The notes under the pieces: model-generated | Seen by the model: the letters and a program-made list of their open reading frames with translations, nothing else | Told to the model about the DNA's origin: nothing | Database searches by the model: none | Position numbers and translations under genes: made by a program | NCBI GenBank assembly: GCA_001774685.1 | Contig: MFAS01000001.1 | Coordinates: forward strand, 705,485 to 769,484 | Source of the DNA: Candidatus Collierbacteria bacterium RIFOXYD2_FULL_45_13 | GTDB taxonomy: Bacteria > Patescibacteriota > Microgenomatia > UBA1400 > MFAQ01 | Reading direction: 5' to 3' | DNA: 64,000 nt | Part shown: piece after piece, positions 1-64,000 of the stretch | How the letters are laid out: each line of letters starts with the position of its first letter | Position numbering within the stretch: position 1 is the stretch's first letter

Positions 1-3
1 CCG

Positions 4-681
4 TTGTCTGCCGAACATCATTTCGAAGCTCTAAAGGTTTATTCAGAATATAAAAAACGGGAAGGACATGGAGGACTGCTTGGTACCTCATGGGTAAAGT
101 ACGCTTCGGATCTGAACCTTATGATCATGGGGACCATGGCTCATGAATACCCTGAGCTTATGGCTGCTCTTTACGGATACCCACTGGCAAATAAGATGGC
201 CATGCAAACTTGGATAGATCATTATGGCAAACGTGTGGGCTATTTTCTTCCGGATACTTTTACCACAGAAGTTGCCCTGCGTGATTTCGACCATTACTTT
301 GCCAACACCTTTGAGGGCACACGTCAAGACTCAAGAAGTCCCTTTTGGTACGCAGATTTAATGGTTGCTCATTACCGCCGACTAGGTATAGATATGCGCC
401 AAAAGTCAATTGTTTTCAGCAACAGCCTTAAAACCAGAAAGGAGATCTCCGCCGTCAACGAGTATCGACCGGGGGAATACCGGCGTGGAGTCCTATTGGG
501 AGGATATATCACTAACAATGTAGGGTTCAAACCTTACAACACAGTTTTGAAGCTTGTTGCTGTCAAGGTGGCCGACGGACCATGGCAAGATGTTGTAAAA
601 CTGTCGGATGATCCCGCAAAATCTATCGGCAAGATCGAAGAAATCGCCAGATGTCGACAGATACTTGGAATTCAAGACTAA
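4..681 (+). CDS. pncB: nicotinate phosphoribosyltransferase, C-terminal part (5' end outside window)
   Basis: ORF runs off the window start. It has the LLGTSWV and MGTMAHEY motifs, matching the PncB-family GTSNV / GTQAHE signature. Confidence 0.75.
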   Translation: MSAEHHFEALKVYSEYKKREGHGGLLGTSWVKYASDLNLMIMGTMAHEYPELMAALYGYPLANKMAMQTWIDHYGKRVGYFLPDTFTTEVALRDFDHYFANTFEGTRQDSRSPFWYADLMVAHYRRLGIDMRQKSIVFSNSLKTRKEISAVNEYRPGEYRRGVLLGGYITNNVGFKPYNTVLKLVAVKVADGPWQDVVKLSDDPAKSIGKIEEIARCRQILGIQD

Positions 682-688
682 CTTCACA

Positions 689-716
689 ACACCCTCCCCG
701 GAGGGTGTTTTTTTGT
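689..716. terminator. Rho-independent terminator between the convergent pncB and mgtC-like genes
   Basis: Hairpin caccctcc-ccgg-agggtg followed by a run of 8 T; on the reverse strand it gives a shorter A/T-rich tail. Confidence 0.7.
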
Positions 717-727
717 GTCTGCAAGAG

Positions 728-1369
728 CTAATCGTCCGAAAGTTCTAGATCATAGCCAATTTTCGCCTTTTTCAGGCCGGCTCTCAAGATCGCGTTTCTT
801 TGATGTGAGGAAATAATGGTAGCGATAACCTGACCATTCTTTACTGATCGAGAACGAACATCAGAGCCTAGTTTGCTCAAAATAGTTTCCAATTTACTTT
901 CATCTTTAGGCTTTACGCGCAACTGGTAATAGTCACCTTTAAGCCCGTATTTATATTGAAATATCGCAATTGGATTAAGTAACAAAACTAAGAGCACGGT
1001 TACTATAGCAGGTGCATATAGTCCGGCACCGATACAAAGGCCGATAGCGGCCGTAGTCCAAATGGTCGCCGCCGTGGTCACCCCCAATACTTTACTGCCG
1101 TTTTTCAAAATCACTCCGGCACCTAAGAAACCAACCCCGGTAATCACCTGCGCCATCAAACGTGCCGGATCGGCCCCGCCATACCACTTACTGAGATAAA
1201 CAGAGATACCTCCCATTAATGCAGAACTGACACAAACCAACATCTGTGTTCTTATCCCTGCCGCCTTTCCACTTCTTTCCCTGTCAAAGCCAATAATTAC
1301 CCCAGCCACAAAGGCCACCAGCACACGCTCAATAATCTTTAGTTGAAATTCATCGACTCCGAAAAACAT
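728..1369 (-). CDS. MgtC/SapB family membrane protein
   Basis: 213 aa with an N-terminal hydrophobic domain carrying the GFDRE...GIRT signature of the MgtC family. Confidence 0.7.
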   Translation of the reverse strand: MFFGVDEFQLKIIERVLVAFVAGVIIGFDRERSGKAAGIRTQMLVCVSSALMGGISVYLSKWYGGADPARLMAQVITGVGFLGAGVILKNGSKVLGVTTAATIWTTAAIGLCIGAGLYAPAIVTVLLVLLLNPIAIFQYKYGLKGDYYQLRVKPKDESKLETILSKLGSDVRSRSVKNGQVIATIISSHQRNAILRAGLKKAKIGYDLELSDD

Positions 1370-1403
1370 ATCCGTAGTTTATCACCTACCAATAGTTTTA
1401 TTG

Positions 1404-2840
1404 TTATGGATTCAGAAAATCCAAGTTTACACACAGCTGATCCTCCCAAATCATCTCCGGATACTTCTTCAGCATTTCCAGGACATATTTCTTCCTATCT
1501 TCAAACACTGCTTGATCTTTAGCCTCAAACTTAATAGTGATATAAGGACCATTCTGAGAATATCGAAAGACCATCATGCCATCCGAAAAGTCCGCTCTCA
1601 CCCCATCATCACCAGGTATTACAGTGTCATCTGTTATTTGGGCATCGGGAAAATCAGTCATAAATCTCTTGGCCAAGTGTTTTACTACGCCGATTTTCTT
1701 ATCATCCGGACATCCAATTTTAATTTCCGGTGAAGAAATATATGCTGGAAAGCTCTCATACAACTGAGAAAGTGACACTTTCTTCTCGGATAAATACTCG
1801 AGTATTCTGAGTGCCGCATACGCACCATCGTCATGGCCATAAGCATTATCGGCAAAGAAAAAGTGTCCCGACAGCTCACCACCAAAAGCAGCTCTTTCTT
1901 CCGCAATCTTACTCTTTATAAAAGCGTGCCCGGTCTTCCAAATGATCGGGGTACCACCATGGTTTTTGACTACTTCTCGCACCACTTGTGAGCAAAGTGT
2001 GTTGTATATAATTTTAGAGCCGGGGAACCGCTCCAAAATTTCTTCAGCAAAAATAGCCACAGCCACGTCATTCCACAGAACACGTCCTTTCTCGTCTGAT
2101 AAACCGATTCTGTCTCCATCTCCATCAAAAGCGATTCCCAAATCTGCTCTTTTAGAAAGCACCACTTGCGCTAATGCCTCCATCAGGTGTCCATCTGTGG
2201 GGTCCGGTGTGCCCTTGGGAAACGAACCATCCACTTTTGTGTTCATTTCAACAACCTCACAGCCTGCCCTTCTCAGTATCTCGGGGACATAGATACCGGT
2301 AGTTCCACAATGAGAGTCAACCACTACTCTAAATGATCTTTTTAATCTCACTCTCTTTAAGACGTCCAGTATATAATCCTCCTTGATAGCGGCTTTAGAA
2401 ATTTTCCCGCGTTCAGCGGCGATAAAATATTCATCATTTTCTACGTATCTTCGTAATTCCTGCACATCTTCAGGTCCAGTAGTTTGGGAATACCCTACAC
2501 CAAGCTTAAATCCATTGAAGTTCTTTGGATTGTGTGAGGCGGTCAAAATCGCCCCCCCGTTTGTCTGGAATCTGTACTGTCCAAAATACATCATTTGAGT
2601 CATGATCAAACCGAGATCAATGATATCTACTCCCGTACTAAGTACACCGTTCATGAACGCCTTCTGAAACTTGGGACCGGATAATCGACAGTCTCTGCCA
2701 CAAACCATTTGACCAATTTTCCGCCTTACCAGAAACGTCCCGTAGGCCTTTCCTAAGGCCTCAACCTTCAATTTATCAAGGTCAACATCCACCACTCCCC
2801 GAATATCATAGTTTCTAAAAATTAAAGGGCTAATTTTCAT
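1404..2840 (-). CDS. phosphoglucomutase/phosphomannomutase (alpha-D-phosphohexomutase)
   Basis: 478 aa with the active-site TASHNP motif and the GDGDR metal-binding loop. The N-terminus (YDIRGVV) is typical of PMM/PGM. Confidence 0.85.
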   Translation of the reverse strand: MKISPLIFRNYDIRGVVDVDLDKLKVEALGKAYGTFLVRRKIGQMVCGRDCRLSGPKFQKAFMNGVLSTGVDIIDLGLIMTQMMYFGQYRFQTNGGAILTASHNPKNFNGFKLGVGYSQTTGPEDVQELRRYVENDEYFIAAERGKISKAAIKEDYILDVLKRVRLKRSFRVVVDSHCGTTGIYVPEILRRAGCEVVEMNTKVDGSFPKGTPDPTDGHLMEALAQVVLSKRADLGIAFDGDGDRIGLSDEKGRVLWNDVAVAIFAEEILERFPGSKIIYNTLCSQVVREVVKNHGGTPIIWKTGHAFIKSKIAEERAAFGGELSGHFFFADNAYGHDDGAYAALRILEYLSEKKVSLSQLYESFPAYISSPEIKIGCPDDKKIGVVKHLAKRFMTDFPDAQITDDTVIPGDDGVRADFSDGMMVFRYSQNGPYITIKFEAKDQAVFEDRKKYVLEMLKKYPEMIWEDQLCVNLDFLNP

Positions 2841-2879
2841 AGGTAAAAATTGATAGTTATTTGAGTATATACTGAATTA

Positions 2880-4301
2880 ATGCAGTTAAGTCCGTATATT
2901 TTTCGTGGGTACGACATTCGGGGAATCGTAGACCAAGAGATAACAGATGAAGTAATGTATTTGATAGGAAGAGGATTCGCAACCTTTCTAACCGAAAGAC
3001 GAATCCGTCTTTGTTCGGTCGGCAGAGATAATCGCCAAAGCAGTACTTCATTTTCCAAAGCCTTTATTAGAGGATTGAATGACGGTGGTATTGATACCAT
3101 CGACATAGGACTTTCTTTAAGTCAAATTGTCTACTTTTCCTCATATCATTTTCTCAGCAAGGCTTGCGCGATGATCACGGCATCCCACAATCCGAAAAAC
3201 TTTAATGGTCTAAAGCTGGGAATAGGTTACTCCAAAACTATGTCAGGAACAGAAATACAAGAGCTTAGGCAAATTATCGAAAGCGGACGATTTTCCATTG
3301 GCTATGGCCGCTCGTTATCACAAAACATTTTCCTCCCATACCAAAAACACCTACAACAATATTTCAAACTCAAGAAAAAATGGCGAGTTGTCGTGGATAC
3401 TCTAAATACCTCATCCGGATGTTTCTACCCCCAAATTTTCCGTAAGGCCGGATGTAAGGTGATAACCCTACACGAGCGACTTGACAGTCATTTTCCCAAT
3501 GGCACAGATCCCACAGACACAAAGGTCTTAACCGATCTAGGAAAAAAGGTTGTCCGAGAGAAAGCCGATATCGGTTTTGCTTTTGATGCCGACGGAGACC
3601 GAATGGCTGTCGTGGACGAGAATGGTAAGCTTCACTGGATGGACATAATTGTTGCCCTCTTTGCCATCGATATTTTGGAAAACATACCAGGAGCAACCAT
3701 TATCTACAACAACCTGTGCTCCAAATCTGTCTCTGAAACTATTCATAGACTTGGAGGTAATCCCCTAATGTGGAAAACTGGGCATTCGTTTATCAAAGCC
3801 AAAATACAGGAAACCGGAGCCATGCTTGGCGGTGAATTGTCGGGTCACATCTTTTTTATGGACAATTTTTTTGGACACGACGATGCGGCTTATGCTTGCC
3901 TTAGACTACTTTCTTTCCTGGAGAAGCATGGCGAGACCCTTTCAGAGGCAACTTCATCCTTTGAAAGTTACCTTGGTAGTCCGGAAATTAAACTTGGAGT
4001 GGCAGATGAAATAAAATTTACTTTGGTGGAAAAGCAACTGAGGCATGATCTCTCCACTTCCTGGCCAGACGCAAAGATCAACGATCTGGATGGTATTCGA
4101 ATCGATAGCGAAGAGATGATGGCTGTCGTCAGGGCTTCACAAAACGGACCGTATATCACGGTTAGATTTGAAGGTAGAAGCGAGAAGCTCTACAATGAAG
4201 TCAGAGACAAATTAAAAAGAATACTCACGGCATACCCTGAAATCGACTGGCAGGACTCCATAAACGGTTACGCCTTAAATAATAAAAATGAACTATCTTG
4301 A
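2880..4301 (+). CDS. phosphoglucomutase/phosphomannomutase paralog
   Basis: 473 aa with TASHNP and DADGDR motifs. It is clearly paralogous to the divergent upstream gene, and only 39 bp separate the two start codons. Confidence 0.85.
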   Translation: MQLSPYIFRGYDIRGIVDQEITDEVMYLIGRGFATFLTERRIRLCSVGRDNRQSSTSFSKAFIRGLNDGGIDTIDIGLSLSQIVYFSSYHFLSKACAMITASHNPKNFNGLKLGIGYSKTMSGTEIQELRQIIESGRFSIGYGRSLSQNIFLPYQKHLQQYFKLKKKWRVVVDTLNTSSGCFYPQIFRKAGCKVITLHERLDSHFPNGTDPTDTKVLTDLGKKVVREKADIGFAFDADGDRMAVVDENGKLHWMDIIVALFAIDILENIPGATIIYNNLCSKSVSETIHRLGGNPLMWKTGHSFIKAKIQETGAMLGGELSGHIFFMDNFFGHDDAAYACLRLLSFLEKHGETLSEATSSFESYLGSPEIKLGVADEIKFTLVEKQLRHDLSTSWPDAKINDLDGIRIDSEEMMAVVRASQNGPYITVRFEGRSEKLYNEVRDKLKRILTAYPEIDWQDSINGYALNNKNELS

Positions 4302-5355
4302 TAATCAAAAGAATTATCGTCTGCAGGATCCAAGCAATCTTTATGATTCGTTGTCTAGATTTGGGCGGCAGATAGAAGCGGGCTGGCACAATGCGGAATT
4401 CGTCAATCTTGATTTTGAATTAAGCAAAATAAACAACATCGTGTTTTGTGGTATGGGAGGGAGTAACTTATCTGCCGAAATCATTAAGTCTTTGGCACCC
4501 TTTATCCTTTCCTGTCCTTTTGAAATCATCTCAAACTATCGCCTTCCTTCATTCGCCGACAAAAAAACTTTGGTGATTCTTTCAAGTTACTCTGGTAACA
4601 CCGAAGAGGTCATCTCCTGTGCTCAGGACGCCTCCATGAGGAGTTGTCCGGTTGTTTGTATCACCTCTGGCGGAAAGTTGAAGGACCTGGCTCGCAACCA
4701 ACAGCTACCCCTCATCGAACTCGATGAAAAATATAATCCTTCAGGCTCACCCAGAGCGGGAGTCTGCTTATCCATAGGTGCCATTATCGGCTTGTTACTC
4801 CGTCTTAATCAATCCGCAAAAAAGTACTTCGATAAAAAAGAGATTATTCAAACGATTGATCGGATGATCGATATGGTGAACCCACTCAAAGACACCCAAG
4901 AGAACCCTGCCAAGTCGCTCGCGATCAAACACAAAGGTTTAGGAATTGTCTTCTTTTCGGCCAACCATCTTTCCGGAGTTGGGAAATTGTTTGGTAACTA
5001 CCTAAATGAAACCGCCAAAACATTTTCCGTCAACTTTAGCCTGCCCGATCTTGACCACCATCTCTTAGAAGGCTTACTTTTCCCAACCTCTTTGAAAGAT
5101 GATCTGTCTTTTCTGGTTCTAAACTCAGATGCTTTTCCCGAAATAATCCAAAGACGGATACACATCACACGTGATGTTCTGTTGAAACAAAAATATCGGG
5201 TCACCGTAATAAAGCCGGAGGCTACCGATCCGATCCTTCAAGTGTTTGAATCTCTGGTCTTTTTGGTTATATTTAGTTATTATTTAGGTATAGTTAATAA
5301 AGTCAACCCAGCGATTAATCCATGGGTTGATTATCTTAAGAAAGAGTTACACTAA
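4288..5355 (+). CDS. bifunctional phosphoglucose/phosphomannose isomerase (SIS domain)
   Basis: 355 aa with the CGMGGS SIS-domain motif and archaeal-type PGI/PMI architecture. It overlaps the upstream gene, and its stop overlaps the ppsA start (TAATG). Confidence 0.65.
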   Translation: MNYLDNQKNYRLQDPSNLYDSLSRFGRQIEAGWHNAEFVNLDFELSKINNIVFCGMGGSNLSAEIIKSLAPFILSCPFEIISNYRLPSFADKKTLVILSSYSGNTEEVISCAQDASMRSCPVVCITSGGKLKDLARNQQLPLIELDEKYNPSGSPRAGVCLSIGAIIGLLLRLNQSAKKYFDKKEIIQTIDRMIDMVNPLKDTQENPAKSLAIKHKGLGIVFFSANHLSGVGKLFGNYLNETAKTFSVNFSLPDLDHHLLEGLLFPTSLKDDLSFLVLNSDAFPEIIQRRIHITRDVLLKQKYRVTVIKPEATDPILQVFESLVFLVIFSYYLGIVNKVNPAINPWVDYLKKELH

Positions 5356-7631
5356 TGTCTACAACGCCTGCCCTGGTACTCCCGTTTAATAAAATTAGAA
5401 AAGAGGATATTCCTTTGGTTGGAGGAAAGGGTGCTAACTTGGGTGAGATGTACAACTACGGCATACCCGTACCCAACGGTTTTGTAATTACGGCCCAGGC
5501 TTATCAATATGTTATTGACCACAACGCTCTGCAACCAGTCATCAGAGAAATCATCAGACAAATCGAAGTAACCAATCAAACAGAGCTAGAGAAGGCTTCC
5601 GTCAAAATACAGCGTCTAATAAACACAGCCGATATCCCCCTAGAACTTACATCGGAGATTTTTAGCCGTTACGAAAGTCTGAAGCCCGGTGAAAAGAATC
5701 CATTGGTCGCTGTTCGGTCTTCGGCTACAGCCGAGGATTTACCCGATGCTTCTTTCGCCGGACAGCAAGAATCCTACTTGGATATCAAGGGAGAGTCAAA
5801 CGTTTTACAGGCCGTTAGAAAAGCTTGGGCTTCCCTCTGGGGAGCCAGGGCGATTTTCTACAGAGCCACTAAAGGATACGATCATTTTAAAGTCCAGCTG
5901 GCAGTACCGGTTCAATTGATGATTCAGTCTGAAGTATCCGGCGTCGTTTTTTCGGTCAACCCTGTAAGTCGGAACAAAAATCAGGTGGTGGTGGAGGCTG
6001 TTTGGGGATTGGGGGACTATATGGTACAGGGGGTTGTCAATCCTGATCACTACATCGTCAACAAAGACACCATGACCATACATTCCAGGCAGTTTGTCCC
6101 CCAGACAATCATGGAAATTATGCAATATCCCAGTGGCGTCAAAAAAGTTAATGTTCCCAAGGAAAAAATTAATTTAAGGAAGCTGACCGACGAACAAGTG
6201 ATCGAAGTCGCCAAACTTTCAGCCAAAGTACACCAACATTATTTCTTTCCCCAGGATAGCGAATTCGCGGTGGAAGACGGCAAAATATATTTAGTCCAAA
6301 CTCGCCCGATCACCACACTGGACATGGGAAAAGGATCCAAACACATTTCCGAAGAACAAATCCTTAAGCTTACCCAGTTGCTACAAGGAGAACCGGCTTC
6401 TTTTGGAATAGGTTTTGGTAAAGTTGTCAAAATTAAGTCTGCCAGTGAAATCAATAAGGTTAAAGAGGGTGCTGTTTTGGTCACCGAAATGACTTCGCCT
6501 GATTTCGTTCCGGCCATGAAAAGAGCTGCTGCCATTGTCACTGACAAGGGTGGCCAAACCTCACACGCGGCTATTGTCTCCCGGGAGCTCGGTGTTCCGG
6601 CAGTCGTGGGAACCAAAACCGCGACCAAAACACTTAAAGACGACCAGGTCATAACCGTCAACGGTTCGACCGGTACTATTTACAAAGGCGTCCCCGAGAA
6701 AGGAAAAGCGGTCGAGCAAAAGGATTTCAAAGAGGCAGAATTTCCTAAGACAGCCACTCACGTTTACGTCAATCTGGGAGAGCCGGACTTGGCCCCTGTT
6801 GTCGCTCAAGGCAATTCAGACGGTGTTGGCTTGCTGCGGGCCGAATTTATGATGGCCCAGATCGGTGTTCATCCAAAAAAGATGATTCGCGACGGTAAAG
6901 AAAAAATATTTATCGATAAACTCGCCGAGGATCTGGCTAAGTTTACTTTTAGCTTTGGCGATAGACCCATTGTTTATCGTGCCTCGGATTTCAAAACAAA
7001 TGAGTACCGAAACTTGGTTGGTGGACAGGCTTACGAACCAATCGAACCAAATCCTATGTTGGGTTTCCGAGGCGCTTACCGCTATATCAGTGATGAGTCC
7101 GTTTTTAATCTGGAATTGGAAGCCATTAAAATCGTCAGGAATAAAATGGGGTTCAAAAATCTTCACCTAATGGTTCCCTTCGTGAGAACAGTGGACGAGT
7201 TAATCAAAGTTAAAAGAATCGTCTCTGCTTCCGGTCTAACCAGGTCAAATACCTTTAAACTCTGGATGATGGTCGAAATACCCTCCAACGTAATCTTGTT
7301 AGAAGACTTTATTCAAGTGGGTATCGATGGTGTCTCAATCGGGAGCAACGATCTAACCATGCTAATTCTTGGTACTGACAGGGATAACGAGACAGTAGCC
7401 TCAGAATTTGACGAGCGGAATCCTGCTGTTACCTGGGCTCTGGAACACGTGGTTAAAACAGCCGCCAAACACCACATAACAAGCTCTTTATGTGGTCAAG
7501 CAGCCAGTCTATACCCCGATTTGGTGGAGAAATTAGTCGGTTGGGGAATTACCTCCGTCTCGGTCAGCCCAGATGCGGTAGACAATACCCGCCGCGTTAT
7601 TGCTCAGATCGAAAAGCACTTACTTAAATAA
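5355..7631 (+). CDS. ppsA: phosphoenolpyruvate synthase (pyruvate, water dikinase)
   Basis: 758 aa with three recognisable domains: an N-terminal ATP-grasp; a phosphohistidine domain (TDKGGQTSHAAIVSRELGVPAVVG); and a C-terminal PEP-utilising TIM barrel (GSNDLTMLILG). Confidence 0.9.
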   Translation: MSTTPALVLPFNKIRKEDIPLVGGKGANLGEMYNYGIPVPNGFVITAQAYQYVIDHNALQPVIREIIRQIEVTNQTELEKASVKIQRLINTADIPLELTSEIFSRYESLKPGEKNPLVAVRSSATAEDLPDASFAGQQESYLDIKGESNVLQAVRKAWASLWGARAIFYRATKGYDHFKVQLAVPVQLMIQSEVSGVVFSVNPVSRNKNQVVVEAVWGLGDYMVQGVVNPDHYIVNKDTMTIHSRQFVPQTIMEIMQYPSGVKKVNVPKEKINLRKLTDEQVIEVAKLSAKVHQHYFFPQDSEFAVEDGKIYLVQTRPITTLDMGKGSKHISEEQILKLTQLLQGEPASFGIGFGKVVKIKSASEINKVKEGAVLVTEMTSPDFVPAMKRAAAIVTDKGGQTSHAAIVSRELGVPAVVGTKTATKTLKDDQVITVNGSTGTIYKGVPEKGKAVEQKDFKEAEFPKTATHVYVNLGEPDLAPVVAQGNSDGVGLLRAEFMMAQIGVHPKKMIRDGKEKIFIDKLAEDLAKFTFSFGDRPIVYRASDFKTNEYRNLVGGQAYEPIEPNPMLGFRGAYRYISDESVFNLELEAIKIVRNKMGFKNLHLMVPFVRTVDELIKVKRIVSASGLTRSNTFKLWMMVEIPSNVILLEDFIQVGIDGVSIGSNDLTMLILGTDRDNETVASEFDERNPAVTWALEHVVKTAAKHHITSSLCGQAASLYPDLVEKLVGWGITSVSVSPDAVDNTRRVIAQIEKHLLK

Positions 7632-7634
7632 TAT

Positions 7635-8906
7635 ATGTCCAAAATCAAATCCGTCTACGCCAGAGAAATCCTGGACTCTAGAGGCAATCCAACCATTGAA
7701 ACCACCATTTGGTCCGACTCTAATCATGGAGCGGTCGCCTCTGTTCCAAGCGGTGCTTCAACAGGACGTCTGGAAGCTTTCGAGTTGCGGGACGGAGACC
7801 CCAACCGTTTTGACGGAATGGGAGTCCTCAAGGCCTGCGCCAGTGTCAACCAAATTGTCAGTAAATATCTAATTGGCTTAGATCCGCTTAAGCAAAATGA
7901 GATTGATCAAATTCTAATTAATCTTGATGGTACAGCCAACAAGTCAAAACTAGGGGCAAATGCTATTCTATCAGCCTCGCAAGCCTGTTTCGAGTTAGGC
8001 GCGGCTTGTGCTCAGATGCCGACTTTTGAATATACCACCCAAAAATACGGATTGGCTACTCCATCTGCTTTACATTTGCCAACCCCGATTTTTAACATGG
8101 TCAATGGCGGCAAACATGGAGCTGGTAACCTTGATTTCCAGGAATATCACTGTATTCCCTCCAGCCGGAAAAAGTTCTCCGATGCTTTAGAGATGGGCAG
8201 CGAGCTTTATCATCTTCTCAAAAAGATTCTTACCGAAAAAAAGGCTATTCACTCGGTGGGAGACGAAGGAGGTTTTGCTCCAAACTTGTTTTCAAATACA
8301 GACGCTATCGAACTACTTGTAGAAACCATCGAATCCAGCAAATACAAACTAAACGAAGACGTCTACCTAGGACTGGACGTAGCTGCTTCATCGTTTTACG
8401 ACGGCGGTAAATACAAAATAAGTGACGTCAAAGAATCTATGTCAGGTACTCAAATGGGTGACTTTCTGATTGATTTGGTTAGAAAATACAGCCTCCTCTC
8501 AGTTGAGGATCCGTTTGATCAAGATGCCTGGACAGACTGGGAGAATTTCACAAACAATATTGGTAAACAGCTCATGGTAGTTGGCGACGATCTACTGGTA
8601 ACCAACAGAACCAGATTGGAAGAATCCATAAAAAGAAATGCCTGCAATACCGTTCTGGTTAAACCGAATCAAATTGGTACGATTTCCGAAACGGTATCGG
8701 TTGTCAAACTGGCTAGAAAGAACGACATGTCTATCATCGTTTCACATCGGTCGGGAGATACCGACGAGGATTTCCTGGCTGACTTTGCCGTCGGAGTTGG
8801 TGCCGATTTCGTCAAATTTGGTGCACCTGGCAGAGGGGAGAGGGTTACCAAATACAATCGCCTGCTTTTTATTCAAGAATATCTCGAAAGTCTCAACCCC
8901 CAATAA
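7635..8906 (+). CDS. eno: enolase
   Basis: N-terminus KIKSVYAREILDSRGNPTIET plus the SHRSGDTDE signature. Confidence 0.95.
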   Translation: MSKIKSVYAREILDSRGNPTIETTIWSDSNHGAVASVPSGASTGRLEAFELRDGDPNRFDGMGVLKACASVNQIVSKYLIGLDPLKQNEIDQILINLDGTANKSKLGANAILSASQACFELGAACAQMPTFEYTTQKYGLATPSALHLPTPIFNMVNGGKHGAGNLDFQEYHCIPSSRKKFSDALEMGSELYHLLKKILTEKKAIHSVGDEGGFAPNLFSNTDAIELLVETIESSKYKLNEDVYLGLDVAASSFYDGGKYKISDVKESMSGTQMGDFLIDLVRKYSLLSVEDPFDQDAWTDWENFTNNIGKQLMVVGDDLLVTNRTRLEESIKRNACNTVLVKPNQIGTISETVSVVKLARKNDMSIIVSHRSGDTDEDFLADFAVGVGADFVKFGAPGRGERVTKYNRLLFIQEYLESLNPQ

Positions 8907-10414
8907 TGGCCAAAAAGGTAATCCTTTGTATATTAGATGGTTGGGGTATTGCACCCGATTCACCGGGAAACGCCATCACCCAAGCAAATCCAAAAACCTT
9001 TAACTATCTATCAGAAAATTTTCCTAACACCAAACTTCTTGCGGCCGGCCCCGCTGTTGGTTTGCCCGAAGGGATGGATGGAAATAGCGAAACCGGTCAT
9101 CTGAACATCGGTGCGGGAAGGGTTGTCTACCAGGATCTTGCTTTAATAAACATGTCCATAGCCGACGGTAGTTTCTTTACTAACAAAACTCTACTCGATA
9201 CCGTAAAGCATATCAACTCATTCGGATCCAGACTTCATCTTCTGGGAATGATTGGATCATCAGGAGTTCATTCCTTCAACGAACACCTCTTTGCCCTCAT
9301 GCTTTTTGCCAAGAGTCAAAATGTTAAGGAAGTCTATCTTCATCTAATCACTGACGGACGGGATAGTCCTCCCCAAGAAGGACTATCCCAGATAAAACAG
9401 GTTCAGGAAAAAATTAAGAAGATTGGGGTGGGGGACATTGTATCGGTTCTTGGGAGGTATTACGCCATGGACCGGGACAAACGTTGGGACAGGACCCAAC
9501 TTGCTTTTGACTGTTTGGTGGGCTCTGGTGGAGGATCGGATGGCGATCCAATTTCGGCAGTCGAAAATAGTTACAGCCACGGGGATACTGATGAATTTAT
9601 CAAACCATTGGCTATCGGCGAGAATCTCTCAGAATCAAGAGTCAAGGCTGGGGATGCCGTGATATTTTTTAATTTCAGAACAGATCGGCCAAGACAGCTT
9701 ACGGAATTGTTTCTTAAGTCAAACATTCCCAACCTTAGATTTGTCACTATGACTAAATATCGCAAGGCATTCGACAACCCGGTCATGTTTCCAACAACAA
9801 CGGTCACCAACACGCTAGGAGAAATAATCTCGAACCACCATTTACTTCAGTTAAGAGCTGCTGAGACGGAAAAAATCGCCATGGTCACTTATTATTTCAA
9901 CGGTCAAAGCGAACAATCCTTTCCTGGAGAAGCCAGACTTTTTATCGACTCTCTTAAAATTGAAACCTATGATCTACAACCAAGAATGTCTACCGACAAA
10001 TTAATTGTTGAGTTTACTTCACGCTTTATAAATGATGGTTTCCGCTTTGCGGTTATTAACATTGCTTGTCCGGACATGGTTGCTCATACTGGTAAAATTC
10101 ACGAGACCAAGGAGGCGATTCTGGCCGCCGACGATGCTCTTAACTCACTCGTAAACTTAGCCAAGGAAACTGATAGCTACCTGCTAATCACCGCCGATCA
10201 TGGCAACGCCGAGGAGCTAATCAATCTTGAAACTGGGCAGGTTGACACCGAACATTCAAATCTACCGGTTCCCTTCATTCTTTACCATCCGACCGATTAC
10301 CAACTACAGCTTCAATCCGGGAAGTTGGGTGACATCGCACCCACAATTTTAAGCCTCCTGGAACTACCACAACCCCCAGAAATGAACGGCAAAAATTTGA
10401 TCGTTAGACAATAG
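8906..10414 (+). CDS. gpmI: 2,3-bisphosphoglycerate-independent phosphoglycerate mutase
   Basis: 502 aa, N-terminus VILCILDGWGI, a metal-binding ADHGN motif, and iPGM architecture. Confidence 0.9.
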   Translation: MAKKVILCILDGWGIAPDSPGNAITQANPKTFNYLSENFPNTKLLAAGPAVGLPEGMDGNSETGHLNIGAGRVVYQDLALINMSIADGSFFTNKTLLDTVKHINSFGSRLHLLGMIGSSGVHSFNEHLFALMLFAKSQNVKEVYLHLITDGRDSPPQEGLSQIKQVQEKIKKIGVGDIVSVLGRYYAMDRDKRWDRTQLAFDCLVGSGGGSDGDPISAVENSYSHGDTDEFIKPLAIGENLSESRVKAGDAVIFFNFRTDRPRQLTELFLKSNIPNLRFVTMTKYRKAFDNPVMFPTTTVTNTLGEIISNHHLLQLRAAETEKIAMVTYYFNGQSEQSFPGEARLFIDSLKIETYDLQPRMSTDKLIVEFTSRFINDGFRFAVINIACPDMVAHTGKIHETKEAILAADDALNSLVNLAKETDSYLLITADHGNAEELINLETGQVDTEHSNLPVPFILYHPTDYQLQLQSGKLGDIAPTILSLLELPQPPEMNGKNLIVRQ

Positions 10415-11105
10415 AAAGCACCAGGGTAGCTTCACCTTTTAGTTTTTTCGACTTCACCATCTCCATTATCTCAACCACGTTCCCTCGAAATACTTTCTCG
10501 GAAACTTTCGTGAGGTCTATGGCCAAGCTCAACCTCGCTTCTTCTCCAAAAATATCCAATATGCTGCTGAGTATCTTATCCAACCTCACGGTCGATTCAT
10601 AAATCACCACCGAGAAACTCACCATCGCCGCCATATTCTTTACATTTCTCAACAATTCCATTCTTTTGCCTTCCTTTTTGGGTAAAAAGCCCAAAAACAT
10701 ATATTTGTCGGTTGGTAAGCCCGAGATCGCTAAAGACGCGCTTTCAGCCGTTGGACCGGGGACCACGCTGACCTCCCATCCCATCCTAAGTCCCTCGTGA
10801 ACCAGTTTATAGCCCGGGTCGGAAATCAAGGGCATTCCCGCATCACTTACCAGCACCGCCTCATCAAGAAGATTCATTTCTTGAAGCAAAGAGGGGAGTA
10901 CCCGGTACTCGTTGAAGTCATTCACAAATTTTAACCTTACCGCTAATTTCTCCACTTTGCCCACGAAAATCAATTTACTCCACAAATTGCTAAACATACG
11001 AGTATCTTCACAAACAATGAATTTTGTCTTCGAAAGAACTTTCAGTGCCCGTTCCGAAATATCCTCAATATTCCCAATCGGTAATCCTACAATCGTTAAC
11101 TTCAT
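10404..11105 (-). CDS. rsmI: 16S rRNA (cytidine1402-2'-O)-methyltransferase
   Basis: N-terminus LTIVGLPIGNIEDISERALKVL...IVCEDTR is the tetrapyrrole-methylase-fold RsmI signature. Confidence 0.85.
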   Translation of the reverse strand: MKLTIVGLPIGNIEDISERALKVLSKTKFIVCEDTRMFSNLWSKLIFVGKVEKLAVRLKFVNDFNEYRVLPSLLQEMNLLDEAVLVSDAGMPLISDPGYKLVHEGLRMGWEVSVVPGPTAESASLAISGLPTDKYMFLGFLPKKEGKRMELLRNVKNMAAMVSFSVVIYESTVRLDKILSSILDIFGEEARLSLAIDLTKVSEKVFRGNVVEIMEMVKSKKLKGEATLVLSIV

Positions 11106-11122
11106 TCTTCCATTTTACGCCA

Positions 11123-11743
11123 CTAGGCGTATTTGCGAATAACGCCTACGCACTTCCCTTGTACTTTCACGTTGATGGCAAAAATAGGGGACATGGAAGA
11201 GTTGGCCGGCTCGAGGCGAACCCTGGTTCGTTCTCTAAAAAACCTCTTGAGAGTAGCCAAACCATTTTCCAGCAAAGCGACCACAATATCTCCGTCTTTT
11301 ACAGCGCCTATTTCGCACTCTTCAATCAAAACAAAGTCGTGATCAAAGATACCCTCCTCAATCATTGAGTCTCCTTTGACTTGTAAAACAAAGGCTCTTT
11401 TTTTACCCGAAACCATTGAGGAAGACACTCTCATGGTGGCATTTGGGTCGGTTAGAGGCTCAATCGGTCTACCGGCGGCAATGTAACCCAAAATGGGAAG
11501 TTCTAGAGATGCCAGCTCAACGCTAGGTCTGTCCACCACCTCTATTCCACGGATGGCTCCATCGAATTTTCTGATAATTCCTTTTTTCTCGAGCGCTTGA
11601 AGATGTTCGTGGATTGTGGCCAGTGAAGAAACCCCGATGGCCTGGGCAATTTCCGAGAGAGTAGGAGAGTAACCATTTTTCTGAATGAACTGAGAAATAA
11701 ATTCGACGATCTGTCTTTGTCTTTTGTATAGTGTTACGGCCAT
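11123..11743 (-). CDS. lexA: LexA repressor (start moved to the internal Met MAVTLYK)
   Basis: Winged-helix N-terminal domain and a C-terminal S24 peptidase with VKGDSMIEEGI and a Lys in the expected dyad position. The upstream 23 codons of the listed ORF are a hydrophobic artefact. Confidence 0.85.
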   Translation of the reverse strand: MAVTLYKRQRQIVEFISQFIQKNGYSPTLSEIAQAIGVSSLATIHEHLQALEKKGIIRKFDGAIRGIEVVDRPSVELASLELPILGYIAAGRPIEPLTDPNATMRVSSSMVSGKKRAFVLQVKGDSMIEEGIFDHDFVLIEECEIGAVKDGDIVVALLENGLATLKRFFRERTRVRLEPANSSMSPIFAINVKVQGKCVGVIRKYA

Positions 11744-11750
11744 AAATTCA

Positions 11751-11779
11751 TTATTACCAAACAATACCCAAATGTCAAC
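11751..11779 (-). promoter_or_regulatory. candidate sigma70-like promoter for lexA
   Basis: On the reverse strand a TTGACA sits 17 nt upstream of TAATAA, which lies just upstream of the lexA ATG. No canonical LexA box was recognised. Confidence 0.4.
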
Positions 11780-11874
11780 TAACAAAACCCAAATAGCCGA
11801 TATCCATTTCATGTATTAACCCGAAGATTCTAATAATAGTATAATTCCAGAGTACGCTAAAAAAAGGAGGACCC

Positions 11875-12396
11875 ATGAAGAAGGCTGTTTTCCCGTTTTT
11901 CATTTCCGTTTTGGTGCTTGTCGCTCTTGCCTGTAGCTTGAATCCTGCGACTGTTTTTGCTACTCCCACCCCTCTTCCCACCCAGACCCCTCTTCCCACC
12001 TTCACACCTTTGCCTTCCCCCACTTCCCCATCAAGACCCGGGGTCGACTTTCCCGTCCGTTATAGCGGCACCTCTTTTACGGTGATGGAGATTTCACTCG
12101 TTACCAGCTGGAGTTTTGATGGTGACACCAAGATTCCTACGAGAACAGGCGATCTTTTTTTAGTCGTCTACCTCAAGTTTGAAGGGGATCTGAATACTGT
12201 TGTCCTGCCTCAGACTGAAGATTCGGAAAAGACGTTTCATATCGAAGATAACAACGGTCGTGTAGATCAATGGGCGCGTTTTGAACCAAGCCCCACCGTC
12301 CTTGTGGCCATCTTTGTGGGCGACGGAAGTGCCAGCAATTATATCTTTACCTTCCCCGATGGACAGGAGATCGACCTCCAATCTTTTTTATACTAA
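11875..12396 (+). CDS. secreted protein with a Pro/Thr-rich linker
   Basis: Strong Shine-Dalgarno (aaaaaaggagg) upstream; N-terminal signal peptide, a PTPLPTQTPLPT linker, then a beta-rich domain. Confidence 0.55.
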   Translation: MKKAVFPFFISVLVLVALACSLNPATVFATPTPLPTQTPLPTFTPLPSPTSPSRPGVDFPVRYSGTSFTVMEISLVTSWSFDGDTKIPTRTGDLFLVVYLKFEGDLNTVVLPQTEDSEKTFHIEDNNGRVDQWARFEPSPTVLVAIFVGDGSASNYIFTFPDGQEIDLQSFLY

Positions 12397-12444
12397 TACC
12401 CGGAGATAGCCTCCCGGGTGAGCTCCACGGTTAGTCTTTATATG

Positions 12445-12470
12445 CCCCGGTTATAACCGGGGCTCTTTTG
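12445..12470 (+). terminator. Rho-independent terminator
   Basis: Hairpin ccccgg-ttataa-ccgggg followed by ctctttt. Confidence 0.6.
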
Positions 12471-12495
12471 TGCCAAATCGGTTAAAATACACATA

Positions 12496-14547
12496 ATGGA
12501 CTTTCAACTAGAATCGACCTACCGACCTACCGGAGATCAGCCCAATGCTATCGAAAAACTGGCCATCTCTATCGATCAGCAAAATCCTCACCAAACCTTG
12601 GTGGGAGTTACCGGTAGTGGTAAAACCTTTACGATTGCCAACGTCATCCAAAAAACTCAGCTCCCGACTCTGGTCATGTGCCACAACAAAACCCTGGCAT
12701 CACAGCTATACCAAGAGTTCAGAGACTTCTTTCCCCACAATGCCGTCTCATATTTTGTTTCCTACTACGATTACTACCAGCCGGAAGCCTACATTCCCCA
12801 AACCGACACCTATATCGAAAAAGAAGCTGATATCAATCCGGAGATCGACAAATTCCGCCTAACTACTACGGCCAACCTACTATCACGCCCCGATAGTATT
12901 GTGGTTGCCTCCGTTTCGTGTATTTACAATATCGGCTCACCTCTTGACCAGGAAAAGAACTTGTTGCCTCTGGCCAAAGGACAGGTAATCTCTCGGGATA
13001 CCGTCCTCATGCGCCTGTCTGACCTTCAATACACCAGAACAAATTCTGAACTGACTCGGGGTATGTACCGCGCCGTCGGCAGTACCGTCCAGCTTTTTCC
13101 CTCCTACAAAGATATCATCATTTCCATGAATTTCAGTGGTAGCTCGCTGGAAAATATTGAAATTCTCGATCCGATGAACTTCACCAGGATCGACGATGAA
13201 GACCTAGACAATACCGGCTTTATCACCATTCATCCCGCCAAACTGTTTATCACCAACCCTAAAACCCAGGGCGATGCTGTTGCCAATATAAGAAAAGACT
13301 TGGAAACCCAGGTGAAAGCATTTAAAGATGCCGGTAAGATTATTGAAGCCCATCGGATCGAACAAAAGGTTAATTACGATCTCTCCATGCTCGAAGAGGT
13401 GGGCTATGTCAGCGGCATCGAAAATTATTCCCGCTACTTTGATGGCCGCGTACCGGGTTCTGCCCCATATTCCCTGTTTGAATATTTTCATTACAACGCC
13501 AAGAAATTTAACAAACCCGGTTTCCTAACCGTCATCGACGAATCCCATATTTCTCTGCCTCAAGTCAGAGGGATGTACAACGGTGATCAAGCCCGTAAAG
13601 ACAACCTAATCAATTTTGGTTTCCGTCTCCCCAGTGCCAAAGACAACCGTCCCCTAACCTACACCGAGTGGCAATCCAGAACTCCGATCAAACTCTACTG
13701 CTCCGCCACTCCCACCGAACACGAACTATCGCTCTCGCGTGGAAGCAAGATCCCCACAGTTGCGGAGCAACTTATCCGTCCCACCGGACTCCTAGATCCA
13801 CAAATACAGGTTTTCCCTGCCAAAGGCCAGATCGATCACCTGACTCAAGAAGTCATCAAAAGAACGGCCAAGGGCGAAAGAACTTTGATACTTACGATGA
13901 CCAAGAGAATGGCCGAGGATCTTTCCGATCACCTTAAAGAAAAATATCAATTGAAGGTTGAGTATCTTCACTCGGATATACATACAATTGACCGTGCCGA
14001 TATCTTGGACAAGCTACGCTTGGGCGACTTCGACTGTCTCGTCGGTATCAATCTCTTGCGCGAAGGACTTGATCTACCGGAAGTCTCATTGGTGGCCATT
14101 CTGGATGCCGATAAAGAAGGTTTCTTGCGCACTTCGACAGCACTCATTCAAACCATGGGCCGCGCCGCCCGTCACGTCAACGGTGAGGTCTATCTATATG
14201 CCGACCGCATCTCCGATTCCATGAAAATCGCCATGGAAGAAACTCTTCGCCGGCGGAAAATTCAGCTGGATTACAACACCAAGCACGGCATTACTCCACA
14301 GGGGATAGTCAAGCCAATCCGCGACCGATTATTTAAGGCCGAAAGCCAAACGCCAGCTCCCAGAATCAAAGAACTGGCCGAGCACGGCTGGAAAGAGATT
14401 GATGATATCAATCCGGAAGCCCTCACTCCTCAGAAGAAGAAAATCCTCGTCGTCAAACTAAAAAAAATGATGAACCAAGCAGCCAACTCCTGGAACTTCG
14501 AACTCGCCGCCCGCTACCGCGACACCATTCGAAAATTGGGGCAATAA
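12496..14547 (+). CDS. uvrB: excinuclease ABC subunit B
   Basis: 683 aa with the helicase motifs GVTGSGKT and DESH, and a C-terminal UVR domain (ELAARYRD). Confidence 0.95.
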   Translation: MDFQLESTYRPTGDQPNAIEKLAISIDQQNPHQTLVGVTGSGKTFTIANVIQKTQLPTLVMCHNKTLASQLYQEFRDFFPHNAVSYFVSYYDYYQPEAYIPQTDTYIEKEADINPEIDKFRLTTTANLLSRPDSIVVASVSCIYNIGSPLDQEKNLLPLAKGQVISRDTVLMRLSDLQYTRTNSELTRGMYRAVGSTVQLFPSYKDIIISMNFSGSSLENIEILDPMNFTRIDDEDLDNTGFITIHPAKLFITNPKTQGDAVANIRKDLETQVKAFKDAGKIIEAHRIEQKVNYDLSMLEEVGYVSGIENYSRYFDGRVPGSAPYSLFEYFHYNAKKFNKPGFLTVIDESHISLPQVRGMYNGDQARKDNLINFGFRLPSAKDNRPLTYTEWQSRTPIKLYCSATPTEHELSLSRGSKIPTVAEQLIRPTGLLDPQIQVFPAKGQIDHLTQEVIKRTAKGERTLILTMTKRMAEDLSDHLKEKYQLKVEYLHSDIHTIDRADILDKLRLGDFDCLVGINLLREGLDLPEVSLVAILDADKEGFLRTSTALIQTMGRAARHVNGEVYLYADRISDSMKIAMEETLRRRKIQLDYNTKHGITPQGIVKPIRDRLFKAESQTPAPRIKELAEHGWKEIDDINPEALTPQKKKILVVKLKKMMNQAANSWNFELAARYRDTIRKLGQ

Positions 14548-14551
14548 CTAG

Positions 14552-15094
14552 CTACATTTTTTTATAATCTTCTGAGCCAATTCCCTCAGTAACGTTTTTA
14601 AGAATTTCAATCATAAGATCATCTGGAATAGGATGCCCTAATTCTTTTTCTTCCTTATATTTCCAATAGAAAATTTTGCCAAACCGTAATTCATCTGCTT
14701 TTCCGGCATCTACCAATTCCTGCATTCTGTTTCCTAATTCTCGACCTAGTCCAGGATCCATCTCAACTAGCTTAAGCCAAAAACCTGCTAAATCCATATT
14801 CCTCCGCGCCAAAAAATGTCTTAATCTCGCAGAATCAGCAAATTCATCCCTTCTCGATAAAGCATTATCATCACTGCTTAAACCTCTGACTGGTTTTTTT
14901 AATAGATCCATGCAAGTTTGAACTGATTCAACAGTTGCCCCTTCTCTGTCACCAGCACCATCCATCACCGTTGCGGCCATTCTCATGGCATCATTGGCCT
15001 CAATTCCGTCTTCAGATTGTAGTCTGCCAGCATAGTTCCTTAGTGCCTCTTCAGCAAGTTCAGTGTGAGCGAAGTCTAAAAAAGGTGATTCCAT
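14552..15094 (-). CDS. hypothetical acidic protein (island edge)
   Basis: 180 aa with no recognisable motif; convergent on uvrB. Confidence 0.4.
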   Translation of the reverse strand: MESPFLDFAHTELAEEALRNYAGRLQSEDGIEANDAMRMAATVMDGAGDREGATVESVQTCMDLLKKPVRGLSSDDNALSRRDEFADSARLRHFLARRNMDLAGFWLKLVEMDPGLGRELGNRMQELVDAGKADELRFGKIFYWKYKEEKELGHPIPDDLMIEILKNVTEGIGSEDYKKM

Positions 15095-15165
15095 ATCTAG
15101 AATATATCAAACAATTGCATCATTAGGTGATTCACCTTTAATCTGAGGCAATCTATAATTACCAC

Positions 15166-15714
15166 ATGGACGAAGCAAAATTGGTGAGTAGTACTTGGGT
15201 TGAAAAAGGTGTGACTATGAAGTTTACCTGGTATCCCGGCGATAATCTGGAAAGGTTTCAACCATTCAATCAGGTATACGGTGTCGTCTTTAATTCAGAT
15301 GGTCAGATGCTTATTCAAAGAAGGGAGTTAAGACCTTGGTGCCTGGCCGGAGGTACTGTCGAAGAAGGGGAGACAGCCGAACAAGCTCTCAGACGAGAAC
15401 TAATTGAAGAAGCCGATGTCACCATCAAAAATCTCATCTTACTCGGTGGTCAAAGAGTGCAATTTCCCGGAGGTCACAACCCGAATCCGACCAAACGCTT
15501 TACTGGCGATGATTTTTATCAACTCCGTTATTACTGTGAAGTTGATGAGGTTCTACCTCAAACACCGGACCCCGATCACGATATCATCAACGAACGGCTC
15601 TTTGTTCCTCAAACAGAAATAAACAAATACCTGGGCTGGGGTGCCACGGGACAAGTGATCTTTGATCAAGCCATCGCTCTTTTTCATCAACTCCACCCTG
15701 CTATACTAAATTAA
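15166..15714 (+). CDS. NUDIX hydrolase (paralog A)
   Basis: Nudix box GGTVEEGETAEQALRRELIEEADV, matching G-x5-E-x7-REUxEE. Confidence 0.8.
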   Translation: MDEAKLVSSTWVEKGVTMKFTWYPGDNLERFQPFNQVYGVVFNSDGQMLIQRRELRPWCLAGGTVEEGETAEQALRRELIEEADVTIKNLILLGGQRVQFPGGHNPNPTKRFTGDDFYQLRYYCEVDEVLPQTPDPDHDIINERLFVPQTEINKYLGWGATGQVIFDQAIALFHQLHPAILN

Positions 15715-15723
15715 TGCTTACTG

Positions 15724-15966
15724 GTGACGACGAGAAAAAATATAACCCTGATCATTGATGGAATTGTTGAAGCATTAGAGGGTTTGGTTCTACCCAGATT
15801 CGACAAGATGGACGGGAGATTCGACAAGATGGATGGCGACGTCGCCGAACTTAAACAAGCGGTCGAGATTCTTGATTCAGATATGGGTGGAGTCAAGATG
15901 AGACTCAAAGTGGTCGAAAACAAACTGGACACGCTACTCTTTTATTTGTTCTCATCTTGGGTTTGA
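15724..15966 (+). CDS. small coiled-coil protein with a tandem heptapeptide repeat
   Basis: 80 aa. The DNA has a 21-bp near-perfect tandem duplication encoding [14 protein letters not shown]. Its 3' end overlaps the convergent CYTH gene by about 25 bp. Confidence 0.35.
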
Positions 15967-16472
15967 ATTTTATCAAAAATGGTAAACACTTCCTCTCCAG
16001 CTACTTCCACCTTATCTCCCAAAAGATCAATCAATTTCTGAACATCCGCTTCGTTCGGACCTTCAATCTCGGCAATATGTAGCTCTACCGGCTTCGAAAA
16101 ACCAATAAAGGCAAACACTGTTTTGTCCTTGTTCCAAATTTCTCTCACAGAAAAGTTTTCCTTTATCAATTTACATCCGAGAGAAAAAAGTATTTCCTTC
16201 ATATTTTCCGGATTATCTATGGATACATTTAGCTCTCGCCTTGTCCAGACACCTGCGTTATCCCGCTTGCCGTCTTTCAAAGTCAGCTCTTTAAACTCAC
16301 CGAACACTTCTCTCAGTCGATACAGGCTTTGGATATTGGTCATAGTATCCGCGCCAGTTCCAAAATACGAATCTCTAATTTCTTTGAATTTAGTAAAAAC
16401 AAAACCATTCGCCTTGAGCCAATCAACCACGGCTTCTCGATTTGTATATTTCAGTTTGACTTCAATTTCCAT
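15942..16472 (-). CDS. CYTH domain protein (CyaB/thiamine-triphosphatase-like)
   Basis: Starts MEIEVKL, the ExExK signature of CYTH, and is 176 aa, the typical CYTH size. Confidence 0.7.
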
Positions 16473-16488
16473 ATTATTTAATTCTTAG

Positions 16489-17232
16489 TTATTTCGTGAT
16501 TACTTTTGTTGCTTTTATTAAGTAAAACTTAGGCTTCATGAAAGCTTCGTAATAATCTTTTAATCCACTCCTCTCTGCTTCCTCGTCTGGTTTCATGTCT
16601 AAGTACTCAGTTATATATAGATTATTCTGAACGAGGGCGCCAACTAAAGTTTGGAAAGTATGGTGATACTGAATTTGTTTAAGGTTAAGAGGAGCCCATT
16701 CTCTTTCAAATTTCCCTTCTTCAAAATAGTTCCCAAGTAGAAATGCTTGTGGTTCTGTTCCTTTGACCTTTGTAGTCAAAAAAGAATATGGAACATGGCC
16801 TGAAAAAAGAAAGCTACCACCGGGCTTTAATACTCGGCAAACTTCAGAAAACGCTTTCTTTAAATCGGGAAGGTAGTCAATCACGAGTCCCGAAAACACA
16901 TAGTCGAAACTTGAATTTTGATATGGTAATTTCTCAACAGATCCAACCTTGAATTCAACATTTGGCAATTCTCTTTCTGCAATCTCAATTAACTTCTCAC
17001 TTTTATCAATACCAGATACTTTTGCTCCCAATCTAACAAATTCTTTTGTATATCTACCACTACCACAGCCTAAATCCAAGACATTCTTATCTTTTAAGTC
17101 CTGACTATTTAAAAATCTAATCGTATGAGGATATTCCAGCCATTTATTCCAGAAGTTATGACTGTCATCCATGTAGTTATGGTAGCTACCAGCAAACTGG
17201 TCGTAAGATGTTTTCACTTTTAAATTATTCAT
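16489..17232 (-). CDS. class I SAM-dependent methyltransferase
   Basis: Motif I VLDLGCGSGRYT with an acidic residue after beta-2 (GIDKSE). Confidence 0.8.
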   Translation of the reverse strand: MNNLKVKTSYDQFAGSYHNYMDDSHNFWNKWLEYPHTIRFLNSQDLKDKNVLDLGCGSGRYTKEFVRLGAKVSGIDKSEKLIEIAERELPNVEFKVGSVEKLPYQNSSFDYVFSGLVIDYLPDLKKAFSEVCRVLKPGGSFLFSGHVPYSFLTTKVKGTEPQAFLLGNYFEEGKFEREWAPLNLKQIQYHHTFQTLVGALVQNNLYITEYLDMKPDEEAERSGLKDYYEAFMKPKFYLIKATKVITK

Positions 17233-17263
17233 GCTTACTCAAATTCTAGCGCCAAATAAGACT

Positions 17264-18727
17264 TTACTCCAGTGCCAAGCCTGCCGCGACGGAAGTAAAT
17301 GGGTCAAACTCCGTAACTTTCTCTTTTCCAAAAATTTCCTCCAGCATTTTTTCGAATACTGGTACCAAAGAAGACCCTCCGGTTCTCACCACCACATCTA
17401 TATCCTTTGGCTCCAAATCGGCGTTCTTGATTGTTCTCAGGACTGTCTCTCTGACAGCCAGAACCCTCGGCTGGATCATCTTCTCAAACTCCAATCGAGT
17501 AATTTCCTCATCAATATCAATAAGGCCGTCTTTAAACACAATCCTAGCCTTTTCGTTATTGGTCAACAGCTTTTTTGCCACCTCGATTGCCTCATACATC
17601 TCAAACCCCAAATTCTTTTGAATCAAATATAGAAGCCACTCAATTGCTTTTGGGTCGGTATTTTTGTATTTTACATTTCCTGTTAGGAAACCAATATCGT
17701 CAGGATTATTTAAGTTCGGGATTCCAAACCAAGACCTTAGTCCGGCAATGATATGCCCCGGCATTCTCATCTGCATCTCGCCAAAGCGGACTTCAGTACC
17801 GAAATGCTTACCCAGTTTATGATAAAAAATATCCGAGTTAAGTAGATCTCCTCCCACATATACCCCGTCGGTCGCCAATACCTTGTACCCACTATTTTGA
17901 TTTTTTGAATTTTCGAGTTTTTCTTCGCCCACTTCCATTATTGTTGTATCGAATGTTCCTCCTCCAAAATCAAAAACGAGAATCATCTTCCCTTTACTGG
18001 GAAACTTGGACAAATAGTATTTGGCTGCCGCCACCGGTTCAAACTGGAATTTCACCTCATCAAACCCTGCGGCTCGTATTGCCTTCTCCAGTCGGTCCTG
18101 TGCGGCCATATCGGCCTCAGGACTAGTTGAAAACGAGACGGGTCTACCACAAACCACCGATTTTCTTGTTTCTCCGGCTATCAAATCCGCTGTTTTCTTG
18201 AGTTCACTCACAAACTTTCCAATCATTTCCTCTAGGGTATATTCTTTTCCAAAGACTCGCGCGCCCTTATAGTGGGGGGACTTTAAAGCGGTCTTGAGAG
18301 CGTGAAAAAGCCTTCCCGTACCAAAATCCACCTCCTCGTAGTAATCGGGGATATCTCCAGTCACCACCTTCCCGCTGGGAGTAGTATACAAAATGACATT
18401 ATTGTATTTACCCGTATAGATCCTTCGTTTGACGCCTTCATGCCTGGATTTATTGTCATTTAGGTAGGTTTTTACCGCCAGATTACCGGTAGCAACTTTC
18501 TCTTCACCTTCGTACCACACCTGATCGAACATGAAAGTATTAGTCGTTAGCTGTTCTTTGTTTACCTTATTCGAAATCATTAGCTTCCTGGGGTAGAAAT
18601 ACAAAGCAGATCTGGCCACACCTTTGTTCTCGGCTGCTTGGTCAACAGGCATCAAAACCGCCTCACCGTTGACGAGCGTGCTCAGAGAAGTATTTGTGGT
18701 ACCAAAATCCAGTCCGTAAAAAGCCAT
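17264..18727 (-). CDS. Hsp70-family actin-like ATPase (NBD only, non-canonical)
   Basis: Phosphate-1 motif GLDFGTTNTS and phosphate-2 motif VFDFGGGTFD. It lacks a typical DnaK substrate-binding domain and lid. The listed ORF starts at an upstream TTG; the ATG at 18727 is the likely start. Confidence 0.7.
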   Translation of the reverse strand: MAFYGLDFGTTNTSLSTLVNGEAVLMPVDQAAENKGVARSALYFYPRKLMISNKVNKEQLTTNTFMFDQVWYEGEEKVATGNLAVKTYLNDNKSRHEGVKRRIYTGKYNNVILYTTPSGKVVTGDIPDYYEEVDFGTGRLFHALKTALKSPHYKGARVFGKEYTLEEMIGKFVSELKKTADLIAGETRKSVVCGRPVSFSTSPEADMAAQDRLEKAIRAAGFDEVKFQFEPVAAAKYYLSKFPSKGKMILVFDFGGGTFDTTIMEVGEEKLENSKNQNSGYKVLATDGVYVGGDLLNSDIFYHKLGKHFGTEVRFGEMQMRMPGHIIAGLRSWFGIPNLNNPDDIGFLTGNVKYKNTDPKAIEWLLYLIQKNLGFEMYEAIEVAKKLLTNNEKARIVFKDGLIDIDEEITRLEFEKMIQPRVLAVRETVLRTIKNADLEPKDIDVVVRTGGSSLVPVFEKMLEEIFGKEKVTEFDPFTSVAAGLALE

Positions 18728-18981
18728 AAAACATTTGGAGGTTAACCTAAAAATTGTACAGCATGTGTTGCATAATTGCGCAGCTAAAAACTTACCAGAA
18801 TGAAAGAACACCAACTCTTCTGTCAGGAGGACTAATCATCATTTAGATAACATTATTTACACCGAAAACAAATCCAGATTAAAGTGTTCATTTTCATTTC
18901 ACAGTCTGCTTTAATTTTAAACCATTACCTAATAATGTATTTAGCTAGAAATCAAGATCAGAGACTGTAAATATAATGATA

Positions 18982-19500
18982 TTATTTTTGATATTTTATT
19001 GCTGCCCTCAACATTTGTCTTCCATGTTCACCCCAGTTCACATAAAAGTTCGCTTCGTCTGGTTTGACGAATCTTATTTCATCGATAGTACCATCCTCTG
19101 GATCCGGTGTTCTGATAACTGTTCTGTCGACAACACTTACAGTACATAATTGGAAGAAATCATTTTCGTTTTGATCATTCAGGGGACCTCGGACTTTAAA
19201 AGCTCCAAAAAGATGAATGCCCTTAGGGATTATTCCTGTTTCCTGAGTCATCTCTCTAGTTACTGTTTCTTGAAAAGTTTCGTTATTTTCGGGGCCACCT
19301 CCTTGAAAGCGCCAAACCCCATTTTCATTTTGGATCAGAACATGACCTTCACCATTGAAACATATACTATGTACCAAGGAATACGGTTTGAATTGTGTCA
19401 AGTCGTCTCCCTCAATCCATGTATAAAGATATTGTTTACCTTCCCACTCTACAATTTCGTTCTCCACAGGTCTATCGCATTCAGACATATCCAATATCAT
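18982..19500 (-). CDS. NUDIX hydrolase (paralog B of 15166-15714)
   Basis: Nudix box FQGGGPENNETFQETVTREMTQETGI, and C-terminal similarity to paralog A. The start at MILDM lies one nucleotide after the stop of the upstream gene, suggesting translational coupling. Confidence 0.7.
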   Translation of the reverse strand: MILDMSECDRPVENEIVEWEGKQYLYTWIEGDDLTQFKPYSLVHSICFNGEGHVLIQNENGVWRFQGGGPENNETFQETVTREMTQETGIIPKGIHLFGAFKVRGPLNDQNENDFFQLCTVSVVDRTVIRTPDPEDGTIDEIRFVKPDEANFYVNWGEHGRQMLRAAIKYQK

Positions 19501-19501
19501 A

Positions 19502-20170
19502 TTACAAATCAATAGGCAGGGTGTGTTCAATCCTGTATTTACTTTCTTCTGATTTATAAACATTCTTCCTATCTATTAAAATACCTTTTATAATACATAT
19601 CTCAGCAAAAGTGTCTAGATTTGTAACAAGGTCATCGATAAAAATAATATTTTTCGATAATACGATTTTGTTTATCATCAAAAAATAGAAATTCTTATCA
19701 TTTTTTAAAAAACCAATTTCATCAGAAATAAAAAACTGTTTGGCATAAGAGTTTAAATTCAGCAATTCTAAGGTTTTTCTTCTGCTGGGACGTCCATCTG
19801 AAATAATATAAACATTCCCCCCCTTTTTGTAATTTTCGAGTGCCGGTATGGCATCAGGATATAGTACATGAGCCAGTGTTCGATACTTGCTTATTGATAT
19901 CTCCCTTGCCTTATCTTCAAAGTTATTAAGGTTCAGATAAGTATTTAAAAAACCACCAAAATGATGTTCGGTTAATTTTAGTTCTTCTTTGAAGTCTTTA
20001 AAGGTAAGAGATCTATCATATAGATTACTCGACAGGCAATAGCTTTCATATTTACCCTTCAAGTCGCGATCGGAAACCCCTAAAATATTTTCCATGATTT
20101 GTAGATCAGTTTCAAATTCCGGTAATATTCTGTAACCTAATGTCTCTGCGAAATCTATAAATATATCCAT
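19502..20170 (-). CDS. HAD-like hydrolase with a degenerate motif I
   Basis: Motif II YIISDG, a Lys region, and motif IV IIFIDDLVTN are present. Motif I reads FIDFAET, so the second Asp is missing and the protein may be inactive or a variant. Confidence 0.35.
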   Translation of the reverse strand: MDIFIDFAETLGYRILPEFETDLQIMENILGVSDRDLKGKYESYCLSSNLYDRSLTFKDFKEELKLTEHHFGGFLNTYLNLNNFEDKAREISISKYRTLAHVLYPDAIPALENYKKGGNVYIISDGRPSRRKTLELLNLNSYAKQFFISDEIGFLKNDKNFYFLMINKIVLSKNIIFIDDLVTNLDTFAEICIIKGILIDRKNVYKSEESKYRIEHTLPIDL

Positions 20171-21750
20171 TATTCTGAACCTGATAGAAACTTAGCGATT
20201 AAATCAGAATTTATCTCAAATTCTTTTCTGATTTCTTCCATAGTTCCACGCCTCGTGGGATGATTTATATGATATACTCCACAAGCTAGCACGGGTATTA
20301 TAAAGGCCCCAGCTGAAATCGCCTTTATTCCGATAAGAGAATCTTCCAGTCCATAACCGCTAAATTTATTATCAAAACCTCCAGTGGCGTAAAAAAGATT
20401 CTTTGGAATTGACAAATTGTGACCAACAACCATTGAAGGTAGATCAAAATTGCCGAGTCTTCTCCCAAAACCCAATGTCCTAAAGTAATTTGTTTCTGAC
20501 AGTATCGAAAAAATATCCCCTTGCGCTAAATAGTTGTTGGAGTAATATCCCATAGTGTCCTTATCAATGTACTTGGTAATTCTCAGGTCACTGCTATAGT
20601 TTGGCATCACAACACCGCGCTTAACTGCATCGTAAGATATTCTCACATCAGTTGGTTCAGCATTCTCTTTGAAACTTACAAGCAGGGCTTTATTAACAAG
20701 TTTGTGCCTCAGCAGATGCTCGTATAAATAATTTGGTGTTAGTACCACATCACCATCGATAAACAATAGAATATCATTTGAAGAAACTGCGGCACCGATG
20801 TTCCTCGTTTGTGAGATACCTGAATTTTTTTCTTTTCTAATAATAATGGGTTCATAGCGCAAATCATCCTGAACCTTTTTGATAATTTCCGAGACAGGTT
20901 CTTTTGATCCATCATCTACGACAATGACCTCAAATTTAATTACATCGGGAGTTTGTCGGTCTATTGATTTTAAAGTTTTGATTATAGATTCCCCTAGATT
21001 AAATGCCGGAATGATTATCGACACTGATGGCAAATCCGCGGTATAAATCTTGGGAGTCGGGGCAGAACCGAGCATTTTGTATCCGGTTATTTGTTCAAAA
21101 ACTGTAACAAGCTCACCGTAATCATTAGAAACGGCGCTTATTTGATGAAAATAGGAAGTGGTGGTAGACAAAGATAAGCTCAGATTCACCTGTTTGCAAA
21201 AATTAATAACCTTTTCATTCAATACTCCGAGATCATCGACTAAGCTTTCATCAACAATTTTACTGGTTCTATGGATAAGCTTATCTTTATCAATCTTATT
21301 CTTAAGTATTTTTTGAATTGTCTCTGATTTAAACTTAGCATCTTCGTGGCACAGAATTTCAAACTGATGTTCAGAAATCAGAGTATCACTAAGGTAAATA
21401 ACGCTAGCCTCTTGATCCTCCGGGAAAGAGAGCTGTATTACGTTACTGAGAGCAGCACTCTTTAATCCTGCACCAAAAAGCACATTTAATAACGTACCTA
21501 AAAATTTGGATTTAAATTTCGCTTCTCTCCAGGTTTCTGTGGTCTTCACCGAGATACGACGTCCCAAGAATAGGTTGTTTTCATCACACCTAAGTCTGAT
21601 TTCATTTTCGAAATACAATGTCAACACTCTCTTAACACGCGGAAACCCAAGTTCGTTAGACAAATCACGTATTAGTTGATTCACTTCAGCGTCATCTTGA
21701 AAAAGACAAATATTGTTAATTAAATCGGATTTTGACGCATCGTATCTCAT
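20170..21750 (-). CDS. family 2 glycosyltransferase with a 240-aa N-terminal domain of unknown function
   Basis: GT2 core (VSIIIPAFN...VIVVDDGS...FIDGDVV) in the C-terminal half; the N-terminal half has no recognisable motif. Confidence 0.7.
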   Translation of the reverse strand: MRYDASKSDLINNICLFQDDAEVNQLIRDLSNELGFPRVKRVLTLYFENEIRLRCDENNLFLGRRISVKTTETWREAKFKSKFLGTLLNVLFGAGLKSAALSNVIQLSFPEDQEASVIYLSDTLISEHQFEILCHEDAKFKSETIQKILKNKIDKDKLIHRTSKIVDESLVDDLGVLNEKVINFCKQVNLSLSLSTTTSYFHQISAVSNDYGELVTVFEQITGYKMLGSAPTPKIYTADLPSVSIIIPAFNLGESIIKTLKSIDRQTPDVIKFEVIVVDDGSKEPVSEIIKKVQDDLRYEPIIIRKEKNSGISQTRNIGAAVSSNDILLFIDGDVVLTPNYLYEHLLRHKLVNKALLVSFKENAEPTDVRISYDAVKRGVVMPNYSSDLRITKYIDKDTMGYYSNNYLAQGDIFSILSETNYFRTLGFGRRLGNFDLPSMVVGHNLSIPKNLFYATGGFDNKFSGYGLEDSLIGIKAISAGAFIIPVLACGVYHINHPTRRGTMEEIRKEFEINSDLIAKFLSGSE

Positions 21751-21758
21751 ATTTGTAA

Positions 21759-22268
21759 TTATTTAATATTTCTGTCCAGACCAAAAAGGTTTTTGTATTG
21801 GACGAGATCTAATTCCAAAAATTGATATTTTTTTGGATCAAAAAACATTTCAGGGTAAAAGTTTGAACTATCCCGCAATTCCTCTTCAGTTTTTAGTATA
21901 CATTTTTTAATTTTTTCATATCCTGTATATTCTTTCTGAACTATTTCAATTTCATTAAATTTCATTTCCGTTTCACATTCAAAAAAGAACTCAAAGTTTC
22001 TATCAAATGGGGATACGGTTTCTTTTACAAATCTCAATTCTTTGGCTACAAAATTCTTTATGTTTAATTCTTCACCAATTTCCCTGTCTAGTGTTGCAAT
22101 CAAGGATTCGTTGGATTTTGCGTGACCTCCAGGGAAAAGTAGATAATCATTTCTTGAGGCGTTCATCTGCTCAATAACTAAATATTTTTCATCAAACTTG
22201 AACACGGCTCTGACAACCACAACAATTTTTTCGTTATTCATATTAGTTTGAATACCATCTGTTAACAA
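21759..22268 (-). CDS. NUDIX hydrolase (C)
   Basis: Nudix box FPGGHAKSNESLIATLDREIGEELNI. Confidence 0.75.
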   Translation of the reverse strand: MLTDGIQTNMNNEKIVVVVRAVFKFDEKYLVIEQMNASRNDYLLFPGGHAKSNESLIATLDREIGEELNIKNFVAKELRFVKETVSPFDRNFEFFFECETEMKFNEIEIVQKEYTGYEKIKKCILKTEEELRDSSNFYPEMFFDPKKYQFLELDLVQYKNLFGLDRNIK

Positions 22269-22881
22269 AGGGGATAGAACCCTTAAGATTATCTAAATCC
22301 TGTTTTGGGATAAGTAAGTTCATAACTCTTTTTGTGTCATCCTTATCATCAGGAACATGGATAAGGTTAGAAGCGAATAAGTCAATACCAATTTGCTTTG
22401 TGGTCACAGGATCTAGGGTCCCGTTCTTCCACGCTTCGAGCGTTTGATCATCGATCGGATTACTGCTACCAAATCTTCCCCGAACTCCCTCGCCTGTTCT
22501 AACACTGCCCTTGAGTTTTTTTAATAAAATTGGTGCGTCCTTAGCCGCTACGAGCATGAGTCCAATCGGACCTGTTTGAAAATGCTCCTGAATATATTTT
22601 AAAAACTCCTCATGCTTCTGTTCAGGGTATAACTTCTTAACATCCTCAGGTTTAATACGGATTTCGGTAAATCCAAAAAATTCCACAGGTTTATCTGTCA
22701 TTTGTTCCAACTCTCGCTGGATAAAATCCCTAATGGGCAAATCAAGAAGCGAGTTGGTGGAATCAGGTTTAAAGAGAACCATGCCAATCCCATTTTTTTC
22801 TTCCTCGGGAGTTAATATGTCTTCGTAAAAATCTCCCATTTCACTAAATCTATTTTGAACATAATCTGGAGTTATTTCCAT
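22243..22881 (-). CDS. nucleoside diphosphate kinase-like protein (divergent)
   Basis: An MVLFKPDS region corresponds to the IKPD motif, and NLIHVPDD corresponds to the NxxHGSDS active-site His motif. At 212 aa it is longer than canonical NDK. Confidence 0.5.
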   Translation of the reverse strand: MEITPDYVQNRFSEMGDFYEDILTPEEEKNGIGMVLFKPDSTNSLLDLPIRDFIQRELEQMTDKPVEFFGFTEIRIKPEDVKKLYPEQKHEEFLKYIQEHFQTGPIGLMLVAAKDAPILLKKLKGSVRTGEGVRGRFGSSNPIDDQTLEAWKNGTLDPVTTKQIGIDLFASNLIHVPDDKDDTKRVMNLLIPKQDLDNLKGSIPFVNRWYSN

Positions 22882-23750
22882 ATTTCCAATTGTTTTATAT
22901 AATCCACAACCGACTCGGGCGATCCTTGAATTGAGTAACAGGGGATTTTTTGAGCAACTTCTTTAACGGATTGTATTCTATGGTCACCATTCGCACGACT
23001 ATCAATTGAAGGCACAGCGATATTACCATCTTTAACTCTTCTGGAGATTGCTCTAATTTTTCTACCTAGTTCTTCATATAAATGCCACTCAAATTTTTCC
23101 GGTCTCCAAAGATCTGTCGACATCTCAGCACCATTTATTCCAAAACCGTAGACAAATAAAGCGATCGGAACAGGTTCAGAATTATTAGTTGCTGAATGGT
23201 AATAAGAGTCCTCTTGTTTGTCGGTGATCTGTCTCTTCCAATAGTCTTTATCTAGATAAATAAAGGGGATTCCTCCAAGTATTTCCATATTCCTCGCATT
23301 AACTAATGTCTTCTCATCGGAATAGAAAGACCCATCATTTGCGAGCAGTTTTGCAAGCCTTGTCTTACCCATCCCACTTGCACCTCCCCAAAAGATTACA
23401 GCCTTGCCTTTATAAACTGCCGTAGCGGAATGAATACAAAAAATGCCTTTCTCCTGTCTGACTCTTTCAAAAACCAACTCTATTAATGAGATTATCTCTT
23501 TTTCGCTTACTCCTTTTATGCCTATTTTAATCTTCGGATAATCTTTAAATTCAAAAAAAACTTCTTGATTCAAAAATTCTACGCTAGCCTCAATATTATT
23601 ATCAGTCGCAAGAGAGAATCCTGGAATATATTTACTTAAAAAATCATTATTTTGTATTGTCTCCGCCAATTCACCACTCTCAAAAATCACTCTTAGTGTT
23701 AATCCTGCTGAAGAAAGGTATAGCTCTTTATTCTTTGATGGCATTTTCAA
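22872..23750 (-). CDS. HPr kinase/phosphorylase C-terminal-domain-like P-loop protein
   Basis: IHSATAVYKGKAVIFWGGASGMGKTRLAKLL matches the HprK-type P-loop region (VLIxGxSGxGKSE). Confidence 0.55.
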   Translation of the reverse strand: MKMPSKNKELYLSSAGLTLRVIFESGELAETIQNNDFLSKYIPGFSLATDNNIEASVEFLNQEVFFEFKDYPKIKIGIKGVSEKEIISLIELVFERVRQEKGIFCIHSATAVYKGKAVIFWGGASGMGKTRLAKLLANDGSFYSDEKTLVNARNMEILGGIPFIYLDKDYWKRQITDKQEDSYYHSATNNSEPVPIALFVYGFGINGAEMSTDLWRPEKFEWHLYEELGRKIRAISRRVKDGNIAVPSIDSRANGDHRIQSVKEVAQKIPCYSIQGSPESVVDYIKQLEIWK

Positions 23751-24846
23751 AATAATTTTCTAAATTCATTGCTTTTATATCCCAATTCCAGGTTTCGGAT
23801 TTTTTTCTGGCCTCATCGCCAATAGTGTTACGGAGAGTTTCATCCAATAGTAATTTTTCAATCTCGGTCGCGAGCGATACGGCATCCCGCGGATTCGCAA
23901 GTAGACCATTGACACCATGGTCTACAAATTCAGGCATGCTACAACTATTTGTTGTAACGGTTGGTATACCACAAGCCGCAGCTTCAAGCATCGTCGTTAG
24001 CACACCCTCACGATCAAATGATGGGGCAGAAAAAACTTTCGATCTGTTGTACAAGGAGAGTACATCTTCTTGGGGGACATAACCAATAAATTCGATATTG
24101 TCTGAAAGTTCTAGTCTATCAACCAGCTCTACCAACGACTCTTTCTGATTACCTTTTCCGGCAATCACCACTTTTGGATTTAGTCCTTTGTTAACTAAAA
24201 TTTTAACAGCATCGACAAGATAGTTAACACCTTTTACTGGAACCAGTCTGCCAAAATACAAAATATCTATGTCTTTGGTAACTTGTATTGGATGATAGTT
24301 TGTCGTATCTATCCCATTTGTGAAGGGTATATATTCAATTCCGCCAACCATTTCTGACCATTTCTGTCCAATATATTTTGATACTGAAATATATTTTACA
24401 TTTGGAAATGAGAACCAGATTTTGTCGTAATACTCTGCTTCAGCAGGAACACCGTGCAGAAACATTACTGCGGGGAACTTAATATTTGCAGCCAAAATAT
24501 CCACGTTGTAATGGACATTAAGTACGTCATAAATATTTTTATCGAAATAATTTTGAGCTAATCTTCCCATGTGAATAGCTTCGTAGTCCCATCTCAGCTG
24601 ATTTGTTCCGGGTTTTTCCTCATATATCCATCTGAGGGATGTGGGTAATTCAAGATAGATGACTTCAACGCTTGGATTCACTGAGAGATACTTGTCAAAA
24701 TATTCTGAGTTACCATCGGGATGGCGGGAAGTAACGACCGTTACCTTATGTCCATGTAAAGCAAAATTTCTAGCCATTTCCAGTGGAACCACCTCCCCAC
24801 CCCCAACATAATAACTTACCCTAGGCTGATAAATGGCTATTTTCAT
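23728..24846 (-). CDS. family 4 (GT-B) glycosyltransferase
   Basis: 372 aa with the C-terminal EGVLTTMLEAAACGIPTVTT motif (E-x7-E region) typical of GT4. Confidence 0.8.
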   Translation of the reverse strand: MKIAIYQPRVSYYVGGGEVVPLEMARNFALHGHKVTVVTSRHPDGNSEYFDKYLSVNPSVEVIYLELPTSLRWIYEEKPGTNQLRWDYEAIHMGRLAQNYFDKNIYDVLNVHYNVDILAANIKFPAVMFLHGVPAEAEYYDKIWFSFPNVKYISVSKYIGQKWSEMVGGIEYIPFTNGIDTTNYHPIQVTKDIDILYFGRLVPVKGVNYLVDAVKILVNKGLNPKVVIAGKGNQKESLVELVDRLELSDNIEFIGYVPQEDVLSLYNRSKVFSAPSFDREGVLTTMLEAAACGIPTVTTNSCSMPEFVDHGVNGLLANPRDAVSLATEIEKLLLDETLRNTIGDEARKKSETWNWDIKAMNLENYFENAIKE

Positions 24847-25334
24847 ATCAAATTATCTTTTAGAGTCATAATCTGTGCTTTTCCTGTCGGGCTGTTTGCC
24901 CAGCTTATATATTGGTCAAACTCGTCAATATCTATTAGTTTACGTTCGAAAATCTCGTCGTCGGGAATAAATTCCGGTAAATCACTCAATATTACTAAAA
25001 ATCTTAATTGTGAACTTGATTTACCCTCAACCCCTTCATTCTGAGGATCCGAAACTTTCATCCAACCTATCAATTTAGACTTATACCTCTCTTTGATTTC
25101 AGCTTCCTCGTCAAGTTCTCTTGCAAGAGCTTCTTCTACACTCTCTCCCTCCTCTGGGTGACCTCCTGGAATTGCCCACCCTCTCTTATTTCTCACAATA
25201 ATCAGCTTCCCTTTATATATACAGTAAGCACTCACCTGGCTGACTTTTAATGTGGGGTCAGGATTTCCTGAAAACCAGCTAATAGTAATATTACGATCAT
25301 CAAAATTGACTACCTCAGTTGCTAATGGTTCCAT
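24843..25334 (-). CDS. NUDIX hydrolase (D)
   Basis: Nudix box IPGGHPEEGESVEEALARELDEEAEI. Confidence 0.8.
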   Translation of the reverse strand: MEPLATEVVNFDDRNITISWFSGNPDPTLKVSQVSAYCIYKGKLIIVRNKRGWAIPGGHPEEGESVEEALARELDEEAEIKERYKSKLIGWMKVSDPQNEGVEGKSSSQLRFLVILSDLPEFIPDDEIFERKLIDIDEFDQYISWANSPTGKAQIMTLKDNLI

Positions 25335-25336
25335 TA

Positions 25337-26050
25337 TTATTTGTTACTAAGATTGTTAAATGATTCCAATAATACTATCTTAAAACCTCCGACAAAATTG
25401 GCCATTGCCTTTTGTGAAAACCAACCTAAGGGTAGAAAAATCACGCGAAATACTTCATAAAACAGTTTTGATCTCTTTGGTAGTGGAATATATCCCTCCT
25501 TCAAGATTTTAAAACCGGCAATCGTAAATAATTTATTTAACTGCTTTTCATTATAGTGATGAATATGACCATATCTCTCCTCGCTTTCCTTCCACGGGTC
25601 TCTAATGCCGAGTTTTCGGATAATTTGATTATCTAGAAAAGAATCTTCCATCGGAACTTTAATACAAACCAGCTTACCCAATTCACCCATGCGTTTTAAC
25701 AAACCCAAGTCATCTTCTACGTGTTCAATGATATCAATGCCTGTAACTAAGTCAAAATTTGCCTTAGGGGAGTACTTATATATATCCTCGCAAATCCACT
25801 CAATTTCATGGTCCGTATCATTCTCCTTCGCCACTTTTATCATATCTTTGGAAATATCAATTCCTACAGCCATATCTGGCTTTAGTTTTGCATTGAATTC
25901 CATGGTAATACCACCTGCACCACAAGCTACATCCAGAAGTGAGTCTATTTTTAGTGAACCTAAAAAATTTAAGACTTGCTTAGCTTTTAACTGAGCTTGT
26001 TCCAGATGAAGTCCCGGATTTTTTAAAATATATTCTTTTTGATAATCCAT
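25337..26050 (-). CDS. class I SAM-dependent methyltransferase
   Basis: Motif I LLDVACGAGGIT. It is the first gene of the overlapping operon. Confidence 0.8.
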   Translation of the reverse strand: MDYQKEYILKNPGLHLEQAQLKAKQVLNFLGSLKIDSLLDVACGAGGITMEFNAKLKPDMAVGIDISKDMIKVAKENDTDHEIEWICEDIYKYSPKANFDLVTGIDIIEHVEDDLGLLKRMGELGKLVCIKVPMEDSFLDNQIIRKLGIRDPWKESEERYGHIHHYNEKQLNKLFTIAGFKILKEGYIPLPKRSKLFYEVFRVIFLPLGWFSQKAMANFVGGFKIVLLESFNNLSNK

Positions 26051-26216
26051 GATTATTATTTTAAACTAATCCCTACCATATTACTTAACATTCGGGATTC
26101 ATTTAAACATATTGCGTCATCACATCATAATATATATTTGTAAGTCAAGGGGTAGAGTCGTGTTGGTTTAGTATTATTCGGGTATTTTAGGGTGATTTGG
26201 CGTATAATAGACAGTC

Positions 26217-29141
26217 ATGTCCGGCACCTCACCCTCCACTCATTTGATAATCAAGGGAGCACGTCAGCATAACCTCAAGAACGTCAATCTGACACTGCCC
26301 AAGAACAAACTGGTTGTCTTCACCGGTGTCTCCGGTAGCGGTAAGTCCAGTATGGCCCACGATACCATCTACGCCGAAGGTCAGCGCCGATATGTCGAAT
26401 CTCTTTCTTCTTATGCACGGCAATTCCTAGGAGTTATGGACAAGCCGGATGTGGACCAGATCGAGGGTCTTTCGCCGGCCATTCTTATAGACCAGAAGCA
26501 GGGGAGTCACAATCCACGTAGTACCGTCGGTACCGTCACCGAGATCTATGATTATCTCCGTCTCCTCTTCGCCCGTATTGGGCACCCACATTGCCCCCAA
26601 TGTGGTCGTGAGATCATGCCTCAGGACATTAACCAGATCTATAAAGCCGTCGTTGATCTGGCAGTCGGCCACCCCAGCCATCAAAAACAAAAAGGGGTGC
26701 GCTTGCTGATACTGGCGCCAATTGTCAAAAATCAAAAGGGGGAGTTCAAGGAACTTTTCCCCGGCTTGGTCAAGCAGGGGATTGCCGAAGTCAGAGTTGA
26801 CCGCAAAATCCTCTCCACCCAATCCACTCTATCTCTTTTCAAAAATAACCGCCACAATGTCGAGGCCGTTATTGATAAACTCGTGATCGGCCAAGTGGGG
26901 GGCAGTCCTGAGTACGAAAAACAAAGATTGGTCGATTCCTTGGAACAAGCACTCAAAATCTCGGATGGCGAGGTTTATGTCAGCATTGTTATCGATCCTT
27001 CTCTTTCCTTTCCCACCGATCCTGAGGATATGGAGGATCATTTGTTCTCTCAAAAGCTCGCTTGTCCTGTTGATAATATTTCTATACCCGAAATCGAACC
27101 TCGCTATTTCTCTTTCAATGCCCCCGAAGGTGCCTGTCCCGAATGTACCGGTCTCGGTACTAAGATGGTTCTGGACGCCGACTCGGTTATCTCACCCTCG
27201 CTCAGTTTTCTTGAAGGCGCCGTCATACCCCTTGCTTCACAATTCGAAACCAGAACCTGGTTGGCGAAATTAATTCTTGAAGCCATGGAATCGGTTGGCT
27301 TTCCCGGAAACAAACCGCTCCTAGACATGACGGAAGACCAGAAGCGAGTCTTATTCACCGGAACCGGAGAAAAAACTTTTTCCATCAAAGGAATAAACAG
27401 ACATGGCAAGCACGTCGTGAGAAAAATGACCTTCGACGGACTCTCTAAAGAATTCGAAAGACGTTACGAAGAATCCAGCTCGGATTCATTTAAGGAAGAA
27501 ATTTCAAAATATCTAATCCGTAAAACCTGCCCGGTCTGTCTCGGCACCCGTCTCAAGCCGGAAGTCTTAGCCGTTCATGTAGACAACCAATCTATTAGTG
27601 AAGTCACTTCTTGGTCGACAGCTAAGTCATTTGCTTTCTTCGACAAACTATTTAAGAAATTAACTCTCACCGAACAGCAAATCAGTGAACCAATTGTCAA
27701 GGAAATAAAGGACAGACTTAGTTTTCTAATGTCGGTCGGTCTTGATTACATCACTCTGGCACGAGAATCCGGTACGCTATCCGGTGGGGAGTTACAAAGA
27801 ATCCGTCTGGCAAGCCAAATCGGTTCCCGACTAACCGGCATACTCTATGTTTTGGATGAGCCCACCATTGGCTTACACCAGCGCGACAACGCCAAACTTA
27901 TCAAAACTCTTCAAGATCTGGTTTCGCTCGGTAACTCGTTGGTCGTTGTGGAACACGATCAGCAAACCATGGAAAGTGCCGACCACATCGTAGAGTTCGG
28001 TCCAAAAGCCGGTTATCTCGGGGGAAAAATTACTTTCGAAGGAACGGTCGACGAAATGAAGTCCTCTGATTGTTTGACCGGCCAATATCTCTCCGGCAAG
28101 AAATCTGTCGTCGCCATCAAGCCCAAAGAGTCCGCAGAAAGCCCGGCATCTATTCGATTAACCGGCTGTACACACCATAATCTAAAAAACATTGATGTCG
28201 ATTTCCCGCTGAATAAATTTGTTGCCGTCACCGGGGTTTCCGGATCCGGAAAATCCTCACTGGTTGTGGACTCTCTCTATGAGGCTCTCTCACAAAAATT
28301 AAACCCCCAGCATCACAAAGAGGATATCAAGTTTGGGACTATCACTATCCCTGATATCGTCAGAAGAGTATCTTTAATTGACCAAAGTCCAATCGGGAAA
28401 ACTCCTAGAAGTAATCCGGCAACTTACACCAAAGTCTTTGACTATATCCGCCAACTGTTTGCGAACACCCAAGAGGCAAGATACCGTGGATACGGACCAG
28501 GTCGCTTTAGTTTTAACGTCAAAGGGGGACGCTGCGAAACCTGTGAAGGTGACGGTCAAATCAAAATAGAGATGCAGTTCCTGGGGGACATTTATATTAC
28601 CTGCGAAACCTGCAAAGGCACTCGTTTTAATGATCCAACTCTTGAAGTCGAATACAAAGGTAAAAACATTGCTCAAGTGTTGGACATGACAATGGATGAG
28701 GCCAGCGACTTTTTTAGAAATGTACCGGCTATCAGCAAAAAAATAGAGACAATTAAGAAGGTAGGGCTCGGCTATATCAAGCTTGGACAAAGTGCACCTA
28801 CCCTGTCGGGGGGAGAGGCCCAACGTGTCAAACTGGCCACAGAGCTGGCCAAAACCGGCAGTGGCCATACAGTTTATATTCTCGACGAACCAACTACCGG
28901 TCTGCATTTTGAAGATCTTAGTAAGTTAGTACAAACATTAGTTGATCTAGTGAATCAAAACAATACCGTTATTGTCATAGAACACAATCTAGACGTTATC
29001 AAGAATGCCGACTATATTATTGACATTGGGCCTGAAGGAGGGGACTCGGGTGGTGAGCTCATTGCCAGTGGATCGCCATCAAAAGTTTCCGGCCGGTTTG
29101 ACACACCTACGGCCCAAGAGTTAAAAAAGCTATTATTCTAA
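26217..29141 (+). CDS. uvrA: excinuclease ABC subunit A
   Basis: 974 aa with two ABC ATPase modules (GVSGSGKSS at each Walker A), LSGGE signatures and zinc-finger cysteines. Confidence 0.95.
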
Positions 29142-29142
29142 A

Positions 29143-37537: not shown

Positions 37538-38878
37538 TTGATAATGGCCAAAACGAGAACTGAAACCGAACACGCACTCAACCCCGAACTGCTTGAACAA
37601 TTATCCACCGAACCGGCTCCAATTAACCTTCACCTCTATCAACCACCGAGACTTTTAACAGTCACTCACCAAGGACGTACCCGATCCGTTTTTGACATCA
37701 CCGGTACCAAGGGACAATTCCCGGGATTCAATCACCAAATCACCCACGAAAGCTATTTCCCTTTAGTCCGAAACCGTATTTTGGCAGACAACAATGTCAA
37801 CTGGGACCTTTTTGGTATTACTGCAGATTGGCTGGAGATCAATTATCCAAACCTTATCGATGAGATTCGCGGTCAGATAGAAGCCGGGGCCAAACTGCCA
37901 GTGGGGGATACATACCTACATATCATCTTGCCTTTCTTGAGCCATGATCATAAAGACATGCTAATTCGAATTGGTAAACAGGCTTACCGACAAAGGTGGG
38001 GAGCCGATCCAGAAACAGTCTGGCTCCCTGAATCGGCGGTTGATTCGGACACACTTACTACTCTCATCAAAAACAATTTTGTGGGAATCCACCTACGTGA
38101 ACATCAGATTCAATCCTCTCATGGTAGCAACCTCTACGCAATCGATACTCAGCAAGGACAAATTCTCGCCATCACCGGTCACAATCATTTAAGTGGCAAA
38201 ATCGGTTTTGACAAGCCCTGGTCAGATTCCTTCTTTGAAGACTGGTATCGACACTCAGAACAGCTAGGCTATGCACCTAGAGTCTCAATCGATGGAGAAA
38301 CTTTAGGTCATTGGTGGAAAGAAGGCGATGGATCATTTGAATTTACCAAATACCTGCTCCGTCACCTGGATGGAAGCCAAGATGAACACAGACTTGATTT
38401 CACCGTCAAAAATATTCCCAACGCTCGACTGGTAGAAAACACCAGCTGGAGCTGTTTGGACACTGGTTTGGGACGTTGGAAGGGGGATGGTAACTGCTAT
38501 TGCGGATTACCCAATAACGAGCAACAAGCAAATCAGATTAGAACATCAAAGAAAGATCTTTTCGACAAACTTACCAAGGCAAGCACCAGAATCGATCAAT
38601 CTCTGGACGCTTATCTTCCGGGTTGGCGAGAAGTCTATATCACATGGTTTCTCAGTCAAAGGTCCAGTTTGGCTACCGGACTTCCCATTTCTGCTGAAAT
38701 CCTTAAAGATAAAAGTCTAGAAAAATTATTTCTTTCCGCCTATGTCAGAGACGTGGGTTGGACCAGTTGCGGCTGGTTTTTTGGTGACATCGATGGCTTC
38801 GAACGCCAAATCCCAGCAAACTCGCTTCGAACTATCGCCGAAATCATGTCCTGGCCGGACACCATCCCAAATCACTAA
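37538..38878 (+). CDS. glycoside hydrolase family 57-like / DUF3536-like protein
   Basis: N-terminal HLYQPPR (the HQP motif) and WLPESAVD (the WxPE motif) are characteristic of GH57-fold proteins. Confidence 0.5.
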   Translation: MIMAKTRTETEHALNPELLEQLSTEPAPINLHLYQPPRLLTVTHQGRTRSVFDITGTKGQFPGFNHQITHESYFPLVRNRILADNNVNWDLFGITADWLEINYPNLIDEIRGQIEAGAKLPVGDTYLHIILPFLSHDHKDMLIRIGKQAYRQRWGADPETVWLPESAVDSDTLTTLIKNNFVGIHLREHQIQSSHGSNLYAIDTQQGQILAITGHNHLSGKIGFDKPWSDSFFEDWYRHSEQLGYAPRVSIDGETLGHWWKEGDGSFEFTKYLLRHLDGSQDEHRLDFTVKNIPNARLVENTSWSCLDTGLGRWKGDGNCYCGLPNNEQQANQIRTSKKDLFDKLTKASTRIDQSLDAYLPGWREVYITWFLSQRSSLATGLPISAEILKDKSLEKLFLSAYVRDVGWTSCGWFFGDIDGFERQIPANSLRTIAEIMSWPDTIPNH

Positions 38879-38881
38879 ACC

Positions 38882-39880
38882 TTGCATTTCCACCCGCAAA
38901 GTAGCTATAGTGATCTCATGCTTGATGTAGCTGAAGAAAATATTGAGAGAAGGGGAGAGCCATCGACGAGAGGTATTTTTTACGAAACAATAAGGGGTGC
39001 TAACGCATCCGATAAAGAATGGCAGAGGAACAAAGACCTTCAAACCAGACAAGAAGCAATTCTTACAAAGCTACAAGAAAGGTTTCCAACAAAGGATTCA
39101 CTAATCGCTTACCTAACAGAAATTTGTGTTGAAGACTATAAAAAACACCAGGAATATGCACGGAAACATCATTTTCGACCCAGAGAATATAACGTCAGAG
39201 GCAAAGTTGCCGGAGAGTTATTTGAAAGATTTGTTAGTGCAGAAAACGATGTATATGATTTGTATGCGGAAACCAAGCACACCGACCCGCTTCCCACAGA
39301 TCCAATTCAAAAGTTAAAGGAGGAAAAATTTATTGACGTTTTTACCAATCCGGAAAAATATGGATTCCAACACATGGAATATTTCAATATTCCCGATATA
39401 CCATTTATCGTTACGAATGAGGGAGACCATATGGTTTTGCGAGCAGTAGCCGAAGTGAAATCCTCTGATCACTTGGACGAAAGATTATATCGTCAATTAT
39501 TACCGACAGGTATTAGACAAGCACTTGTATTTACTTTGGAAAGGTTAAACTCATTAACTCAAAAGGAAGCGATTCGTCGTGGTTTATCCGGCTTTGGTCA
39601 AGGTAAGGAAATGTACATGCTAAGAGACTTTGAACAAATTGTGGTTATGACTCGTGACGTCAACACTCACGATAAGGAAAAACTCATAGCCACAAGAGGT
39701 ATGGAAATCGAAGAATTCCATGATTTCAGAAGAATCCTGGAAGGTAGGCATCCAGATTCACCAACGATAATAATTAATTCATCTTTTAACCGACATGAAC
39801 TCTCTGCCTTATTTAACCTGGTTTTTAATCAAGTTGATGAAAAATTCAAAGCTTCTGCTCCACAGAATCTTAAATACTGA
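38882..39880 (+). CDS. hypothetical protein
   Basis: 332 aa with no recognisable motif; immediately downstream of the GH57-like gene. Confidence 0.4.
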   Translation: MHFHPQSSYSDLMLDVAEENIERRGEPSTRGIFYETIRGANASDKEWQRNKDLQTRQEAILTKLQERFPTKDSLIAYLTEICVEDYKKHQEYARKHHFRPREYNVRGKVAGELFERFVSAENDVYDLYAETKHTDPLPTDPIQKLKEEKFIDVFTNPEKYGFQHMEYFNIPDIPFIVTNEGDHMVLRAVAEVKSSDHLDERLYRQLLPTGIRQALVFTLERLNSLTQKEAIRRGLSGFGQGKEMYMLRDFEQIVVMTRDVNTHDKEKLIATRGMEIEEFHDFRRILEGRHPDSPTIIINSSFNRHELSALFNLVFNQVDEKFKASAPQNLKY

Positions 39881-39910
39881 TATATTAATTAAGTTAAACG
39901 TAAAAAACAC

Positions 39911-40357
39911 ATGGATTCACAAAACACCCAAACCACATTACCCGAAGGCACTAATGCCGCCGTCACCAGCCTCTTCGCTATAGAGAATCTAATCAAAACC
40001 CACATCGCCCACATCGACTCGGTTAAGCTAGAACTCCAAAAGCAATCTGAGATGTTCACCGACATTCTCAACAACGATCCGGCTTTCAAAGAAGCCGCCG
40101 ATGCCGCCAAAGAAATCAACAAGAAAAAGACTGAAGCCAAACAAAACATCCTCAAATCTCCTTCAAATGCTTCTTTGAACCAAAAAATCAAAGATATGAA
40201 GCAGGAAATGAAAGAACTCAAAAACGCCCTTAGTAATTACCTTCAACAATACCAAAAAATTGCCGACACCGATCAAATCGAAAGTGAAGACGGAGAGGTC
40301 CGACAGATCGTCTACTCTGCTCACCTGGTCAAACTCTCCGGCAAGTTCTCCAAGTAG
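39911..40357 (+). CDS. hypothetical coiled-coil protein
   Basis: 148 aa, Lys/Glu-rich with heptad character. Confidence 0.4.
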   Translation: MDSQNTQTTLPEGTNAAVTSLFAIENLIKTHIAHIDSVKLELQKQSEMFTDILNNDPAFKEAADAAKEINKKKTEAKQNILKSPSNASLNQKIKDMKQEMKELKNALSNYLQQYQKIADTDQIESEDGEVRQIVYSAHLVKLSGKFSK

Positions 40358-40391
40358 CGGAAACACCCCATAAGGAGTATAATAAACAGGT

Positions 40392-40414
40392 TAAGCCCTG
40401 CAGCGGGGTTTTTT
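40392..40414 (+). terminator. putative Rho-independent terminator
   Basis: Short stem ccctg/cgggg (with a G-U pair) followed by tttttt. Confidence 0.4.
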
Positions 40415-40416
40415 AA

Positions 40417-42264
40417 ATGCCTACAGCTCAAATAACCATGTTAAACATCAGAAATATCGCCGTCATTGCCCACGTTGATCACGGCAAAACCACGCTCATC
40501 GACGCTTTCATCAAACAGTCGCATATCTTCCGTGACAATCAGGATGAAATGAATCAGACCACTCTTTTGGACAGTAATGTGTTGGAAAGAGAGCGGGGGA
40601 TCACCATTCTAGCCAAAAACATCTCGGTAAACTACAAAGGCACCAAGATTAATATTATCGACACCCCTGGCCATTCGGACTTTTCCGGCGAAGTCGAGCG
40701 TACTCTGGGTATGGCTGATGGGGCACTTCTCATTGTCGACGCTCAAGAAGGACCTATGCCTCAAACCAGATTTGTCCTTAAAAGAGCTTTTGAGCTTAAC
40801 CTCAAGGTCATCGTGGTTATCAATAAAATTGACAAACCCAACGCCGACATTACTAAGACCATCCATCGGATCGGCAATCTCTTTCTGGAGCTTGCTACCC
40901 AAGATGACCAACTGGAATACCCCACACTTTACTCCGTCAGTCGTACAGGCAAAGTCTTCGCTACTCCACCGGTAGATTTTAACCAAGAAGGCAGTGTTGT
41001 CCCTCTGCTCGACGAAATCATCAAATATATTCCGGCTCCAACAAATAGCCAAGAAGGCAGTTTCAAGATGCTTGCCTCTTCGTTGGACTACGACTCGCAT
41101 CTTGGACGTATTGTCATCGGTAAGATATTCCGTGGAACCGTTAAACCTGGTCAAAAGGTCGTCATCGTCGGCGATATTGTCAAGTCAGGACAAATCGACA
41201 AAGTCTTTGTTTCCAACGGACTAACCCGAGAAGAAGTCAAGGAAGCTTACGCTGGTGACATTGTCGCGATTACCGGGATTCAAGAAATTAAAATCGGTCA
41301 AACCGTCTCCACTCAAGGCGATACCGAGTCTTTAGCTTCCGCAAAGATCACTGAACCAACACTCCACGTTACCGTCGGACCAAACACCTCACCTCTTTCC
41401 GGTAGGGAAGGGGAATTCACCACTGCCCGCCAAATTGAAGAGAGACTGGCTCGAGAACTGGAAACAAATCTCTCTCTTAAACTCCGAAAATTGGAAAATG
41501 GTAAATACGAAGTGTCAGGAAAAGGGGAGCTTCATCTCTCTGTTTTGCTGGAAACGCTTCGTCGCGAAGGATATGAGGTCGAGGTGGGCAAGCCAGAAGT
41601 TATATATAAAGAAGTAAACGGTAAAAAGTGTGAACCTTTTGAAGAGGTAAACATTGTTGTTCCCAATGAATATCTCGGAACTATTTCCCAGGAAATCGGT
41701 AAACGTTTCGGACACTTGATCCGCATGGAGCCGGTGTCCGATCAGGAGACCGAATTCGTCTATCGCATGCCGACCAGAGCCATTCTCGGTTTGAGGTCTC
41801 TGCTTTTGACCGCTACCAAGGGAACTGTAATTTTTAACAGCCAATTTATCGATTTCGAACCAGTTGGTCCAAACTTGCCTAAAATGCGCAGAGGTGTCCT
41901 AATAGCCACAAACTCGGGCGAAGCCCTGTCCTATGGCCTTCAGGCGGCCCAAGAGCGTGGCGTTACCTTCGTCGAACCAGGCGACAACCTCTATGAAGGT
42001 CAAATCGTAGGTATGAACGCCAAAGCTGAGGACATTGAGATAAACGCTTGTAAAGGCAAACAGCTGACCAATATGCGCTCAAAATCGTCAGACGGCGTCA
42101 TTCAACTTGTTCCAGCCCTCAAATACTCGCTAGAACAGTGTTTAGATTTCCTCGAATCCGACGAGCTCTTGGAAATTACACCCAAAAATCTGAGACTTCG
42201 CAAAAAGTACCTAACCTCCATTGAGCGCCGCCGTCACCGCGAAGAGCTCAAAAACACCTACTAA
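40417..42264 (+). CDS. typA: translational GTPase TypA/BipA
   Basis: G1 motif AHVDHGKTTL, G3 motif DTPGH, G4 motif NKID, EF-G-like domains and 615 aa, typical of BipA. Confidence 0.9.
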   Translation: MPTAQITMLNIRNIAVIAHVDHGKTTLIDAFIKQSHIFRDNQDEMNQTTLLDSNVLERERGITILAKNISVNYKGTKINIIDTPGHSDFSGEVERTLGMADGALLIVDAQEGPMPQTRFVLKRAFELNLKVIVVINKIDKPNADITKTIHRIGNLFLELATQDDQLEYPTLYSVSRTGKVFATPPVDFNQEGSVVPLLDEIIKYIPAPTNSQEGSFKMLASSLDYDSHLGRIVIGKIFRGTVKPGQKVVIVGDIVKSGQIDKVFVSNGLTREEVKEAYAGDIVAITGIQEIKIGQTVSTQGDTESLASAKITEPTLHVTVGPNTSPLSGREGEFTTARQIEERLARELETNLSLKLRKLENGKYEVSGKGELHLSVLLETLRREGYEVEVGKPEVIYKEVNGKKCEPFEEVNIVVPNEYLGTISQEIGKRFGHLIRMEPVSDQETEFVYRMPTRAILGLRSLLLTATKGTVIFNSQFIDFEPVGPNLPKMRRGVLIATNSGEALSYGLQAAQERGVTFVEPGDNLYEGQIVGMNAKAEDIEINACKGKQLTNMRSKSSDGVIQLVPALKYSLEQCLDFLESDELLEITPKNLRLRKKYLTSIERRRHREELKNTY

Positions 42265-42347
42265 TCGAGTTTTCTCTTCTCCCTACAAGATACTTGTGCT
42301 ATACTACAAAGTGTACTATCAACACTTTGTACCTTAAAAGGAGAACT

Positions 42348-43298
42348 ATGAAGATTCTTAACCTTGATCAAGCAAAATGGATCACCAAGTTGGCTGTTAC
42401 CAAGCTGGCTAATTACCTCGAGGAGAACAATATTCACCATATTGTTCTCGGTGTTTCCGGTGGACTAGACTCCGCTGTCATGGCCGCCCTGGGACTTAGA
42501 GCGATTCAAAATCTGAGATCCAGGGGTTACGAATGCGGCTACACCTTCGACTTTATTGGTATCGAAAGCAATCGAAGTGACCTGAAAAAGGCCAGGGAAC
42601 TTTCCCAGGAACTGGGTTTCGTACTGAATGAGTTTGACTACACTGATTGGTATCGCCAATCACCTATTCGCCAGCAGGTGCACAGCACTTCACCTCGATT
42701 GCGGGTGGCTAATGGCAATCTCAAATGTCGGATTCGCCTGCTGCATCTCTACGACCGTGCTCAGCTTTTTGGCGGTATCGTTCTTGATACCGACGACCTG
42801 TCCGAACTTCTCATGGGGTTCTGGACCAAACATGGTGATGTGGGGGACGTCAAGGTGCTTCAGTATTTAACCAAGGAAGAAGTGCGGGATCTCGGTGAGG
42901 TCTGGGGGGTTACTGCAGAAATCTTGGAGTCTGCCCCAGGCGATGGTCTCGGTGTCACCGATACCAACCAAGCCAAAGATCAGCTCAAAATGGATTATTT
43001 GAAAACCGACTATGTCATGAGCCGCCTCATCGGATGCGGCTTAGACTACAACGGCGACATGTCACAGCTGTCGAAACCCATGATCATTTCCACCATCAAG
43101 CAAATTGCCAAGGAAATTAACGAGCCGATCGAAAATATCTTCCATGTTGCCAGACAGTCATTAAGAACCGCCTTCAAACGAAGATATGGCGACGACGTGG
43201 CTATTCTCCTCGAAGACCGTCACGAGATGGGGCTTCCAGAATTGGGAGAGCTTGCTTTCAATGAAGTCTATCTCCAGGCCATTACTGGTTCCGTCTAA
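42348..43298 (+). CDS. nadE: NH3-dependent NAD+ synthetase
   Basis: PP-loop LGVSGGLDSAV, with an aaaaggag Shine-Dalgarno before the ATG at 42348. The listed upstream extension is not supported. Confidence 0.75.
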   Translation: MKILNLDQAKWITKLAVTKLANYLEENNIHHIVLGVSGGLDSAVMAALGLRAIQNLRSRGYECGYTFDFIGIESNRSDLKKARELSQELGFVLNEFDYTDWYRQSPIRQQVHSTSPRLRVANGNLKCRIRLLHLYDRAQLFGGIVLDTDDLSELLMGFWTKHGDVGDVKVLQYLTKEEVRDLGEVWGVTAEILESAPGDGLGVTDTNQAKDQLKMDYLKTDYVMSRLIGCGLDYNGDMSQLSKPMIISTIKQIAKEINEPIENIFHVARQSLRTAFKRRYGDDVAILLEDRHEMGLPELGELAFNEVYLQAITGSV

Positions 43299-43308
43299 AG
43301 AATATCTC

Positions 43309-43336
43309 AAAACCACCCCTCGGGGTGGTTTTCTTT
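43309..43336 (+). terminator. Rho-independent terminator after nadE
   Basis: Hairpin ccacccc-tcg-gggtgg followed by ttttctttt. Confidence 0.7.
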
Positions 43337-43337
43337 T

Positions 43338-43355
43338 GTGACTCGGGGCGGACTC
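43338..43355 (-). repeat. 18-nt direct repeat of the tRNA-Arg(TCT) 3' end (att-like)
   Basis: gtgactcggggcggactc is identical to 43475-43492. Confidence 0.85.
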
Positions 43356-43475
43356 CTCTCGGTCACCACCTGCTGGTGGTGCCTCAAGACCCGGCTCAGC
43401 GCCGTCGCGCTTCTGCCATCCTCGCTCGCCCAAAATAACATTAAAAATCTCCCCACAAGGGAGAGATTTTCAATG

Positions 43476-43549
43476 TGACTCGGGGCGGACTCGGACCGCC
43501 GACCTACTGCTTAGAAGGCAGTCGCTCTATCCAGCTGAGCTACCGAGTC
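43476..43549 (-). tRNA. tRNA-Arg(TCT)
   Basis: Acceptor GACTCGG/CCGAGTC, D-arm AGCTCAGCTGGATAGAGC, anticodon stem ACTGC/GCAGT with loop CTTCTAA, and T-stem GGCGG/CCGCC. Confidence 0.8.
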
Positions 43550-43554
43550 AGGTG

Positions 43555-43638
43555 TGCCGGGGGCGGGAATCGGACCCGCACTCCTTTAGAGGGAACGGGA
43601 TTTTAAGTCCCGCGTGGCTACCATTTCACCACCCCGGC
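43555..43638 (-). tRNA. tRNA-Leu(TAA)
   Basis: Acceptor GCCGGGG/CCCCGGC, anticodon loop CTTAAAA, a long variable arm and T-stem GCGGG/CCCGC. Confidence 0.8.
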
Positions 43639-43675
43639 CTAGGCATGTCTATTTTAACTCAAAAAGAACGGAATA

Positions 43676-44011
43676 ATGTTAAACTATCTTATGAAATTTA
43701 GCCTTCGTCTCCTTTACCTTTATCTCTTTTCCTTTGTAGGTCTGCTCATTACTGTCATCGGCAGTATACAAATTATCGATCTCGGCCTAAAAACTTACGT
43801 CTTCAAGGTATCTGAATACTCTTATTACCCCGAACCGATAGCATCTCCAGATGGTAAATCCACCGGTATTTCAGTCGAAGAACAACAGAAGCGAAACGAA
43901 GTCGAACAGGCCAACCAGCGCAAACGCCAACTCTCCACCTCCCTCTCCATGATTCTTGTCGGAGCACCACTTTACCTCTACCACTGGAAAACCATCAAGA
44001 GAGAGAACTAA
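43676..44011 (+). CDS. small membrane protein
   Basis: 111 aa with two TM helices. Confidence 0.45.
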   Translation: MLNYLMKFSLRLLYLYLFSFVGLLITVIGSIQIIDLGLKTYVFKVSEYSYYPEPIASPDGKSTGISVEEQQKRNEVEQANQRKRQLSTSLSMILVGAPLYLYHWKTIKREN

Positions 44012-44029
44012 TCTTAGATCTGTCCAAAT

Positions 44030-44060
44030 ATGAAAATCCCCGCTATACGGCGGGGACTTT
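44030..44060. terminator. terminator hairpin (bidirectional context)
   Basis: ccccgc-tatacg-gcgggg followed by acttttt. Confidence 0.65.
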
Positions 44061-44462
44061 TTCGTGTCTGTGAAAGTTGAAAGTCGCTTCAGCGAGAACC
44101 CAAGGGTAAGGCGTGCTTCCGCTAAAGGCAGGATCCTGCGCCTTACAGAGCTCAATGGCGAGTGCGTGAATCGCCAGGTGGCAGCTATAACAGACACACA
44201 CCGCATCCGCCCAGTACCTAAAGCCAAATGACTTGAATTTATCTACCGGGATGAGGTCGCCTACCCTATAAACTGAACCAGCCGGTGCGTCGGTAACTTT
44301 GTACGCATATTTTTCCGGATAAACACCTGGTACCAGTATCAAGTGTAAACCTGTTCCGGAGTGAAATGCCCGGTATTCACGGATCCCAAATTTCTTACCG
44401 CAGCAAAAGCAACGAGGGCTGACCCTCCTTAGTTCACTGGTAATGCTCGTTGGGTATGGCAT
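44043..44462 (-). CDS. hypothetical Cys-rich (zinc-finger-like) protein
   Basis: 139 aa with CFCCGKK and CVCYSCHLAIH clusters. It could be an HNH-like or zinc-ribbon fold, which is inference only. The true start is probably internal because the 3' end overlaps a terminator. Confidence 0.3.
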   Translation of the reverse strand: MPYPTSITSELRRVSPRCFCCGKKFGIREYRAFHSGTGLHLILVPGVYPEKYAYKVTDAPAGSVYRVGDLIPVDKFKSFGFRYWADAVCVCYSCHLAIHALAIELCKAQDPAFSGSTPYPWVLAEATFNFHRHEKVPAV

Positions 44463-44644
44463 TTAACCCTCCTTTGTCAAAGTTTTTCCTATAATACAGC
44501 ATCGCTCCCCAAAACACAAGCTATAGGACCGTTCTGGTATCTGCATCAGAGCTGGAAATACGAAGTGGCTCGGACAGAATTTAGGGAGGTGAAAGAAATT
44601 GCCATGAGCTAATAAAACAACCCCTGCTCAGGCCTTTCGCTTGT

Positions 44645-47251
44645 TTATACTTGCCTTTTTCGCCAAAGGGAGAACAAGATAGAAACCAGAAGGGAAAGGA
44701 CAACTGTGGCAAGAACCAAAGAGACTGGATTCTTATAGATCGGAGTTTTGCTTTCCTCCGTTACCCGAATATCAAAGTTGAATTGTTTGGTATTGTCTCC
44801 TTCGAGGGTGACTTTTTGTTCTCTGGTAAAGTTGGCGTAGGCTATTTTGATCAAGTGGTTTCCTCCGGGAACGTTATGGAAAAGGGCGATTCCCTGCTTG
44901 TCGGTGTAGCTGGTTTGGATGTCGGAATGAATTTCTACTCTGGCATTAATGATCGGTTGATTTTGCTTACTAATGACCTTGACCTGGACAGTATAACCTT
45001 GCTGTTGGACCTGTTGCTTCTCTTCCTCAGACTGAACCGGAATTTGTTCTTGGTTAGTGATTTCGGTTTGTAAGTTTCCCTGAGTCTGATAGTTAACACC
45101 TGAAGCAGCCGAACTATAGTTAAGGGAAAGATAAAAGACTGGGTAATTGTAGCTATTACCTACCTGATCTTTCAAGCTAAGATTGGTTTGGTAGTATCCG
45201 TCGATTAATGGATAGGGAACAGTGATATAGAAACGGGCATATTTTTCATTAAGAGGTTCATCTTTGATGTCGGTTAAAGAATATTCTTTGGTCAGATGAT
45301 CAATAAAATCGCCTCGACTATCTTTTCTTTTCAGTGTTAGAGTTAGGGTTAGGGGGCCGGAACAAACTTTGTCAAAAGTATCCTTGGTATCATTAGCATT
45401 GGTTTTTGTAGAGCCTTGGTAGGGATCAGAGGCTTTACCAGAAAAAGATGGTGTTCGGTTGGTAACATTAAGTTTATAAACCTGACCTTGTGCAACAGTC
45501 GAAACATTGGCAACTGCCAGTTCAGAGATAGAAGGATTAGTTTTATCGAGATAAAAGTCTTTGGATTCTTCTTTGCTGTTGCCGGCATTATCATAAGCAA
45601 TTACTTTCCAGGAGTGCTTGCCCTCGGTTAGTTCAGCAGAGTCAAGGCCTTTGAAATAGACCCTGATCTGGTCGTTGGTTGAGTCAGAATCATTTTCGTT
45701 GGTAAATTCTACTTTAACACTGGAATCATCCTTCCAAACATAAGCTGAGGATCCGTTGCCAGAAGCCGGAATGCCGGTAGTAGACCAATTCTGGTTTTTG
45801 CCGTCATCCAGAAAAACCGAATAAGAACTGATACCGGCAGTAGCATCAGTGGCTTTTTTGAAAACTAAAGTTGGTCTGGTAAAGTCTTTGGTATAACCGG
45901 TGGGAGAATCCAAAGTCAGACTAATCGGAACGGTGGTGTCGATGGTAAAACTATCAGTTGAAGCATTGGCGTTACTCGTGGTATTGGAGTTGGAATCAGT
46001 AGCCCGTACATAGATCGTGTGGGCTCCGTCAGCTAGAGCTGGAGAAACGGTGCAGGTAAAAGCCTCGGAGGCCTCATCAAAAGTGCCATCGTCGGCCGTG
46101 CAGGCCGTCCAACTACCGGTGGTTCCGTCCATTTGATATTCAACGGAACTGACTGTACCTTCATCCTCAGTGGCTGTTCCTGTGATGGCTGGTGTGGCAT
46201 CAGAAGTTGGATCTGGAGAGAAAGCGGAAAGAGAAATTGAAGGCGCGGCGCTATCCGGGGTCGGAGTGTAATAGACTTTTCGGGTTCTGGACCCCGTATC
46301 TCCGCCAATCAACCACATCTGGCTATCATAGACGACGGAAGAATGGGTATAAGTGGCTACCGGCAAAGCGTCGGTGCCCGCCTCTGTCCAGGTAATACCA
46401 TCAGCTGAGGAGTAGACTCTTCGGGACCTAGCAAATGAAGTCGTAGCTCCTCCAATCACCCACATTTTGCTATCAAAAACGACTGCAGCACTCCATCCAG
46501 TAACCACCGGCAAAGCATTGGTGCCTGCTTCTGTCCAGGTAATCCCATCACTAGAGTAGTAGACTTTTCTGACGAGACCCCCAGCGTATCCTCCAATCAC
46601 CCACATTTTGCTATCAAAGACGACCGAAGAATGGTTATAAGTGGCTACCGGCAAAGCATTGGTGCCTGCTTCTGTCCAGGTAATCCCATCACTAGAGTAG
46701 TAGACTTTTCGGGTTGCGGCAGGAACTGACCCCCCTATCACCCACATTTTGCTATCGAAAACGACCGAAGAATGACCTTCAGTACGCACCGGCAAAGCGT
46801 CGGTGCCCGCCTCTGTCCAGGTAATACCATCGGTAGAGTAGTAGACTTTTCTTTTTATTGCGTCTACGCCCCCGGCCCCAGTATTTCCGCCTATCACCCA
46901 CATCTTGCTATCAAAGACTACAGAAGTATGATTGTAAGTACCCACCGGCAAAGCGTCGGTGCCCGCCTCTGTCCAGGTAATACCATCGGTAGAGTAGTAG
47001 ACTTTTCGGGTTGCGCTCCCCGTATTTCCTCCAATCACCCACATTTTGCTATTGAAAACGATGGAAGAAAGATAGGATGTGGCTACTGGCAAGGCGTCAG
47101 TTCCCGCTTCGACCCAAGAGGAGCCGTCAGGAAGAGCCAGAACTGTTTTGGTTACCAGTGGATTAAACAGAAAAGAGATAAGAAAGCAACTCAAGAGAAC
47201 TATTCTAGATAAGATTTTTTTGATATTAAAGATTTTCAAAAACTTATTCAA
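44645..47251 (-). CDS. cell-surface protein: signal peptide, six or seven Kelch-like beta-propeller repeats, Ig-like domains and a C-terminal TM anchor
   Basis: 868 aa. A roughly 49-aa repeat (YYS.DGITWTEAGT.ALPV......SSVVFDSKMWVIGG) occurs six or more times and is encoded by near-identical 147-bp DNA units. The C-terminal hydrophobic segment is followed by RKRQV. Confidence 0.7.
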   Translation of the reverse strand: MNKFLKIFNIKKILSRIVLLSCFLISFLFNPLVTKTVLALPDGSSWVEAGTDALPVATSYLSSIVFNSKMWVIGGNTGSATRKVYYSTDGITWTEAGTDALPVGTYNHTSVVFDSKMWVIGGNTGAGGVDAIKRKVYYSTDGITWTEAGTDALPVRTEGHSSVVFDSKMWVIGGSVPAATRKVYYSSDGITWTEAGTNALPVATYNHSSVVFDSKMWVIGGYAGGLVRKVYYSSDGITWTEAGTNALPVVTGWSAAVVFDSKMWVIGGATTSFARSRRVYSSADGITWTEAGTDALPVATYTHSSVVYDSQMWLIGGDTGSRTRKVYYTPTPDSAAPSISLSAFSPDPTSDATPAITGTATEDEGTVSSVEYQMDGTTGSWTACTADDGTFDEASEAFTCTVSPALADGAHTIYVRATDSNSNTTSNANASTDSFTIDTTVPISLTLDSPTGYTKDFTRPTLVFKKATDATAGISSYSVFLDDGKNQNWSTTGIPASGNGSSAYVWKDDSSVKVEFTNENDSDSTNDQIRVYFKGLDSAELTEGKHSWKVIAYDNAGNSKEESKDFYLDKTNPSISELAVANVSTVAQGQVYKLNVTNRTPSFSGKASDPYQGSTKTNANDTKDTFDKVCSGPLTLTLTLKRKDSRGDFIDHLTKEYSLTDIKDEPLNEKYARFYITVPYPLIDGYYQTNLSLKDQVGNSYNYPVFYLSLNYSSAASGVNYQTQGNLQTEITNQEQIPVQSEEEKQQVQQQGYTVQVKVISKQNQPIINARVEIHSDIQTSYTDKQGIALFHNVPGGNHLIKIAYANFTREQKVTLEGDNTKQFNFDIRVTEESKTPIYKNPVSLVLATVVLSLLVSILFSLWRKRQV

Positions 47252-47322
47252 AGTATATTTAGTGTATCAAGCGTGTTACACAATTGCAACATATATTACA
47301 GTTAGTATATTCCCATTATTGG

Positions 47323-49773
47323 CTATTTAAATATACCAACAATTAAATTACATATTTTCGAAATTATATCCTGTGTTTTCGAAAAGATTGTACTCTGGTT
47401 ATTTGATAACACAGGCGCTACAACCGAGGTAACAGGGGTTGCTTCGGGAACATCGGTATCTTCGGTCTGTAAAGGGGTAACCTCTGGATTTGTTGTATAA
47501 GACCCAGAACTATAACTTAGATAAAAAGGGCTCATGGTTAATTTGTTATTTGACAAGTCAGTTACCTCAATGACAACTTTATACAAACCATTAACCAGTG
47601 GCTTTGACGGGGTCAAACTAAAGGTAGTGTACTTTGTTAAACTATCACTCAAAATATTCGCAAGCTCAGCACTGGTCAAACTATAATCATAGTATTTTTT
47701 ATATGCGCCTTGTTTTTTAATATCTATAGATACAGTCTTTGGCCCAGAGGCCACACTCTCAAAAGTATCGGTCGTTCCATCAGAATTTGTTTTAGTGCTT
47801 CCCATGAATTTATCAAAAGCAGTGCCCGAAAAAACCGGGTTTCTGAATTGCGATTTAAGCCGGTATGTCTTGCCCGGTGTGATAGAACCGAGTCCTTGAA
47901 TGGCTAGACTTTTGATTTCTGGGTTTGTCTTGTCCAGGTAAACATTATTGGACACGACTCTTTCATTTAACTCACTGTCATAAGCCGTGACTGACCAGGA
48001 ATGGGCTCCTTCAGACAAAAAGTTTGGCTCAAAACCTTTGATTAAGACAGTTATTTCATCGTTGCCTGAGTCTGAGTCGTTTTCGTTACGATAAGTTACT
48101 TTATAGTTACTGTCATCTAAATGGACATAATCCTGTTGGCCGTTTCCGCTGGCCGGTAAACCTGAAATAACGAAGTTTCGATGTTTGTCTCTATCAAAGT
48201 TGACGGAATAAGAGGAGATACCATTGGTATCCGATGACTTATTAAAAACCAATACGGGTTTGTTGTCATTGGTATAATCGACAGGAGAAATCATCTTAAA
48301 ACTTACCGGCGGCGTAATATCCAATGTATAAGTTAACATGAAAATATCAGTTGATCCATTTGAAGTATGGGGCTCACTGTTGTTGTCGCCATTAAAATTC
48401 ATAGTGTTGGCAAACGCACCCGATACATGAAAAGTATTTGAATAAATATCAATAAATGTAGGATAATCGTAGCCTGTTCCTCCCCACGTTCTGGTCCATT
48501 GATAATTAAGGTCGCTATCATATTTCGTGAGGTATAAATCATACAAGCCGTTTGATACATGATTATCAACGCTTTCGCTTGAATCAAAATCAATGGTGTT
48601 TGAAAAAATTCCCCAAATATACAGATTATTGTTGACATCTTTAGTTATATTATAAGCCTCATCTACTCCACTTCCACCAACTGTTTTTATGGATTTGAAA
48701 TTTCCATCTAAGGATAACTCTAGAATATAAATATCAGAAGAACCGCCCACTGTTTTGTTTTGAGTTCCAGAACCTGGATCGAAATCGACAGTGGTAACGA
48801 ATATGCCCGATATCAGGATTCTATCACCAACAAAGGTAAAACCCATCGCACGATCAGTACCCGATCCGCCCCAATTTTTAACCCAAAGAAAGTTTCCGTC
48901 GGCGTCAAATTTTGAGATAAAGTTGTCGTAGCTTCCGTTTGATGTTCGATTGTCTGTACCCGATCCAGGGTCAAAATCGACGGTGTTGAAAAAATCTCCT
49001 AATAGATAAAAATTGTTGTTTGCATCAAAATAAATTTGATCGGAATAATCATGATTACTCCCTCCAAACGTTTTTGTCCAAACATGATTACCACTTAAAT
49101 CGAATTTTGTAAGAAAGATATCGTATCCGCCATTTGAAGTATGATTGTCTGTACCTGCGCCCGGATCAAAGTCTGGTGTGGAGAAAAATCTGCCATAAAC
49201 ATATATATTTGTATAATCATTATTAAAAGAAACTATTTCTGGCCTATCGTGAGAATCTCCACCCCATGTTTTGGTCCACTGATGATTACCATTTGAATCA
49301 TACTTAGTCAGGAAACCATCAAGGCCGTTTGCGGTATGATTGTCTGTACCTGCACCTGGGTCAAAATCAACAGTACTTTCGAATTCTCCAGTAACGTAAA
49401 CATTGTTGTCGGTGTCAAAAGTTAAGCTATTATAATCATCAAAAGTTCCTGCCCCCCCCCAAACCTTTGTCCATAAGTAATTACCGCCGGAATCGTATTT
49501 AGAAAGAAACATATCATATCCTCCCGCAGAAGTATAACTATCAACACCTACCGTCGGGTCAAAATCAACAGTTGTTGAAAAATAACCAAAAATATATGTG
49601 TTTCCGTCAAAATCTGTTTTTACTTTTGCCCAATCAACCCCGCTTCCACCAATTGATATGCCTGATTGATAAATTAAACCATCCACGGCTAGAATCTTTT
49701 GTGGAAACACAAACGAAAGCGAGAATATTGTTATTGATACGCAGACAGCCCTGATAAACATACGGATATTCAT
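47323..49773 (-). CDS. secreted protein with SBBP-type beta-propeller repeats and a C-terminal half paralogous to the upstream gene
   Basis: 816 aa with a signal peptide. About eight repeats of the form WTKTWGG...D......GN.YV.G.F..TVDFDPG.GTDN match the SBBP beta-propeller pattern. The C-terminal roughly 300 aa (ISSYSV...PASGNG...NENDSDS...DKTNP) aligns to the upstream protein. Confidence 0.7.
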   Translation of the reverse strand: MNIRMFIRAVCVSITIFSLSFVFPQKILAVDGLIYQSGISIGGSGVDWAKVKTDFDGNTYIFGYFSTTVDFDPTVGVDSYTSAGGYDMFLSKYDSGGNYLWTKVWGGAGTFDDYNSLTFDTDNNVYVTGEFESTVDFDPGAGTDNHTANGLDGFLTKYDSNGNHQWTKTWGGDSHDRPEIVSFNNDYTNIYVYGRFFSTPDFDPGAGTDNHTSNGGYDIFLTKFDLSGNHVWTKTFGGSNHDYSDQIYFDANNNFYLLGDFFNTVDFDPGSGTDNRTSNGSYDNFISKFDADGNFLWVKNWGGSGTDRAMGFTFVGDRILISGIFVTTVDFDPGSGTQNKTVGGSSDIYILELSLDGNFKSIKTVGGSGVDEAYNITKDVNNNLYIWGIFSNTIDFDSSESVDNHVSNGLYDLYLTKYDSDLNYQWTRTWGGTGYDYPTFIDIYSNTFHVSGAFANTMNFNGDNNSEPHTSNGSTDIFMLTYTLDITPPVSFKMISPVDYTNDNKPVLVFNKSSDTNGISSYSVNFDRDKHRNFVISGLPASGNGQQDYVHLDDSNYKVTYRNENDSDSGNDEITVLIKGFEPNFLSEGAHSWSVTAYDSELNERVVSNNVYLDKTNPEIKSLAIQGLGSITPGKTYRLKSQFRNPVFSGTAFDKFMGSTKTNSDGTTDTFESVASGPKTVSIDIKKQGAYKKYYDYSLTSAELANILSDSLTKYTTFSLTPSKPLVNGLYKVVIEVTDLSNNKLTMSPFYLSYSSGSYTTNPEVTPLQTEDTDVPEATPVTSVVAPVLSNNQSTIFSKTQDIISKICNLIVGIFK

Positions 49774-49999
49774 TCCTCTATATTATAGTTATTATAGTAA
49801 TAAAACAAATTTGTCCAATATCTGTGTTTGCATATCTCGTATTTATTCAAGACTTTTTGCGTCTGGTTGACCAAATGCATTGTCCACAACATCGTCCATC
49901 TGCTAAAGAATTGTACTCTGAAATATTCTGGCAGAGTTCAAAAATTCGCTGAAAAACAGTGATGGTTTTGAAAAATGTGACTTATTGGAGCGAATGGGG

Positions 50000-50186
50000 C
50001 CTGCCCGCCGGTAGGTGGGGGAGTCGGCCTCTTCGGTCTCGCTTACTAGCTCGCCTCTGAGCGCGCCTCGCCGCCAGTCGCGCTTCCGGCGGGATCAGCT
50101 CTCGTAAGAGCTAGTGCCGAAATATCTTTCGGCGCCGACTAGTTCACACAACAAAGTCCCCCATAAAGAGGGACTTCGTTTTATTG
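50000..50186 (-). repeat. GC-rich tRNA-flanking element downstream of tRNA-Gly(TCC)
   Basis: Hairpin aagtccc-ccataaaga-gggactt next to the tRNA. A core gaagcgcgactggcggcgaggcgcgctcagaggcgag is homologous to the cores of the other three elements. A degenerate copy of the tRNA 3' end (gtgggggagtcgg) sits at 50014-50027. GC content is visibly far above local background. Confidence 0.55.
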
Positions 50187-50257
50187 AGCGGGTGAGGGGA
50201 GTCGGACCCCTTTCATCAGCTTGGAAAGCTGAGGTAATACCGGTATACGACACCCGC
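50187..50257 (-). tRNA. tRNA-Gly(TCC)
   Basis: Perfect acceptor GCGGGTG/CACCCGC, anticodon stem TCAGC/GCTGA with loop TTTCCAA, and T-stem AGGGG/CCCCT. The T-loop is the atypical TCCGACT. Confidence 0.7.
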
Positions 50258-50261
50258 GTTG

Positions 50262-50292
50262 TAAATATTTTATCAAAAACCCCACCGGTTTG
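50262..50292 (-). terminator. Rho-independent terminator for the 50306-50635 membrane-protein gene
   Basis: Palindromic ccccacc-ggttt-ggtgggg; on the reverse strand it is followed by ttttt. Confidence 0.6.
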
Positions 50293-50305
50293 GTGGGGAA
50301 AATAT

Positions 50306-50635
50306 TTATCTGGGAGTAGAGTACTCAATTAGGAAGGAAACCAACAATAGAAACAGTGCCACATACAAGCAGGGGAGTGAGTTGGTAATGGCAACGGATC
50401 CAAGCACCATCAAACCAAATAAGAAAAAGGAACCAGGAATATCTATATATATCTTCACTCGCAATATAGCCTTAAAAATCTCGAAAAAAACCAAAATTGA
50501 TCCTCCCATGACAACAAACATCATGACCGGGAAAATATGCGGTAGAAAACCGATCCTCATCGACCCGCCCCAAAGCAAACCGCTAACAAGGGCATATAGG
50601 CAAGTTAGCAATATGAGCCAAAAACGCTTATTCAT
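50306..50635 (-). CDS. small polytopic membrane protein
   Basis: 109 aa, three or four TM helices. Confidence 0.45.
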   Translation of the reverse strand: MNKRFWLILLTCLYALVSGLLWGGSMRIGFLPHIFPVMMFVVMGGSILVFFEIFKAILRVKIYIDIPGSFFLFGLMVLGSVAITNSLPCLYVALFLLLVSFLIEYSTPR

Positions 50636-50701
50636 TGGACCTCCTAAGAATTGAAGGGTACAGTGACAAAGATATCACCAAATCCCCACCATTGTCTATT
50701 G

Positions 50702-50775
50702 TCGGGGTGGTGAGACTCGAACTCACGACCCCTGCGTCCCAAACGCAGTACTCTAGCCATCTGAGCTACACCCCG
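50702..50775 (-). tRNA. tRNA-Pro(TGG)
   Basis: Acceptor CGGGGTG/CACCCCG, anticodon stem CTGCG/CGCAG with loop TTTGGGA, and T-arm GTGAG-TTCGAGT-CTCAC. Confidence 0.8.
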
Positions 50776-50844
50776 ATAGACTGATTTTACCATTCAAAGC
50801 TCATTTTGAGGTAAAATATAGTCCTGACGGTCTAAGCCGTTTAT

Positions 50845-50918
50845 GGTGGATTTAGCTTAGTCGGTAAAGCGCCTCCCTGTGGAGGAGGAGATCGCGGGTT
50901 CGAGTCCCGTAATCCACC
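50845..50918 (+). tRNA. tRNA-His(GTG) with a genome-encoded G-1
   Basis: G-1 followed by GTGGATT/AATCCAC, discriminator C, anticodon stem CCTCC/GGAGG with loop CTGTGGA, and T-loop TTCGAGT. Confidence 0.8.
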
Positions 50919-50920
50919 CA

Positions 50921-50955
50921 AATAAATCTCTCCCTCGTGGGGAGATTTTTATTTG
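50921..50955 (+). terminator. Rho-independent terminator after tRNA-His; also the 5' part of the tRNA-flanking element
   Basis: aaatctctccc-tcgt-ggggagattt followed by ttatttgg. The hairpin is almost identical to the one next to tRNA-Arg. Confidence 0.65.
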
Positions 50956-51077
50956 GATAATAATTACGGGACTCGAGTGACGGAACCAGTTTCGTGACGA
51001 ACCTGGTGAGGCGGGTCTTGAGGCAATTTCTATTGAAATTGACCGAAAGGAGTCCCGACGTAAGGAGAGTCCCCATA

Positions 51078-51092
51078 CCCGCAATCCACCCA
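51078..51092 (+). repeat. 15-nt near-direct repeat of the tRNA-His 3' end (att-like)
   Basis: cccgcaatccaccca versus cccgtaatccaccca at 50906-50920. Confidence 0.7.
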
Positions 51093-51236
51093 CTTGATGT
51101 ATCAAAAAATAGAGGTCGATGGGGAAACTGTCGGTGGTATAGCTTTAACAGTTCAGGACGGTCTTTTTATGGTAAAATAACTATAGTTAAGGGGATAGAG
51201 TAAATATTATTACAAAACACTCTATCATACTATACT

Positions 51237-51437
51237 ATGACAGGCACAATCAAGAAAAAAACCGATAAAGGCTTTGGCTTCATTTCTAGGGAAGGAGAAG
51301 AAAAAGACCTTTTCTTCCATTCCAACGATCTGCAGGGAATTACTTTTGAGCAGATACAAGAAGGAGCTACTGTAGAATTCGATATCGAACAAGGACCAAA
51401 GGGACCGGCAGCTAAGAACGTCAAGCTGGCTCAATAA
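51237..51437 (+). CDS. cold-shock protein (CspA family)
   Basis: 66 aa; KGFGFI (RNP1) and FFHSND / VEFDIEQGPKGPAAKNV are the cold-shock-domain signature. Confidence 0.9.
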   Translation: MTGTIKKKTDKGFGFISREGEEKDLFFHSNDLQGITFEQIQEGATVEFDIEQGPKGPAAKNVKLAQ

Positions 51438-51496
51438 GCTTTTTAAAATACAAAACGGCCTTCGCAACAGCGGAGGTCTTTTTGTATTTCTCACAA

Positions 51497-52513
51497 TCAC
51501 CTTTTACTTTTTTTGCTAAGTACTCTTGCCACCCTCATTCCGAAAGTTCTAATCATGACCACTCCGATGCCCAGTACCGGGATTGCAAATACAGCCCCAA
51601 AAGCCCCGCCAAACTTAAGTCCGATTAAAAGAGATATTAGAATTATGGCAGGGTGAAGACTGAAAACTTTACCCAACAACTTCGGACCAATAACGTTAAA
51701 AACAATTTGCTGGGCAATAAACAAGATAACCCCTACCAGTAGTGCTTTTAGAGATCCGGCTAGTAAGGCCACCATCACAGGCAGCACAATCGCCAACAAA
51801 GGACCGACCAAAGGGACAATCGCGAATAGACCGGCCAGGAAAGCCACCGACGCCGAAAAACCGATTCCAAATAAATACATGACCAACCAAGTTACAATGG
51901 CAATCAAAACGCCATAGAAAAACTGGACTCTGAAAAAAGAAATAAAGGTATCACTAATCACTTTTTCTATAAATATCAATGTTTCGTGCCAAGCGTCGGG
52001 AACTAAATTAAAGAATTCTCTGTTTATCTTATTTCGATCGATAATGAAGTAAAAAGACAGGGTCAGCACGATAAAAGCAGAAAAAAAGAACTGGGCTATG
52101 GACGGAATAAGAGTGATCGAGTTTTCAATCTGGTTTAGAAGTGGCCCGTTAAGATGATTTAGTACTACCGGCGCCTCACTTAGGTATCCCGGCACCAAAC
52201 CAACCAAAGCAACGATCTGGGAAGTAATCAGTGGTATATAAACGAAACCTATCGCAACAATAAATATTGAAAGCAGCAGATAGGTGATTGTCGTCGAGAT
52301 AATCTTTGAGAACTTAAAGTATTTTTGAATCCGACTTACTACCGGGTCCAAGAGAAAACTTAAAAGCCATGAAACCAAGACAATCACAATAGTATCCGTA
52401 AAACGACCCAAAACCATTCCAACCAAGCCAAGCACGTAGCTTCCGACTGCAATAATTAACAGATAAAGTAACACCTGAATCAGGTTGTTAAATTTTTTCA
52501 TTTCCTCCAACAT
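51497..52513 (-). CDS. AI-2E family transporter (PerM/UPF0118)
   Basis: 338 aa with about eight TM helices and the conserved C-terminal GLIGAVFAIP-like segment (FGGAFGAVFAIPVLGI). Confidence 0.7.
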   Translation of the reverse strand: MLEEMKKFNNLIQVLLYLLIIAVGSYVLGLVGMVLGRFTDTIVIVLVSWLLSFLLDPVVSRIQKYFKFSKIISTTITYLLLSIFIVAIGFVYIPLITSQIVALVGLVPGYLSEAPVVLNHLNGPLLNQIENSITLIPSIAQFFFSAFIVLTLSFYFIIDRNKINREFFNLVPDAWHETLIFIEKVISDTFISFFRVQFFYGVLIAIVTWLVMYLFGIGFSASVAFLAGLFAIVPLVGPLLAIVLPVMVALLAGSLKALLVGVILFIAQQIVFNVIGPKLLGKVFSLHPAIILISLLIGLKFGGAFGAVFAIPVLGIGVVMIRTFGMRVARVLSKKSKR

Positions 52514-52517
52514 GGTC

Positions 52518-53153
52518 TTACTTTACCACAGGCTTCTTGCGCTTTCTTTTTGTCACAGATGGAGTTATAGCTAGATTAGCTTCAATTTCCGTCAATATTT
52601 TATTCGTAACTTCCTTTGAGGCCTCTTTAGTCGTTGTGGGAGAGAGCAGCTTGAGGATTCTATCTAATTTGGTGTTAATCTGTTCAATTTCAATACTATA
52701 GTCTTTACCGGGTACCGAAGGTTTGACATTAGGTCTTTCGTTTGTCCTTGAGAAGTCGGATTTAGTATCAGCAAAACAGTTACTGCACAAGACCGGCTTA
52801 CCGTTGGTTGGCCGGAAAGGGACTTCACAACCTTGACCACACTGGTCGCAGGTCGCCCTAAACATCTGTCGATCTGCGAATCCGGGTCCTCCTCCACGCT
52901 TGTCATACATCTGTGGACGTCTGGAATCTCCAAAGCTGGCCTCTCTAGAGCCACCGCCGTTATTTTCAAAACACTTACTGCAAAATACTTCTTTCCGTCC
53001 ATTGGGCTTAAAAGGCACCTTACAAGCAGATCCGCACTGCGCACAAACTGCGTCAAACATCGCCGGCCTGTCGGAACCACGGTCGCCAAAGTCTCTTCTG
53101 GCATAGTTTTGGCCACCACTAAAGTTGTTGTTACCTCGTTTGGAAAATGTCAT
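52518..53153 (-). CDS. tandem zinc-ribbon protein
   Basis: Two copies of C-x2-C-x17-C-x2-C (CAQCGSACKVPFKPNGRKEVFCSKCF and CDQCGQGCEVPFRPTNGKPVLCSNCF), a Gly/Arg-rich linker and a basic C-terminus. Confidence 0.5.
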   Translation of the reverse strand: MTFSKRGNNNFSGGQNYARRDFGDRGSDRPAMFDAVCAQCGSACKVPFKPNGRKEVFCSKCFENNGGGSREASFGDSRRPQMYDKRGGGPGFADRQMFRATCDQCGQGCEVPFRPTNGKPVLCSNCFADTKSDFSRTNERPNVKPSVPGKDYSIEIEQINTKLDRILKLLSPTTTKEASKEVTNKILTEIEANLAITPSVTKRKRKKPVVK

Positions 53154-53284
53154 ATCCTATATTGTATCATACTTTAGACACACCCTTTTAGCCTCAGTTG
53201 CATCCTTTGGTCAAAATCTTCTCCTCTTAATACCACAAAGTCCCGACCTTCATCGGGACTTTGTACTTCAAACACCATCAATCA

Positions 53285-53821
53285 CTATGGACTTATCAAA
53301 GTCAAACCTGGATTGGTACCGACTTCATAAACCGTTGCTGAAGTTCCGCCATCGTTCTGGGCCACTGCCGCGTTGGAGGTCGATTCCAAATAGGCGTCTA
53401 ACTCATACGTAGAACCATTGCTCTTGAAGCTATAAACCATCGCTCCGGCAGCAATCTGAGTTGTTCCATCCGAGAGAGTAGTAGCGACCGTTGCAGATTG
53501 ACGTGGATCAATTGGAAGAACAGACAGATATTTGGAAACATCCATTCCCAAATAGTTACTCGCACTAGTTGTGTCACGGCTTCCAGCCGACGTACCGGTA
53601 AAAGGAACCGCCACAGTCCCAGGTAACGAATCACCTTCCGCAATTGCCAAATCAATAGCTTTACGCATTGTTGCCAAATCGGACAACCTAGTCGTATCAC
53701 GGCTTTTTCTCTGAGCCTCGGCAGGATTAATTGCCAGAACCACCAGAGTAGCCAAAATACTTAAAATTGCAATAACCACCAGCAACTCAATCAAAGTAAA
53801 CCCTTTTAGTATTTTATTCAT
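53285..53821 (-). CDS. type IV pilin (prepilin with class III signal)
   Basis: MNKILKG|FTLIELLVVIAIL is the prepilin cleavage/methylation motif, with Glu at +5. Confidence 0.85.
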   Translation of the reverse strand: MNKILKGFTLIELLVVIAILSILATLVVLAINPAEAQRKSRDTTRLSDLATMRKAIDLAIAEGDSLPGTVAVPFTGTSAGSRDTTSASNYLGMDVSKYLSVLPIDPRQSATVATTLSDGTTQIAAGAMVYSFKSNGSTYELDAYLESTSNAAVAQNDGGTSATVYEVGTNPGLTLISP

Positions 53822-53864
53822 TCATTATTCACCACCTTTCAAATCTAATTAATAATTATATAAG

Positions 53865-54137
53865 TTAGTCAAAGGGCTCCATTCGCACCACCGGCAAATT
53901 GGAAGAAATAATGGATCTAACCGAAGCTCTTAAAACACCTAAATTCTCTTGCTTAATAGTCGGTACATTTTCGGATATAGTTATGGAACTTTCTCGAGAT
54001 AACCTTGCCTGCCAGACTTGAATCAATAAAAAACCCCAAAACATTGTCCAAAGCACAATAGTGACCGCCACCTCCAGATTAATTTTAAGAACCAGTTGAT
54101 TCTCCTGCTCTTTGATGGTCATATCATTTCTTTTCAA
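53865..54137 (-). CDS. small membrane protein in the pilus locus
   Basis: 90 aa with one TM helix. Confidence 0.35.
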   Translation of the reverse strand: MKRNDMTIKEQENQLVLKINLEVAVTIVLWTMFWGFLLIQVWQARLSRESSITISENVPTIKQENLGVLRASVRSIISSNLPVVRMEPFD

Positions 54138-54654
54138 CCCCCATAATTAGTGATCCGTTTACAATTGCTTTCACTCCAGTTTTGACTTCATGTTTCAATA
54201 TGGTAATCTTGTCAACCTTGAAAAAATACTGCATGGAAGACAGCTTGGAAAAAAAGCTGGTTAGGCCCTGAAAGCTTCCCTCCAGTGTAATTTCCATGCC
54301 CAAGCCCAACATATTTTTACCTGCTATATCCACTTGTTTCGGAAAATCATCAAAATGATTCGAGATTGTCAAGCCCGACTCTTTCGCAAACCGTTCCACC
54401 ACAGCTGTAAAATTCGCTACTTCGTATTCATCCGCAGGCAATGTGTTGCTATACCTTACCGCCTCATTTGACAAACGGGGCATTTCTCGTGATAGGTCGT
54501 CCAATTTAATCATATTGGCTTCCTGTCTAACCACTTCCACTTTCAATTTATTGACACTCTCTAAATCCCTGACCGTCTTTACAGAATAAAACCCGGACGC
54601 TAACGCAATCATAAATAATATAAGTAAGTGAATTATTGGTGGCTGAACTTTCAT
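54124..54654 (-). CDS. PilO/PilN-like pilus assembly protein
   Basis: N-terminal TM helix, coiled coil and a C-terminal alpha/beta domain; sits in the pilM-to-pilin interval. Confidence 0.5.
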   Translation of the reverse strand: MKVQPPIIHLLILFMIALASGFYSVKTVRDLESVNKLKVEVVRQEANMIKLDDLSREMPRLSNEAVRYSNTLPADEYEVANFTAVVERFAKESGLTISNHFDDFPKQVDIAGKNMLGLGMEITLEGSFQGLTSFFSKLSSMQYFFKVDKITILKHEVKTGVKAIVNGSLIMGVEKK

Positions 54655-56105
54655 TTGGTGGACATGTTTGCAATGCGAAAGGTAATGCCGGCCTCTTTTT
54701 CCAAACTCCCAAAATAAAGCTTGCCATCGGAAAAGGTGGTATTTGAGAGCAAATCGTTATAAAAACTTAGCACCAATGGCCTTGAATTGGCCGATCCCGT
54801 GATCACCCAAGAGTTTCCCCGTTCATACAATCTCTTTATGCCTGGGTTCCTGCTAATCACCAAACTAGTCAAAACAATTCCTTCCGGAGTTACCGCAGAA
54901 AGTTCCTTCAAGATATTTTCCTCACCACCCGTACTCTCCCTTAGAGTCATCAGCTGACCGGTGACCTGATTTAAATGATCGGCTTGAACGATAAGTGTCT
55001 GACTTTGTGGAAGTTGTAGTCGCTGTTGGTACCGATCAGAAAGTATAGATAGTTCTTTTTTGTCTGTAACTGCCAGTGCGTCAACGTAATACAAAGCCAA
55101 AACACCTACCAGGGAAAATGCTATTAATATATCCATCGAAACCCTCCAATAATGCATCAGGCGGTTCTTGACAATGGCCAATCGAAAATCGACCGGTAGA
55201 AGATTTAACGAAGGCTGCAAATCAAATGTTTTAAGGCTCAAGCCGTGGGAGGTATGTAACAGAGAATGGTTTATCACCTTGGTACTCTCCAAACGACTGA
55301 CCGCTTTAGTCGCAATGATGTTTTGGGTTTTAAGATCCAGTGCTACGGTGTTGATATCTTGTCTGGATCCTGAAACAAGCAGCTCCGTTACGGGCCGATT
55401 GGTGTGTTTTGAATTAGCAAAGTTTACATACGAAGTAATCGTCTTAGAAATATCCCCATTTTTGTCAATCTCCGACTGGGGCAAAAAATCCGAAAATCGT
55501 GGGTTGCCACCGGTTACATAAGAAAATACACCAAAACTATCGCCCAGATACACCAGCAATAAGTTTTTACCCAGAAGCTGGCTCGGTTCAATAATTCTAA
55601 TATTCGCAAAAACTGCCGGTTCAACAGCCAAAACTCGCAATCCCATGGAAGTACAGATTGAAACACAGTTTTCGATAATCGTTCTTGGAATAGCCGCCAG
55701 CAATACTTCAATCAAACCTTCCGCTGTTTTACCAAGGATAACCGAATCTGTTTCCACTCCGCTTGGCAATACCGGTAATAATGAACGTATCTGATAATCT
55801 ATAGCGTCGCTAAGATTTTTACCCGGTACGTTGGGAACCGAAAATTCACTTAAAAATACTCGATTGTCGTTTACCCCAATTACTACATCGCTATTTAAAC
55901 TAATCGGTTTGGGCTTAGCGGTACCAAATAGTAATTGAAGAATTTGGATAAAACCACCGCGATTCTTTATTTCACTGTTCACCACCAAGCCCGGGGGTAG
56001 AACCAATTGATTAAATCTTTCCAACCTTTGTCCATCGGCAGACACCTGAGACAATTCAATGAAGTTGTCGTTAAAGTAGAGTCCTAATGATGGTTTGGCA
56101 GGCAT
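54651..56105 (-). CDS. PilM-like actin-fold ATPase fused to a PilN-like TM/periplasmic segment
   Basis: An N-terminal roughly 330 aa actin-like fold (GLYFNDNFIELSQV), then a TM helix (ILIAFSLVGVLALYYV) and a coiled-coil tail. Confidence 0.55.
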   Translation of the reverse strand: MPAKPSLGLYFNDNFIELSQVSADGQRLERFNQLVLPPGLVVNSEIKNRGGFIQILQLLFGTAKPKPISLNSDVVIGVNDNRVFLSEFSVPNVPGKNLSDAIDYQIRSLLPVLPSGVETDSVILGKTAEGLIEVLLAAIPRTIIENCVSICTSMGLRVLAVEPAVFANIRIIEPSQLLGKNLLLVYLGDSFGVFSYVTGGNPRFSDFLPQSEIDKNGDISKTITSYVNFANSKHTNRPVTELLVSGSRQDINTVALDLKTQNIIATKAVSRLESTKVINHSLLHTSHGLSLKTFDLQPSLNLLPVDFRLAIVKNRLMHYWRVSMDILIAFSLVGVLALYYVDALAVTDKKELSILSDRYQQRLQLPQSQTLIVQADHLNQVTGQLMTLRESTGGEENILKELSAVTPEGIVLTSLVISRNPGIKRLYERGNSWVITGSANSRPLVLSFYNDLLSNTTFSDGKLYFGSLEKEAGITFRIANMSTK

Positions 56106-56120
56106 CTATATATCATCTTA

Positions 56121-57473
56121 CTAATACTCGCGAATATTCACAACATTCCAACCGCCACTATCGGGCACTACGATGGCTCTCGCTAAGCTGGGATCATATT
56201 GAATTGTCGAATTGTTCTTTATGTGAATTTTCTTACCCAATATTCCGTTTATCTTCGAATTAGACCCAACATTGATACAGCCGTCGATTGCCACAAACAC
56301 GACTGTTGCTGTATTGCTTGTCATATCAATTGCGGGTAAATTGGCGCAGTCCAGGCTTTGATTTTCGGAAATAAAGATAATTCCGGCACCCTGTGAGTTA
56401 CGATTAAACTGGACGTTGCTACTAGTCACCACCCTCCCTTTAATTGTTGGGTTATCAGGATCGGAGGCCACTATCATAATCGAGTTTTTGTTAGTATCTT
56501 CACTGGTATAGAGGATGTTATTTTGAGAAATATTCACATCACCTTTAATCCATAGTGGACCACTAATCGTTAAATTTACTCCGCTGGGGACATTCAAGTT
56601 TCCCAATATTTCTTTGTTGCCTATAATTCTCGTCCCGTTCGAACAATCGGTTCCGTCCGAACTGGCGATGTTACAATCACCATCCCAAATTCCTCCCTCA
56701 AGGGCTTTATTTTTCCAGTAAGCCGCATCAACACTGGACAGAGTGGCCGGCAGAGGCGGTGAAGAAATTTCAAAACTGCCGCTATAGGGGCAGTTTGTGG
56801 GTGGTGTGCTGGCTCTGACACTCCCTCCAATAAGACACGCCGTCAGGGTACTAGCCCAAGCATTTTTTTGAATATACACGCCTCCGCTATCCAGAGAGTT
56901 CAAGCCCCCAATGGATCCAACCGCCCAGACACTTCCCAATATTTTTGATCCTGCGTTACCCGAGTTTGCTTTAATTCCCAAGACCGGGCCGTTTGAATAA
57001 ACATTTCCGGGTGCGCCATTGCTTCCGGTTACCGTCGTGTTTCCTTCCAGCTCAAAACCACCTTCCCCTGATTGTGCGGCAAATACAAAACTGGCTTTAC
57101 TCGAAGACGACGCAATTGTAACCTCTAAGTTTTTTATGACACCACCCTCGTACCCGGAAGACCTCACTATCTTTTGGTTACTATCTCCGGTCACCGAAGC
57201 CGATACGGTTGCCCCGTTGGACAAGGTAATTCCAACCGAATATGAACTGCCAAAGTCTTGATGAGACCGAAGCCGGTACATGATCTCATCCACCCCGGAC
57301 CATGCCGCATACCAGGCCTGATTTGTCTGAGTAATTGTATCCTCGATTTGGACATTACTAATCGATAGGGAGCTACTGGCCAAAACACTCATGATCGAAA
57401 CTAGTCCTAAGATTAGTACCAATATCAAGCTGGCCTGACCGTGTTGTCCCCTTACAGTATTACAGATGTTCAT
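56121..57473 (-). CDS. large pilus-associated protein with Gly/Asn/Ser-rich beta-helix-like repeats
   Basis: 450 aa with an N-terminal hydrophobic pseudopilin-like segment lacking the canonical GFTLxE, then repeats such as GSNGAPGNVYSNGPVLGIKANSGNAGSKILG. It sits inside the minor-pilin block. Confidence 0.45.
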   Translation of the reverse strand: MNICNTVRGQHGQASLILVLILGLVSIMSVLASSSLSISNVQIEDTITQTNQAWYAAWSGVDEIMYRLRSHQDFGSSYSVGITLSNGATVSASVTGDSNQKIVRSSGYEGGVIKNLEVTIASSSSKASFVFAAQSGEGGFELEGNTTVTGSNGAPGNVYSNGPVLGIKANSGNAGSKILGSVWAVGSIGGLNSLDSGGVYIQKNAWASTLTACLIGGSVRASTPPTNCPYSGSFEISSPPLPATLSSVDAAYWKNKALEGGIWDGDCNIASSDGTDCSNGTRIIGNKEILGNLNVPSGVNLTISGPLWIKGDVNISQNNILYTSEDTNKNSIMIVASDPDNPTIKGRVVTSSNVQFNRNSQGAGIIFISENQSLDCANLPAIDMTSNTATVVFVAIDGCINVGSNSKINGILGKKIHIKNNSTIQYDPSLARAIVVPDSGGWNVVNIREY

Positions 57474-57965
57474 TTAATCAATAAGGTTGACATATGACAA
57501 GGAAAAAGATTTTTGAAAAACATCAAAGGGAAGTATCGTCTGAATCGTACCGTTCACCTTTACCAATCGGCCGCCTGTAGAGATGGGTAATACTACAAAA
57601 GAAATTGCTTCAATTTTTGTTGACGACGGAAAAAAGAAATTACTCGGATTTATCTCAGGAGTACAGCCGCTTTGCATTTTAGCCGAGTACCTGACATTTT
57701 TATTTCCCTCATCGTAGACAAAACTCCAGCATTCGGACTGAGATCGCAAAAATATAGATTGAGTATCTCCGGAGATACTTTGAGCTCCTAGGACGGCTTC
57801 TCGAAAAAATCTTTCAAATACTCTGACACTCTCATCCGTTTTTGTCGTAGTCAATGTTAAATCACGTAAGTTTAAACTTAAAAACAAAATGTAGACGGAA
57901 GTGACGCTTACAAGTGACACTATGGTCATGGCAAGAAGTGTTTCAAATAGCGTAAAACCTCTCAT
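57474..57965 (-). CDS. minor pilin / pseudopilin
   Basis: MRG|FTLFETLLAM prepilin motif. Confidence 0.75.
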   Translation of the reverse strand: MRGFTLFETLLAMTIVSLVSVTSVYILFLSLNLRDLTLTTTKTDESVRVFERFFREAVLGAQSISGDTQSIFLRSQSECWSFVYDEGNKNVRYSAKMQSGCTPEINPSNFFFPSSTKIEAISFVVLPISTGGRLVKVNGTIQTILPFDVFQKSFSLSYVNLID

Positions 57966-58441
57966 CGCCAGTAAGTAATTAATGAACTCAGGTGTATTTC
58001 TTTGTTTTGCCCGCCTTGCAACCAGCTTACCTTTACCTCGGCGTTTAGACTTCCCGGATCGTCAATTCCACCCTGAACAGTAATGTCACATACGGCTGCG
58101 AAACAAACCAAGCTTCGCTGCACCGGACCAAGGGTAATAGATCTGGTAAAGCTCCCAATCGTCTCCTGTCCGGCCGCCAAGCTCCATCTGCTTCCATCAA
58201 ATACGGGGTGAAAAACTCCCACACTCAAATCTAAAAAATTCTCAGCCCTCATACTCTGTAGCACCTCCATCGCTTCAACGGATAAAGTATTTGCTTGTGA
58301 ACGAAGCTGATTTATTGTCACACTGGAGGTGGTTAATCTATTAGCGGCCACACTGCCCACCGCCAATACCAGCAGGACTGCCACCGAAACCATCGCTTCG
58401 ACCAAAGTAAATCCGGTATGCTGTCTAGTCCACGATGCCAT
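57962..58441 (-). CDS. minor pilin / pseudopilin
   Basis: HTG|FTLVEAMVSVAVL prepilin motif. Confidence 0.75.
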   Translation of the reverse strand: MASWTRQHTGFTLVEAMVSVAVLLVLAVGSVAANRLTTSSVTINQLRSQANTLSVEAMEVLQSMRAENFLDLSVGVFHPVFDGSRWSLAAGQETIGSFTRSITLGPVQRSLVCFAAVCDITVQGGIDDPGSLNAEVKVSWLQGGQNKEIHLSSLITYWR

Positions 58442-58859
58442 TTGACTGAATATTTATTATTTCGTTTAGTCCGTTCGAAGTCAGCATCAGCTGACAGGGT
58501 GCACATGTTTGAACACCACCGGTAATAGAGGAAAAAATCCAACTGAAAGATGAAGGATTTATTGTTACTTTCTGAGGAACAACGTACCGCGAAAACTCCA
58601 GCCCGTTTTTTTGAAGTTTGACAACAGACCCAGAAAGGGAAAGGTTGTAGCTTGCCATATCTTTATTGGCAACCGCCAATTCACGTCCGTACTGAATCAT
58701 CGATCTGATTTCGTCTGCCGAACTCCTCAGAACAAACACACTCTGTAAACGTGACAAATTAATAATTCCTAAAGTTGAAATTATCATGACTACCGTCATC
58801 ACCGCTATAACCTCAAATAAAGTAAAGCCAGCGTGCATACGCAAACGCATGATCATCAT
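58425..58859 (-). CDS. minor pilin / pseudopilin
   Basis: HAG|FTLFEVIAVM prepilin motif. Confidence 0.75.
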   Translation of the reverse strand: MMIMRLRMHAGFTLFEVIAVMTVVMIISTLGIINLSRLQSVFVLRSSADEIRSMIQYGRELAVANKDMASYNLSLSGSVVKLQKNGLEFSRYVVPQKVTINPSSFSWIFSSITGGVQTCAPCQLMLTSNGLNEIINIQSNGIVD

Positions 58860-60088
58860 TTTAAAGTCGAGGTTATCTTATATATTGGTAATATAACGGC
58901 CAACGCAAGACCCAACACCCCAAACCCTAAAATAAACACCATAATCGGCTCGATTAATGTCAAGATATTCCCCAATATATTTTCCAGTTCATCTTCATAA
59001 TAGAGAGCCAATTTGTCCAAAGTGTTCCCTATAACCCCGGTTTTTTCAGCACCCTTAATCAGTTTAGTCATAATGCTAGGGAATAGCTCATTTTCCACGG
59101 CAATCGCATCGGCCAAACTAGTCCCTAAGGTCAAGCGGTCTTTGATCCTAACGCAGGCATCGCTATACAAAGGATTCCCAAGGCTGGCCGCTAAAATATC
59201 AAAAGACGTTACGACATTTACACCGTAATTATAGAAACCGGCCAACACCCGAGCAAAACGTGCCTGATTATATCTTGATATCACCAAGCCGGCTAAGGGC
59301 AACTTGAGACTAATATTGCCTAACCACCGGCTACCCCGCCTGCTCCGTAAGAAAAATAATAGCCCCAACAGAACAACCACTGTCGCCGCTAATACCAAAT
59401 ACCAATATTTCGTCCCCAGTGAAACAGCTGAGACCAAAAACAAAGTGTAACCGGGTAATGTTTGTCCCGAACTTTCGGCAAAGGTGATGATTTTGGGAAT
59501 AATTGAAACACTGATAAAGATCATCACCGAAATCATTGCCGCCACTACCACCATCGGATAAATTAGTGCCGATCTCACTCTCGTCAGTAAAGCATTTTCC
59601 CGGCGCAAAAGGTCGGCTAAGTATCCCAAGCTACCATCCAGCGTGCCGCTATTTTCACCGGCTCGCACAATCGCCAAATAAGTTGCGTTAAAGATCTTGG
59701 GGAAACGCGCCAACGCATCCGACAGCTTCCCTCCGGACTGTACATCAAGCATTATTTTGTTAATAACAATCGCAGACCCACCCTTACTTTTTTCATCAAC
59801 AAACGTCCCCAAAGCATCTATTAGAGGCAGCCCTGCTTTAACCATCGAAGACAGTTGACTCGTAAAAAGCACTTTTTCCTGAGGGCTCATTTTTTCACTG
59901 ACCTCCCTGGAAATTCTTGAAAAATAACTACTAAATATTCCGAAGCTCATTTGTCTTTTTATACCAAGACTTACCACGGTTAATCCCTGTTCCAACAAAA
60001 TCATTTCTGCCTCGGACTCCGAACCGGCGGACAAACTGCCGCTTTTGTACTGATCCCGGCTTACTCCTGTATAGACAAATTCAGGCAT
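58856..60088 (-). CDS. pilC: type IV pilus platform protein PilC (GspF family)
   Basis: 410 aa with two GspF repeats and three TM segments. Confidence 0.85.
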   Translation of the reverse strand: MPEFVYTGVSRDQYKSGSLSAGSESEAEMILLEQGLTVVSLGIKRQMSFGIFSSYFSRISREVSEKMSPQEKVLFTSQLSSMVKAGLPLIDALGTFVDEKSKGGSAIVINKIMLDVQSGGKLSDALARFPKIFNATYLAIVRAGENSGTLDGSLGYLADLLRRENALLTRVRSALIYPMVVVAAMISVMIFISVSIIPKIITFAESSGQTLPGYTLFLVSAVSLGTKYWYLVLAATVVVLLGLLFFLRSRRGSRWLGNISLKLPLAGLVISRYNQARFARVLAGFYNYGVNVVTSFDILAASLGNPLYSDACVRIKDRLTLGTSLADAIAVENELFPSIMTKLIKGAEKTGVIGNTLDKLALYYEDELENILGNILTLIEPIMVFILGFGVLGLALAVILPIYKITSTLK

Positions 60089-61795
60089 TTAATCTCGAGT
60101 AACTCTTAATATTTCTTCAAAAGTGGTGATGCCTTGAGCTATTTTATTTATTCCGTCGACCAACATCGTTTGCATGCCACTTCTAATAGCTGCAGTCTTA
60201 ATCTTATTAGCGGATGATCTGTCTAAAATCAACTGACGGATTTCTTCATTTATGGTAAACATCTCATATAAGCCGGTCCTCCCAGAATATCCCGTATACT
60301 TACAAAAGTCACAGCCGGACGCTACCTTTATTTGAGAGGGGATTAGTTTTGTGATTTCCTCCTGCTCAACTGGGTCCAGTATGTTAGCCACGATATAGTC
60401 GGAGATCTTCGAATTCGCTGGCTGGGTCGTCTGACATTTTGGACAAATTTTTCGAACAAGCCTCTGCGCGATTACAAGCTCTAAGGTGGATGCCAACAAG
60501 AACGGTTCGGCTCCTAGATCAATTAGGCGGGGAATGGCTCCGGGGGAATCATTTGTGTGCAAAGTCGAGAGTACCAGATGTCCGGTCATCGCGGCATTAA
60601 CCGCCATTCCAACCGTTTCCGTATCTCGAATTTCTCCCACCATAACGATATCCGGATCCTGTCTAAGCAATGCTCTTAATCCCTCGGCGAAGCTAAAATT
60701 AATTTGAGCATTGATCTGTGTTTGATTGATTCTTCTGATTCGATTTTCCACAGGATCCTCTACTGTTGAGATATTTACTTCACCGGTGTTCAGTAAATTA
60801 AGCATCGTATACATGTTGGTGGTCTTTCCTGATCCGGTCGGCCCGGTAATCAGTATCATTCCGTGTGGTCTGGAGAGGGCCTTTTTAATGATCCCTACAC
60901 TACGCTGATCGTAACCCAAATCTTCTAAAGAGAGCGACAGCTCGCCACTTTCCAAAATACGCAAAACAATTTTTTCACCCTCGACGGTCGGCAATATTGA
61001 CACGCGCAGGCTTACAACATCCCCTTCGTCAGACTCAAATTTCAATCTTCCGTCTTGAGGCAATCTAGTCTCGTCTAGCTTTAAGGAAGACAGGATCTTT
61101 ATTCTGGCTACAATAGCTGGGTGGAGACTTTTTGGCAAACTAATCATGTCATGAAGTACTCCATCGATACGGTAGCGTACCAAGACGCTATCGGCAAGTG
61201 CCTCAATGTGTATATCGGAAGCTTCCGCGATTACCGCAAACTCCAACATCCTTCCCACCGCCTGAATAATAGATACGTCCTCAGCCAATTCTTGGGGTGT
61301 GGCTCGGCCTGGGTGTTGTTTAGCGACCTGATCCACCAATTGTTGAAAATTTTCAGTCAGACTAGACTTGTACTGATGCAAACCAAACTTAATATCGCTT
61401 TCAAAAGCAAAAAAGGGGATTACGTTCATCCCGGTAATTTTTCTAATAAAGTTGATCGTTTCCAAATTTGTTGGATCCATCATGGCGAGATGTAGGATGA
61501 ACCCATCGCGACCAATAGGAACCACTTTCTTCTCTTGAGCAAGCTCCTCTTTTACAAATGACAGGACCTCTTTAGGAATTGTTACATCTTTCAAATTGAT
61601 GTAGCCGATTCCCAAATTTCTGGCAATGAGATCGCCCAACCGATCTTTTGAGATCAACCTCCTTCCCATTAAGACCTCTTGCAGGGGGACGTTAAGGTGG
61701 GTCGCCGTCTTTAAGGCCTCACCCAAATCCGCCTCCGGAATTATTCTGGTATCACGGACTAAATCATAGATCTTTAATGTCTGGGCAGCCATCAC
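60089..61795 (-). CDS. pilB: type IV pilus assembly ATPase PilB (GspE family)
   Basis: N-terminal GSPII_E_N domain, Walker A ITGPTGSGKTT, Asp box, Walker B VGEIRD, and a tetracysteine CPKC...CDFC. Confidence 0.9.
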   Translation of the reverse strand: MMAAQTLKIYDLVRDTRIIPEADLGEALKTATHLNVPLQEVLMGRRLISKDRLGDLIARNLGIGYINLKDVTIPKEVLSFVKEELAQEKKVVPIGRDGFILHLAMMDPTNLETINFIRKITGMNVIPFFAFESDIKFGLHQYKSSLTENFQQLVDQVAKQHPGRATPQELAEDVSIIQAVGRMLEFAVIAEASDIHIEALADSVLVRYRIDGVLHDMISLPKSLHPAIVARIKILSSLKLDETRLPQDGRLKFESDEGDVVSLRVSILPTVEGEKIVLRILESGELSLSLEDLGYDQRSVGIIKKALSRPHGMILITGPTGSGKTTNMYTMLNLLNTGEVNISTVEDPVENRIRRINQTQINAQINFSFAEGLRALLRQDPDIVMVGEIRDTETVGMAVNAAMTGHLVLSTLHTNDSPGAIPRLIDLGAEPFLLASTLELVIAQRLVRKICPKCQTTQPANSKISDYIVANILDPVEQEEITKLIPSQIKVASGCDFCKYTGYSGRTGLYEMFTINEEIRQLILDRSSANKIKTAAIRSGMQTMLVDGINKIAQGITTFEEILRVTRD

Positions 61796-61849
61796 TTCAG
61801 TTTACTACACATACCGCACATCGTGCCGATATTAGGCACCATCAATAAA

Positions 61850-63319
61850 TTATTTCACATATAAGTTCCTGGTGAGATACTCAACCGGTGACCAATCATC
61901 AGTTAAAATTCGTGTTTGTACACCAAAGTCCGTTATTCGTTTATGAAGTGGTAGTAGGATGTCCGGTTTGGATTTGTAAGCTACCACCAACAGATTTTGT
62001 ACGTCTTCTTCTGGCCGATCCTCTATTGCATAAACCTCAACGAAAGAAAATACCGAAAGCAAGGTACTCCGTTCGGCACGCATAAACTGAGATTTGTCTC
62101 CGGTGATCGCCGAAACCAGGTTGATCATTAGAAAACCTTCAGCAATCAGATGCCGGTTTATCTCTGACATAAACTCTTTAGTAGTTAGGTGGAATGGAGG
62201 AGACAATGAATTAAATGCGTCCAAGAAAATTGCCTCATATCTCTTTTCAGATCGTTGAAGAAACAAACGCGCATCTTGATGAAAAATATTGAGTCGCGGG
62301 TCGTCTACCAGAAAAAAGTATCTTCTGGCCAACATGGTCATGGCGGGATCTATCTCCACCACATCCATGTGACCATTGGGATGGTTAAACAGGTAATCCC
62401 GAGGATAAGAATATCCGCCACCTCCGATAAGAAGAGTCTTGTTTAATTTGCCATTAATGACATCCGACACTCGATATGCTTTTGTATATCCAAAATAGAG
62501 TTCGTTTGGTTGATCGGATTGAATGGCGGACTGGATTCCAGAATTGTCGACACTCATTACCACCAGTTTGTTTAATTTACTATCTGTTGCCTGCTGCACA
62601 ATTATTCGGTTATACCAAGAGTCCAAATCAGCCAATGCTTTTAACCTAAAAACACCAACAATTTGATTTAAAAAGTACAGTAACGCGAGCAATCCAATTA
62701 CCAGTTTATGTATGGTACTCCACCGAAGCTGTGCTATCACAGAAATCAGAACCAAGCTCAACGAAAGAGCATAAAGCAGGTCGCTATTCCCGAAAAGAGG
62801 AATCAAATAAAACCCTGCCAAAAAGGTGCCAGAGATGCTACCGAATGTAGACAAAGCATAAAGATTTCCCACCGTCTTACCCGTAGTTAAAGTATTGGAA
62901 AGCTGCAATTTTGCGGCATACGGGGTGATCATTCCCAAAAAAATACTCGCCGGACCAAAAAGTACCATTATCGAAATAAATGAAATCGCACGCAACTCAT
63001 TTCCCAAAGAAAATTGAATAAGTTGTAGTACCGGCTCTTTGAAAAAAGCCGTCATCGCTAAGGAAAAGGCCCCCCATAAAATTACTCCGCCTAAACTTTC
63101 AAAATCTGGAAATCGATCGGCCATCTTCCCGCCAAAATAGTATCCAATTGAAAGACAACCAAGTATTACGCCAATAAGGCTGGTCCAAACTATGAGAGAG
63201 TTTCCCAGATACGGCGAAACTACCCTGGAGGCAACCAGTTCGATAATCATACCCGTAGCACCACCAAAAAATACGGTTAGGCTAAGTCTGTAGGTCTTTA
63301 AAAAAGTTAATAGAGCCAT
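61850..63319 (-). CDS. fused polytopic membrane domain / spermidine-synthase-like (aminopropyltransferase-fold) protein
   Basis: N-terminal roughly 200 aa with six or seven TM helices. The C-terminal domain has LLIGGGGYSYPRD and VVEIDPAMT...IFLDAF, the class I MTase-like spermidine-synthase motifs. Confidence 0.6.
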   Translation of the reverse strand: MALLTFLKTYRLSLTVFFGGATGMIIELVASRVVSPYLGNSLIVWTSLIGVILGCLSIGYYFGGKMADRFPDFESLGGVILWGAFSLAMTAFFKEPVLQLIQFSLGNELRAISFISIMVLFGPASIFLGMITPYAAKLQLSNTLTTGKTVGNLYALSTFGSISGTFLAGFYLIPLFGNSDLLYALSLSLVLISVIAQLRWSTIHKLVIGLLALLYFLNQIVGVFRLKALADLDSWYNRIIVQQATDSKLNKLVVMSVDNSGIQSAIQSDQPNELYFGYTKAYRVSDVINGKLNKTLLIGGGGYSYPRDYLFNHPNGHMDVVEIDPAMTMLARRYFFLVDDPRLNIFHQDARLFLQRSEKRYEAIFLDAFNSLSPPFHLTTKEFMSEINRHLIAEGFLMINLVSAITGDKSQFMRAERSTLLSVFSFVEVYAIEDRPEEDVQNLLVVAYKSKPDILLPLHKRITDFGVQTRILTDDWSPVEYLTRNLYVK

Positions 63320-63335
63320 GGCTTGAGTTTGTAGT

Positions 63336-63983
63336 CTACTTTCCGAATCTCTTTTCTACACGTTTCCAAAACAGCTCAGCTCCGCCGGGACCAACTTCGC
63401 CCGAAGACAAGCACTTCCTAGAGAACTTAAAATTCGGAGAAGTCATCTTCCGAAACAGGCCGGAGTTCACACCCCATTTAATAAATCTGGCAGCTATTTT
63501 AGGGTTTACCGACAGTCTAATTGCTCTAGGTGCGGTTGCCTGACCCGAATTGGGCATCAACCGATGTCTCTCTAAGAATTTAATATTCTCTTTTTCTTGT
63601 CGACCTACCGGTGAGGTAAAAAGCAAAACACTTCCACCCACATTTGTCGGATAAATAATCGCCTTAAAGGCTTGCTCACTCGGCTTGGTAACCTCCAGAT
63701 GGATCAGATTCTTTTCATACAATAATTCATACAGCTCGATCATCTGAATATCGTTCTTGCCCACCAGCACCTTAACGTTGGCGATCCTTGACATCGAAGA
63801 AATAAACATTTCCGTAAAAGGAGACTTCTTAACCAAAACCCAAAACTCAAAACGATCCGACACCCTTTTCAATTCTTGAATTAAATCCGTAAAGTAGGAA
63901 AGACCCACCGCCGCACCGGAAACAGGAATGGCTACATTGATTTTACCAATCTTTTCAGAAAAAACTTTTTGTCTTAAACCCAT
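63336..63983 (-). CDS. hypothetical protein
   Basis: 215 aa with no motif recognised; lies at the window edge. Confidence 0.3.
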   Translation of the reverse strand: MGLRQKVFSEKIGKINVAIPVSGAAVGLSYFTDLIQELKRVSDRFEFWVLVKKSPFTEMFISSMSRIANVKVLVGKNDIQMIELYELLYEKNLIHLEVTKPSEQAFKAIIYPTNVGGSVLLFTSPVGRQEKENIKFLERHRLMPNSGQATAPRAIRLSVNPKIAARFIKWGVNSGLFRKMTSPNFKFSRKCLSSGEVGPGGAELFWKRVEKRFGK

Positions 63984-64000
63984 ACTCTTAGCCAGCTTGT

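Follow-up and report, generated by a model that had tools for sequence, protein, structure and literature searches.

The tRNA-Arg(TCT) locus

The window analyzed here is a 64-kb stretch of DNA from Candidatus Collierbacteria bacterium RIFOXYD2_FULL_45_13. On its minus strand lies a tRNA-Arg(TCT) gene, and 137 nt downstream of the tRNA end there is a second copy of the final 18 nt of that gene (Table 1). The repeated sequence, GTGACTCGGGGCGGACTC, runs from G57 of the T-loop to one base beyond the discriminator and occurs exactly twice in the window. Chance matches at ≤3 mismatches were rare (mean 0.01), and two matches were found in 0 of 100 shuffles.

A first-pass annotation of this DNA had reported the exact repeat together with a series of motifs, and all of these motifs sit between the two copies. 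Read on the minus strand, the tRNA is followed by the hairpin AAATCTCTCCCTTGTGGGGAGATTT and a T run, scored as terminator-like over 43476-43438, and then by a GC-rich core, the hairpin CACCACCAGCAGGTGGTG and the distal repeat. The terminator of nadE does adjoin the distal repeat, as had been claimed. It is a native bidirectional hairpin, common to nadE and to the original tRNA end, and lies in the flank, outside the element. To this description we can add a decayed antisense copy of the T-arm, a three-way junction in the core, the tRNA specificity of the antisense stretch and a fourth copy at tRNA-Gly(TCC). The terminator-like hairpin matches that of the tRNA-His copy in 27 of 28 nt. A likeness of GCGAGCGAG to the parvovirus Rep-binding element is confined to the Arg(TCT) copy of the window and was set aside as coincidence.

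A 90-aa open reading frame had been placed entirely within the element and judged non-coding. The second part of that claim stands: gene calling in eight assemblies of this species places no gene over the element, and the frame is not conserved, being broken by a 1-nt indel in the P2a hairpin loop in the orthologous copy of locus L020 and in L021 too. The first part needs correction, because the last 138 nt of the frame run antisense through the end of nadE.

Table 1. Positions of the tRNA-Arg(TCT) unit, its sister copies and other features (window coordinates unless a locus is named)
Feature	Position	Strand	Remarks
Host tRNA-Arg(TCT)	43475-43549	-	ARAGORN; Rfam tRNA 67.8 bits
Proximal repeat	43475-43492	-	final 18 nt of the tRNA
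Terminator-like hairpin, left module	43438-43474	-	A-rich 5' arm, T-rich 3' arm
AT spacer	43432-43437	-	TATTTT, from the sequence
Guide, decayed antisense T-arm stretch	43419-43431	-	GGGCGAGCGAGGA
Three-way-junction core	43356-43418	-	covariance model R1, 77.6 bits; pair counts; RNAalifold; fold
P2	43415-43417 with 43393-43395	-	GGC/GCC
P2a hairpin	43398-43411	-	
P3a	43386-43388 with 43356-43358	-	CTT/GAG
P3b		-	GG/CC
P3c hairpin	43364-43381	-	
Distal repeat	43338-43355	-	exact copy of the tRNA-Arg(TCT) 3' end
Native terminator hairpin	43309-43332	.	outside the element
nadE	42294-43298		
90-aa reading frame	43161-43433		non-coding
Sister copy behind tRNA-Leu(CAG) (35140-35221)	35222-35362	+	
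Leu(CAG) hairpin	35231-35257	+	
Leu(CAG) guide	35267-35279	+	GGGGATTTGAACC; 13/13 antisense to T-arm
Leu(CAG) core	35280-35340	+	
Leu(CAG) distal repeat	35342-35362	+	
Sister copy behind tRNA-His (50846-50919)	50920-51092	+	
His hairpin	50924-50948	+	
His guide	50963-50976	+	ATTACGGGACTCGA; 14/14 antisense to T-arm
His core	50978-51049	+	
His distal repeat	51050-51057 and 51082-51092	+	interrupted by a 24-nt insert
Degenerate copy behind tRNA-Gly(TCC) (50186-50257)	49990-50185	-	core 50030-50091
GC-rich inserts in distal repeats	~50000-50020 (Gly-TCC); 51058-51081 (His)		also L017 Leu-CAA
Orphan units	L013 18324-18470; L021 8325-8540		
tRNA-Trp with element-type hairpin	L024 301-420		
Partial tRNA-Arg(TCT) copies with AT-rich insert	L014 ~13640-14276; L013 ~15430-15608; L028 ~3230-3430		also L022
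Hairpin-rich segment behind tRNA-Gln	L026 ~3232-3350; L036 ~3700-3777		
Recombinase, LAGLIDADG-like and repeat features	L037 1-734, 4355-6214, 6115-6196, 6795-7388, ~16700-16823		
Low-GC segment	15900-26100		
Kelch/beta-propeller gene	44645-47251	-	

A family of inserts behind tRNA genes

The window holds three clear copies of the element, behind tRNA-Leu(CAG), tRNA-Arg(TCT) and tRNA-His, and the degenerate fourth behind tRNA-Gly(TCC), which has additional hairpins ahead of its core and a GC-rich insert interrupting its distal repeat. Related loci, designated L013 and so forth, were obtained by fetching relatives via TypA and by scanning metagenome contigs for the element hairpin, and units were located with a script that seeks downstream copies of each tRNA's tail. 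The first-pass annotation had spoken of a repeated tRNA-flanking element, a reading that hinged on homologous cores existing outside the window; such cores are present in L013-L031 and L036.

The host tRNAs recovered by the script are Leu-CAG, Leu-TAA, Leu-CAA, Arg-TCT, His, Gly-TCC, Gly-GCC, Val-TAC, Val-CAC, Gln-TTG and Tyr-GTA, and direct reading of L023 added Lys-CTT, which gives at least 12 tRNA species in the loci searched. The family is exclusive to tRNAs. A covariance model of the core (R1) found 33 matches in 210 kb, and all 33 were on the tRNA strand, behind a tRNA or a decayed tRNA. Most of them (25) begin 49-65 nt past the 3' end of a tRNA, and the remaining eight comprise second tandem units, one copy with additional hairpins ahead of the core, contig-edge cases and copies beside decayed tRNAs. 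Collierbacteria, members of the candidate phyla radiation, thus carry a family of tiny, protein-less inserts behind their tRNA genes, of which we found no description in the literature.

A unit is 120-150 bp long. On the tRNA strand it consists of a terminator-like hairpin, an AT spacer, the antisense stretch that we call the guide, the three-way junction of about 63 nt, and the distal tRNA repeat, which extends from T-loop position 54-57 to the tRNA 3' end. Every complete unit is flanked by such a tRNA-end repeat, of 14-21 nt in the sister copies and 44 nt in L031. Being bracketed by two copies of the tRNA end, the unit leaves the tRNA intact and provides it with a new terminator. To the left of the distal repeat, ACCGARAG is conserved along with P3a, regardless of the tRNA. 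A 21-nt hairpin core recurs behind different tRNAs across genomes (L013, L014 and others) and is absent elsewhere in the window, which indicates that the hairpin travels with the unit. Units can also outlive their host tRNA copy, since at two orphan units, in L013 and L021, the upstream tRNA-Gly(TCC) has decayed beyond recognition.

Some variants were seen as well. Small GC-rich inserts split the distal repeat between its T-stem and acceptor parts in three copies (Gly-TCC, His and the Leu-CAA copy of L017), and GGCGGGCAGGCC is common to two of these. In L024, tRNA-Trp is followed by an element-type hairpin, ATATCTCTCCCTTGTGGAGAGATAT, with neither guide nor core; the hairpin is either all that remains of a unit or a terminator of a shared type.

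A compensated three-way junction

The core is built from the helix P2 (3 bp), the hairpin P2a, with the loop GAC(N)G or GURAC, and the helix P3a (3-4 bp). A GGA/GA internal loop lies between P2 and P2a, a G-rich linker precedes P3a, and a GA/GA(A) loop follows it. The distal arm continues with P3b (GG/CC), a bulged A and then the hairpin P3c, whose loop is often AGCA. The near-invariant letters sit in two tandem-GA loops, both of which are found in the Arg(TCT) core, and these loops make sense on the tRNA-sense strand only.

The structure is conserved by compensation. Across 20 cores, 89.5% of the cells were paired, against 65.5% in partner shuffles (0/500), and sliding the partners by 1-3 columns lowered pairing to 29-43%. 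Changes on both sides were found in 17 of 20 pairs; the middle pair of P2, for example, occurs as G-C, C-G, U-A, A-U and G-U. RNAalifold, run unguided, returned the same helices, with 14 of 16 pairs compensated, and single sequences folded better than shuffles, with z values of -2.5 to -3.9 as RNA and -1.9 to -4.5 as DNA. Such compensation requires that the functional form be single-stranded. Wobble pairs do not distinguish between RNA and ssDNA here, as G.U (7 cells) is not clearly commoner than A.C (4-7 cells).

The tandem-GA loops were also considered as parts of hammerhead, HDV-like or hairpin ribozymes. These readings were rejected, because by eye the conserved nucleotides and the helix order do not fit, and Rfam was silent. 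The P2a hairpin is recurrently truncated, and we had considered a nick site at this position; the L023 junction, however, is accounted for by a 5-nt microhomology (TCGTA) with the native flank as seen in L014, and is a secondary deletion.

The guide follows its own tRNA

The guide is an 11-14 nt stretch that runs antisense to tRNA positions ~53-66, which comprise the T-loop and the T-stem's 3' strand, and it tracks the tRNA beside which it lies. Guide scores against the own tRNA averaged 9.24, compared with 6.07 ± 0.32 when permuted (0/20000 permutations). When scored against all tRNAs in the set, the own tRNA was strictly the best match in 15 of 23 elements. Even alleles are followed. In the T-loop, this applies to position 59 (Leu-CAG, Gln), 55 (Arg, Gly) and 57 (Gly), and in the T-stem of Gln, CCTAG is accompanied by the guide CTAGG and CCCTG by the guide CAGGG. 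To be this specific, the guide must pair with the T-arm, either in the tRNA gene or in its transcript.

For the guides of 18 of 24 units, the intact T-arm is a better partner than the distal repeat is, because the guide also covers positions 53-56, which are missing from the repeat. The edge of the repeat is therefore located 2-3 bp within the junction-facing end of the guide-target duplex, and the guide straddles the insertion point, covering 2-3 nt 5' of it and ~10 nt 3' of it. In the predicted fold of the L020 tRNA together with its element, the 137 nt behave as a T-loop insertion: the proximal T-arm is paired with the guide, and the distal repeat is taken up by the 5' strands of the tRNA. 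The guide of the Arg(TCT) copy in the window has decayed, its complementarity to the tRNA being down to five bases, GGGCG; the orthologous guide of L020, GGCGGAATCGGA, still matches the tRNA in 11 of 12 positions.

Allele combinations give mixed indications on where the repeat comes from. In L026, one T-loop allele is common to the proximal repeat and its guide and another to the distal repeat and an older guide, which would favour a repeat brought along by the element. The guides of L029 and of the His copy of L014 fit another tRNA or allele better, yet both repeats match the local tRNA, a pattern that would favour a repeat derived from the target.

Occupancy and turnover

Occupancy varies among relatives. 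The first-pass annotation had suggested looking for occupied and empty versions of the Arg(TCT) site, and both exist: besides the window, the site is occupied in L020 and L021, and it is empty in L026, L034, L035, L036 and L037. Conversely, Val-TAC, Gln-TTG and Leu-TAA are empty in the window and each occupied in at least one relative (L013, L014, L027/L031, L037). Two of the relatives carried no unit at the tRNAs read, namely L034 (TypA 76% identical, syntenic, 11 tRNAs) and L035 (TypA 86% identical, five tRNAs). At tRNA-Val, the flank past the distal repeat of L013 is homologous to the L026 flank directly behind the empty-site tRNA, so that the difference amounts to a clean insertion of 124 nt, including one repeat.

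L036 might be taken for a clean empty allele of the Arg(TCT) site, and we rejected it as such. It is 99.9% identical to the window over window positions 43467-52419 (L036 10263-19216), and this identity runs rightward through the tRNA from 8 nt beyond the tRNA-Arg 3' end (43475). On the nadE side, L036 cannot be aligned to the window (TypA ~84% identical), and its tRNA-Arg is directly followed by a different terminator. From this alignment, we place a recombination breakpoint between the two genomes at the tRNA-Arg end. The empty site coincides with this breakpoint and is therefore not a simple indel.

Near-identical cores occur at different tRNAs in one genome. For example, the Val and Gln cores of L013 are 93% identical, with a compensated swap in P2, whereas cores at the same tRNA in different genomes are only 46-55% (Gln) or 49% (Val) identical. 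As judged from these identities, the cores probably spread within a genome and are replaced at a site. The Arg subfamily is an exception, with 82-89% identity at the same tRNA in three genomes (window, L020, L021) and compensated P3c changes among the three copies. Units are also stacked in tandem with the distal unit truncated or decayed, at Leu-TAA and Gln of L013, Lys of L023, Leu-CAG of L026 and Gln of L031. Within the species of the window, occupancy is identical in eight strains, which means that no movement is visible at that time scale; neither an excised form nor an empty/occupied polymorphism was found among these strains.

Other observations at these loci

A second, unrelated type of tRNA-linked insert was noticed in several loci. 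Here, partial tRNA-Arg(TCT) copies lie beside the real gene, and their D-loop or anticodon loop holds an AT-rich insert of ~110-130 nt (..CAGCTGGATA|ACAGCTTGCTC...GGAAATA|GCGCGACTGCCTTCTAAGCAG..). A different GC-rich, hairpin-rich segment (AGAAAGGGATTCCCCGYCCGTTTTCGGGGTAG...), which does not match R1, is found behind tRNA-Gln in L026 and L036. In L037, tRNA-Leu(CAG) is adjoined by two large genes for serine recombinases, a LAGLIDADG-like reading frame lies between a 5' fragment of tRNA-Leu(GAG) and the full tRNA-Leu(GAG), and three 41-nt tandem repeats are located behind tRNA-Gly(TCC). Within the window, a segment with a GC content of 0.35-0.39, compared with ~0.44, encodes four NUDIX genes, glycosyltransferases and methyltransferases, and may be a horizontally acquired sugar-modification island. 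An 868-aa Kelch/beta-propeller protein is encoded with six internal DNA repeats of 141 nt, which are 60-89% mutually identical.

Searches for genes, promoters and known families

No unit contains a reading frame. Neither a recombinase, nor a transposase, nor a reverse transcriptase was found by Pfam among the scanned window ORFs and the genes called around the element, and there is no integrase inside or adjoining any of the 33 copies. A Y1 HUH transposase (TnpA/RAYT) was likewise not seen in the 64-kb window, part of a 1.09-Mb contig, and the 20-kb loci. In the window copies, no sigma-70-like promoter precedes the core and a terminator-like hairpin does, so that expression as RNA is conjectural.

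Rfam 15, searched at permissive thresholds, gave no match over the core, be it to a ribozyme, an intron or another RNA family. A hit to whalefall-1 reached 16 bits, compared with a gathering score of 37; it falls on the hairpin only, is absent in L014 and is attributed to chance. The same applies to microRNA matches, which concern the terminator hairpin only and do not recur in other copies. Scans of viral contigs for the core and hairpin, and blastn against phages and plasmids, gave nothing relevant. A scan for the core pattern in a genome collection that does not contain the source genome produced two matches, in a gammaproteobacterium and in Streptomyces, with no tRNA near, which we regard as chance.

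Interpretation and alternatives

Taken together, the compensated structure, the guide specificity and the turnover point to a mobile element that is non-autonomous and depends for its movement on an enzyme not encoded in the unit. Our working reading, in which belief and doubt are about evenly balanced, is that the Arg(TCT) copy is a somewhat decayed member of a family of such insertion elements at tRNA 3' ends. The element would act in single-stranded form, either as RNA or as ssDNA, with the sequence of the tRNA-sense strand. Its guide would pair across the T-loop insertion point and thereby select or align the target, possibly placing the insertion point at the three-way junction, an arrangement that the predicted fold of the L020 tRNA and element fits. 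Strand transfer would then be carried out by an enzyme encoded elsewhere in the genome.

The Arg subfamily does not sit easily with a mobile element, as its conservation at the same tRNA and its compensated P3c also fit a function for the host. The units could then be resident RNAs in the tRNA 3' trailer, which pair with the T-arm of the neighbouring tRNA in cis or in trans. They would be made by read-through or from an unrecognised promoter of their own, would serve, for example, in processing, quality control or sequestration of the tRNA, and would only rarely be duplicated between tRNA loci. We consider this unlikely, even if the compensatory changes among same-tRNA copies in three genomes, the co-variation of the guide with T-arm alleles, the L020 co-transcript fold, with the guide on the proximal T-arm and the distal repeat on the tRNA 5' strands, and the fixed occupancy in eight strains are all in line with it. 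A resident function is difficult to reconcile with the absence of the element in close relatives that have the same tRNAs (L034, L035), with the decay and truncation of distal tandem units, with the loss of the guide in the Arg(TCT) copy of the window, and with near-identical cores at different tRNAs of one genome. The position of a terminator-like hairpin between the tRNA and the core also argues against it.

Returning to insertion, the movement could have been that of a larger element. The repeats would then be the attL and attR sites left by a tyrosine (or serine) integrase, and the unit the scar or satellite of a tRNA-integrating island whose interior was lost, either inert or, like CIMEs, mobilised by an integrase that a full-length relative supplies in trans. 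The extent of the repeat, from the T-loop to the tRNA end and present at both ends of the unit, resembles the T-loop integration class, tandem accretion is present, and the repeat and guide alleles of L026 are as expected for an element that brings its own tRNA end. Furthermore, Collierbacteria do have recombinase islands at tRNAs, as illustrated by the serine recombinase genes at tRNA-Leu in L037. This origin is nevertheless still less probable in our estimation. None of the 33 copies has an integrase in or beside it, and phage, plasmid and viral collections contain no match. The interior is a compensated, conserved junction, which protein-binding att arms do not need, and the ACCGARAG left of the distal repeat is constant across tRNAs and, unlike an element-side core site, does not imitate the T-stem 5' strand.

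It is quite improbable that the units are intron-like elements acting at the RNA level, inserted into the T-loop by guide-directed cleavage and ligation and fixed via reverse transcription and recombination, with the internal copy of the tRNA 3' end and the terminator making splicing unnecessary: the guide spans the insertion point, the tRNA-element fold treats the 137 nt as a T-loop insertion and tandem-GA loops are common among RNA motifs, but known self-splicing introns are all much larger than the core, which has no match to a ribozyme or intron family in Rfam and no excess of wobble pairs, and no reverse transcriptase was seen. A MITE derived from a DDE-transposase element can be dismissed, as there are neither shared terminal inverted repeats nor a fixed short target duplication, the sole inverted relation being that of guide and T-arm, which differs per tRNA, and the repeat length varies.

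More tentatively, the insertion elements may represent a new class of mobile element, in which a single-stranded guide reads the T-arm, the junction recruits an unlinked enzyme and the tRNA end is restored. With a few base changes, guided insertion of this kind could be redirected to any tRNA. An enzyme partner, if there is one, should be findable by comparing the gene content of syntenic carriers (window, L013, L014) with that of non-carriers (L034, L035). If instead the resident, T-arm-pairing RNA is true, the units would constitute a new kind of tRNA-linked regulator.

Genomes of the candidate phyla radiation are ~1 Mb in size and generally regarded as poor in mobile DNA. In the carrier genomes, units are located at about one third of the tRNA genes read, for example at four of 11 in the window and five of 12 in L014. 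Matching between insert and target is the logic of programmable insertion, as in group II introns, the IS110 bridge RNA and the IS200/IS605 guides, and the present family is a compact case with natural replicates of this matching, comprising at least 12 tRNA targets and a guide that follows alleles. There is also a practical side for annotation: the units yield partial tRNA copies and GC-rich pseudo-ORFs, which are prone to be miscalled by pipelines.

Comparison with known systems

Functional tRNA 3' trailers, such as the 3'ETS-leuZ sponge RNA of E. coli, and the theta/HDV-like ribozymes behind phage tRNAs are also structured segments on the same strand behind a tRNA. The Collierbacteria units differ from them by the terminator hairpin before the core, the tRNA-end repeat, the lack of an Rfam match and the variable presence. 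Integron attC sites and the attP of CTX phage are folded single-strand sites that recombine through host or unlinked enzymes (XerCD for the latter); they likewise conserve structure over sequence and have no enzyme in the element, and a stem formed by guide and repeat would mimic a duplex target in a comparable way. In contrast to these, the units have no dif-like or attC-like motif, target the T-arm of tRNAs and carry neither a cassette nor a phage genome.

The bridge (seeker) RNA of IS110/IS1111 and the EBS-IBS interactions of group II introns share with the units a site match that is encoded by the element and pairs across the insertion point. Unlike those systems, a unit has no gene for a DEDD or serine recombinase or for an intron-encoded protein. 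Its RNA would offer a single three-way junction with one target-matching stretch rather than a two-loop bridge, its core is far smaller than a group II intron, and its flanking repeat is long.

REPINs/PATEs and IS200/IS605 elements are similarly small and non-autonomous, have compensated hairpins, are assumed to rely on an enzyme in trans and carry a target-complementary internal sequence adjoining the hairpin; IS200/IS605 elements move as a single strand, by "peel and paste", their cleavage and target sites being recognised through pairing with such a guide. Their hairpin is simple, whereas the units have a three-way junction. The IS200/IS605 guide measures 4-5 nt, and insertion takes place beside a 4-5-nt target and leaves no flanking repeat, compared with a guide of 11-14 nt and a repeat of 18-21 nt in the units, and no Y1/HUH gene was present in the loci read.

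The T-loop, as reportedly described by Williams in 2002, is a classic class of tRNA integration site. Islands and prophages that integrate into tRNAs by a tyrosine integrase with a T-loop attB, and the protein-less CIMEs derived from such systems, resemble the units in having direct repeats that extend from the T-loop to the tRNA 3' end, an intact tRNA, tandem arrays and presence or absence among relatives. They differ in size and content, as the islands comprise kilobases and an integrase, and the units 120-150 bp with no integrase. Furthermore, the units contain a compensated junction and a T-arm antisense stretch, and use at least 12 tRNA species within one narrow clade. The geometry of the repeats is thus that of a T-loop-class tRNA integration site, and everything between the repeats is different.

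Follow-up and report, generated by a model that had tools for sequence, protein, structure and literature searches.

Neighbouring genes of a Candidatus Collierbacteria bacterium encode putative surface proteins with different beta-propeller heads on a homologous Ig-like stalk

Results

Two intact genes with hydrophobic N-termini

The window analysed here is a 64,000-nt stretch of Candidatus Collierbacteria bacterium RIFOXYD2_FULL_45_13 (GCA_001774685.1, MFAS01000001.1:705485-769484), and all positions are counted from its first letter. Two neighbouring open reading frames on the minus strand, gene A (868 aa) and gene B (816 aa), are uninterrupted and have no internal stops, exactly as the first-pass annotation had placed them; its description of the products as giant does not suit proteins of only 816-868 aa.

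44645..47251, minus strand: gene A (ORF; OGD73285.1, A3K29_04085; exact match in GCA_001774675.1), in the order N-terminal helix/signal, Kelch propeller, Big_13, stalk module, linker, CarboxypepD_reg-like domain, TM anchor
47138..47251, minus strand: N-terminal hydrophobic segment of gene A (aa 1-38), presumed Sec signal peptide (hydropathy, AF2)
47323..49773, minus strand: gene B (ORF; OGD73286.1, A3K29_04090), in the order signal peptide, SBBP-type propeller, stalk module, low-complexity tail, short amphipathic peptide

Gene A starts with TTG, and a second TTG 4 codons downstream is used in some annotations (864 aa). Hydropathy analysis revealed a hydrophobic N-terminal segment in both proteins; in A, the hydropathy windows span aa 7-40, and the full-length AF2 model (mean pLDDT 78.8) has a helix at aa 10-29 with low pLDDT. 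Judged by hydropathy and inspection, the signal peptides of both A and B would be cleaved, and each protein is probably exported through its own. In the 71 nt between the two genes we found nothing resembling a terminator; thus, the genes are probably co-transcribed. Hydropathy, Pfam and BLASTP together agreed with the earlier proposal of two proteins with signal peptides, different propeller heads and a homologous C-terminal module. We found no published literature on Collierbacteria and Kelch, or naming the assembly.

The head of gene A is predicted to be a six-bladed Kelch propeller

46262..47131, minus strand: six-bladed Kelch beta-propeller head of gene A, aa 41-330 (PF24681, blade alignment, AF2, Foldseek)
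47027-47131, minus strand: blade b1 (blade alignment)
46886-47026, minus strand: blade b2 (blade alignment)
46730-46885, minus strand: blade b3 (blade alignment)
46589-46729, minus strand: blade b4 (blade alignment)
46448-46588, minus strand: blade b5 (blade alignment)
46301-46447, minus strand: blade b6 (blade alignment)

The Kelch repeats proposed for gene A were recovered by PF24681 (E 4.6e-37, 127.9 bits, cutoff 50) and Kelch_1 (52.3 bits, cutoff 20.1), both above the curated cutoffs. Structure prediction, which the first-pass annotation had suggested as a check, gave a six-bladed Kelch fold for the head with a pLDDT of 93-98, in which blade 1 is closed by a C-terminal RKVYY strand (aa 324-328). 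Foldseek aligned this model with the six-bladed Kelch domains of LZTR1, NS1-BP and KEAP1 (TMt 0.78-0.82), and all 50 of the top 50 structural matches inspected were six-bladed Kelch domains. Kelch propellers generally have six or seven blades, and the model together with the alignment of six repeats indicates that the head of gene A is a closed six-bladed one. It resembles LZTR1, KEAP1, NS1-BP, KLHDC2/3 and bacterial Kelch repeat proteins in both sequence and fold, but differs from them in its extracellular, signal-peptide-bearing context, in its unusually uniform blades (each carries [YS]S[ST][DA]DGITWTEAG) and in its nearest relatives, which are phage tail-module proteins. The Kelch region has a GC content of 52%, which could suggest foreign DNA; its GC3, however, is 0.505, the same as that of housekeeping genes, and the GC excess is due to amino-acid composition.

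The head of gene B belongs with SBBP-type propellers

48313..49686, minus strand: SBBP-type propeller head of gene B, aa 30-487, with seven ~65-aa repeats marked [ST]TVDFDP (CylK, NF047494, PF06739)

The head of gene B matched the CylK propeller from the PDB with an E value of 1.3e-33. NF047494 matched with E 7.9e-31 and 107 bits (cutoff 400), and PF06739 with 18.4 bits (cutoff 20.5). Although neither family cutoff was reached, the similarity is significant, and by sequence comparison the head is homologous to SBBP-type propellers; the repeat type had been named correctly, whereas the number of repeats is seven at ~65-aa spacing and not about eight. The homology is at the level of the repeat, with a yD.fl.Ky...Gn..W.k..G signature in common with the C-terminal domain of CylK (PDB 7fh6/7ron) and the Leptospira LipL53 family NF047494, but B differs from these SBBP-type seven-bladed propellers by an extra TVDFDPGxGTDN loop in each repeat. 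At the DNA level, the longest exact repeat in this head is only 20 nt.

We also considered B as a CylK-type Friedel-Crafts alkylating enzyme. All significant stretches lie on CylK residues ~250-668, which form the propeller, while an alignment to residues 87-146 was non-significant. The N-terminal domain, which reportedly forms part of the CylK active site, is thus unmatched; B lacks the two-domain architecture, and its membership of the CylK type was rejected for this reason.

A homologous stalk module joins the two heads to different C-terminal ends

45104..45934, minus strand: stalk module of gene A, aa 440-716, two tandem Ig-like beta-sandwiches (BLASTP, AF2, Foldseek, family search)
47497..48312, minus strand: stalk module of gene B, aa 488-759 (BLASTP, family profile)
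45935..46261, minus strand: Big_13 bacterial Ig-like domain of gene A, aa 331-439 (PF19077)

BLASTP of A against B gave 39% identity over 374 aa (E 2e-65), so that the homologous C-terminal module seen by the first-pass annotation is real; the common module is ~275 aa long. On a module profile of ~276 positions, A matched positions 1-276 (E 1.9e-147) and B positions 1-277 (E 1.4e-134), values that arise partly by construction because both proteins are in the seed alignment; the independent check is the BLASTP comparison of A with B and the homologues P0001-P0009. The AF2 model of the module (pLDDT 85.8) is all-beta with two sandwiches, each opened in gene A by a D-x-T-x-P boundary motif. Its Foldseek matches included the SiiE BIg domain (2yn5, E 9.5e-8), SpaP/SspB, RbmA and the PrgB Ig domain. 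PF19077 (Big_13) scored 44.4 bits in gene A, above the cutoff of 27, and 17.6 bits in gene B, below it; the Big_13 region of A also had a weak Ca_tandemer match.

The best structural matches of the module are thus of the Ig-like-stalk adhesin type, with Big_13 and Ca_tandemer similarity as well. Like the SiiE/BIg-repeat adhesins, the C-terminal domains of Streptococcus AgI/II SpaP and SspB, and PrgB, A and B would combine a tandem Ig-like stalk with a functional head. They differ from these adhesins in having a stalk of 2-3 Ig-like domains rather than tens, in having propellers as heads, and in that no C-terminal LPXTG and no T1SS-type features were seen; anchoring would instead be through a TM helix after CarboxypepD_reg or through a short amphipathic tail. 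The module model also matched the Deinococcus HPI S-layer protein 8cka_B with the highest TMq listed (0.39), which could suggest that A and B are structural components of the envelope or associated with an S-layer, and not adhesins. However, the matches are generic tandem Ig-like folds, and variable heads on a conserved stalk, with one copy per locus in relatives, fit display better than a lattice; we therefore regard a structural role as highly improbable.

44996-45103, minus strand: Glu/Gln-rich linker of gene A
44756..44995, minus strand: CarboxypepD_reg/prealbumin-like beta-sandwich of gene A, aa 753-832 (PF13620, homologues, AF2)
44651..44728, minus strand: C-terminal transmembrane helix of gene A, aa 842-867 (hydropathy 2.58, AF2 helix)
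47326..47376, minus strand: C-terminal amphipathic peptide of gene B, TQDIISKICNLIVGIFK (C-termini comparison)

PF13620 scored 30.9 bits in gene A against a cutoff of 32.3, the aligned regions of homologues scored 38-43 bits, and the pLDDT of the sandwich is mostly 80-95. A C-terminal hydrophobic helix (aa 840-865) with a basic tail, RKRQV, is present only in A and not in B; hydropathy and AF2 both confirmed the TM anchor that had been assigned to the Kelch protein. Because of this helix and its basic tail, gene A is expected to be a type-I membrane protein that holds its propeller off the cell. The end of gene B, TQDIISKICNLIVGIFK, corresponds to the conserved F.SWV.NLFK.IFHK ending of 'type 2' family members, and B is probably either peripherally attached or released. 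Three types of C-terminal ending occur among the compared family members, and that of gene A recurs in the family. Neither protein has a C-terminal LPXTG; matches to [LIV]P.[TSA]G occur only internally, in G[IL]PASGNG at aa 494 (A) and aa 539 (B). Sortase anchoring was rejected, as these sole matches lie inside the module.

A and B are distant members of a stalk-cassette family

A word-indexed search had found the module in 9 proteins and made it appear very rare, which was overturned by a profile search of 1.84 billion representatives: 243 matched at E<=1e-30. At E<=1e-3 there were 5061 matches, many of them generic Ig-repeat adhesins. Dozens of matches span the module without interruption and belong to proteins 800-1400 aa long, and the titled loci come from Patescibacteria, Roizmanbacteria and Microgenomates. 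The heads in the family include Kelch, NHL/SBBP, PQQ, FG-GAP, beta-helix, BNR, GDSL esterase and a GH130-like domain, and in the type-1 members scanned the module is followed by CarboxypepD_reg. Together, stalk and C-terminal end make up a cassette that carries interchangeable heads, among them propellers and enzyme-like folds, across Patescibacteria. Modular surface proteins like A and B are of an ordinary kind; their family is lineage-specific.

The first-pass annotation had called A and B paralogous, and as a local duplication this did not hold. P0138, a protein with an SBBP head, has a module 76% identical to that of A, whereas the modules of A and B are only 42% identical and lie on distant branches of the large family. 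The sequences therefore indicate that A and B are deep-branching homologues that are neighbours by chance, not recent duplicates. No tandem family pairs were found in 27 other loci, many on short contigs, where there is one copy per locus; the module was absent from IMG/VR viral contigs.

The tRNA neighbourhood

50186..50257, minus strand: tRNA-Gly(tcc), upstream of gene B, same strand (tRNA scan, Rfam)
43475..43638, minus strand: tRNA-Leu(taa) and tRNA-Arg(tct), downstream of the pair (tRNA scan, Rfam)

The pair had also been placed next to a tRNA and an integration hotspot. tRNA genes do flank the pair, but we found neither a relic of a recombinase nor a second copy of the tRNA-Gly 3' end in the window. 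Several features could suggest that the pair was brought in by a mobile island inserted at a tRNA gene: tRNA genes lie on both sides, the GC3 of gene B is 0.30-0.39 compared to 0.47-0.55 in housekeeping genes, a 25-nt hairpin in two copies flanks a 7.45-kb block, and a Roizmanbacteria contig carries a large serine recombinase between tRNA-Gly(tcc) and a family member. However, tblastn of this recombinase against the window gave only noise overlapping tRNAs, and the 3' end of tRNA-Gly has no direct repeat in the window; neither the integrase or recombinase nor the tRNA 3'-end repeat by which tRNA-associated islands are recognized was thus found there. The hairpins are terminator-like elements located 3' of tRNA genes, tRNAs are dense throughout the window (11 in 64 kb), the Kelch region has a genome-typical GC3 of 0.505, and the locus is identical across the strain assemblies seen. 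An island origin is therefore very unlikely. Rfam detected nothing beyond tRNAs, and the small neighbouring ORFs had no Pfam match except DUF5671.

Relatives of the Kelch head occur in phage tail modules

The IMG/VR contig L009 encodes, in order, a tape measure, a baseplate hub, a wedge, a 646-aa Kelch protein and an RCC1 propeller tail protein, and this Kelch protein is 44% identical to the head of gene A. GIY-YIG homing endonucleases flank the best Kelch homologues (55-59% identity), whose C-termini match a PHROG baseplate family, and weaker matches in phage records are annotated as tail fibre or virion structural proteins. These phage Kelch-headed tail-fibre or receptor-binding proteins (L009; P0010-P0018) thus share the Kelch subtype of gene A at 44-59% identity, but they have phage-specific N- and C-terminal domains and no signal peptide, stalk module or TM anchor. 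The occurrence of the same Kelch subtype where a phage tail module has its tail fibre would fit a binding role. In cultivated Saccharibacteria, efficient binding to the host depends on PilX2, a pilin that bears a propeller (PMC11623550), and multiple adhesins are required for epibiotic growth (PMC10633639).

We infer that the heads of A and B are most likely ligand- or glycan-binding modules for attachment to host cells or substrates; the first-pass assignment to adhesins or host interaction is in this sense reasonable, and it is helped by the phage tail-module homologues. The heads could instead be enzymes for scavenging, mutarotase- or oxidase-like in the Kelch head of A and CylK-like in B. 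GDSL esterase, beta-helix (lyase-like), BNR (sialidase-like) and GH130-like heads elsewhere in the family, the label N-acetylneuraminate mutarotase on some Kelch homologues (JGI) and the match of B to the CylK propeller (E 1e-33) are consistent with this, but the CylK match is repeat-to-repeat and confined to the propeller, with the N-terminal part unmatched, the closest relatives of the Kelch head are binding proteins of phage tail modules, and no catalytic motif was identified. We consider enzymatic heads unlikely.

Exact DNA repeats lie within the Kelch head

46943..47007, minus strand: exact 65-nt core in blade b2, partner of 46787-46851
46787..46851, minus strand: exact 65-nt core in blade b3, identical to 46943-47007; junction of a 156-nt deletion (L031/L032)
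46647..46710, minus strand: exact 64-nt core in blade b4, partner of 46506-46569
46506..46569, minus strand: exact 64-nt core in blade b5, identical to 46647-46710; junction of a 141-nt deletion (L033)

The first-pass annotation had described nearly identical 147-bp units that indicated recent expansion. The exact repeat pairs that it reported exist: its 64-nt string occurs exactly twice, compared to 0 occurrences expected from shuffles, although its coordinates were ~3-5 nt off and the true copies are at 46788-46851 and 46944-47007. In contrast, the units are not nearly identical, as the blade spacings are 147, 141, 141, 156 and 141 nt and the blades, in units of 141-156 nt, share only 66-79% pairwise identity (TRF, 78% matches). 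Perfect identity is confined to the cores that neighbouring blades have in common (b2 with b3, and b4 with b5), and a repeat scan found no simple-sequence repeats. Such a mosaic of 66-79% overall identity with perfect 64-65-nt patches fits gene conversion or partial homogenization better than the recent whole-unit duplication that had been proposed, and the cores are probably kept identical through intragenic gene conversion.

Single-blade deletions in other assemblies coincide with the cores

An in-frame deletion of a single blade is present in each of three further assemblies of this strain, which are otherwise 100% identical over 13-14 kb. The deletions, of 156 nt or 141 nt, fall exactly between identical cores, and each junction lies inside an identical core. 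The six-blade form was found in at least 20 contigs and five-unit forms in 3; no further variants were found when JGI metagenome contigs were searched with an exact core-DNA pattern. The deletions may be either real recombination or assembly error.

The chances appear about even that the five-unit alleles are assembly artefacts, in which short-read assemblers mis-traversed the loop at the 64-65-nt repeats, while the locus itself is stable and the cores have no consequence in the population. Skipping a repeat loop would yield exactly these deletions, the identical 13-14-kb flanks give no independent sign of a different strain, the six-blade form prevails, and no five-bladed Kelch propeller occurred among the structural matches inspected; repeat collapse had also been a caveat of the first-pass annotation itself. 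On the other hand, each variant contig lost one repeat pair although the two are equally long, and most assemblies lost none. The same 156-nt deletion was obtained by two different pipelines (a MEGAHIT k141 contig and the original ANAN16 scaffold), and the junctions are clean and free of Ns. Final k-mers of 100-141 should normally resolve a 65-nt repeat, which also counts against an artefact.

If real, the deletion alleles would be products of recombination or slippage at the cores, and a six-bladed propeller would become a five-unit one whose head would probably be inactivated or altered. Since the structural matches inspected were all six-bladed and Kelch propellers are known with six or seven blades, the five-unit product may not fold. 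Gene A resembles repeat-number-variable surface proteins such as tandem-repeat adhesins in losing exactly one unit in frame between exact direct repeats, but the repeats of those proteins are beads on a string, whereas those of gene A are blades of a closed propeller, so that the loss of a blade should disrupt the fold and not only shorten the protein. The copy number thus does differ exactly at the identical cores. The contingency locus that had been suggested would in addition switch reversibly and at high frequency, whereas only deletions were seen, and these may be artefacts. A fuller version, to which we assign a low probability, is that the Kelch head is a natural variable-blade propeller, in which conversion maintains the cores and recurrent deletions produce five-unit alleles that are common in particular aquifer samples; a surface receptor or adhesin would in this way be switched off or retuned, and the selection could come from phages with homologous Kelch tail fibres or from a change of host.

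Discussion

To our knowledge, host recognition and attachment are largely unknown in Patescibacteria outside the cultivated Saccharibacteria. We propose that A and B of this ultra-small groundwater bacterium of the Candidatus Collierbacteria (Microgenomates, Patescibacteria/CPR) are probably cell-surface display proteins, in which a variable propeller is carried on a conserved Ig-like stalk and the heads serve in binding. The likeness of the Kelch head to proteins of phage tail modules suggests sharing or exchange of binding modules between phage and cell. Real five-unit alleles would mean that the structure of a closed propeller varies within a natural population; artefactual ones would be a clean example of 65-nt exact repeats corrupting gene models in widely used CPR assemblies. 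The lineage-wide stalk-and-anchor cassette provides a searchable list of candidate host-interaction or scavenging proteins and a scaffold for comparing heads across genomes.

Organization of the locus of genes A and B

Genes A and B are neighbours on the minus strand, and a small ORF follows directly 3' of gene A:

44645-47251, minus strand: gene A, 868 aa, TTG start, uninterrupted ORF
47323-49773, minus strand: gene B, 816 aa, uninterrupted ORF
44043-44462, minus strand: Cys-rich 139-aa ORF

The ORF coordinates proposed for A and B in the first-pass annotation were exact, and neither gene contained internal stops. Their NCBI products are OGD73285.1 and OGD73286.1 (Candidatus Collierbacteria), with identical copies in GW2011 Collierbacteria genomes, and the window sequence was also found exactly in GCA_001774675.1 (contig MFAP01000001.1, 1.09 Mb). 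B, A and the 139-aa ORF are probably co-transcribed, because a consensus scan detected no terminator-like hairpin in the 71-nt A-B gap and a bidirectional hairpin only past the 139-aa ORF (44037-44056). This ORF had no Pfam match and was kept in the inspected strain assemblies reaching past gene A. By hydropathy, both proteins carry an N-terminal hydrophobic segment, and A alone carries a C-terminal one. Sortase substrates were ruled out, since C-terminal LPXTG is absent from A and B. Type IV pilus-related genes (PilO, N_methyl prepilin-type protein; ~53285-58441, minus strand) lie beyond B, 3-8 kb from the pair.

A and B carry different propeller heads

As first proposed, gene A encodes a Kelch head, with both PF24681 (E 4.6e-37; 127.9 bits, cutoff 50) and Kelch_1 (52.3 bits, cutoff 20.1) over cutoff. 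Big_13 was also matched (44.4 bits, cutoff 27), and CarboxypepD_reg was borderline (30.9 bits, cutoff 32.3). In the full-length AF2 model, the propeller had a pLDDT of 93-98 and its blade 1 was closed by the C-terminal RKVYY strand. The top PDB matches were all six-bladed Kelch domains (TMt 0.78-0.82), including LZTR1, NS1-BP, KEAP1 and designed SAKe6 proteins. These results demonstrate that the modelled head of A is a six-bladed Kelch propeller.

The head of B is homologous to SBBP-type propellers (CylK propeller, E 1.3e-33; NF047494, E 7.9e-31), although it scores under the curated cutoffs of both PF06739 and NF047494. The SBBP-type repeats reported earlier were thus correctly recognized, but seven [ST]TVDFDP-type repeats at ~65-aa spacing were counted rather than about eight. 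The similarity to CylK was confined to the propeller; therefore, B as a CylK-type enzyme was rejected.

A conserved stalk defines a family with exchanged heads

The common C-terminal module was borne out by alignment of A with B (39% identity over 374 aa, E 2e-65), and it has no Pfam family of its own. AlphaFold2 with an 11-sequence alignment predicted two all-beta sandwiches (pLDDT 85.8, pTM 0.72). Foldseek matched them in the PDB to tandem Ig-like stalk domains, including SiiE BIg (E 9.5e-8), SpaP/SspB C-terminal domains, RbmA and PrgB Ig, with low TM-scores due to differing inter-domain angles. A D-x-T-x-P boundary motif is typical of Big_13-like repeats. On the predicted structure, the module comprises two divergent bacterial Ig-like domains, both opening with D-x-T-x-P.

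A fast word-indexed search with the module returned nine relatives only, whereas an exhaustive profile search returned 5061 proteins at E<=1e-3, 243 of them at E<=1e-30. Giant Ig-repeat adhesins aligned to parts of the profile only are among the weaker matches, and dozens of matches span the module without a break in 800-1400-aa proteins. Pfam annotation of 22 members and related loci revealed a recurring plan of signal peptide, variable head, usually Big_13, module and one of three endings:

Heads: Kelch (gene A); NHL/SBBP, PQQ and FG-GAP propellers; right-handed beta-helix; BNR (sialidase-like); GDSL esterase; GH130-like domain; several without Pfam match
Ending type 1 (A-like): Glu/Lys-rich linker, CarboxypepD_reg sandwich, TM helix, basic tail
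Ending type 2 (B-like): ~60-aa low-complexity tail and terminal conserved amphipathic peptide F.SWV.NLFK.IFHK; in B DIISKICNLIVGIFK
Ending type 3: linker, then TM helix directly

In one subfamily, a ~15-aa amphipathic C-terminal peptide (F.SWV.NLFK.IFHK or FNFFTWVNGLFSKLFRR) stands in place of the TM anchor (for example gene B, 47326-47376; family loci L015, 2560-2622, L020, L024 and L026), and may act as a so far undescribed signal for attachment or sorting.

Titled family loci belong to Patescibacteria, Roizmanbacteria and Microgenomates. Typical members with 61-63% identity to the A module also lie on two short contigs in Gammaproteobacteria and Ignavibacteriales MAGs (L003, L004); the assignment of these contigs to non-CPR MAGs is most likely a binning error.

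The first-pass annotation called A and B paralogous. A neighbour-joining tree built from the modules placed A with the SBBP-headed protein P0138 (76% identity) and B, on a long branch, with its full-length homologue P0175 (816 aa, 41% identity); the A and B modules were 42% identical. The tree and these identities indicate, at the sequence level, that heads have been swapped over a conserved stalk and that A and B are ancient homologues, not a local duplication. Adjacent pairs of family genes were found at 0 of 27 other loci, many of them on short contigs.

Genomic island reading of the pair not supported

An integration hotspot had also been suggested. tRNAs do flank the pair, but 11 are spread over the 64 kb, tblastn with the serine recombinase of locus L007 gave tRNA-overlap noise only, and no duplicate of the tRNA-Gly 3' end was present in the window; an island reading of the pair was thus not supported at this locus. 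GC3 of the Kelch region (0.505) is at the level of housekeeping genes, so its high GC reflects amino-acid composition; GC3 of gene B is lower (0.30-0.39).

L007 itself (845-5035, Candidatus Roizmanbacteria JAPLYQ010000046.1) contains, in this order, tRNA-Gly(tcc), a large serine recombinase (509 aa) with a 3' end that overlaps this tRNA, and a family member with a beta-helix head that a frameshift divides into 559 aa + 246 aa; the locus is possibly an integrated element adjoining a family gene. Other features of the window were as follows:

43445-43469, minus strand: 25-nt terminator-like hairpin (AAATCTCTCCCT-NNN-GGGGAGATTT + T run), immediately 3' of tRNA-Arg(tct)
50924-50948, plus strand: the only other copy in the window, 3' of tRNA-His
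43337-43374: 38 nt with 76% identity to the 3' part of tRNA-Arg(tct) (43474-43511), 137 nt off; may be a tRNA fragment or relic
16000-26000: compositional island, GC 0.34-0.40 (0.42-0.48 elsewhere), ~ten minus-strand ORFs

The outward-facing hairpin copies bracket a 7.45-kb block with five tRNAs and both genes.

Assemblies differ by single blades at exact repeats in gene A

Gene A contains two exact core pairs, of 65 nt (46787-46851 = 46943-47007; blades 2 and 3) and 64 nt (46506-46569 = 46647-46710; blades 4 and 5). A 64-nt string quoted in the first-pass annotation occurs exactly twice (46788-46851 and 46944-47007), with none expected by chance. Unit spacings are 147, 141, 141, 156 and 141 nt. 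The units had been described as near-identical and recently expanded; the two core pairs are indeed exact, but whole codon-aligned blades are 66-79% identical, blade 1 being the most diverged (TRF, 78% matches). On sequence grounds, this mosaic of perfect cores in diverged units favours gene conversion over recent expansion.

Among the members of A's 90%-identity cluster are length variants that, aligned, are 100% identical to A save two changes. P0273 (812 aa) lacks aa 82-133 (156 nt) and P0275 (817 aa) lacks aa 181-227 (141 nt). Contigs L031 (ENA ERZ27254750, MEGAHIT contig k141_641925, 985 kb) and L032 (ERZ28563792, ANAN16 scaffold, SAMN03842452) matched the window with 0 mismatches in either flank (6297 and 8207 nt), and their deletion junction falls within the 65-nt core. 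L033 (ERZ28564302, SAMN03202995) likewise has mismatch-free flanks, with the junction at the 64-nt core. At least 20 contigs, drawn from SPAdes, MEGAHIT and NCBI assemblies, carry the six-blade form. The gene B cluster has no comparable length variation, and the longest exact repeat inside gene B is 20 nt. Assemblies thus disagree precisely at the exact cores of A.

Two explanations are about equally probable. Recovery of the same allele from different pipelines, clean junctions and the retention, in every variant contig, of one of the two equivalent repeat pairs favour real products of recombination or slippage, while the identical flanks, the minority status of the variants and the absence of a five-unit Kelch propeller among structures favour loop-skipping by assemblers.

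Kelch relatives in phage tails and the proposed role of A and B

The closest sequence relatives of the A head (55-59% identity) are ~425-aa proteins without a signal peptide that have a common conserved N-terminus and a C-terminal domain matching a PHROG baseplate family. A viral contig (L009, IMGVR_UViG_3300022871_000048, 548-11130) encodes, in order, tape measure, baseplate hub, baseplate wedge, a 646-aa Kelch protein (44% identity to the A head) and an RCC1 propeller tail protein. Weaker Kelch matches in GenBank phages are annotated as tail fibre or virion structural protein. The Kelch subtype of A thus appears to serve as a phage receptor-binding head, which by analogy supports a putative binding role for the A head. 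On another contig (L002, JGI Ga0598267_0006059, 2603-7349), three genes for Kelch relatives of the ~425-aa type (here ~421 aa) alternate with GIY-YIG homing endonucleases. L002 and L009 suggest that phages use propeller heads as exchangeable receptor-binding modules.

We propose that A and B would be exported by Sec. A would be anchored in type-I fashion, with four beta-sandwich domains holding its propeller off the membrane, and B would be peripherally attached or released; both heads would bind ligand or glycan. A and B would act like other modular surface proteins built on Ig-like stalks, whether adhesins or display proteins. In cultivated Saccharibacteria, efficient host binding requires a propeller-bearing pilin (PMC11623550) and epibiotic growth requires multiple adhesins (PMC10633639), which makes a host-attachment role plausible in the uncultivated Collierbacterium. 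The earlier sequence observations mostly held, but the evolutionary claims were overstated. A and B are well supported as lineage-specific modular surface proteins of an ordinary kind, and the single-blade deletions at exact repeats are the one interesting, testable point.

Follow-up and report, generated by a model that had tools for sequence, protein, structure and literature searches.

Folded elements behind tRNA genes of Collierbacteria and related candidate-phyla bacteria, viewed from the copy next to tRNA-Gly(TCC)

Results

A GC-rich structured segment directly 3' of tRNA-Gly(TCC)

The stretch of DNA analysed here (64,000 nucleotides, hereafter the window) carries a GC-rich (72%), structured block at 49987-50185 on the minus strand, i.e., the strand of tRNA-Gly(TCC), immediately 3' of that gene. 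The GC fraction is 0.72 at 50000-50099 and 0.63 at 50050-50149, as against 0.26-0.43 in the adjoining intervals of 49650-49999, and the segment folds better than its shuffles on both strands (z of -3.4 on the minus and -3.0 on the plus strand). Composition, shuffle scores and adjacency to the tRNA thus bear out the initial description, in a sequence-only reading, of a GC-rich structured segment next to tRNA-Gly(TCC). Every string cited in that reading lies in the segment, including ctagtgccgaaatatctttcggcgccgactag (50113-50144), the presumed core (50053-50089, read on the minus strand) and the aagtccc...gggactt hairpin (50155-50178). The extent first assigned to the block was 50000-50186; its end lies slightly further out, at about 49987, and the element has the orientation of the tRNA, on the minus strand, which corrects the earlier view. 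Its parts, followed by the three other copies in the window that are discussed below, are:

50186..50257, minus strand: tRNA-Gly(TCC), the gene upstream of the element (ARAGORN; Rfam tRNA, 53.3 bits)
50150..50180, minus strand: H0, a palindromic terminator-type hairpin, AACGAAGUCCCUC-UUUAU-GGGGGACUUUGUU, in the spacer between tRNA and element (MFE fold; terminator-like call on the core, 50158-50173)
50134..50140, minus strand: 5' strand of the closing helix P1, AGUCGGC (complement of the T-loop/T-stem copy GCCGACU at 50022-50028, read from the sequence)
50116..50133, minus strand: extra hairpin 1, GCCGAAA-GAUA-UUUCGGC (an insertion missing from the other copies and the family consensus)
50097..50112, minus strand: extra hairpin 2, AGCUCU-UACG-AGAGCU (likewise an insertion missing from the other copies and the consensus)
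50029..50091, minus strand: scaffold core (R2 alignment over 50013-50105, 57.6 bits, E = 3.7e-16)
50017..50028, minus strand: 3' strand of P1 and T-stem copy, GCCGACUCCCCC (copies the T-loop/T-stem 3' side of tRNA-Gly, UCCGACUCCCCU in the tRNA)
49999..50016, minus strand: ACCUACCGGCGGGCAGGC, a small GC-rich palindrome whose insertion separates the T-stem copy from the acceptor copy
49987..49998, minus strand: decayed copy of the acceptor 3' strand and discriminator, CCCAUUCGCUCC versus CUCACCCGCUC in the tRNA (compared with the tRNA and the L001 ortholog)
50920..51095, plus strand: tRNA-His copy with H0, scaffold (50965-51066) and a copy of the His 3' end that is interrupted and finishes with CGCAATCCACCC (R1, 96.1 bits; sequence)
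43338..43474, minus strand: tRNA-Arg(TCT) copy with H0, scaffold (43339-43431) and an 18/18-nt Arg 3'-end copy, GAGTCCGCCCCGAGTCAC (R1, 45.2 bits, E = 4.5e-13; R2, 62.3 bits)
35222..35365, plus strand: tRNA-Leu(CAG) copy with H0, scaffold (35265-35361) and a 21/21-nt Leu 3'-end copy (R1, 35.2 bits; R2, 102.2 bits)

In the Gly copy P1 begins at 50140, about 46 nt past the tRNA end at 50186, with H0 between them; AGUCGGC pairs with GCCGACU, which is followed by CCCCC, and the decayed acceptor copy is set apart from these by the inserted palindrome. The orthologous Gly copy of the relative L001 has a palindrome at the same place (GCCTACCGGCGGGCAGGC), and the terminal stretch at 49987-49998, CCCATTCGCTCC, corresponds to CTCACCCGCTCC in the relative. 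The degenerate copy of the tRNA-Gly 3' end that had been noted, gtgggggagtcgg, is present, though at 50015-50027 rather than from 50014, one base off; it is also not just a feature of the far end, for its T-loop/T-stem part forms one strand of the closing helix. Within the core, helix B comprises GCC/GGC, a GGA/GA internal loop and a short P2 (AGCGC-GACUG-GCGGC, with two mismatches); the junction is CGCGCUC; and helix C consists of P3, CGAGC-UAGUAA-GCGAG with tandem G.A, followed by ACCGAAGAG. The same type of P3 recurs in L105 and L144, and the core shares about 85% identity, counted by hand, with the copy at L027:6501-6593.

A family of elements behind tRNA genes

Two covariance models define the family to which this segment belongs, here termed E: R1, from 44 seed copies with a long P2, and R2, from 8 related copies of the matching subfamily with the Gly copy excluded. 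R1 gives the Gly copy just 9.9 bits (E = 0.28), yet at the correct place and on the correct strand; R2, with its seeds taken from the matching subfamily, removes this weakness and recovers the copy on the minus strand with 57.6 bits. Together the models find four copies in the window, after tRNA-Gly, tRNA-His, tRNA-Arg(TCT) and tRNA-Leu(CAG), so that the suspected kinship of the Gly core with the Arg and Leu cores holds and extends to tRNA-His. Beyond its model score, the Gly copy shares with the family its position with H0 and a closing helix formed with a copy of its cognate tRNA. It is, as had been claimed, the longest copy in the window, owing to the two hairpins inserted between the 5' strand of the closing helix and the core. 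With these hairpins and the palindrome gained, two mismatches in P2 and most of the acceptor copy lost, it appears from its sequence to be a somewhat worn, partly decayed member that is probably no longer active.

Across genomes and metagenomes, E amounts to 170 hits representing 114 distinct sequences at 111 loci. The carriers are Collierbacteria, Woesebacteria and related MAGs, and the tRNAs that precede the copies span more than 25 anticodon classes. Copies mostly start 39-59 nt past a same-strand tRNA (58/78 and 62/92 copies), and in L001, which is syntenic with the window, a copy ends all seven of seven tRNA transcription units. E is an undescribed family of folded elements of about 100 nt behind the tRNA genes of Collierbacteria and related candidate-phyla bacteria; a literature search for a described equivalent found nothing. 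The published group I introns in tRNA genes of Patescibacteria are unrelated to it.

The layout of E runs from the tRNA through the long palindromic terminator hairpin H0 to a three-way-junction scaffold and on to a copy of the tRNA 3' part from T-loop to discriminator, with the 5' strand of the scaffold pairing with the T-loop/T-stem copy as helix P1. P1 covaries with tRNA identity across the family: its 5' strand always complements the T-loop and the T-stem 3' side of its own tRNA (GGGACTCGAA for His, GGGGATTTGAA for Leu, AGGATTCGAA for Gln), and the tails follow species-specific tRNA changes. A near-perfect copy of the last 15-21 tRNA nt is retained in 41 of 86 distinct copies, and P1 is kept without the acceptor tail in L008, L022 and L025. 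The direct repeat of the tRNA 3' segment that bounds the insert is intact at 18/18 nt for Arg and 21/21 nt for Leu and degenerate for Gly. In the alignment 96.5% of the cells are paired, and both sides change in 23 of 25 pairs; the double-change cells number 520 versus 138 in shuffles, none of 500 shuffles reaching 520, and slid controls are 20-45% paired. Conserved junction and loop nucleotides comprise GAA, GGA/GA, a GYRAC apex, rGGU and yGA/GAr, and the GNRA-type and GAA loops, the purine-rich loops and the tandem G.A all lie on the tRNA-sense strand.

The hairpin between tRNA and element

Each of the 83 distinct spacers between a tRNA and its adjacent copy forms, when folded, a hairpin with 8 bp or more, the mean energy being -20.8 kcal/mol. 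At the Gly locus a pattern scan marks the H0 core (50158-50173) as a minus-strand terminator-like site directly after the tRNA, and wobble pairs in this hairpin class are biased to the tRNA-sense strand, where G.U reaches 7.1% as counted on MFE folds. The recurrence of the hairpin, the minus-strand call, the wobble bias and the strand of the family's purine-rich and GNRA-type loops do not support the proposal that aagtccc/gggactt is a forward-strand terminator implying forward transcription: it is the terminator of the tRNA itself. A terminator is also commonly found after the tail of E. A consensus scan for a promoter belonging to the element found no sigma-70-like promoter around the Gly copy. 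The conserved TGGATAAT upstream of His-type copies, considered as a promoter, is better explained as a hairpin arm pairing with the tRNA end.

Comparison with catalogued RNAs and mobile elements

Only tRNAs pass the Rfam gathering threshold across the whole window, and nothing relevant appears over 49850-50300 even at E<=10, as the sequence-only reading expected for 6S, SRP and RNase P if the segment is a repeat element. The self-cleaving ribozymes (hammerhead, twister, twister-sister, pistol, hatchet and HDV-like) likewise give no Rfam match to the Gly and His copies at E<=10; on our reading of the alignment, the yGA-P3-GAr motif is like part of the hammerhead core only, with a misfit in spacing. 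Checked by eye in the alignment, the core fails in spacing or conserved residues as a hammerhead, group II domain V, k-turn, T-box, tmRNA 3' end or group I intron. The integron core RYYYAAC...GTTRRRY is absent from the E consensus, and there is no integrase-type gene among the scanned ORFs near copies. A MITE is a poor description of an element whose outer helix varies by tRNA, which has 18-21 bp of tRNA duplicated, and for which no autonomous partner was found; similarly, no TnpB, IscB or IS110 Pfam domains that would accompany a guide RNA occur near copies, the single IS200 TnpA (in L059) being unrelated.

Empty sites, arrays and cargo

At tRNA-Pro, the window and L004 have an empty site and L001 a filled one, which is longer by about 155 bp and otherwise the same, with 18-20 bp, GAGTCCTCTCACCCCGAC(AA), present twice and the flank past the tail orthologous. 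The Gln and Val(TAC) sites have no copy in the window and are filled in relatives. An apparent strain polymorphism between L001 and L003 proved to be NN masking in the stored record. Tandem arrays of two to three units occur in L071, L055, L024 and L023, and in some units the scaffold and tail lie distally, with cargo separating them from the tRNA: an Na/Ca exchanger in L001; a methyltransferase, a NUDIX protein, a GT2 and a polyprenyl synthase in L051; and ORFs with an IS200 in L059. At the orthologous Arg and Gly sites a module has been swapped, with a short P2 in the window and a long P2 in L001 and the same tail in both, and L006 shows an inversion between inverted copies.

No integrase, transposase or other recombinase was seen in or next to copies by Pfam or PHROG scans of selected ORFs, mostly from islands at distal or tRNA-less copies. 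Pfam on 40 ORFs of the window returned housekeeping genes only (the NadE protein of the window had no exact counterpart on record, probably owing to start-codon choice), and Pfam with PHROGs on the island ORFs of L020, L037, L051, L059, L109 and L128 returned cargo only, bar one IS200 TnpA (Y1_Tnp). The latter, in the L059 island, occurs in one genome, with no other tblastn match among 86 sequences (L001-L085 and the window). The ORFs adjacent to elements have no family in common by blastp, and the mini units are without an ORF. Searches for a free or viral form gave 0 hits with a strict pattern on IMG/VR and 0 hits by blastn against phage and plasmid records; to our knowledge, no free or autonomous form of E has been reported.

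Discussion

A proposed insertion cassette aimed at the tRNA 3' part

The architecture, the covarying fold, the tRNA linkage, the target duplication, the presence or absence at orthologous sites, the tandem arrays and the cargo-bearing versions are direct observations. Given the comparison of empty with filled sites, the arrays, the cargo-bearing islands and the turnover of subfamilies, we tentatively favour, at somewhat short of even confidence, the reading that the Gly segment is a copy of a small insertion cassette, non-autonomous and directed at the tRNA 3' part in Collierbacteria and related Microgenomates (CPR). The minimal cassette would consist of a replacement copy of the tRNA from T-loop to discriminator, H0 and the scaffold of about 90 nt with its three-way junction. 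Entry at the T-loop region would leave the tRNA intact and equip it with a new terminator, while the old 3' end would be displaced to the far side of the scaffold, where its T-loop/T-stem segment pairs with an element-borne 'anti-T' strand, P1 thereby closing the fold. We propose that the folded single strand acts in cis as the insertion or excision site, that the anti-T strand helps match element to target, and that the enzyme is supplied in trans; the strictness of Watson-Crick pairing hints that the strand in question is single-stranded DNA. The consensus helices have 0.6% G.U and 1.5% A.C, as compared to 4.1% and 0.6% in the tRNA stems of the same loci (Fisher p about 1e-10), a contrast blurred by the MFE-based count over whole elements (3.8-4.7% G.U). 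As an indirect, statistical argument, this near-absence of wobble hints at DNA-type pairing, as in integron attC.

Several points count against the cassette reading. The selected ORFs scanned in or next to copies include no recombinase apart from the IS200 TnpA of one genome, and phage, plasmid and viral sequences yielded no copy. The empty sites could all reflect precise deletion between the direct repeats instead of ongoing insertion. A unit bearing the 3' end of one tRNA cannot simply move to another; that the family spread to more than 25 tRNA classes by staggered-cut duplication and re-pairing of P1 is speculation. The purine-rich GNRA-type loops and tandem G.A on the tRNA-sense strand are typical of functional RNA, and a copy at the end of every tRNA operon in one genome also fits a cellular function.

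RNA and guided alternatives

In a possible, though in our estimate not a probable, alternative, E would function as a non-coding RNA linked to tRNA transcription units, with the duplications explaining the origin of the gene family and not its function. Such an RNA would come from transcription running through H0 or from a weak promoter within the AT-rich spacer. Its closing helix and 3' tail would imitate the cognate tRNA in the T-arm and in the 3' strand of the acceptor. It could serve a tRNA 3'-end enzyme (RNase Z, the CCA-adding enzyme or a toxin) as decoy or guide, or be a self-cleaving ribozyme. The very strong covariation, the conserved junction and loop nucleotides, the GNRA/GAA loops and tandem G.A pairs on the tRNA-sense strand, the complete occupancy of the tRNA units of L001, the retention of P1 in copies that have lost the acceptor tail, the frequent terminator after the tail and a large neighbouring element, X, that looks like a same-strand RNA all speak for it. 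Yet G.U is nearly absent and rarer than A.C on the supposed RNA strand, unlike in the tRNAs and H0 of the same DNA, and E sits behind a strong terminator with no sigma-70-like promoter around the Gly copy. Moreover, orthologous tRNAs in close relatives are without copies, arrays and cargo islands are hard to reconcile with a housekeeping RNA, and no Rfam family, ribozyme classes included, matches even at E<=10.

A broader and more novel proposition, which we regard as unlikely, is that E is either the recognition module of a new base-pairing-guided insertion of cassettes into tRNA genes or a new catalytic or tRNA-mimicking class of RNA. As a recognition module, it would use its anti-T strand to read the target's T-loop/T-stem and its three-way junction, as RNA or single-stranded DNA, to recruit a trans-acting enzyme. 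In its specific form, which seems to us rather improbable, E would be the programmable part that sets the target in a system of RNA- or DNA-guided integration, the anti-T strand of 10-13 nt pairing with the 3' strand of the target gene's T-loop/T-stem, much as in group II intron EBS/IBS or IS110 bridge RNAs, while a trans-encoded enzyme inserts the cassette. The invariable complementarity of the P1 5' strand to its own tRNA, as in the His, Leu and Gln examples, accords with this, as does its UCGAA part, conserved even in subtypes whose tail lacks the partner; P1 is 90.5% paired versus 95-99% for the other helices, which fits one strand being imposed by the target. Nevertheless, no candidate enzyme was found, TnpB, IscB, IS110 and Cas genes are not adjacent to copies in the Pfam/PHROG scans, and the need for closure of the fold in cis could by itself explain the pairing of P1.

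Tyrosine-integrase elements classically leave behind a duplicated tRNA 3' end that begins in the T-loop, and the segments could on this ground be merely decaying attL/attR scars of integrase-bearing prophages or islands once seated in tRNA genes. The matching duplication, the cargo islands at the same tRNAs and another 77-bp repeat unit at tRNA-Arg in L004 and L005, duplicated from the anticodon loop, lend this some colour, but we hold it to be very improbable, and the covariation already contradicts it: a fold of 25 pairs, with compensatory changes at 23, would not persist in a neutral scar through 114 distinct copies at tRNAs of more than 25 classes. Neither is the fixed distance of 39-59 nt from the tRNA expected of scars, and integrase remnants were not seen. 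A stand-alone housekeeping RNA (6S, SRP, RNase P or tmRNA) lying beside the tRNA by chance, suggested by some 190 nt of high GC and stable fold, has next to no probability left and is already refuted by membership in a multi-copy family (four copies in 64 kb, several per genome elsewhere); Rfam likewise gives no match, whether at the gathering threshold or at E<=10, and ARAGORN no tmRNA.

If the copies are truly mini-cassettes that lack an integrase and restore the tRNA on entry, they would show how the extremely reduced genomes of CPR bacteria gain and shuffle accessory genes at tRNA loci, and they would add a new structure-dependent attachment site to integron attC and CTX phage attP, with anti-T pairing hinting at a reprogrammable principle of target matching. 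If they are RNA instead, they would constitute a new, well-supported class (114 distinct sequences, 23/25 pairs) dedicated to tRNA 3' ends. Either the guided-insertion or the catalytic/tRNA-mimicking reading, if true, would mean a new kind of system and not a variant of integrase islands or MITEs. E copies also matter for the annotation of Microgenomates assemblies, in which they give rise to partial-tRNA hits, to GC-rich islands that look like ncRNAs and to inversions driven by the repeats.

Relation to known systems

Like the IS110 bridge RNA/seekRNA, the TnpB/IscB omega RNA and the EBS-IBS of group II introns, E places a scaffold beside a stretch that matches or complements the target at the boundary; unlike these guide-type RNAs, it is without an adjacent cognate protein gene or a match to Rfam HEARO or IS605-orfB, and its target-matching stretch is paired within the fold. 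With GOLLD and ROOL it shares the clustering of structured non-coding elements with tRNA genes in variable regions, though E is far smaller, and both E and X are without a match to Rfam models. Element X, of 400-460 nt, lies beside E in relatives and is of the same general kind as GOLLD/ROOL.

E also resembles MITEs, REP/REPIN, Correia, RUP, ERIC and the Rickettsia palindromic elements in being short, non-coding, multi-copy and strongly folding, with lineage-specific subfamilies, and it would share with them a dependence on a trans-acting enzyme. In contrast to these elements, its ends are not constant inverted repeats, since the target supplies the sequence of one arm; it is aimed at a specific functional RNA gene, of which 18-21 bp are doubled; and no RAYT or transposase partner was found among the ORFs and sequences scanned.

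The likeness to integron attC lies in a structure conserved beyond sequence and in a composite closing helix whose 3' strand comes from downstream, analogous to the R' box. As with integron cassettes, promoterless arrays grow at one attachment point and Watson-Crick pairing is strict; use as a folded single strand would be a further common trait, single-stranded DNA being a possible form in E. The differences are the three-way junction with many conserved unpaired purines in place of the RYYYAAC/GTTRRRY core, and an attachment point that is the tRNA T-loop and not attI, with no IntI gene among the ORFs scanned near copies.

Islands with P4-type tyrosine integrases and tycheposons insert in the tRNA 3' part, restore the gene, displace a partial copy starting from the T-loop, and form tandem arrays, newest nearest the tRNA, with variable cargo. 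The tycheposons of Prochlorococcus have reportedly been described in a preprint as tRNA-integrating elements. E parallels such islands in its place at the tRNA 3' part, the restored gene, the displaced copy started in the T-loop, the tandem units and the cargo. What sets it apart, besides an integrase not having been found, is that its units go down to about 130-200 bp and contain a conserved three-way junction closed by the displaced piece of the tRNA.

The tRNA-Gly(TCC) locus

The window, which has a GC content of 43% and 11 tRNA genes, has its gene order in common with Collierbacteria contigs, and its NadE shares 89% identity with the protein of a Candidatus Collierbacteria MAG; both place it within the Microgenomates/CPR. 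Directly 3' of the minus-strand tRNA-Gly(TCC), GC content reaches 0.72 in a segment whose folding beats shuffled controls on both the plus and the minus strand; each string quoted for it in the sequence-only reading is found in the window sequence. As that reading had anticipated for the first three, the segment is excluded as 6S, SRP, RNase P or tmRNA, because Rfam yields no match there at the gathering threshold and none at E<=10. Two large ORFs, the products of which are probably surface proteins, lie beyond the element on the side opposite tRNA-Gly.

50186-50257, minus strand: tRNA-Gly(TCC)
47323-49773, minus strand: ORF of 816 aa without a Pfam match, neighbor of the Kelch ORF
44645-47251, minus strand: ORF of 868 aa with Kelch repeats, bacterial Ig-like and carboxypeptidase-regulatory-like domains

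Architecture and fold of the E elements

Reading the flanks of the window tRNAs revealed the same arrangement behind tRNA-Arg(TCT), tRNA-Leu(CAG) and tRNA-His. Each unit of this family, here termed E, proceeds from the tRNA through a terminator-like hairpin (H0), a short spacer and a GC-rich scaffold to a tail, i.e., a copy of the 3' part of its own tRNA running from the T-loop to the discriminator (18/18 nt for Arg, 21/21 nt for Leu). An alignment of 44 distinct copies gives a three-way junction fold with the following parts:

P1, 5' strand: complement of the T-loop/T-stem 3' side of the preceding tRNA
P1, 3' strand: copy of the T-loop/T-stem 3' side of the preceding tRNA
Helix B: 3-bp GnC/Gn'C stem, GGA/GA internal loop and P2 with a GYRAC-type apex
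Junction: rGGU
Helix C: CC/GG stem, yGA/GAr and a variable P3, with loops AGCA, UAUU, GAAA or GAA

This fold is real and constrained: across 76 distinct, model-aligned sequences, 96.5% of helix cells are paired, 23/25 pairs are altered on both sides, and there are 520 double-change cells versus 138 in shuffles (matched by 0/500 shuffles), with pairing falling to 20-45% when the partners are slid.

The tRNA-to-E spacers all fold into an H0 hairpin of at least 8 bp (83/83 distinct; mean -20.8 kcal/mol), usually a near-perfect palindrome of 14-19 bp with an A-tract, GC core and T-tract, which pairs additionally with the final few bases of the tRNA. The aagtccc/gggactt hairpin at Gly had been taken as a forward-strand terminator of a possible transcript; it is instead the H0 of the family, recognized by pattern scan as a minus-strand terminator, and is best read as the terminator of tRNA-Gly rather than as a sign that the element is transcribed from the forward strand. 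The pattern scan found no promoter-like site in 49800-50400.

The Gly copy as a worn family member

The first covariance model, representing long-P2 copies, scored 96 bits at His, 45 bits at Arg and 35 bits at Leu, and only 9.9 bits (E 0.28) at Gly, albeit at the correct place and strand. The Arg, Leu and Gly copies of the window constitute a short-P2 subfamily (GCGC-GAC(U)G-GCGC, CGCGGUC junction), which is also present in loci L027, L034, L093, L105 and L144 from relatives. A second model, built from eight short-P2 copies with the Gly copy left out, recovers the Gly locus with 57.6 bits (E 3.7e-16; 50013-50105, minus strand), upholding the earlier proposal that it is of one family with the Arg and Leu elements. 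Membership of the Gly segment in E is solid because of that score and of an odd-looking P3 (CGAGC-UAGUAA-GCGAG, tandem G.A) of the same type as in L105 and L144. The copy is genuine and worn, and departs from the family norm in four respects: besides two extra hairpins and an added GC palindrome, its P2 base has two mismatches, and the degenerate tRNA-Gly 3'-end copy, correctly spotted from the sequence, retains a T-stem copy and, past the palindrome, a decayed acceptor copy. Its GC palindrome recurs in the orthologous copy of the syntenic locus L001.

50134-50140: P1 5' strand
50116-50133 and 50097-50112: two extra hairpins between the P1 5' strand and helix B
49999-50016: 18-nt GC palindrome that separates the T-stem copy from the acceptor copy
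49987-49998: decayed acceptor copy

Distribution

Diverged E copies stand behind the same tRNAs in syntenic contigs of related Collierbacteria. Scanning one genome per species for the motif yielded 79 stretches; those with the E flanking consensus all have it at a fixed 6/7 spacing, and their sources are Collierbacteria, Woesebacteria, 'Patescibacteria group' MAGs or MAGs labelled 'uncultured Pseudomonadales'. Matches in other phyla, where the flanking consensus is absent at any spacing, were dismissed as chance. With a further 66 loci from a metagenome scan, the E model matches number 170 (114 distinct sequences). E starts 39-59 nt past a same-strand tRNA in 58/78 (mode 44) and 62/92 cases, and the tRNA-linked copies span more than 25 anticodon classes; the others are the second or third unit in a tandem array, or lie at contig edges or the far ends of islands. 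In L001, a copy ends 7/7 tRNA transcription units (Val(TAC), Leu(CAG), Gln, Arg(TCT), Gly(TCC), Pro and His), of which 4/7 are occupied in the window. No copy was found on viral contigs or in phage or plasmid records, and a literature search found no published description of E.

Separately, the 'uncultured Pseudomonadales' MAGs (L011-L013, L020, L024, L025, L027, L031, L034, L037, L054, L070-L072, L078, L081, L085) carry numerous E copies together with Collierbacteria-like genes, such as a GH57 glycosidase in L020, and these TPA assemblies are probably mislabelled taxonomically.

Possible insertion and turnover, and cargo

L001 has a filled tRNA-Pro site, and the window and L004 have an empty one. 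The filled site equals the empty site plus ~155 bp (H0, spacer and scaffold), with GAGTCCTCTCACCCCGAC(AA) on both sides of the extra stretch and the flank past the tail orthologous to the empty-site flank past the tRNA. tRNA-Gln and tRNA-Val(TAC) display the same pattern. L071, L055, L024 and L023 contain tandem arrays, whose units may be identical or different, and in some units genes lie between the tRNA and the distal scaffold and tail:

L001: Na/Ca exchanger
L051: methyltransferase, NUDIX protein, glycosyltransferase and polyprenyl synthase
L059: ORFs and an IS200

A near-perfect tail is retained in 41/86 copies, and tails mirror the species-specific changes of their own tRNA; in others the tail is reduced to the part required for P1. 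Behind the same tRNA in close relatives, differing scaffold subtypes sit on one shared old tail, as with the short P2 of the window versus the long P2 of L001 at the Gly and Arg sites. Apart from the IS200 of L059, the scanned window ORFs and the examined islands showed no transposase, and they showed no integrase, TnpB/IscB, IS110 recombinase or reverse transcriptase.

In L006, a Leu(CAG)-type tail is found on the E copy behind tRNA-Val. Its Phe-Gly-Leu(GAG)-Val tRNA cluster (L006:700-2050), which includes a LAGLIDADG-like ORF, is inverted relative to tRNA-Leu(CAG) when set against window 34499-35365 and L001:2776-3542. Such a layout, like the tail, fits an inversion in which two E copies in opposite orientation recombined. 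The tRNA-His of L004 (10294-10530, plus strand) has the T-loop TTCAAAT and acceptor CCTCCAC, against TTCGAGT and AATCCAC in the window and L001, while its E tail retains the window-type sequence, which suggests that the gene may have been replaced and the old tail left behind.

RNA or single-stranded DNA

Our leading, still tentative reading, to which we give slightly less than an even chance, is that E units are non-autonomous cassettes. Such a cassette would insert into the T-loop region of whichever tRNA comes last in a transcription unit, and would supply a replacement tRNA 3' end and a terminator; the displaced tRNA piece would complete the closing helix of its structured site, and the insertion enzyme would be provided in trans.

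The main rival, a functional RNA tied to tRNA units, we consider somewhat less likely. As to whether RNA or DNA is the folded form, the evidence pulls both ways. The purine-rich conserved unpaired bases, and the GNRA/GAA loops and tandem G.A pairs on the tRNA-sense strand, speak for RNA. Against a classical RNA, the consensus helices contain 1707 Watson-Crick, 11 G.U and 26 A.C pairs, as against 1030, 45 and 7 in the tRNA acceptor and T stems of the same loci (Fisher p about 1e-10). The metagenome set repeats this pattern (1518, 12 and 17). MFE-based counts give H0 hairpins 7.1% G.U on the tRNA-sense strand versus 3.9% on the other, and are less clean for whole elements (3.8-4.7%). The strict Watson-Crick pairing of the consensus helices would fit, though it does not prove, a folded single-stranded DNA site or very fast turnover. 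A guide-type mechanism for E, the most novel of these readings, appears quite improbable.

Neighboring repeats and tRNA oddities

A second repeated element of ~380-460 nt, X, occurs outside the window in relatives, with several copies per genome, often directly 5' of H0 and a Gln-type E copy in islands at tRNA-Gln. Examples are:

Minus strand: L111:1375-1835
Plus strand: L037:488-872, L020:2795-3255, L128:10730-11148 and 12335-12738, L109:5573-5950, L059:4230-4745, L006:4358-4800, L022:4028-4420

X lacks an ORF and matches nothing in Rfam. Its alignment reveals a conserved multi-helix fold in which one-sided G.U changes are plentiful, so that X, in contrast to E, has the look of a genuine RNA, read on the E-sense strand; the hairpin GAAAU-AAGUUCGA-AUUUC at its 3' end resembles a T-loop. 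X may thus be a large ncRNA, so far undescribed, that belongs to mobile islands. Small GC-rich palindromes of the types GCCTGCCGGCAGGC, ACCTACCGGCGGGCAGGC and CCCGCCCGCAGGCGGG are scattered as insertions in E tails and X (window 49999-50016 and 34990-35040; the L001 Arg and Gly tails; L016 and L053; X of L006 and L059), and may be miniature palindromic repeats of a third family in these genomes.

At window 35033-35100 (plus strand), preceded by a GC palindrome and ~40 nt (35101-35139) upstream of the tRNA-Leu(CAG) gene (35140-35221), lies an incomplete duplicate of that gene's 5' end (GGGCAGGTGGCGGAATG, a 41-nt insert and GTAGACGCAG), perhaps the footprint of a 5' rearrangement mirroring the 3'-side events. 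In the GW2011_GWC2_44_18 lineage, tRNA-Arg(TCT) is followed, where the window has E, by another, 77-bp spacer and a duplicate tRNA-Arg 3' half starting in the anticodon loop (L004:8700-8890 and L005:6180-6365, both minus strand; tandemly repeated in L005), a second type of tRNA-3'-half repeat unit. The tRNA genes read (Arg, Leu(CAG), His, Gly(TCC), Gln, Pro and Val) do not encode the 3' CCA; therefore, their 3' ends need endonucleolytic trimming and CCA addition, and these enzymes become relevant if the tRNA-end copy of E interacts with them.

Comparison with known systems

Duplication of the tRNA 3' end is the well-known footprint of integrase islands, and E has the same footprint. What is not well known from those islands, and sets E apart, is its tiny size, the missing integrase and a conserved three-way junction built with the target sequence. 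Another possible parallel is the integron attC site, the working form of which is folded single-stranded DNA, with which the strict Watson-Crick pairing of E is compatible.

Follow-up and report, generated by a model that had tools for sequence, protein, structure and literature searches.

In Kelly Williams's classification of integration sites from 2002, one class of integrative elements reportedly uses a sublocation in the T-loop of tRNA and tmRNA genes. Such prophages and genomic islands leave the tRNA intact, are marked by a repeat that runs from the T-loop to the 3' end, and accumulate in tandem. The element described here, which lies behind tRNA-His(GTG) in a Candidatus Collierbacteria genome, shares these traits and the same targets, tmRNA included. 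Unlike those islands, it is only about 125–170 nt long, contains no integrase or other gene, and combines an inverted copy of its target with a conserved structured core, related cores being present at many tRNAs. A further parallel is offered by the attP(+) hairpin of CTX-phi (XerCD) and by the attC sites of integrons, where two inverted arms likewise fold into a duplex that mimics the target, around a variable or structured centre, with structure more conserved than sequence and with strand specificity. The arms of the element, however, copy only the T-loop and one stem strand rather than a full two-arm recombinase site, no link to Xer or IntI was found, and the flanking repeats of 15–24 nt are not made by those systems. 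An assignment to attC in particular was considered and rejected: compared by eye and without an attC model, the arms (..TCGAAC and (C)TTCGA..) resemble boxes R'' (RYYYAAC) and R' (GTTRRRY) only partly, and no cassette array or intI gene occurs in the inspected loci.

MITEs and REPINs resemble the element in size (roughly 100–150 nt), in their many copies per genome, in being intergenic, hairpin-forming and gene-free, and in their long life with compensatory changes. They differ in that the element is strictly confined to tRNA and tmRNA 3' ends in a single orientation, has target-derived arms and has no known partner transposase; nor does it possess the element-borne TIRs and fixed-length target duplication of a MITE, as its arms copy the local tRNA and its repeats vary from 8 to 24 nt and end near the tRNA 3' end. 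Among RNAs, the tRNA 3'-ETS sRNAs (3'ETS-leuZ of E. coli) also stand right behind a tRNA in the same orientation, and some copies of the element must similarly be co-transcribed, but the former are short unstructured sponges without tRNA copies, whereas the element usually places a terminator-like hairpin ahead of a conserved three-way junction. The type I hammerhead shares with it a three-way junction, an open first stem and tandem G-A pairs that extend the second stem; it differs in its core sequence requirements, which the element lacks, in the extra covarying helix of the element and in the absence of any model match. Hammerhead, HDV and twister-type ribozymes gave no Rfam hit at E <= 10 (or at E <= 1 in one scan), and the CUGANGA...GAAA core is wanting. 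A group I intron (P3–P9, more than 200 nt, interrupting the tRNA) was likewise dismissed, given a core of about 65–75 nt, an uninterrupted upstream tRNA and no Rfam Intron_gpI hit, even though such introns are common in the tRNAs of Patescibacteria (PMC13011429). An analogy to TIGR, box C/D or IS110 bridge RNAs (PMC12045711) fails in that the internal loops of the element are constant and not programmable.

Patescibacterial tRNA group I introns (PMC13011429), tmRNA T-loop introns and islands (PMC11915505) and TIGR-Tas (PMC12045711) represent the nearest literature, and the element appears in none of these. A full-text search, whose coverage was incomplete so that an earlier description is possible, found no account of it. 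CPR bacteria account for much of bacterial diversity, and their genomes of about 1 Mb hold very little spare DNA. Despite this economy, essential tRNA and tmRNA genes of at least four CPR lineages are followed by the element, which is retained in several copies per genome.

Anatomy of the element behind tRNA-His

The window, by which we mean the whole 64-kb stretch of DNA that was analysed, contains 11 tRNA genes. One of these, tRNA-His(GTG), occupies positions 50845–50918 of the plus strand when its encoded G-1 is counted (ARAGORN, 50846–50919; Rfam tRNA, 71.7 bits). In line with the original prediction of an encoded G-1, a G at 50845 stands ahead of the acceptor strand GTGGATT; the partner strand AATCCAC lies at 50911–50917 and C73 at 50918, preceded by the 5' strand of the T-stem (50894–50898), the T-loop (50899–50905) and the 3' strand of the T-stem (50906–50910). 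The segment of this functional gene from the T-loop to the discriminator, plus CA (50899–50920, plus strand), is the part that is repeated in relatives and is here called the upstream copy.

The upstream copy is followed on the same strand by a terminator-like hairpin, T1, with a T tract (50924–50953). The stem-loop itself (50924–50948) pairs aaatctctccc with ggggagattt around the loop tcgt and was correctly described as near-identical to its counterpart behind tRNA-Arg(TCT), the two agreeing at 96% over 28 nt (43442–43469). With a GC-containing stem of 10 bp and, by the count of the scan, a loop of 5 nt, followed by TTATTTGG, T1 is a predicted intrinsic terminator. Next comes an inverted arm at 50963–50976 (plus strand), attacgggactcga, the exact reverse complement of positions 50900–50913 of tRNA-His (tcgagtcccgtaat), which comprise T-loop, T-stem 3' strand and first acceptor bases. 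This perfect 14-nt inverted copy, for which the chance expectation is 0, had escaped the original prediction. Its bases 50967–50974 supply the 5' strand of a closing helix, P1. T1 stands at the centre of a long quasi-palindrome (50900–50976) that departs from the tRNA 3' end, passes through a poorly matched stretch and comes back into register at the inverted arm.

The conserved core (50977–51049, plus strand) forms a three-way junction with two hairpin arms, P2 and P3, an assignment that rests on a covariance-model match, on covariation and on the compensated stems of a related tRNA-His locus described below. P2 consists of outer pairs, a GA/GA internal loop and a long hairpin (50985–51007), and P3 of tctt/agga, GA/GA, gg/cc and the hairpin caatttc-tatt-gaaattg (51024–51041), both on the plus strand; the conserved motifs of the core are GACGGA, GAG, GAGG and ACCGAAAG. 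A first, partial direct copy of the tRNA, gagtcccg (51050–51057, plus strand; 3' part of the T-loop and T-stem 3' strand), provides the 3' strand of P1. It is followed by an imperfect duplication of 20 nt (51058–51077, plus strand), in which acgtaAGGAGAGTCCCCata repeats the junction of core end and T-loop, AAGGAGTCCC, and which is possibly a remnant of an older copy or of slippage. The downstream copy proper, cccgcaatccaccca (51078–51092, plus strand), runs from the T-stem 3' strand to the discriminator plus CA and matches 50906–50920 at 14 of 15 bases, where 0.08 such matches are expected by chance; the one difference, T to C at 51082, would make the T-stem perfect. The direct repeat typical of tRNA-integrating elements is thus present, in split form. 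In all, the element measures about 170 bases and the repeat-bounded segment 158 nt, and the latter encodes no tyrosine or serine integrase and no credible ORF.

The original prediction for this interval, which proposed no mechanism, stands in all its sequence features. The segments gggactc and gagtccc do bound a nested-stem segment (50969–50975 and 51051–51057), and the shared core that it named, ggtgaggcgggtcttgaggca (51005–51025), recurs in the window only at the Arg instance, with 2 mismatches, and not at all (0) in shuffled sequence. The 15-nt near-copy of the tRNA-His 3' end is real, although the end given for it, 51095, is 3 nt too long, the true end being 51092. The overlapping ORFs were rightly considered spurious: there is no Pfam match and the interval is empty in public gene calls. 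The minus-strand ORFs 50852–51076 and 50857–51105 overlap tRNA-His and show no sign of coding, and ORF 50994–51203 is not among the window ORFs of at least 70 aa. Neither ARAGORN nor Rfam RF00005 calls a tRNA in 50920–51100, and neither the downstream copy nor the element is a tRNA.

A family of elements behind tRNA and tmRNA genes

Recurrence of the element had been predicted, with tRNA-His as its fourth instance, and the covariance model described below returns exactly four copies from the window, all behind tRNAs. These four hosts, among the 11 tRNAs of the window, are Leu(CAG), Arg(TCT), Gly(TCC) and His, and a common layout is found at each: tRNA, hairpin, inverted arm, core, and a direct tRNA copy from T-loop to discriminator. 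The Leu(CAG) instance (35222–35365, plus strand; 94.9 bits) has T1 at 35231–35257, the inverted arm at 35267–35277, a core that extends to 35341 and a 24-nt repeat from 35342. On the minus strand, the Arg(TCT) instance (43336–43474; 70.6 bits) has T1 at 43438–43476, the core at 43342–43434 and a 19-nt repeat, and the Gly(TCC) instance (49988–50185; 79.3 bits) has T1 at 50150–50180, the core at 50016–50107 and a split repeat. In the Gly(TCC) instance, T1 and the junction are also separated by two additional hairpins, gcgccgaaagatatttcggc and agctcttacgagagct (50108–50149, minus strand), and the same two-hairpin insert is found at another locus (L161:8405–8445), where it adjoins a truncated tRNA-Gly remnant.

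A degenerate motif derived from the four window cores was scanned over 185,579 species-representative genomes and JGI metagenomes. About half of the genome-scan matches are true relatives, all with the same flanks, the remainder being chance matches in GC-rich coding DNA. A covariance model, R1, built from 29 copies with the His copy excluded, finds 67 distinct copies in the motif-scan loci, from CPR genomes and metagenomes, and recovers the His copy at 50962–51063 (30.3 bits, E about 1e-6). With filters off, R1 matches exactly the four window instances, and its next best match reaches 11.6 bits. The His copy displays the hallmarks of the family, namely P2 and P3 with GA/GA loops, the series GAG...GAGG...ACCGARRR, and, downstream of a tRNA or tmRNA gene, arms of tRNA origin that form the closing helix; its arm pairing amounts to -20.6 kcal/mol. 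No Rfam 15 family other than that of the 11 window tRNAs passes its gathering threshold in the window, and low-stringency Rfam searches with three types of the element yielded only chance miRNA-like hits to the T1 palindrome.

The tie to tRNA and tmRNA genes is close. A tRNA or tmRNA gene on the same strand ends 0–170 nt upstream in 60 of the 67 copies, mostly 35–56 nt before the model start, and most share with that gene an exact repeat of 17–24 nt that starts at T-loop position 54–57 and ends 0–3 nt past the discriminator. Hosts comprise more than 15 tRNA species, including Thr, Arg, Ala, Gly, Trp, Glu, Leu, Tyr, His, Val, Ile, Lys, Gln and Asp, in addition to tmRNA in two loci (L099 and L100, the latter recognised as tmRNA by Rfam at 114 bits). 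By their record titles the carriers are Collierbacteria, Woesebacteria, Paceibacterota, Saccharibacteria and a "Patescibacteria group". Element-bearing MAG contigs with the title "uncultured Pseudomonadales" (L074, L085, L087, L100, L107 and L115) are probably mislabelled, as at least one of them, L087, shares its tRNA gene order with a Collierbacteria locus (L123). On a GC-rich contig that does not look like CPR (L166:2100–2330), a 110-nt insert without the family core is accompanied by an exact 23-nt repeat of the tRNA-Leu(CAA) 3' end, and small repeat-flanked inserts at tRNA ends thus occur outside the family as well.

T1 travels with the element: the four hairpins of its loop class in the 64 kb (C-YT-N-R-Y-G, stem of at least 7 bp) all belong to elements, one to each, and the allele AAAUCUCUC(C/G)C-UYGU-(G/C)GGGAGAUUU is shared by copies at different tRNAs from different genomes. 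The loops of strong terminators that follow protein genes in the window are unrelated to this class. A few copies do without T1 (L110, L134, L177 and L104) and start 0–5 nt past the tRNA; these must be co-transcribed with it. A motif resembling TTGTnAAT between T1 and the junction was considered as a conserved -10 box and set aside, because it mostly mirrors the ..ACAA end of the tRNA within the T1 palindrome, and no promoter is claimed.

A conserved three-way junction

The original prediction proposed structure prediction with covariation across instances as its check, and the stems are indeed supported across the 67 relatives. P2 and P3, in each of which a tandem G-A internal loop separates an outer helix from an inner hairpin, are borne out by RNAalifold and pair counting on the 67-sequence alignment, in which paired cells reach 96.1% as against 71.5% in shuffles. 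Compensatory changes affect 17 of 19 pairs, compared with 13.3 in shuffles, and the covariation score is 0.657, compared with at most 0.063 when the partners are slid by 1–3 columns. The alignment was fitted to the model, which favours structure, and the margin over the controls is large. Roughly 35 nucleotides are near-invariant, in CCUG(C/A)CGGA, GCGAC(N)GGC, GAG, GAGG, CAGCAG and ACCGARRR. P1, formed by the inverted arm and the downstream direct copy, varies in sequence with the tRNA, and cognate arm duplexes average -15.3 kcal/mol as against -11.6 for non-cognate ones (p = 2e-10), so that the arms are specific to the local tRNA. Taken together, the helices form a three-way junction that is closed by sequence derived from the target; in one copy (L125) the closing helix is extended with non-tRNA sequence.

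The fold has a sense. G-U pairs, such as the 12 U-G at one P3 pair, are tolerated on the tRNA-sense strand alone, and together with the purine-purine G-A loops they make sense on that strand only. The junction has a GC content of 0.51–0.69 in a genome of 0.43. Two further motifs were looked for and rejected: the tandem G-A pairs are not accompanied by the 3-nt bulge of a kink-turn, and covariation indicative of a kissing interaction between the P2 and P3 loops is absent by eye. In a minimum-energy fold of a read-through pre-tRNA-His (50845–51095), the acceptor and T stems are formed by the downstream copy while the upstream copy pairs with the inverted arm, and alternative pairings are hence possible in a read-through RNA, although co-transcriptional folding and termination at T1 would normally prevent this one.

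Subfamilies, tandem copies and apparent exchange of parts

The His copy is a somewhat divergent member of the family and belongs to a subfamily with a long P2, marked by the hairpin loop CGU(G/A)ACG and located behind tRNA-His (in the window and at L160), tRNA-Gln (L127), tRNA-Val (L087) and a tRNA-like gene (L152). Between the two tRNA-His members, both inner stems differ wholly in sequence, while the pairing is intact and the junction motifs are kept. The arms at L160 pair with each other but mismatch the local tRNA-His, and correspond instead to the type of tRNA-His 3' end seen at L161. Because they still pair without this match, the closing helix is maintained for its own sake, and persistence does not depend on identity with the tRNA. 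At L139, tRNA-His is followed by the common-type subfamily with an exact 21-nt repeat, as against the long-P2 type in the window. Presence is patchy: tRNA-His bears the element in the window, L139, L160 and L181 and lacks it at L110 and L161, despite the same Gly-Pro-His gene order at L161.

Copies also accumulate at single sites. Two different units stand behind a single tRNA at L077, a second unit adjoins a truncated tRNA-Gly 3' remnant at L161, and two complete but divergent units, each with its own T1, lie in tandem at L152. There (L152:680–1070) the units follow a tRNA-like 3' end, ggtcacgggttcgaatcccgtcagcctcgcca, that ARAGORN does not call and that may belong to an intron-containing tRNA. 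Short duplications placed exactly at the boundary of core and T-loop occur at L075 and L099 and in the His copy, and nested junction repeats like the one at 51058–51077 are present at L075, L099 and L077. In the arrays at L122:2590–2860 and L105:2100–2340, the same arms, derived from tRNA-Leu(CAA), flank either the family core or a minimal hairpin, aucccgacaggucggga, and the core thus appears to be exchangeable within a constant framework of arms. One copy (L119:7150–7545) is opposite in orientation to the nearest tRNA, Arg(CCG), with a T1-type palindrome between them and a 15-nt tRNA-end repeat 312 nt off, an arrangement that may reflect inversion between inverted arms.

A possible insertion element or host RNA

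We favour, at somewhat short of even confidence, the reading of a miniature insertion element, non-autonomous and directed at position 53/54 of tRNA-like genes, whose conserved fold acts as a single-stranded nucleic acid. It is tiny, gene-free, multicopy and patchy, its subfamilies are common to unrelated tRNAs, and its copies stand in tandem or nested, all of which argues for a small insertion element, while the folded duplex copy of the target beside the junction, resembling CTX-phi attP and integron attC, argues for single-stranded action. From this anatomy we infer movement, the point of insertion, which repeat copy is the original and the mode of action. The unit comprises the tRNA tail, T1, a spacer, the inverted arm and the core and would sit at T-loop position 53/54, the tRNA retaining an intact 3' end and a hairpin terminator and a second copy from T-loop to discriminator lying behind the core. 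The inverted arm pairs with this second copy and so closes the three-way junction, the part under selection. The junction would most likely be single-stranded in action, either as ssDNA recognised in trans by an activity of recombination or repair or as RNA produced when transcription reads through the tRNA gene. The order of parts, tRNA(1–53), tail, T1, inverted arm, core and tail, fits a circle of inverted arm, core, tail and T1 joined at 53/54. The inverted arm may have originated through template switching in a fold-back, or quasi-palindrome, around T1, by which the tRNA end would be copied; of this copy, only what pairs would then be retained, through selection for the closing helix. Template switching of this kind creates and repairs hairpins (PMC8794818).

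Several observations weigh against mobility. No recombinase, transposase or reverse transcriptase was linked to the element and no free, circular or autonomous form was found, and copies are absent from IMG/VR (0 viral hits with the specific motif) and, by BLAST, from phage and plasmid collections; 68 IMG/VR hits with a loose motif were all chance matches in GC-rich coding DNA. At about 150 bp, a double-stranded circle would fall below the size that classical integrases need. That the arms match each host tRNA is beyond the reach of a simple site-specific recombinase, and a jump to a new tRNA would yield a chimeric, inactive tRNA. A search for empty and filled alleles with alignable flanks, which would show movement directly, found none; for tRNA-His, the flanks in the window and in L161 and L110 are too diverged. 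The compensated fold at the apparently orthologous tRNA-His loci of the window and L160 fits a function in place at least as well as mobility, and the T1-less variants, which must be co-transcribed, also count against a mobile reading.

These last points lead to the main rival, which we hold to be a real, if tentative, possibility: a host non-coding RNA in the tRNA 3' trailer, its junction closed by the tRNA arms and released from read-through or co-transcribed precursors. Such an RNA would have a conserved protein as its partner or would take part in the metabolism of tRNA 3' ends, for example by assisting processing or quality control, by serving as a decoy or by offering a spare 3' fragment, and local duplication would give rise to new copies. 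The fixed position and orientation relative to the tRNA, the necessary co-transcription of T1-less variants, the confinement of G-U pairs to the tRNA-sense strand and a GC-rich junction (0.51–0.69) in a genome of 0.43 GC all speak for it, as do strong covariation and about 35 near-invariant nucleotides across CPR classes, which denote strong purifying selection on structure, and a closing helix that is kept by compensatory change after losing its tRNA match (L160) or extended beyond the tRNA sequence (L125). Yet only some tRNAs carry it (4 of the 11 in the window) and the set differs among related genomes, T1 looks like an efficient terminator ahead of the junction, and inspection by eye found no convincing conserved promoter between the two and no consistent terminator after the junction; tandem and nested copies and subfamilies common to unrelated tRNAs are, moreover, typical of mobile DNA. 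The two readings are compatible, in that a selfish element may need an RNA or ssDNA fold to propagate. Direct repeats of the 3' part of tRNAs from the T-loop on, tmRNA included, are also the classic signature of integrase-mediated integration, and the copies could be attachment-site scars (attL/attR) that remain after the bodies of larger integrated elements, such as prophages or genomic islands, were deleted, with a conserved attP arm as the core. L161, with an ORF-containing segment of about 700 nt between two repeat-flanked units, and the GC-rich, non-CPR L166, with its repeat-flanked 110-nt insert without the family core, agree with this, but we rate it as decidedly unlikely: about 50 copies are equally compact, with 10–20 nt from T1 to an inverted arm in register with the T1 palindrome, as random deletions would not leave them; kilobase-scale islands with a copy at their far end were not found, nor was an integrase seen nearby, and there are no viral or plasmid matches; and covariation of stems is unexpected for protein-binding arm sites. 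A small self-cleaving or self-splicing ribozyme whose cut falls at the boundary of core and T-loop, be it a mini-intron or a three-way junction of the hammerhead kind, would account for nested duplications clustering exactly there and has the topology of a type I hammerhead on its side (open stem, CUGA-like strand, hairpin closed by tandem G-A, GA(N), second hairpin, boundary), besides the fact that tmRNA T-loops are known targets of group I introns (PMC11915505). It is highly improbable all the same, with no match to an Rfam ribozyme or intron model even at E = 10, an extra base in the strand equivalent to CUGANGA (often CUGCCGGA), GAG in place of GAAA, a covarying outer P2 helix that fills the would-be unpaired catalytic core, and an upstream tRNA that is already complete, so that splicing is unneeded.

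The insertion reading can be carried further, to a form that we consider unlikely. The three-way junction would be the active part of a gene-free, self-propagating cassette for tRNA-like genes, catalytic or recognised as ssDNA or RNA, that inserts at 53/54. By carrying a replacement tRNA 3' end and a terminator, it would let the essential host gene survive, and since both of its homology arms belong to a universally conserved gene, DNA uptake could carry it from one species to another. On a par with this, the element may supply a spare tRNA 3' fragment for the repair of tRNAs cleaved in the T-loop. If the element is mobile, it would demonstrate that a gene-free element can colonise essential, universally conserved genes harmlessly, and it would point to a hitherto unknown activity in recombination or template switching. 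If it is a host RNA, it would constitute a new and widespread RNA class connected with the biology of tRNA 3' ends, in organisms about whose RNA processing little is understood. In either case it explains spurious ORF calls and contig breaks beside tRNAs, and R1 can be used for annotation.

Other features of the window

Upstream of tRNA-Leu(CAG), at 34975–35139, partial copies of the tRNA 5' end occur (gggcaggtggcggaatg..tggtag, with gggcagg/cctgc hairpins), which look like either a tRNA pseudogene or an equivalent, on the 5' side, of the 3' duplications. Right after the Leu(CAG) element lies a strong promoter-like site (35400–35428; TTGACA, a 17-nt spacer and TAAAAT, with TG). A conserved cttgacatc similarly follows the Arg(TCG) copies at L087, L110 and L123. 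In all these cases the downstream repeat copy abuts the promoter of the next gene. Finally, the minus strand of the window holds two very large ORFs at 44645–49773, of 868 and 816 aa, composed of tandem repeats with units of 141–147 nt and 195 nt. In public gene calls, the first has Kelch and beta-propeller Pfam hits, whereas the second has no Pfam hit.
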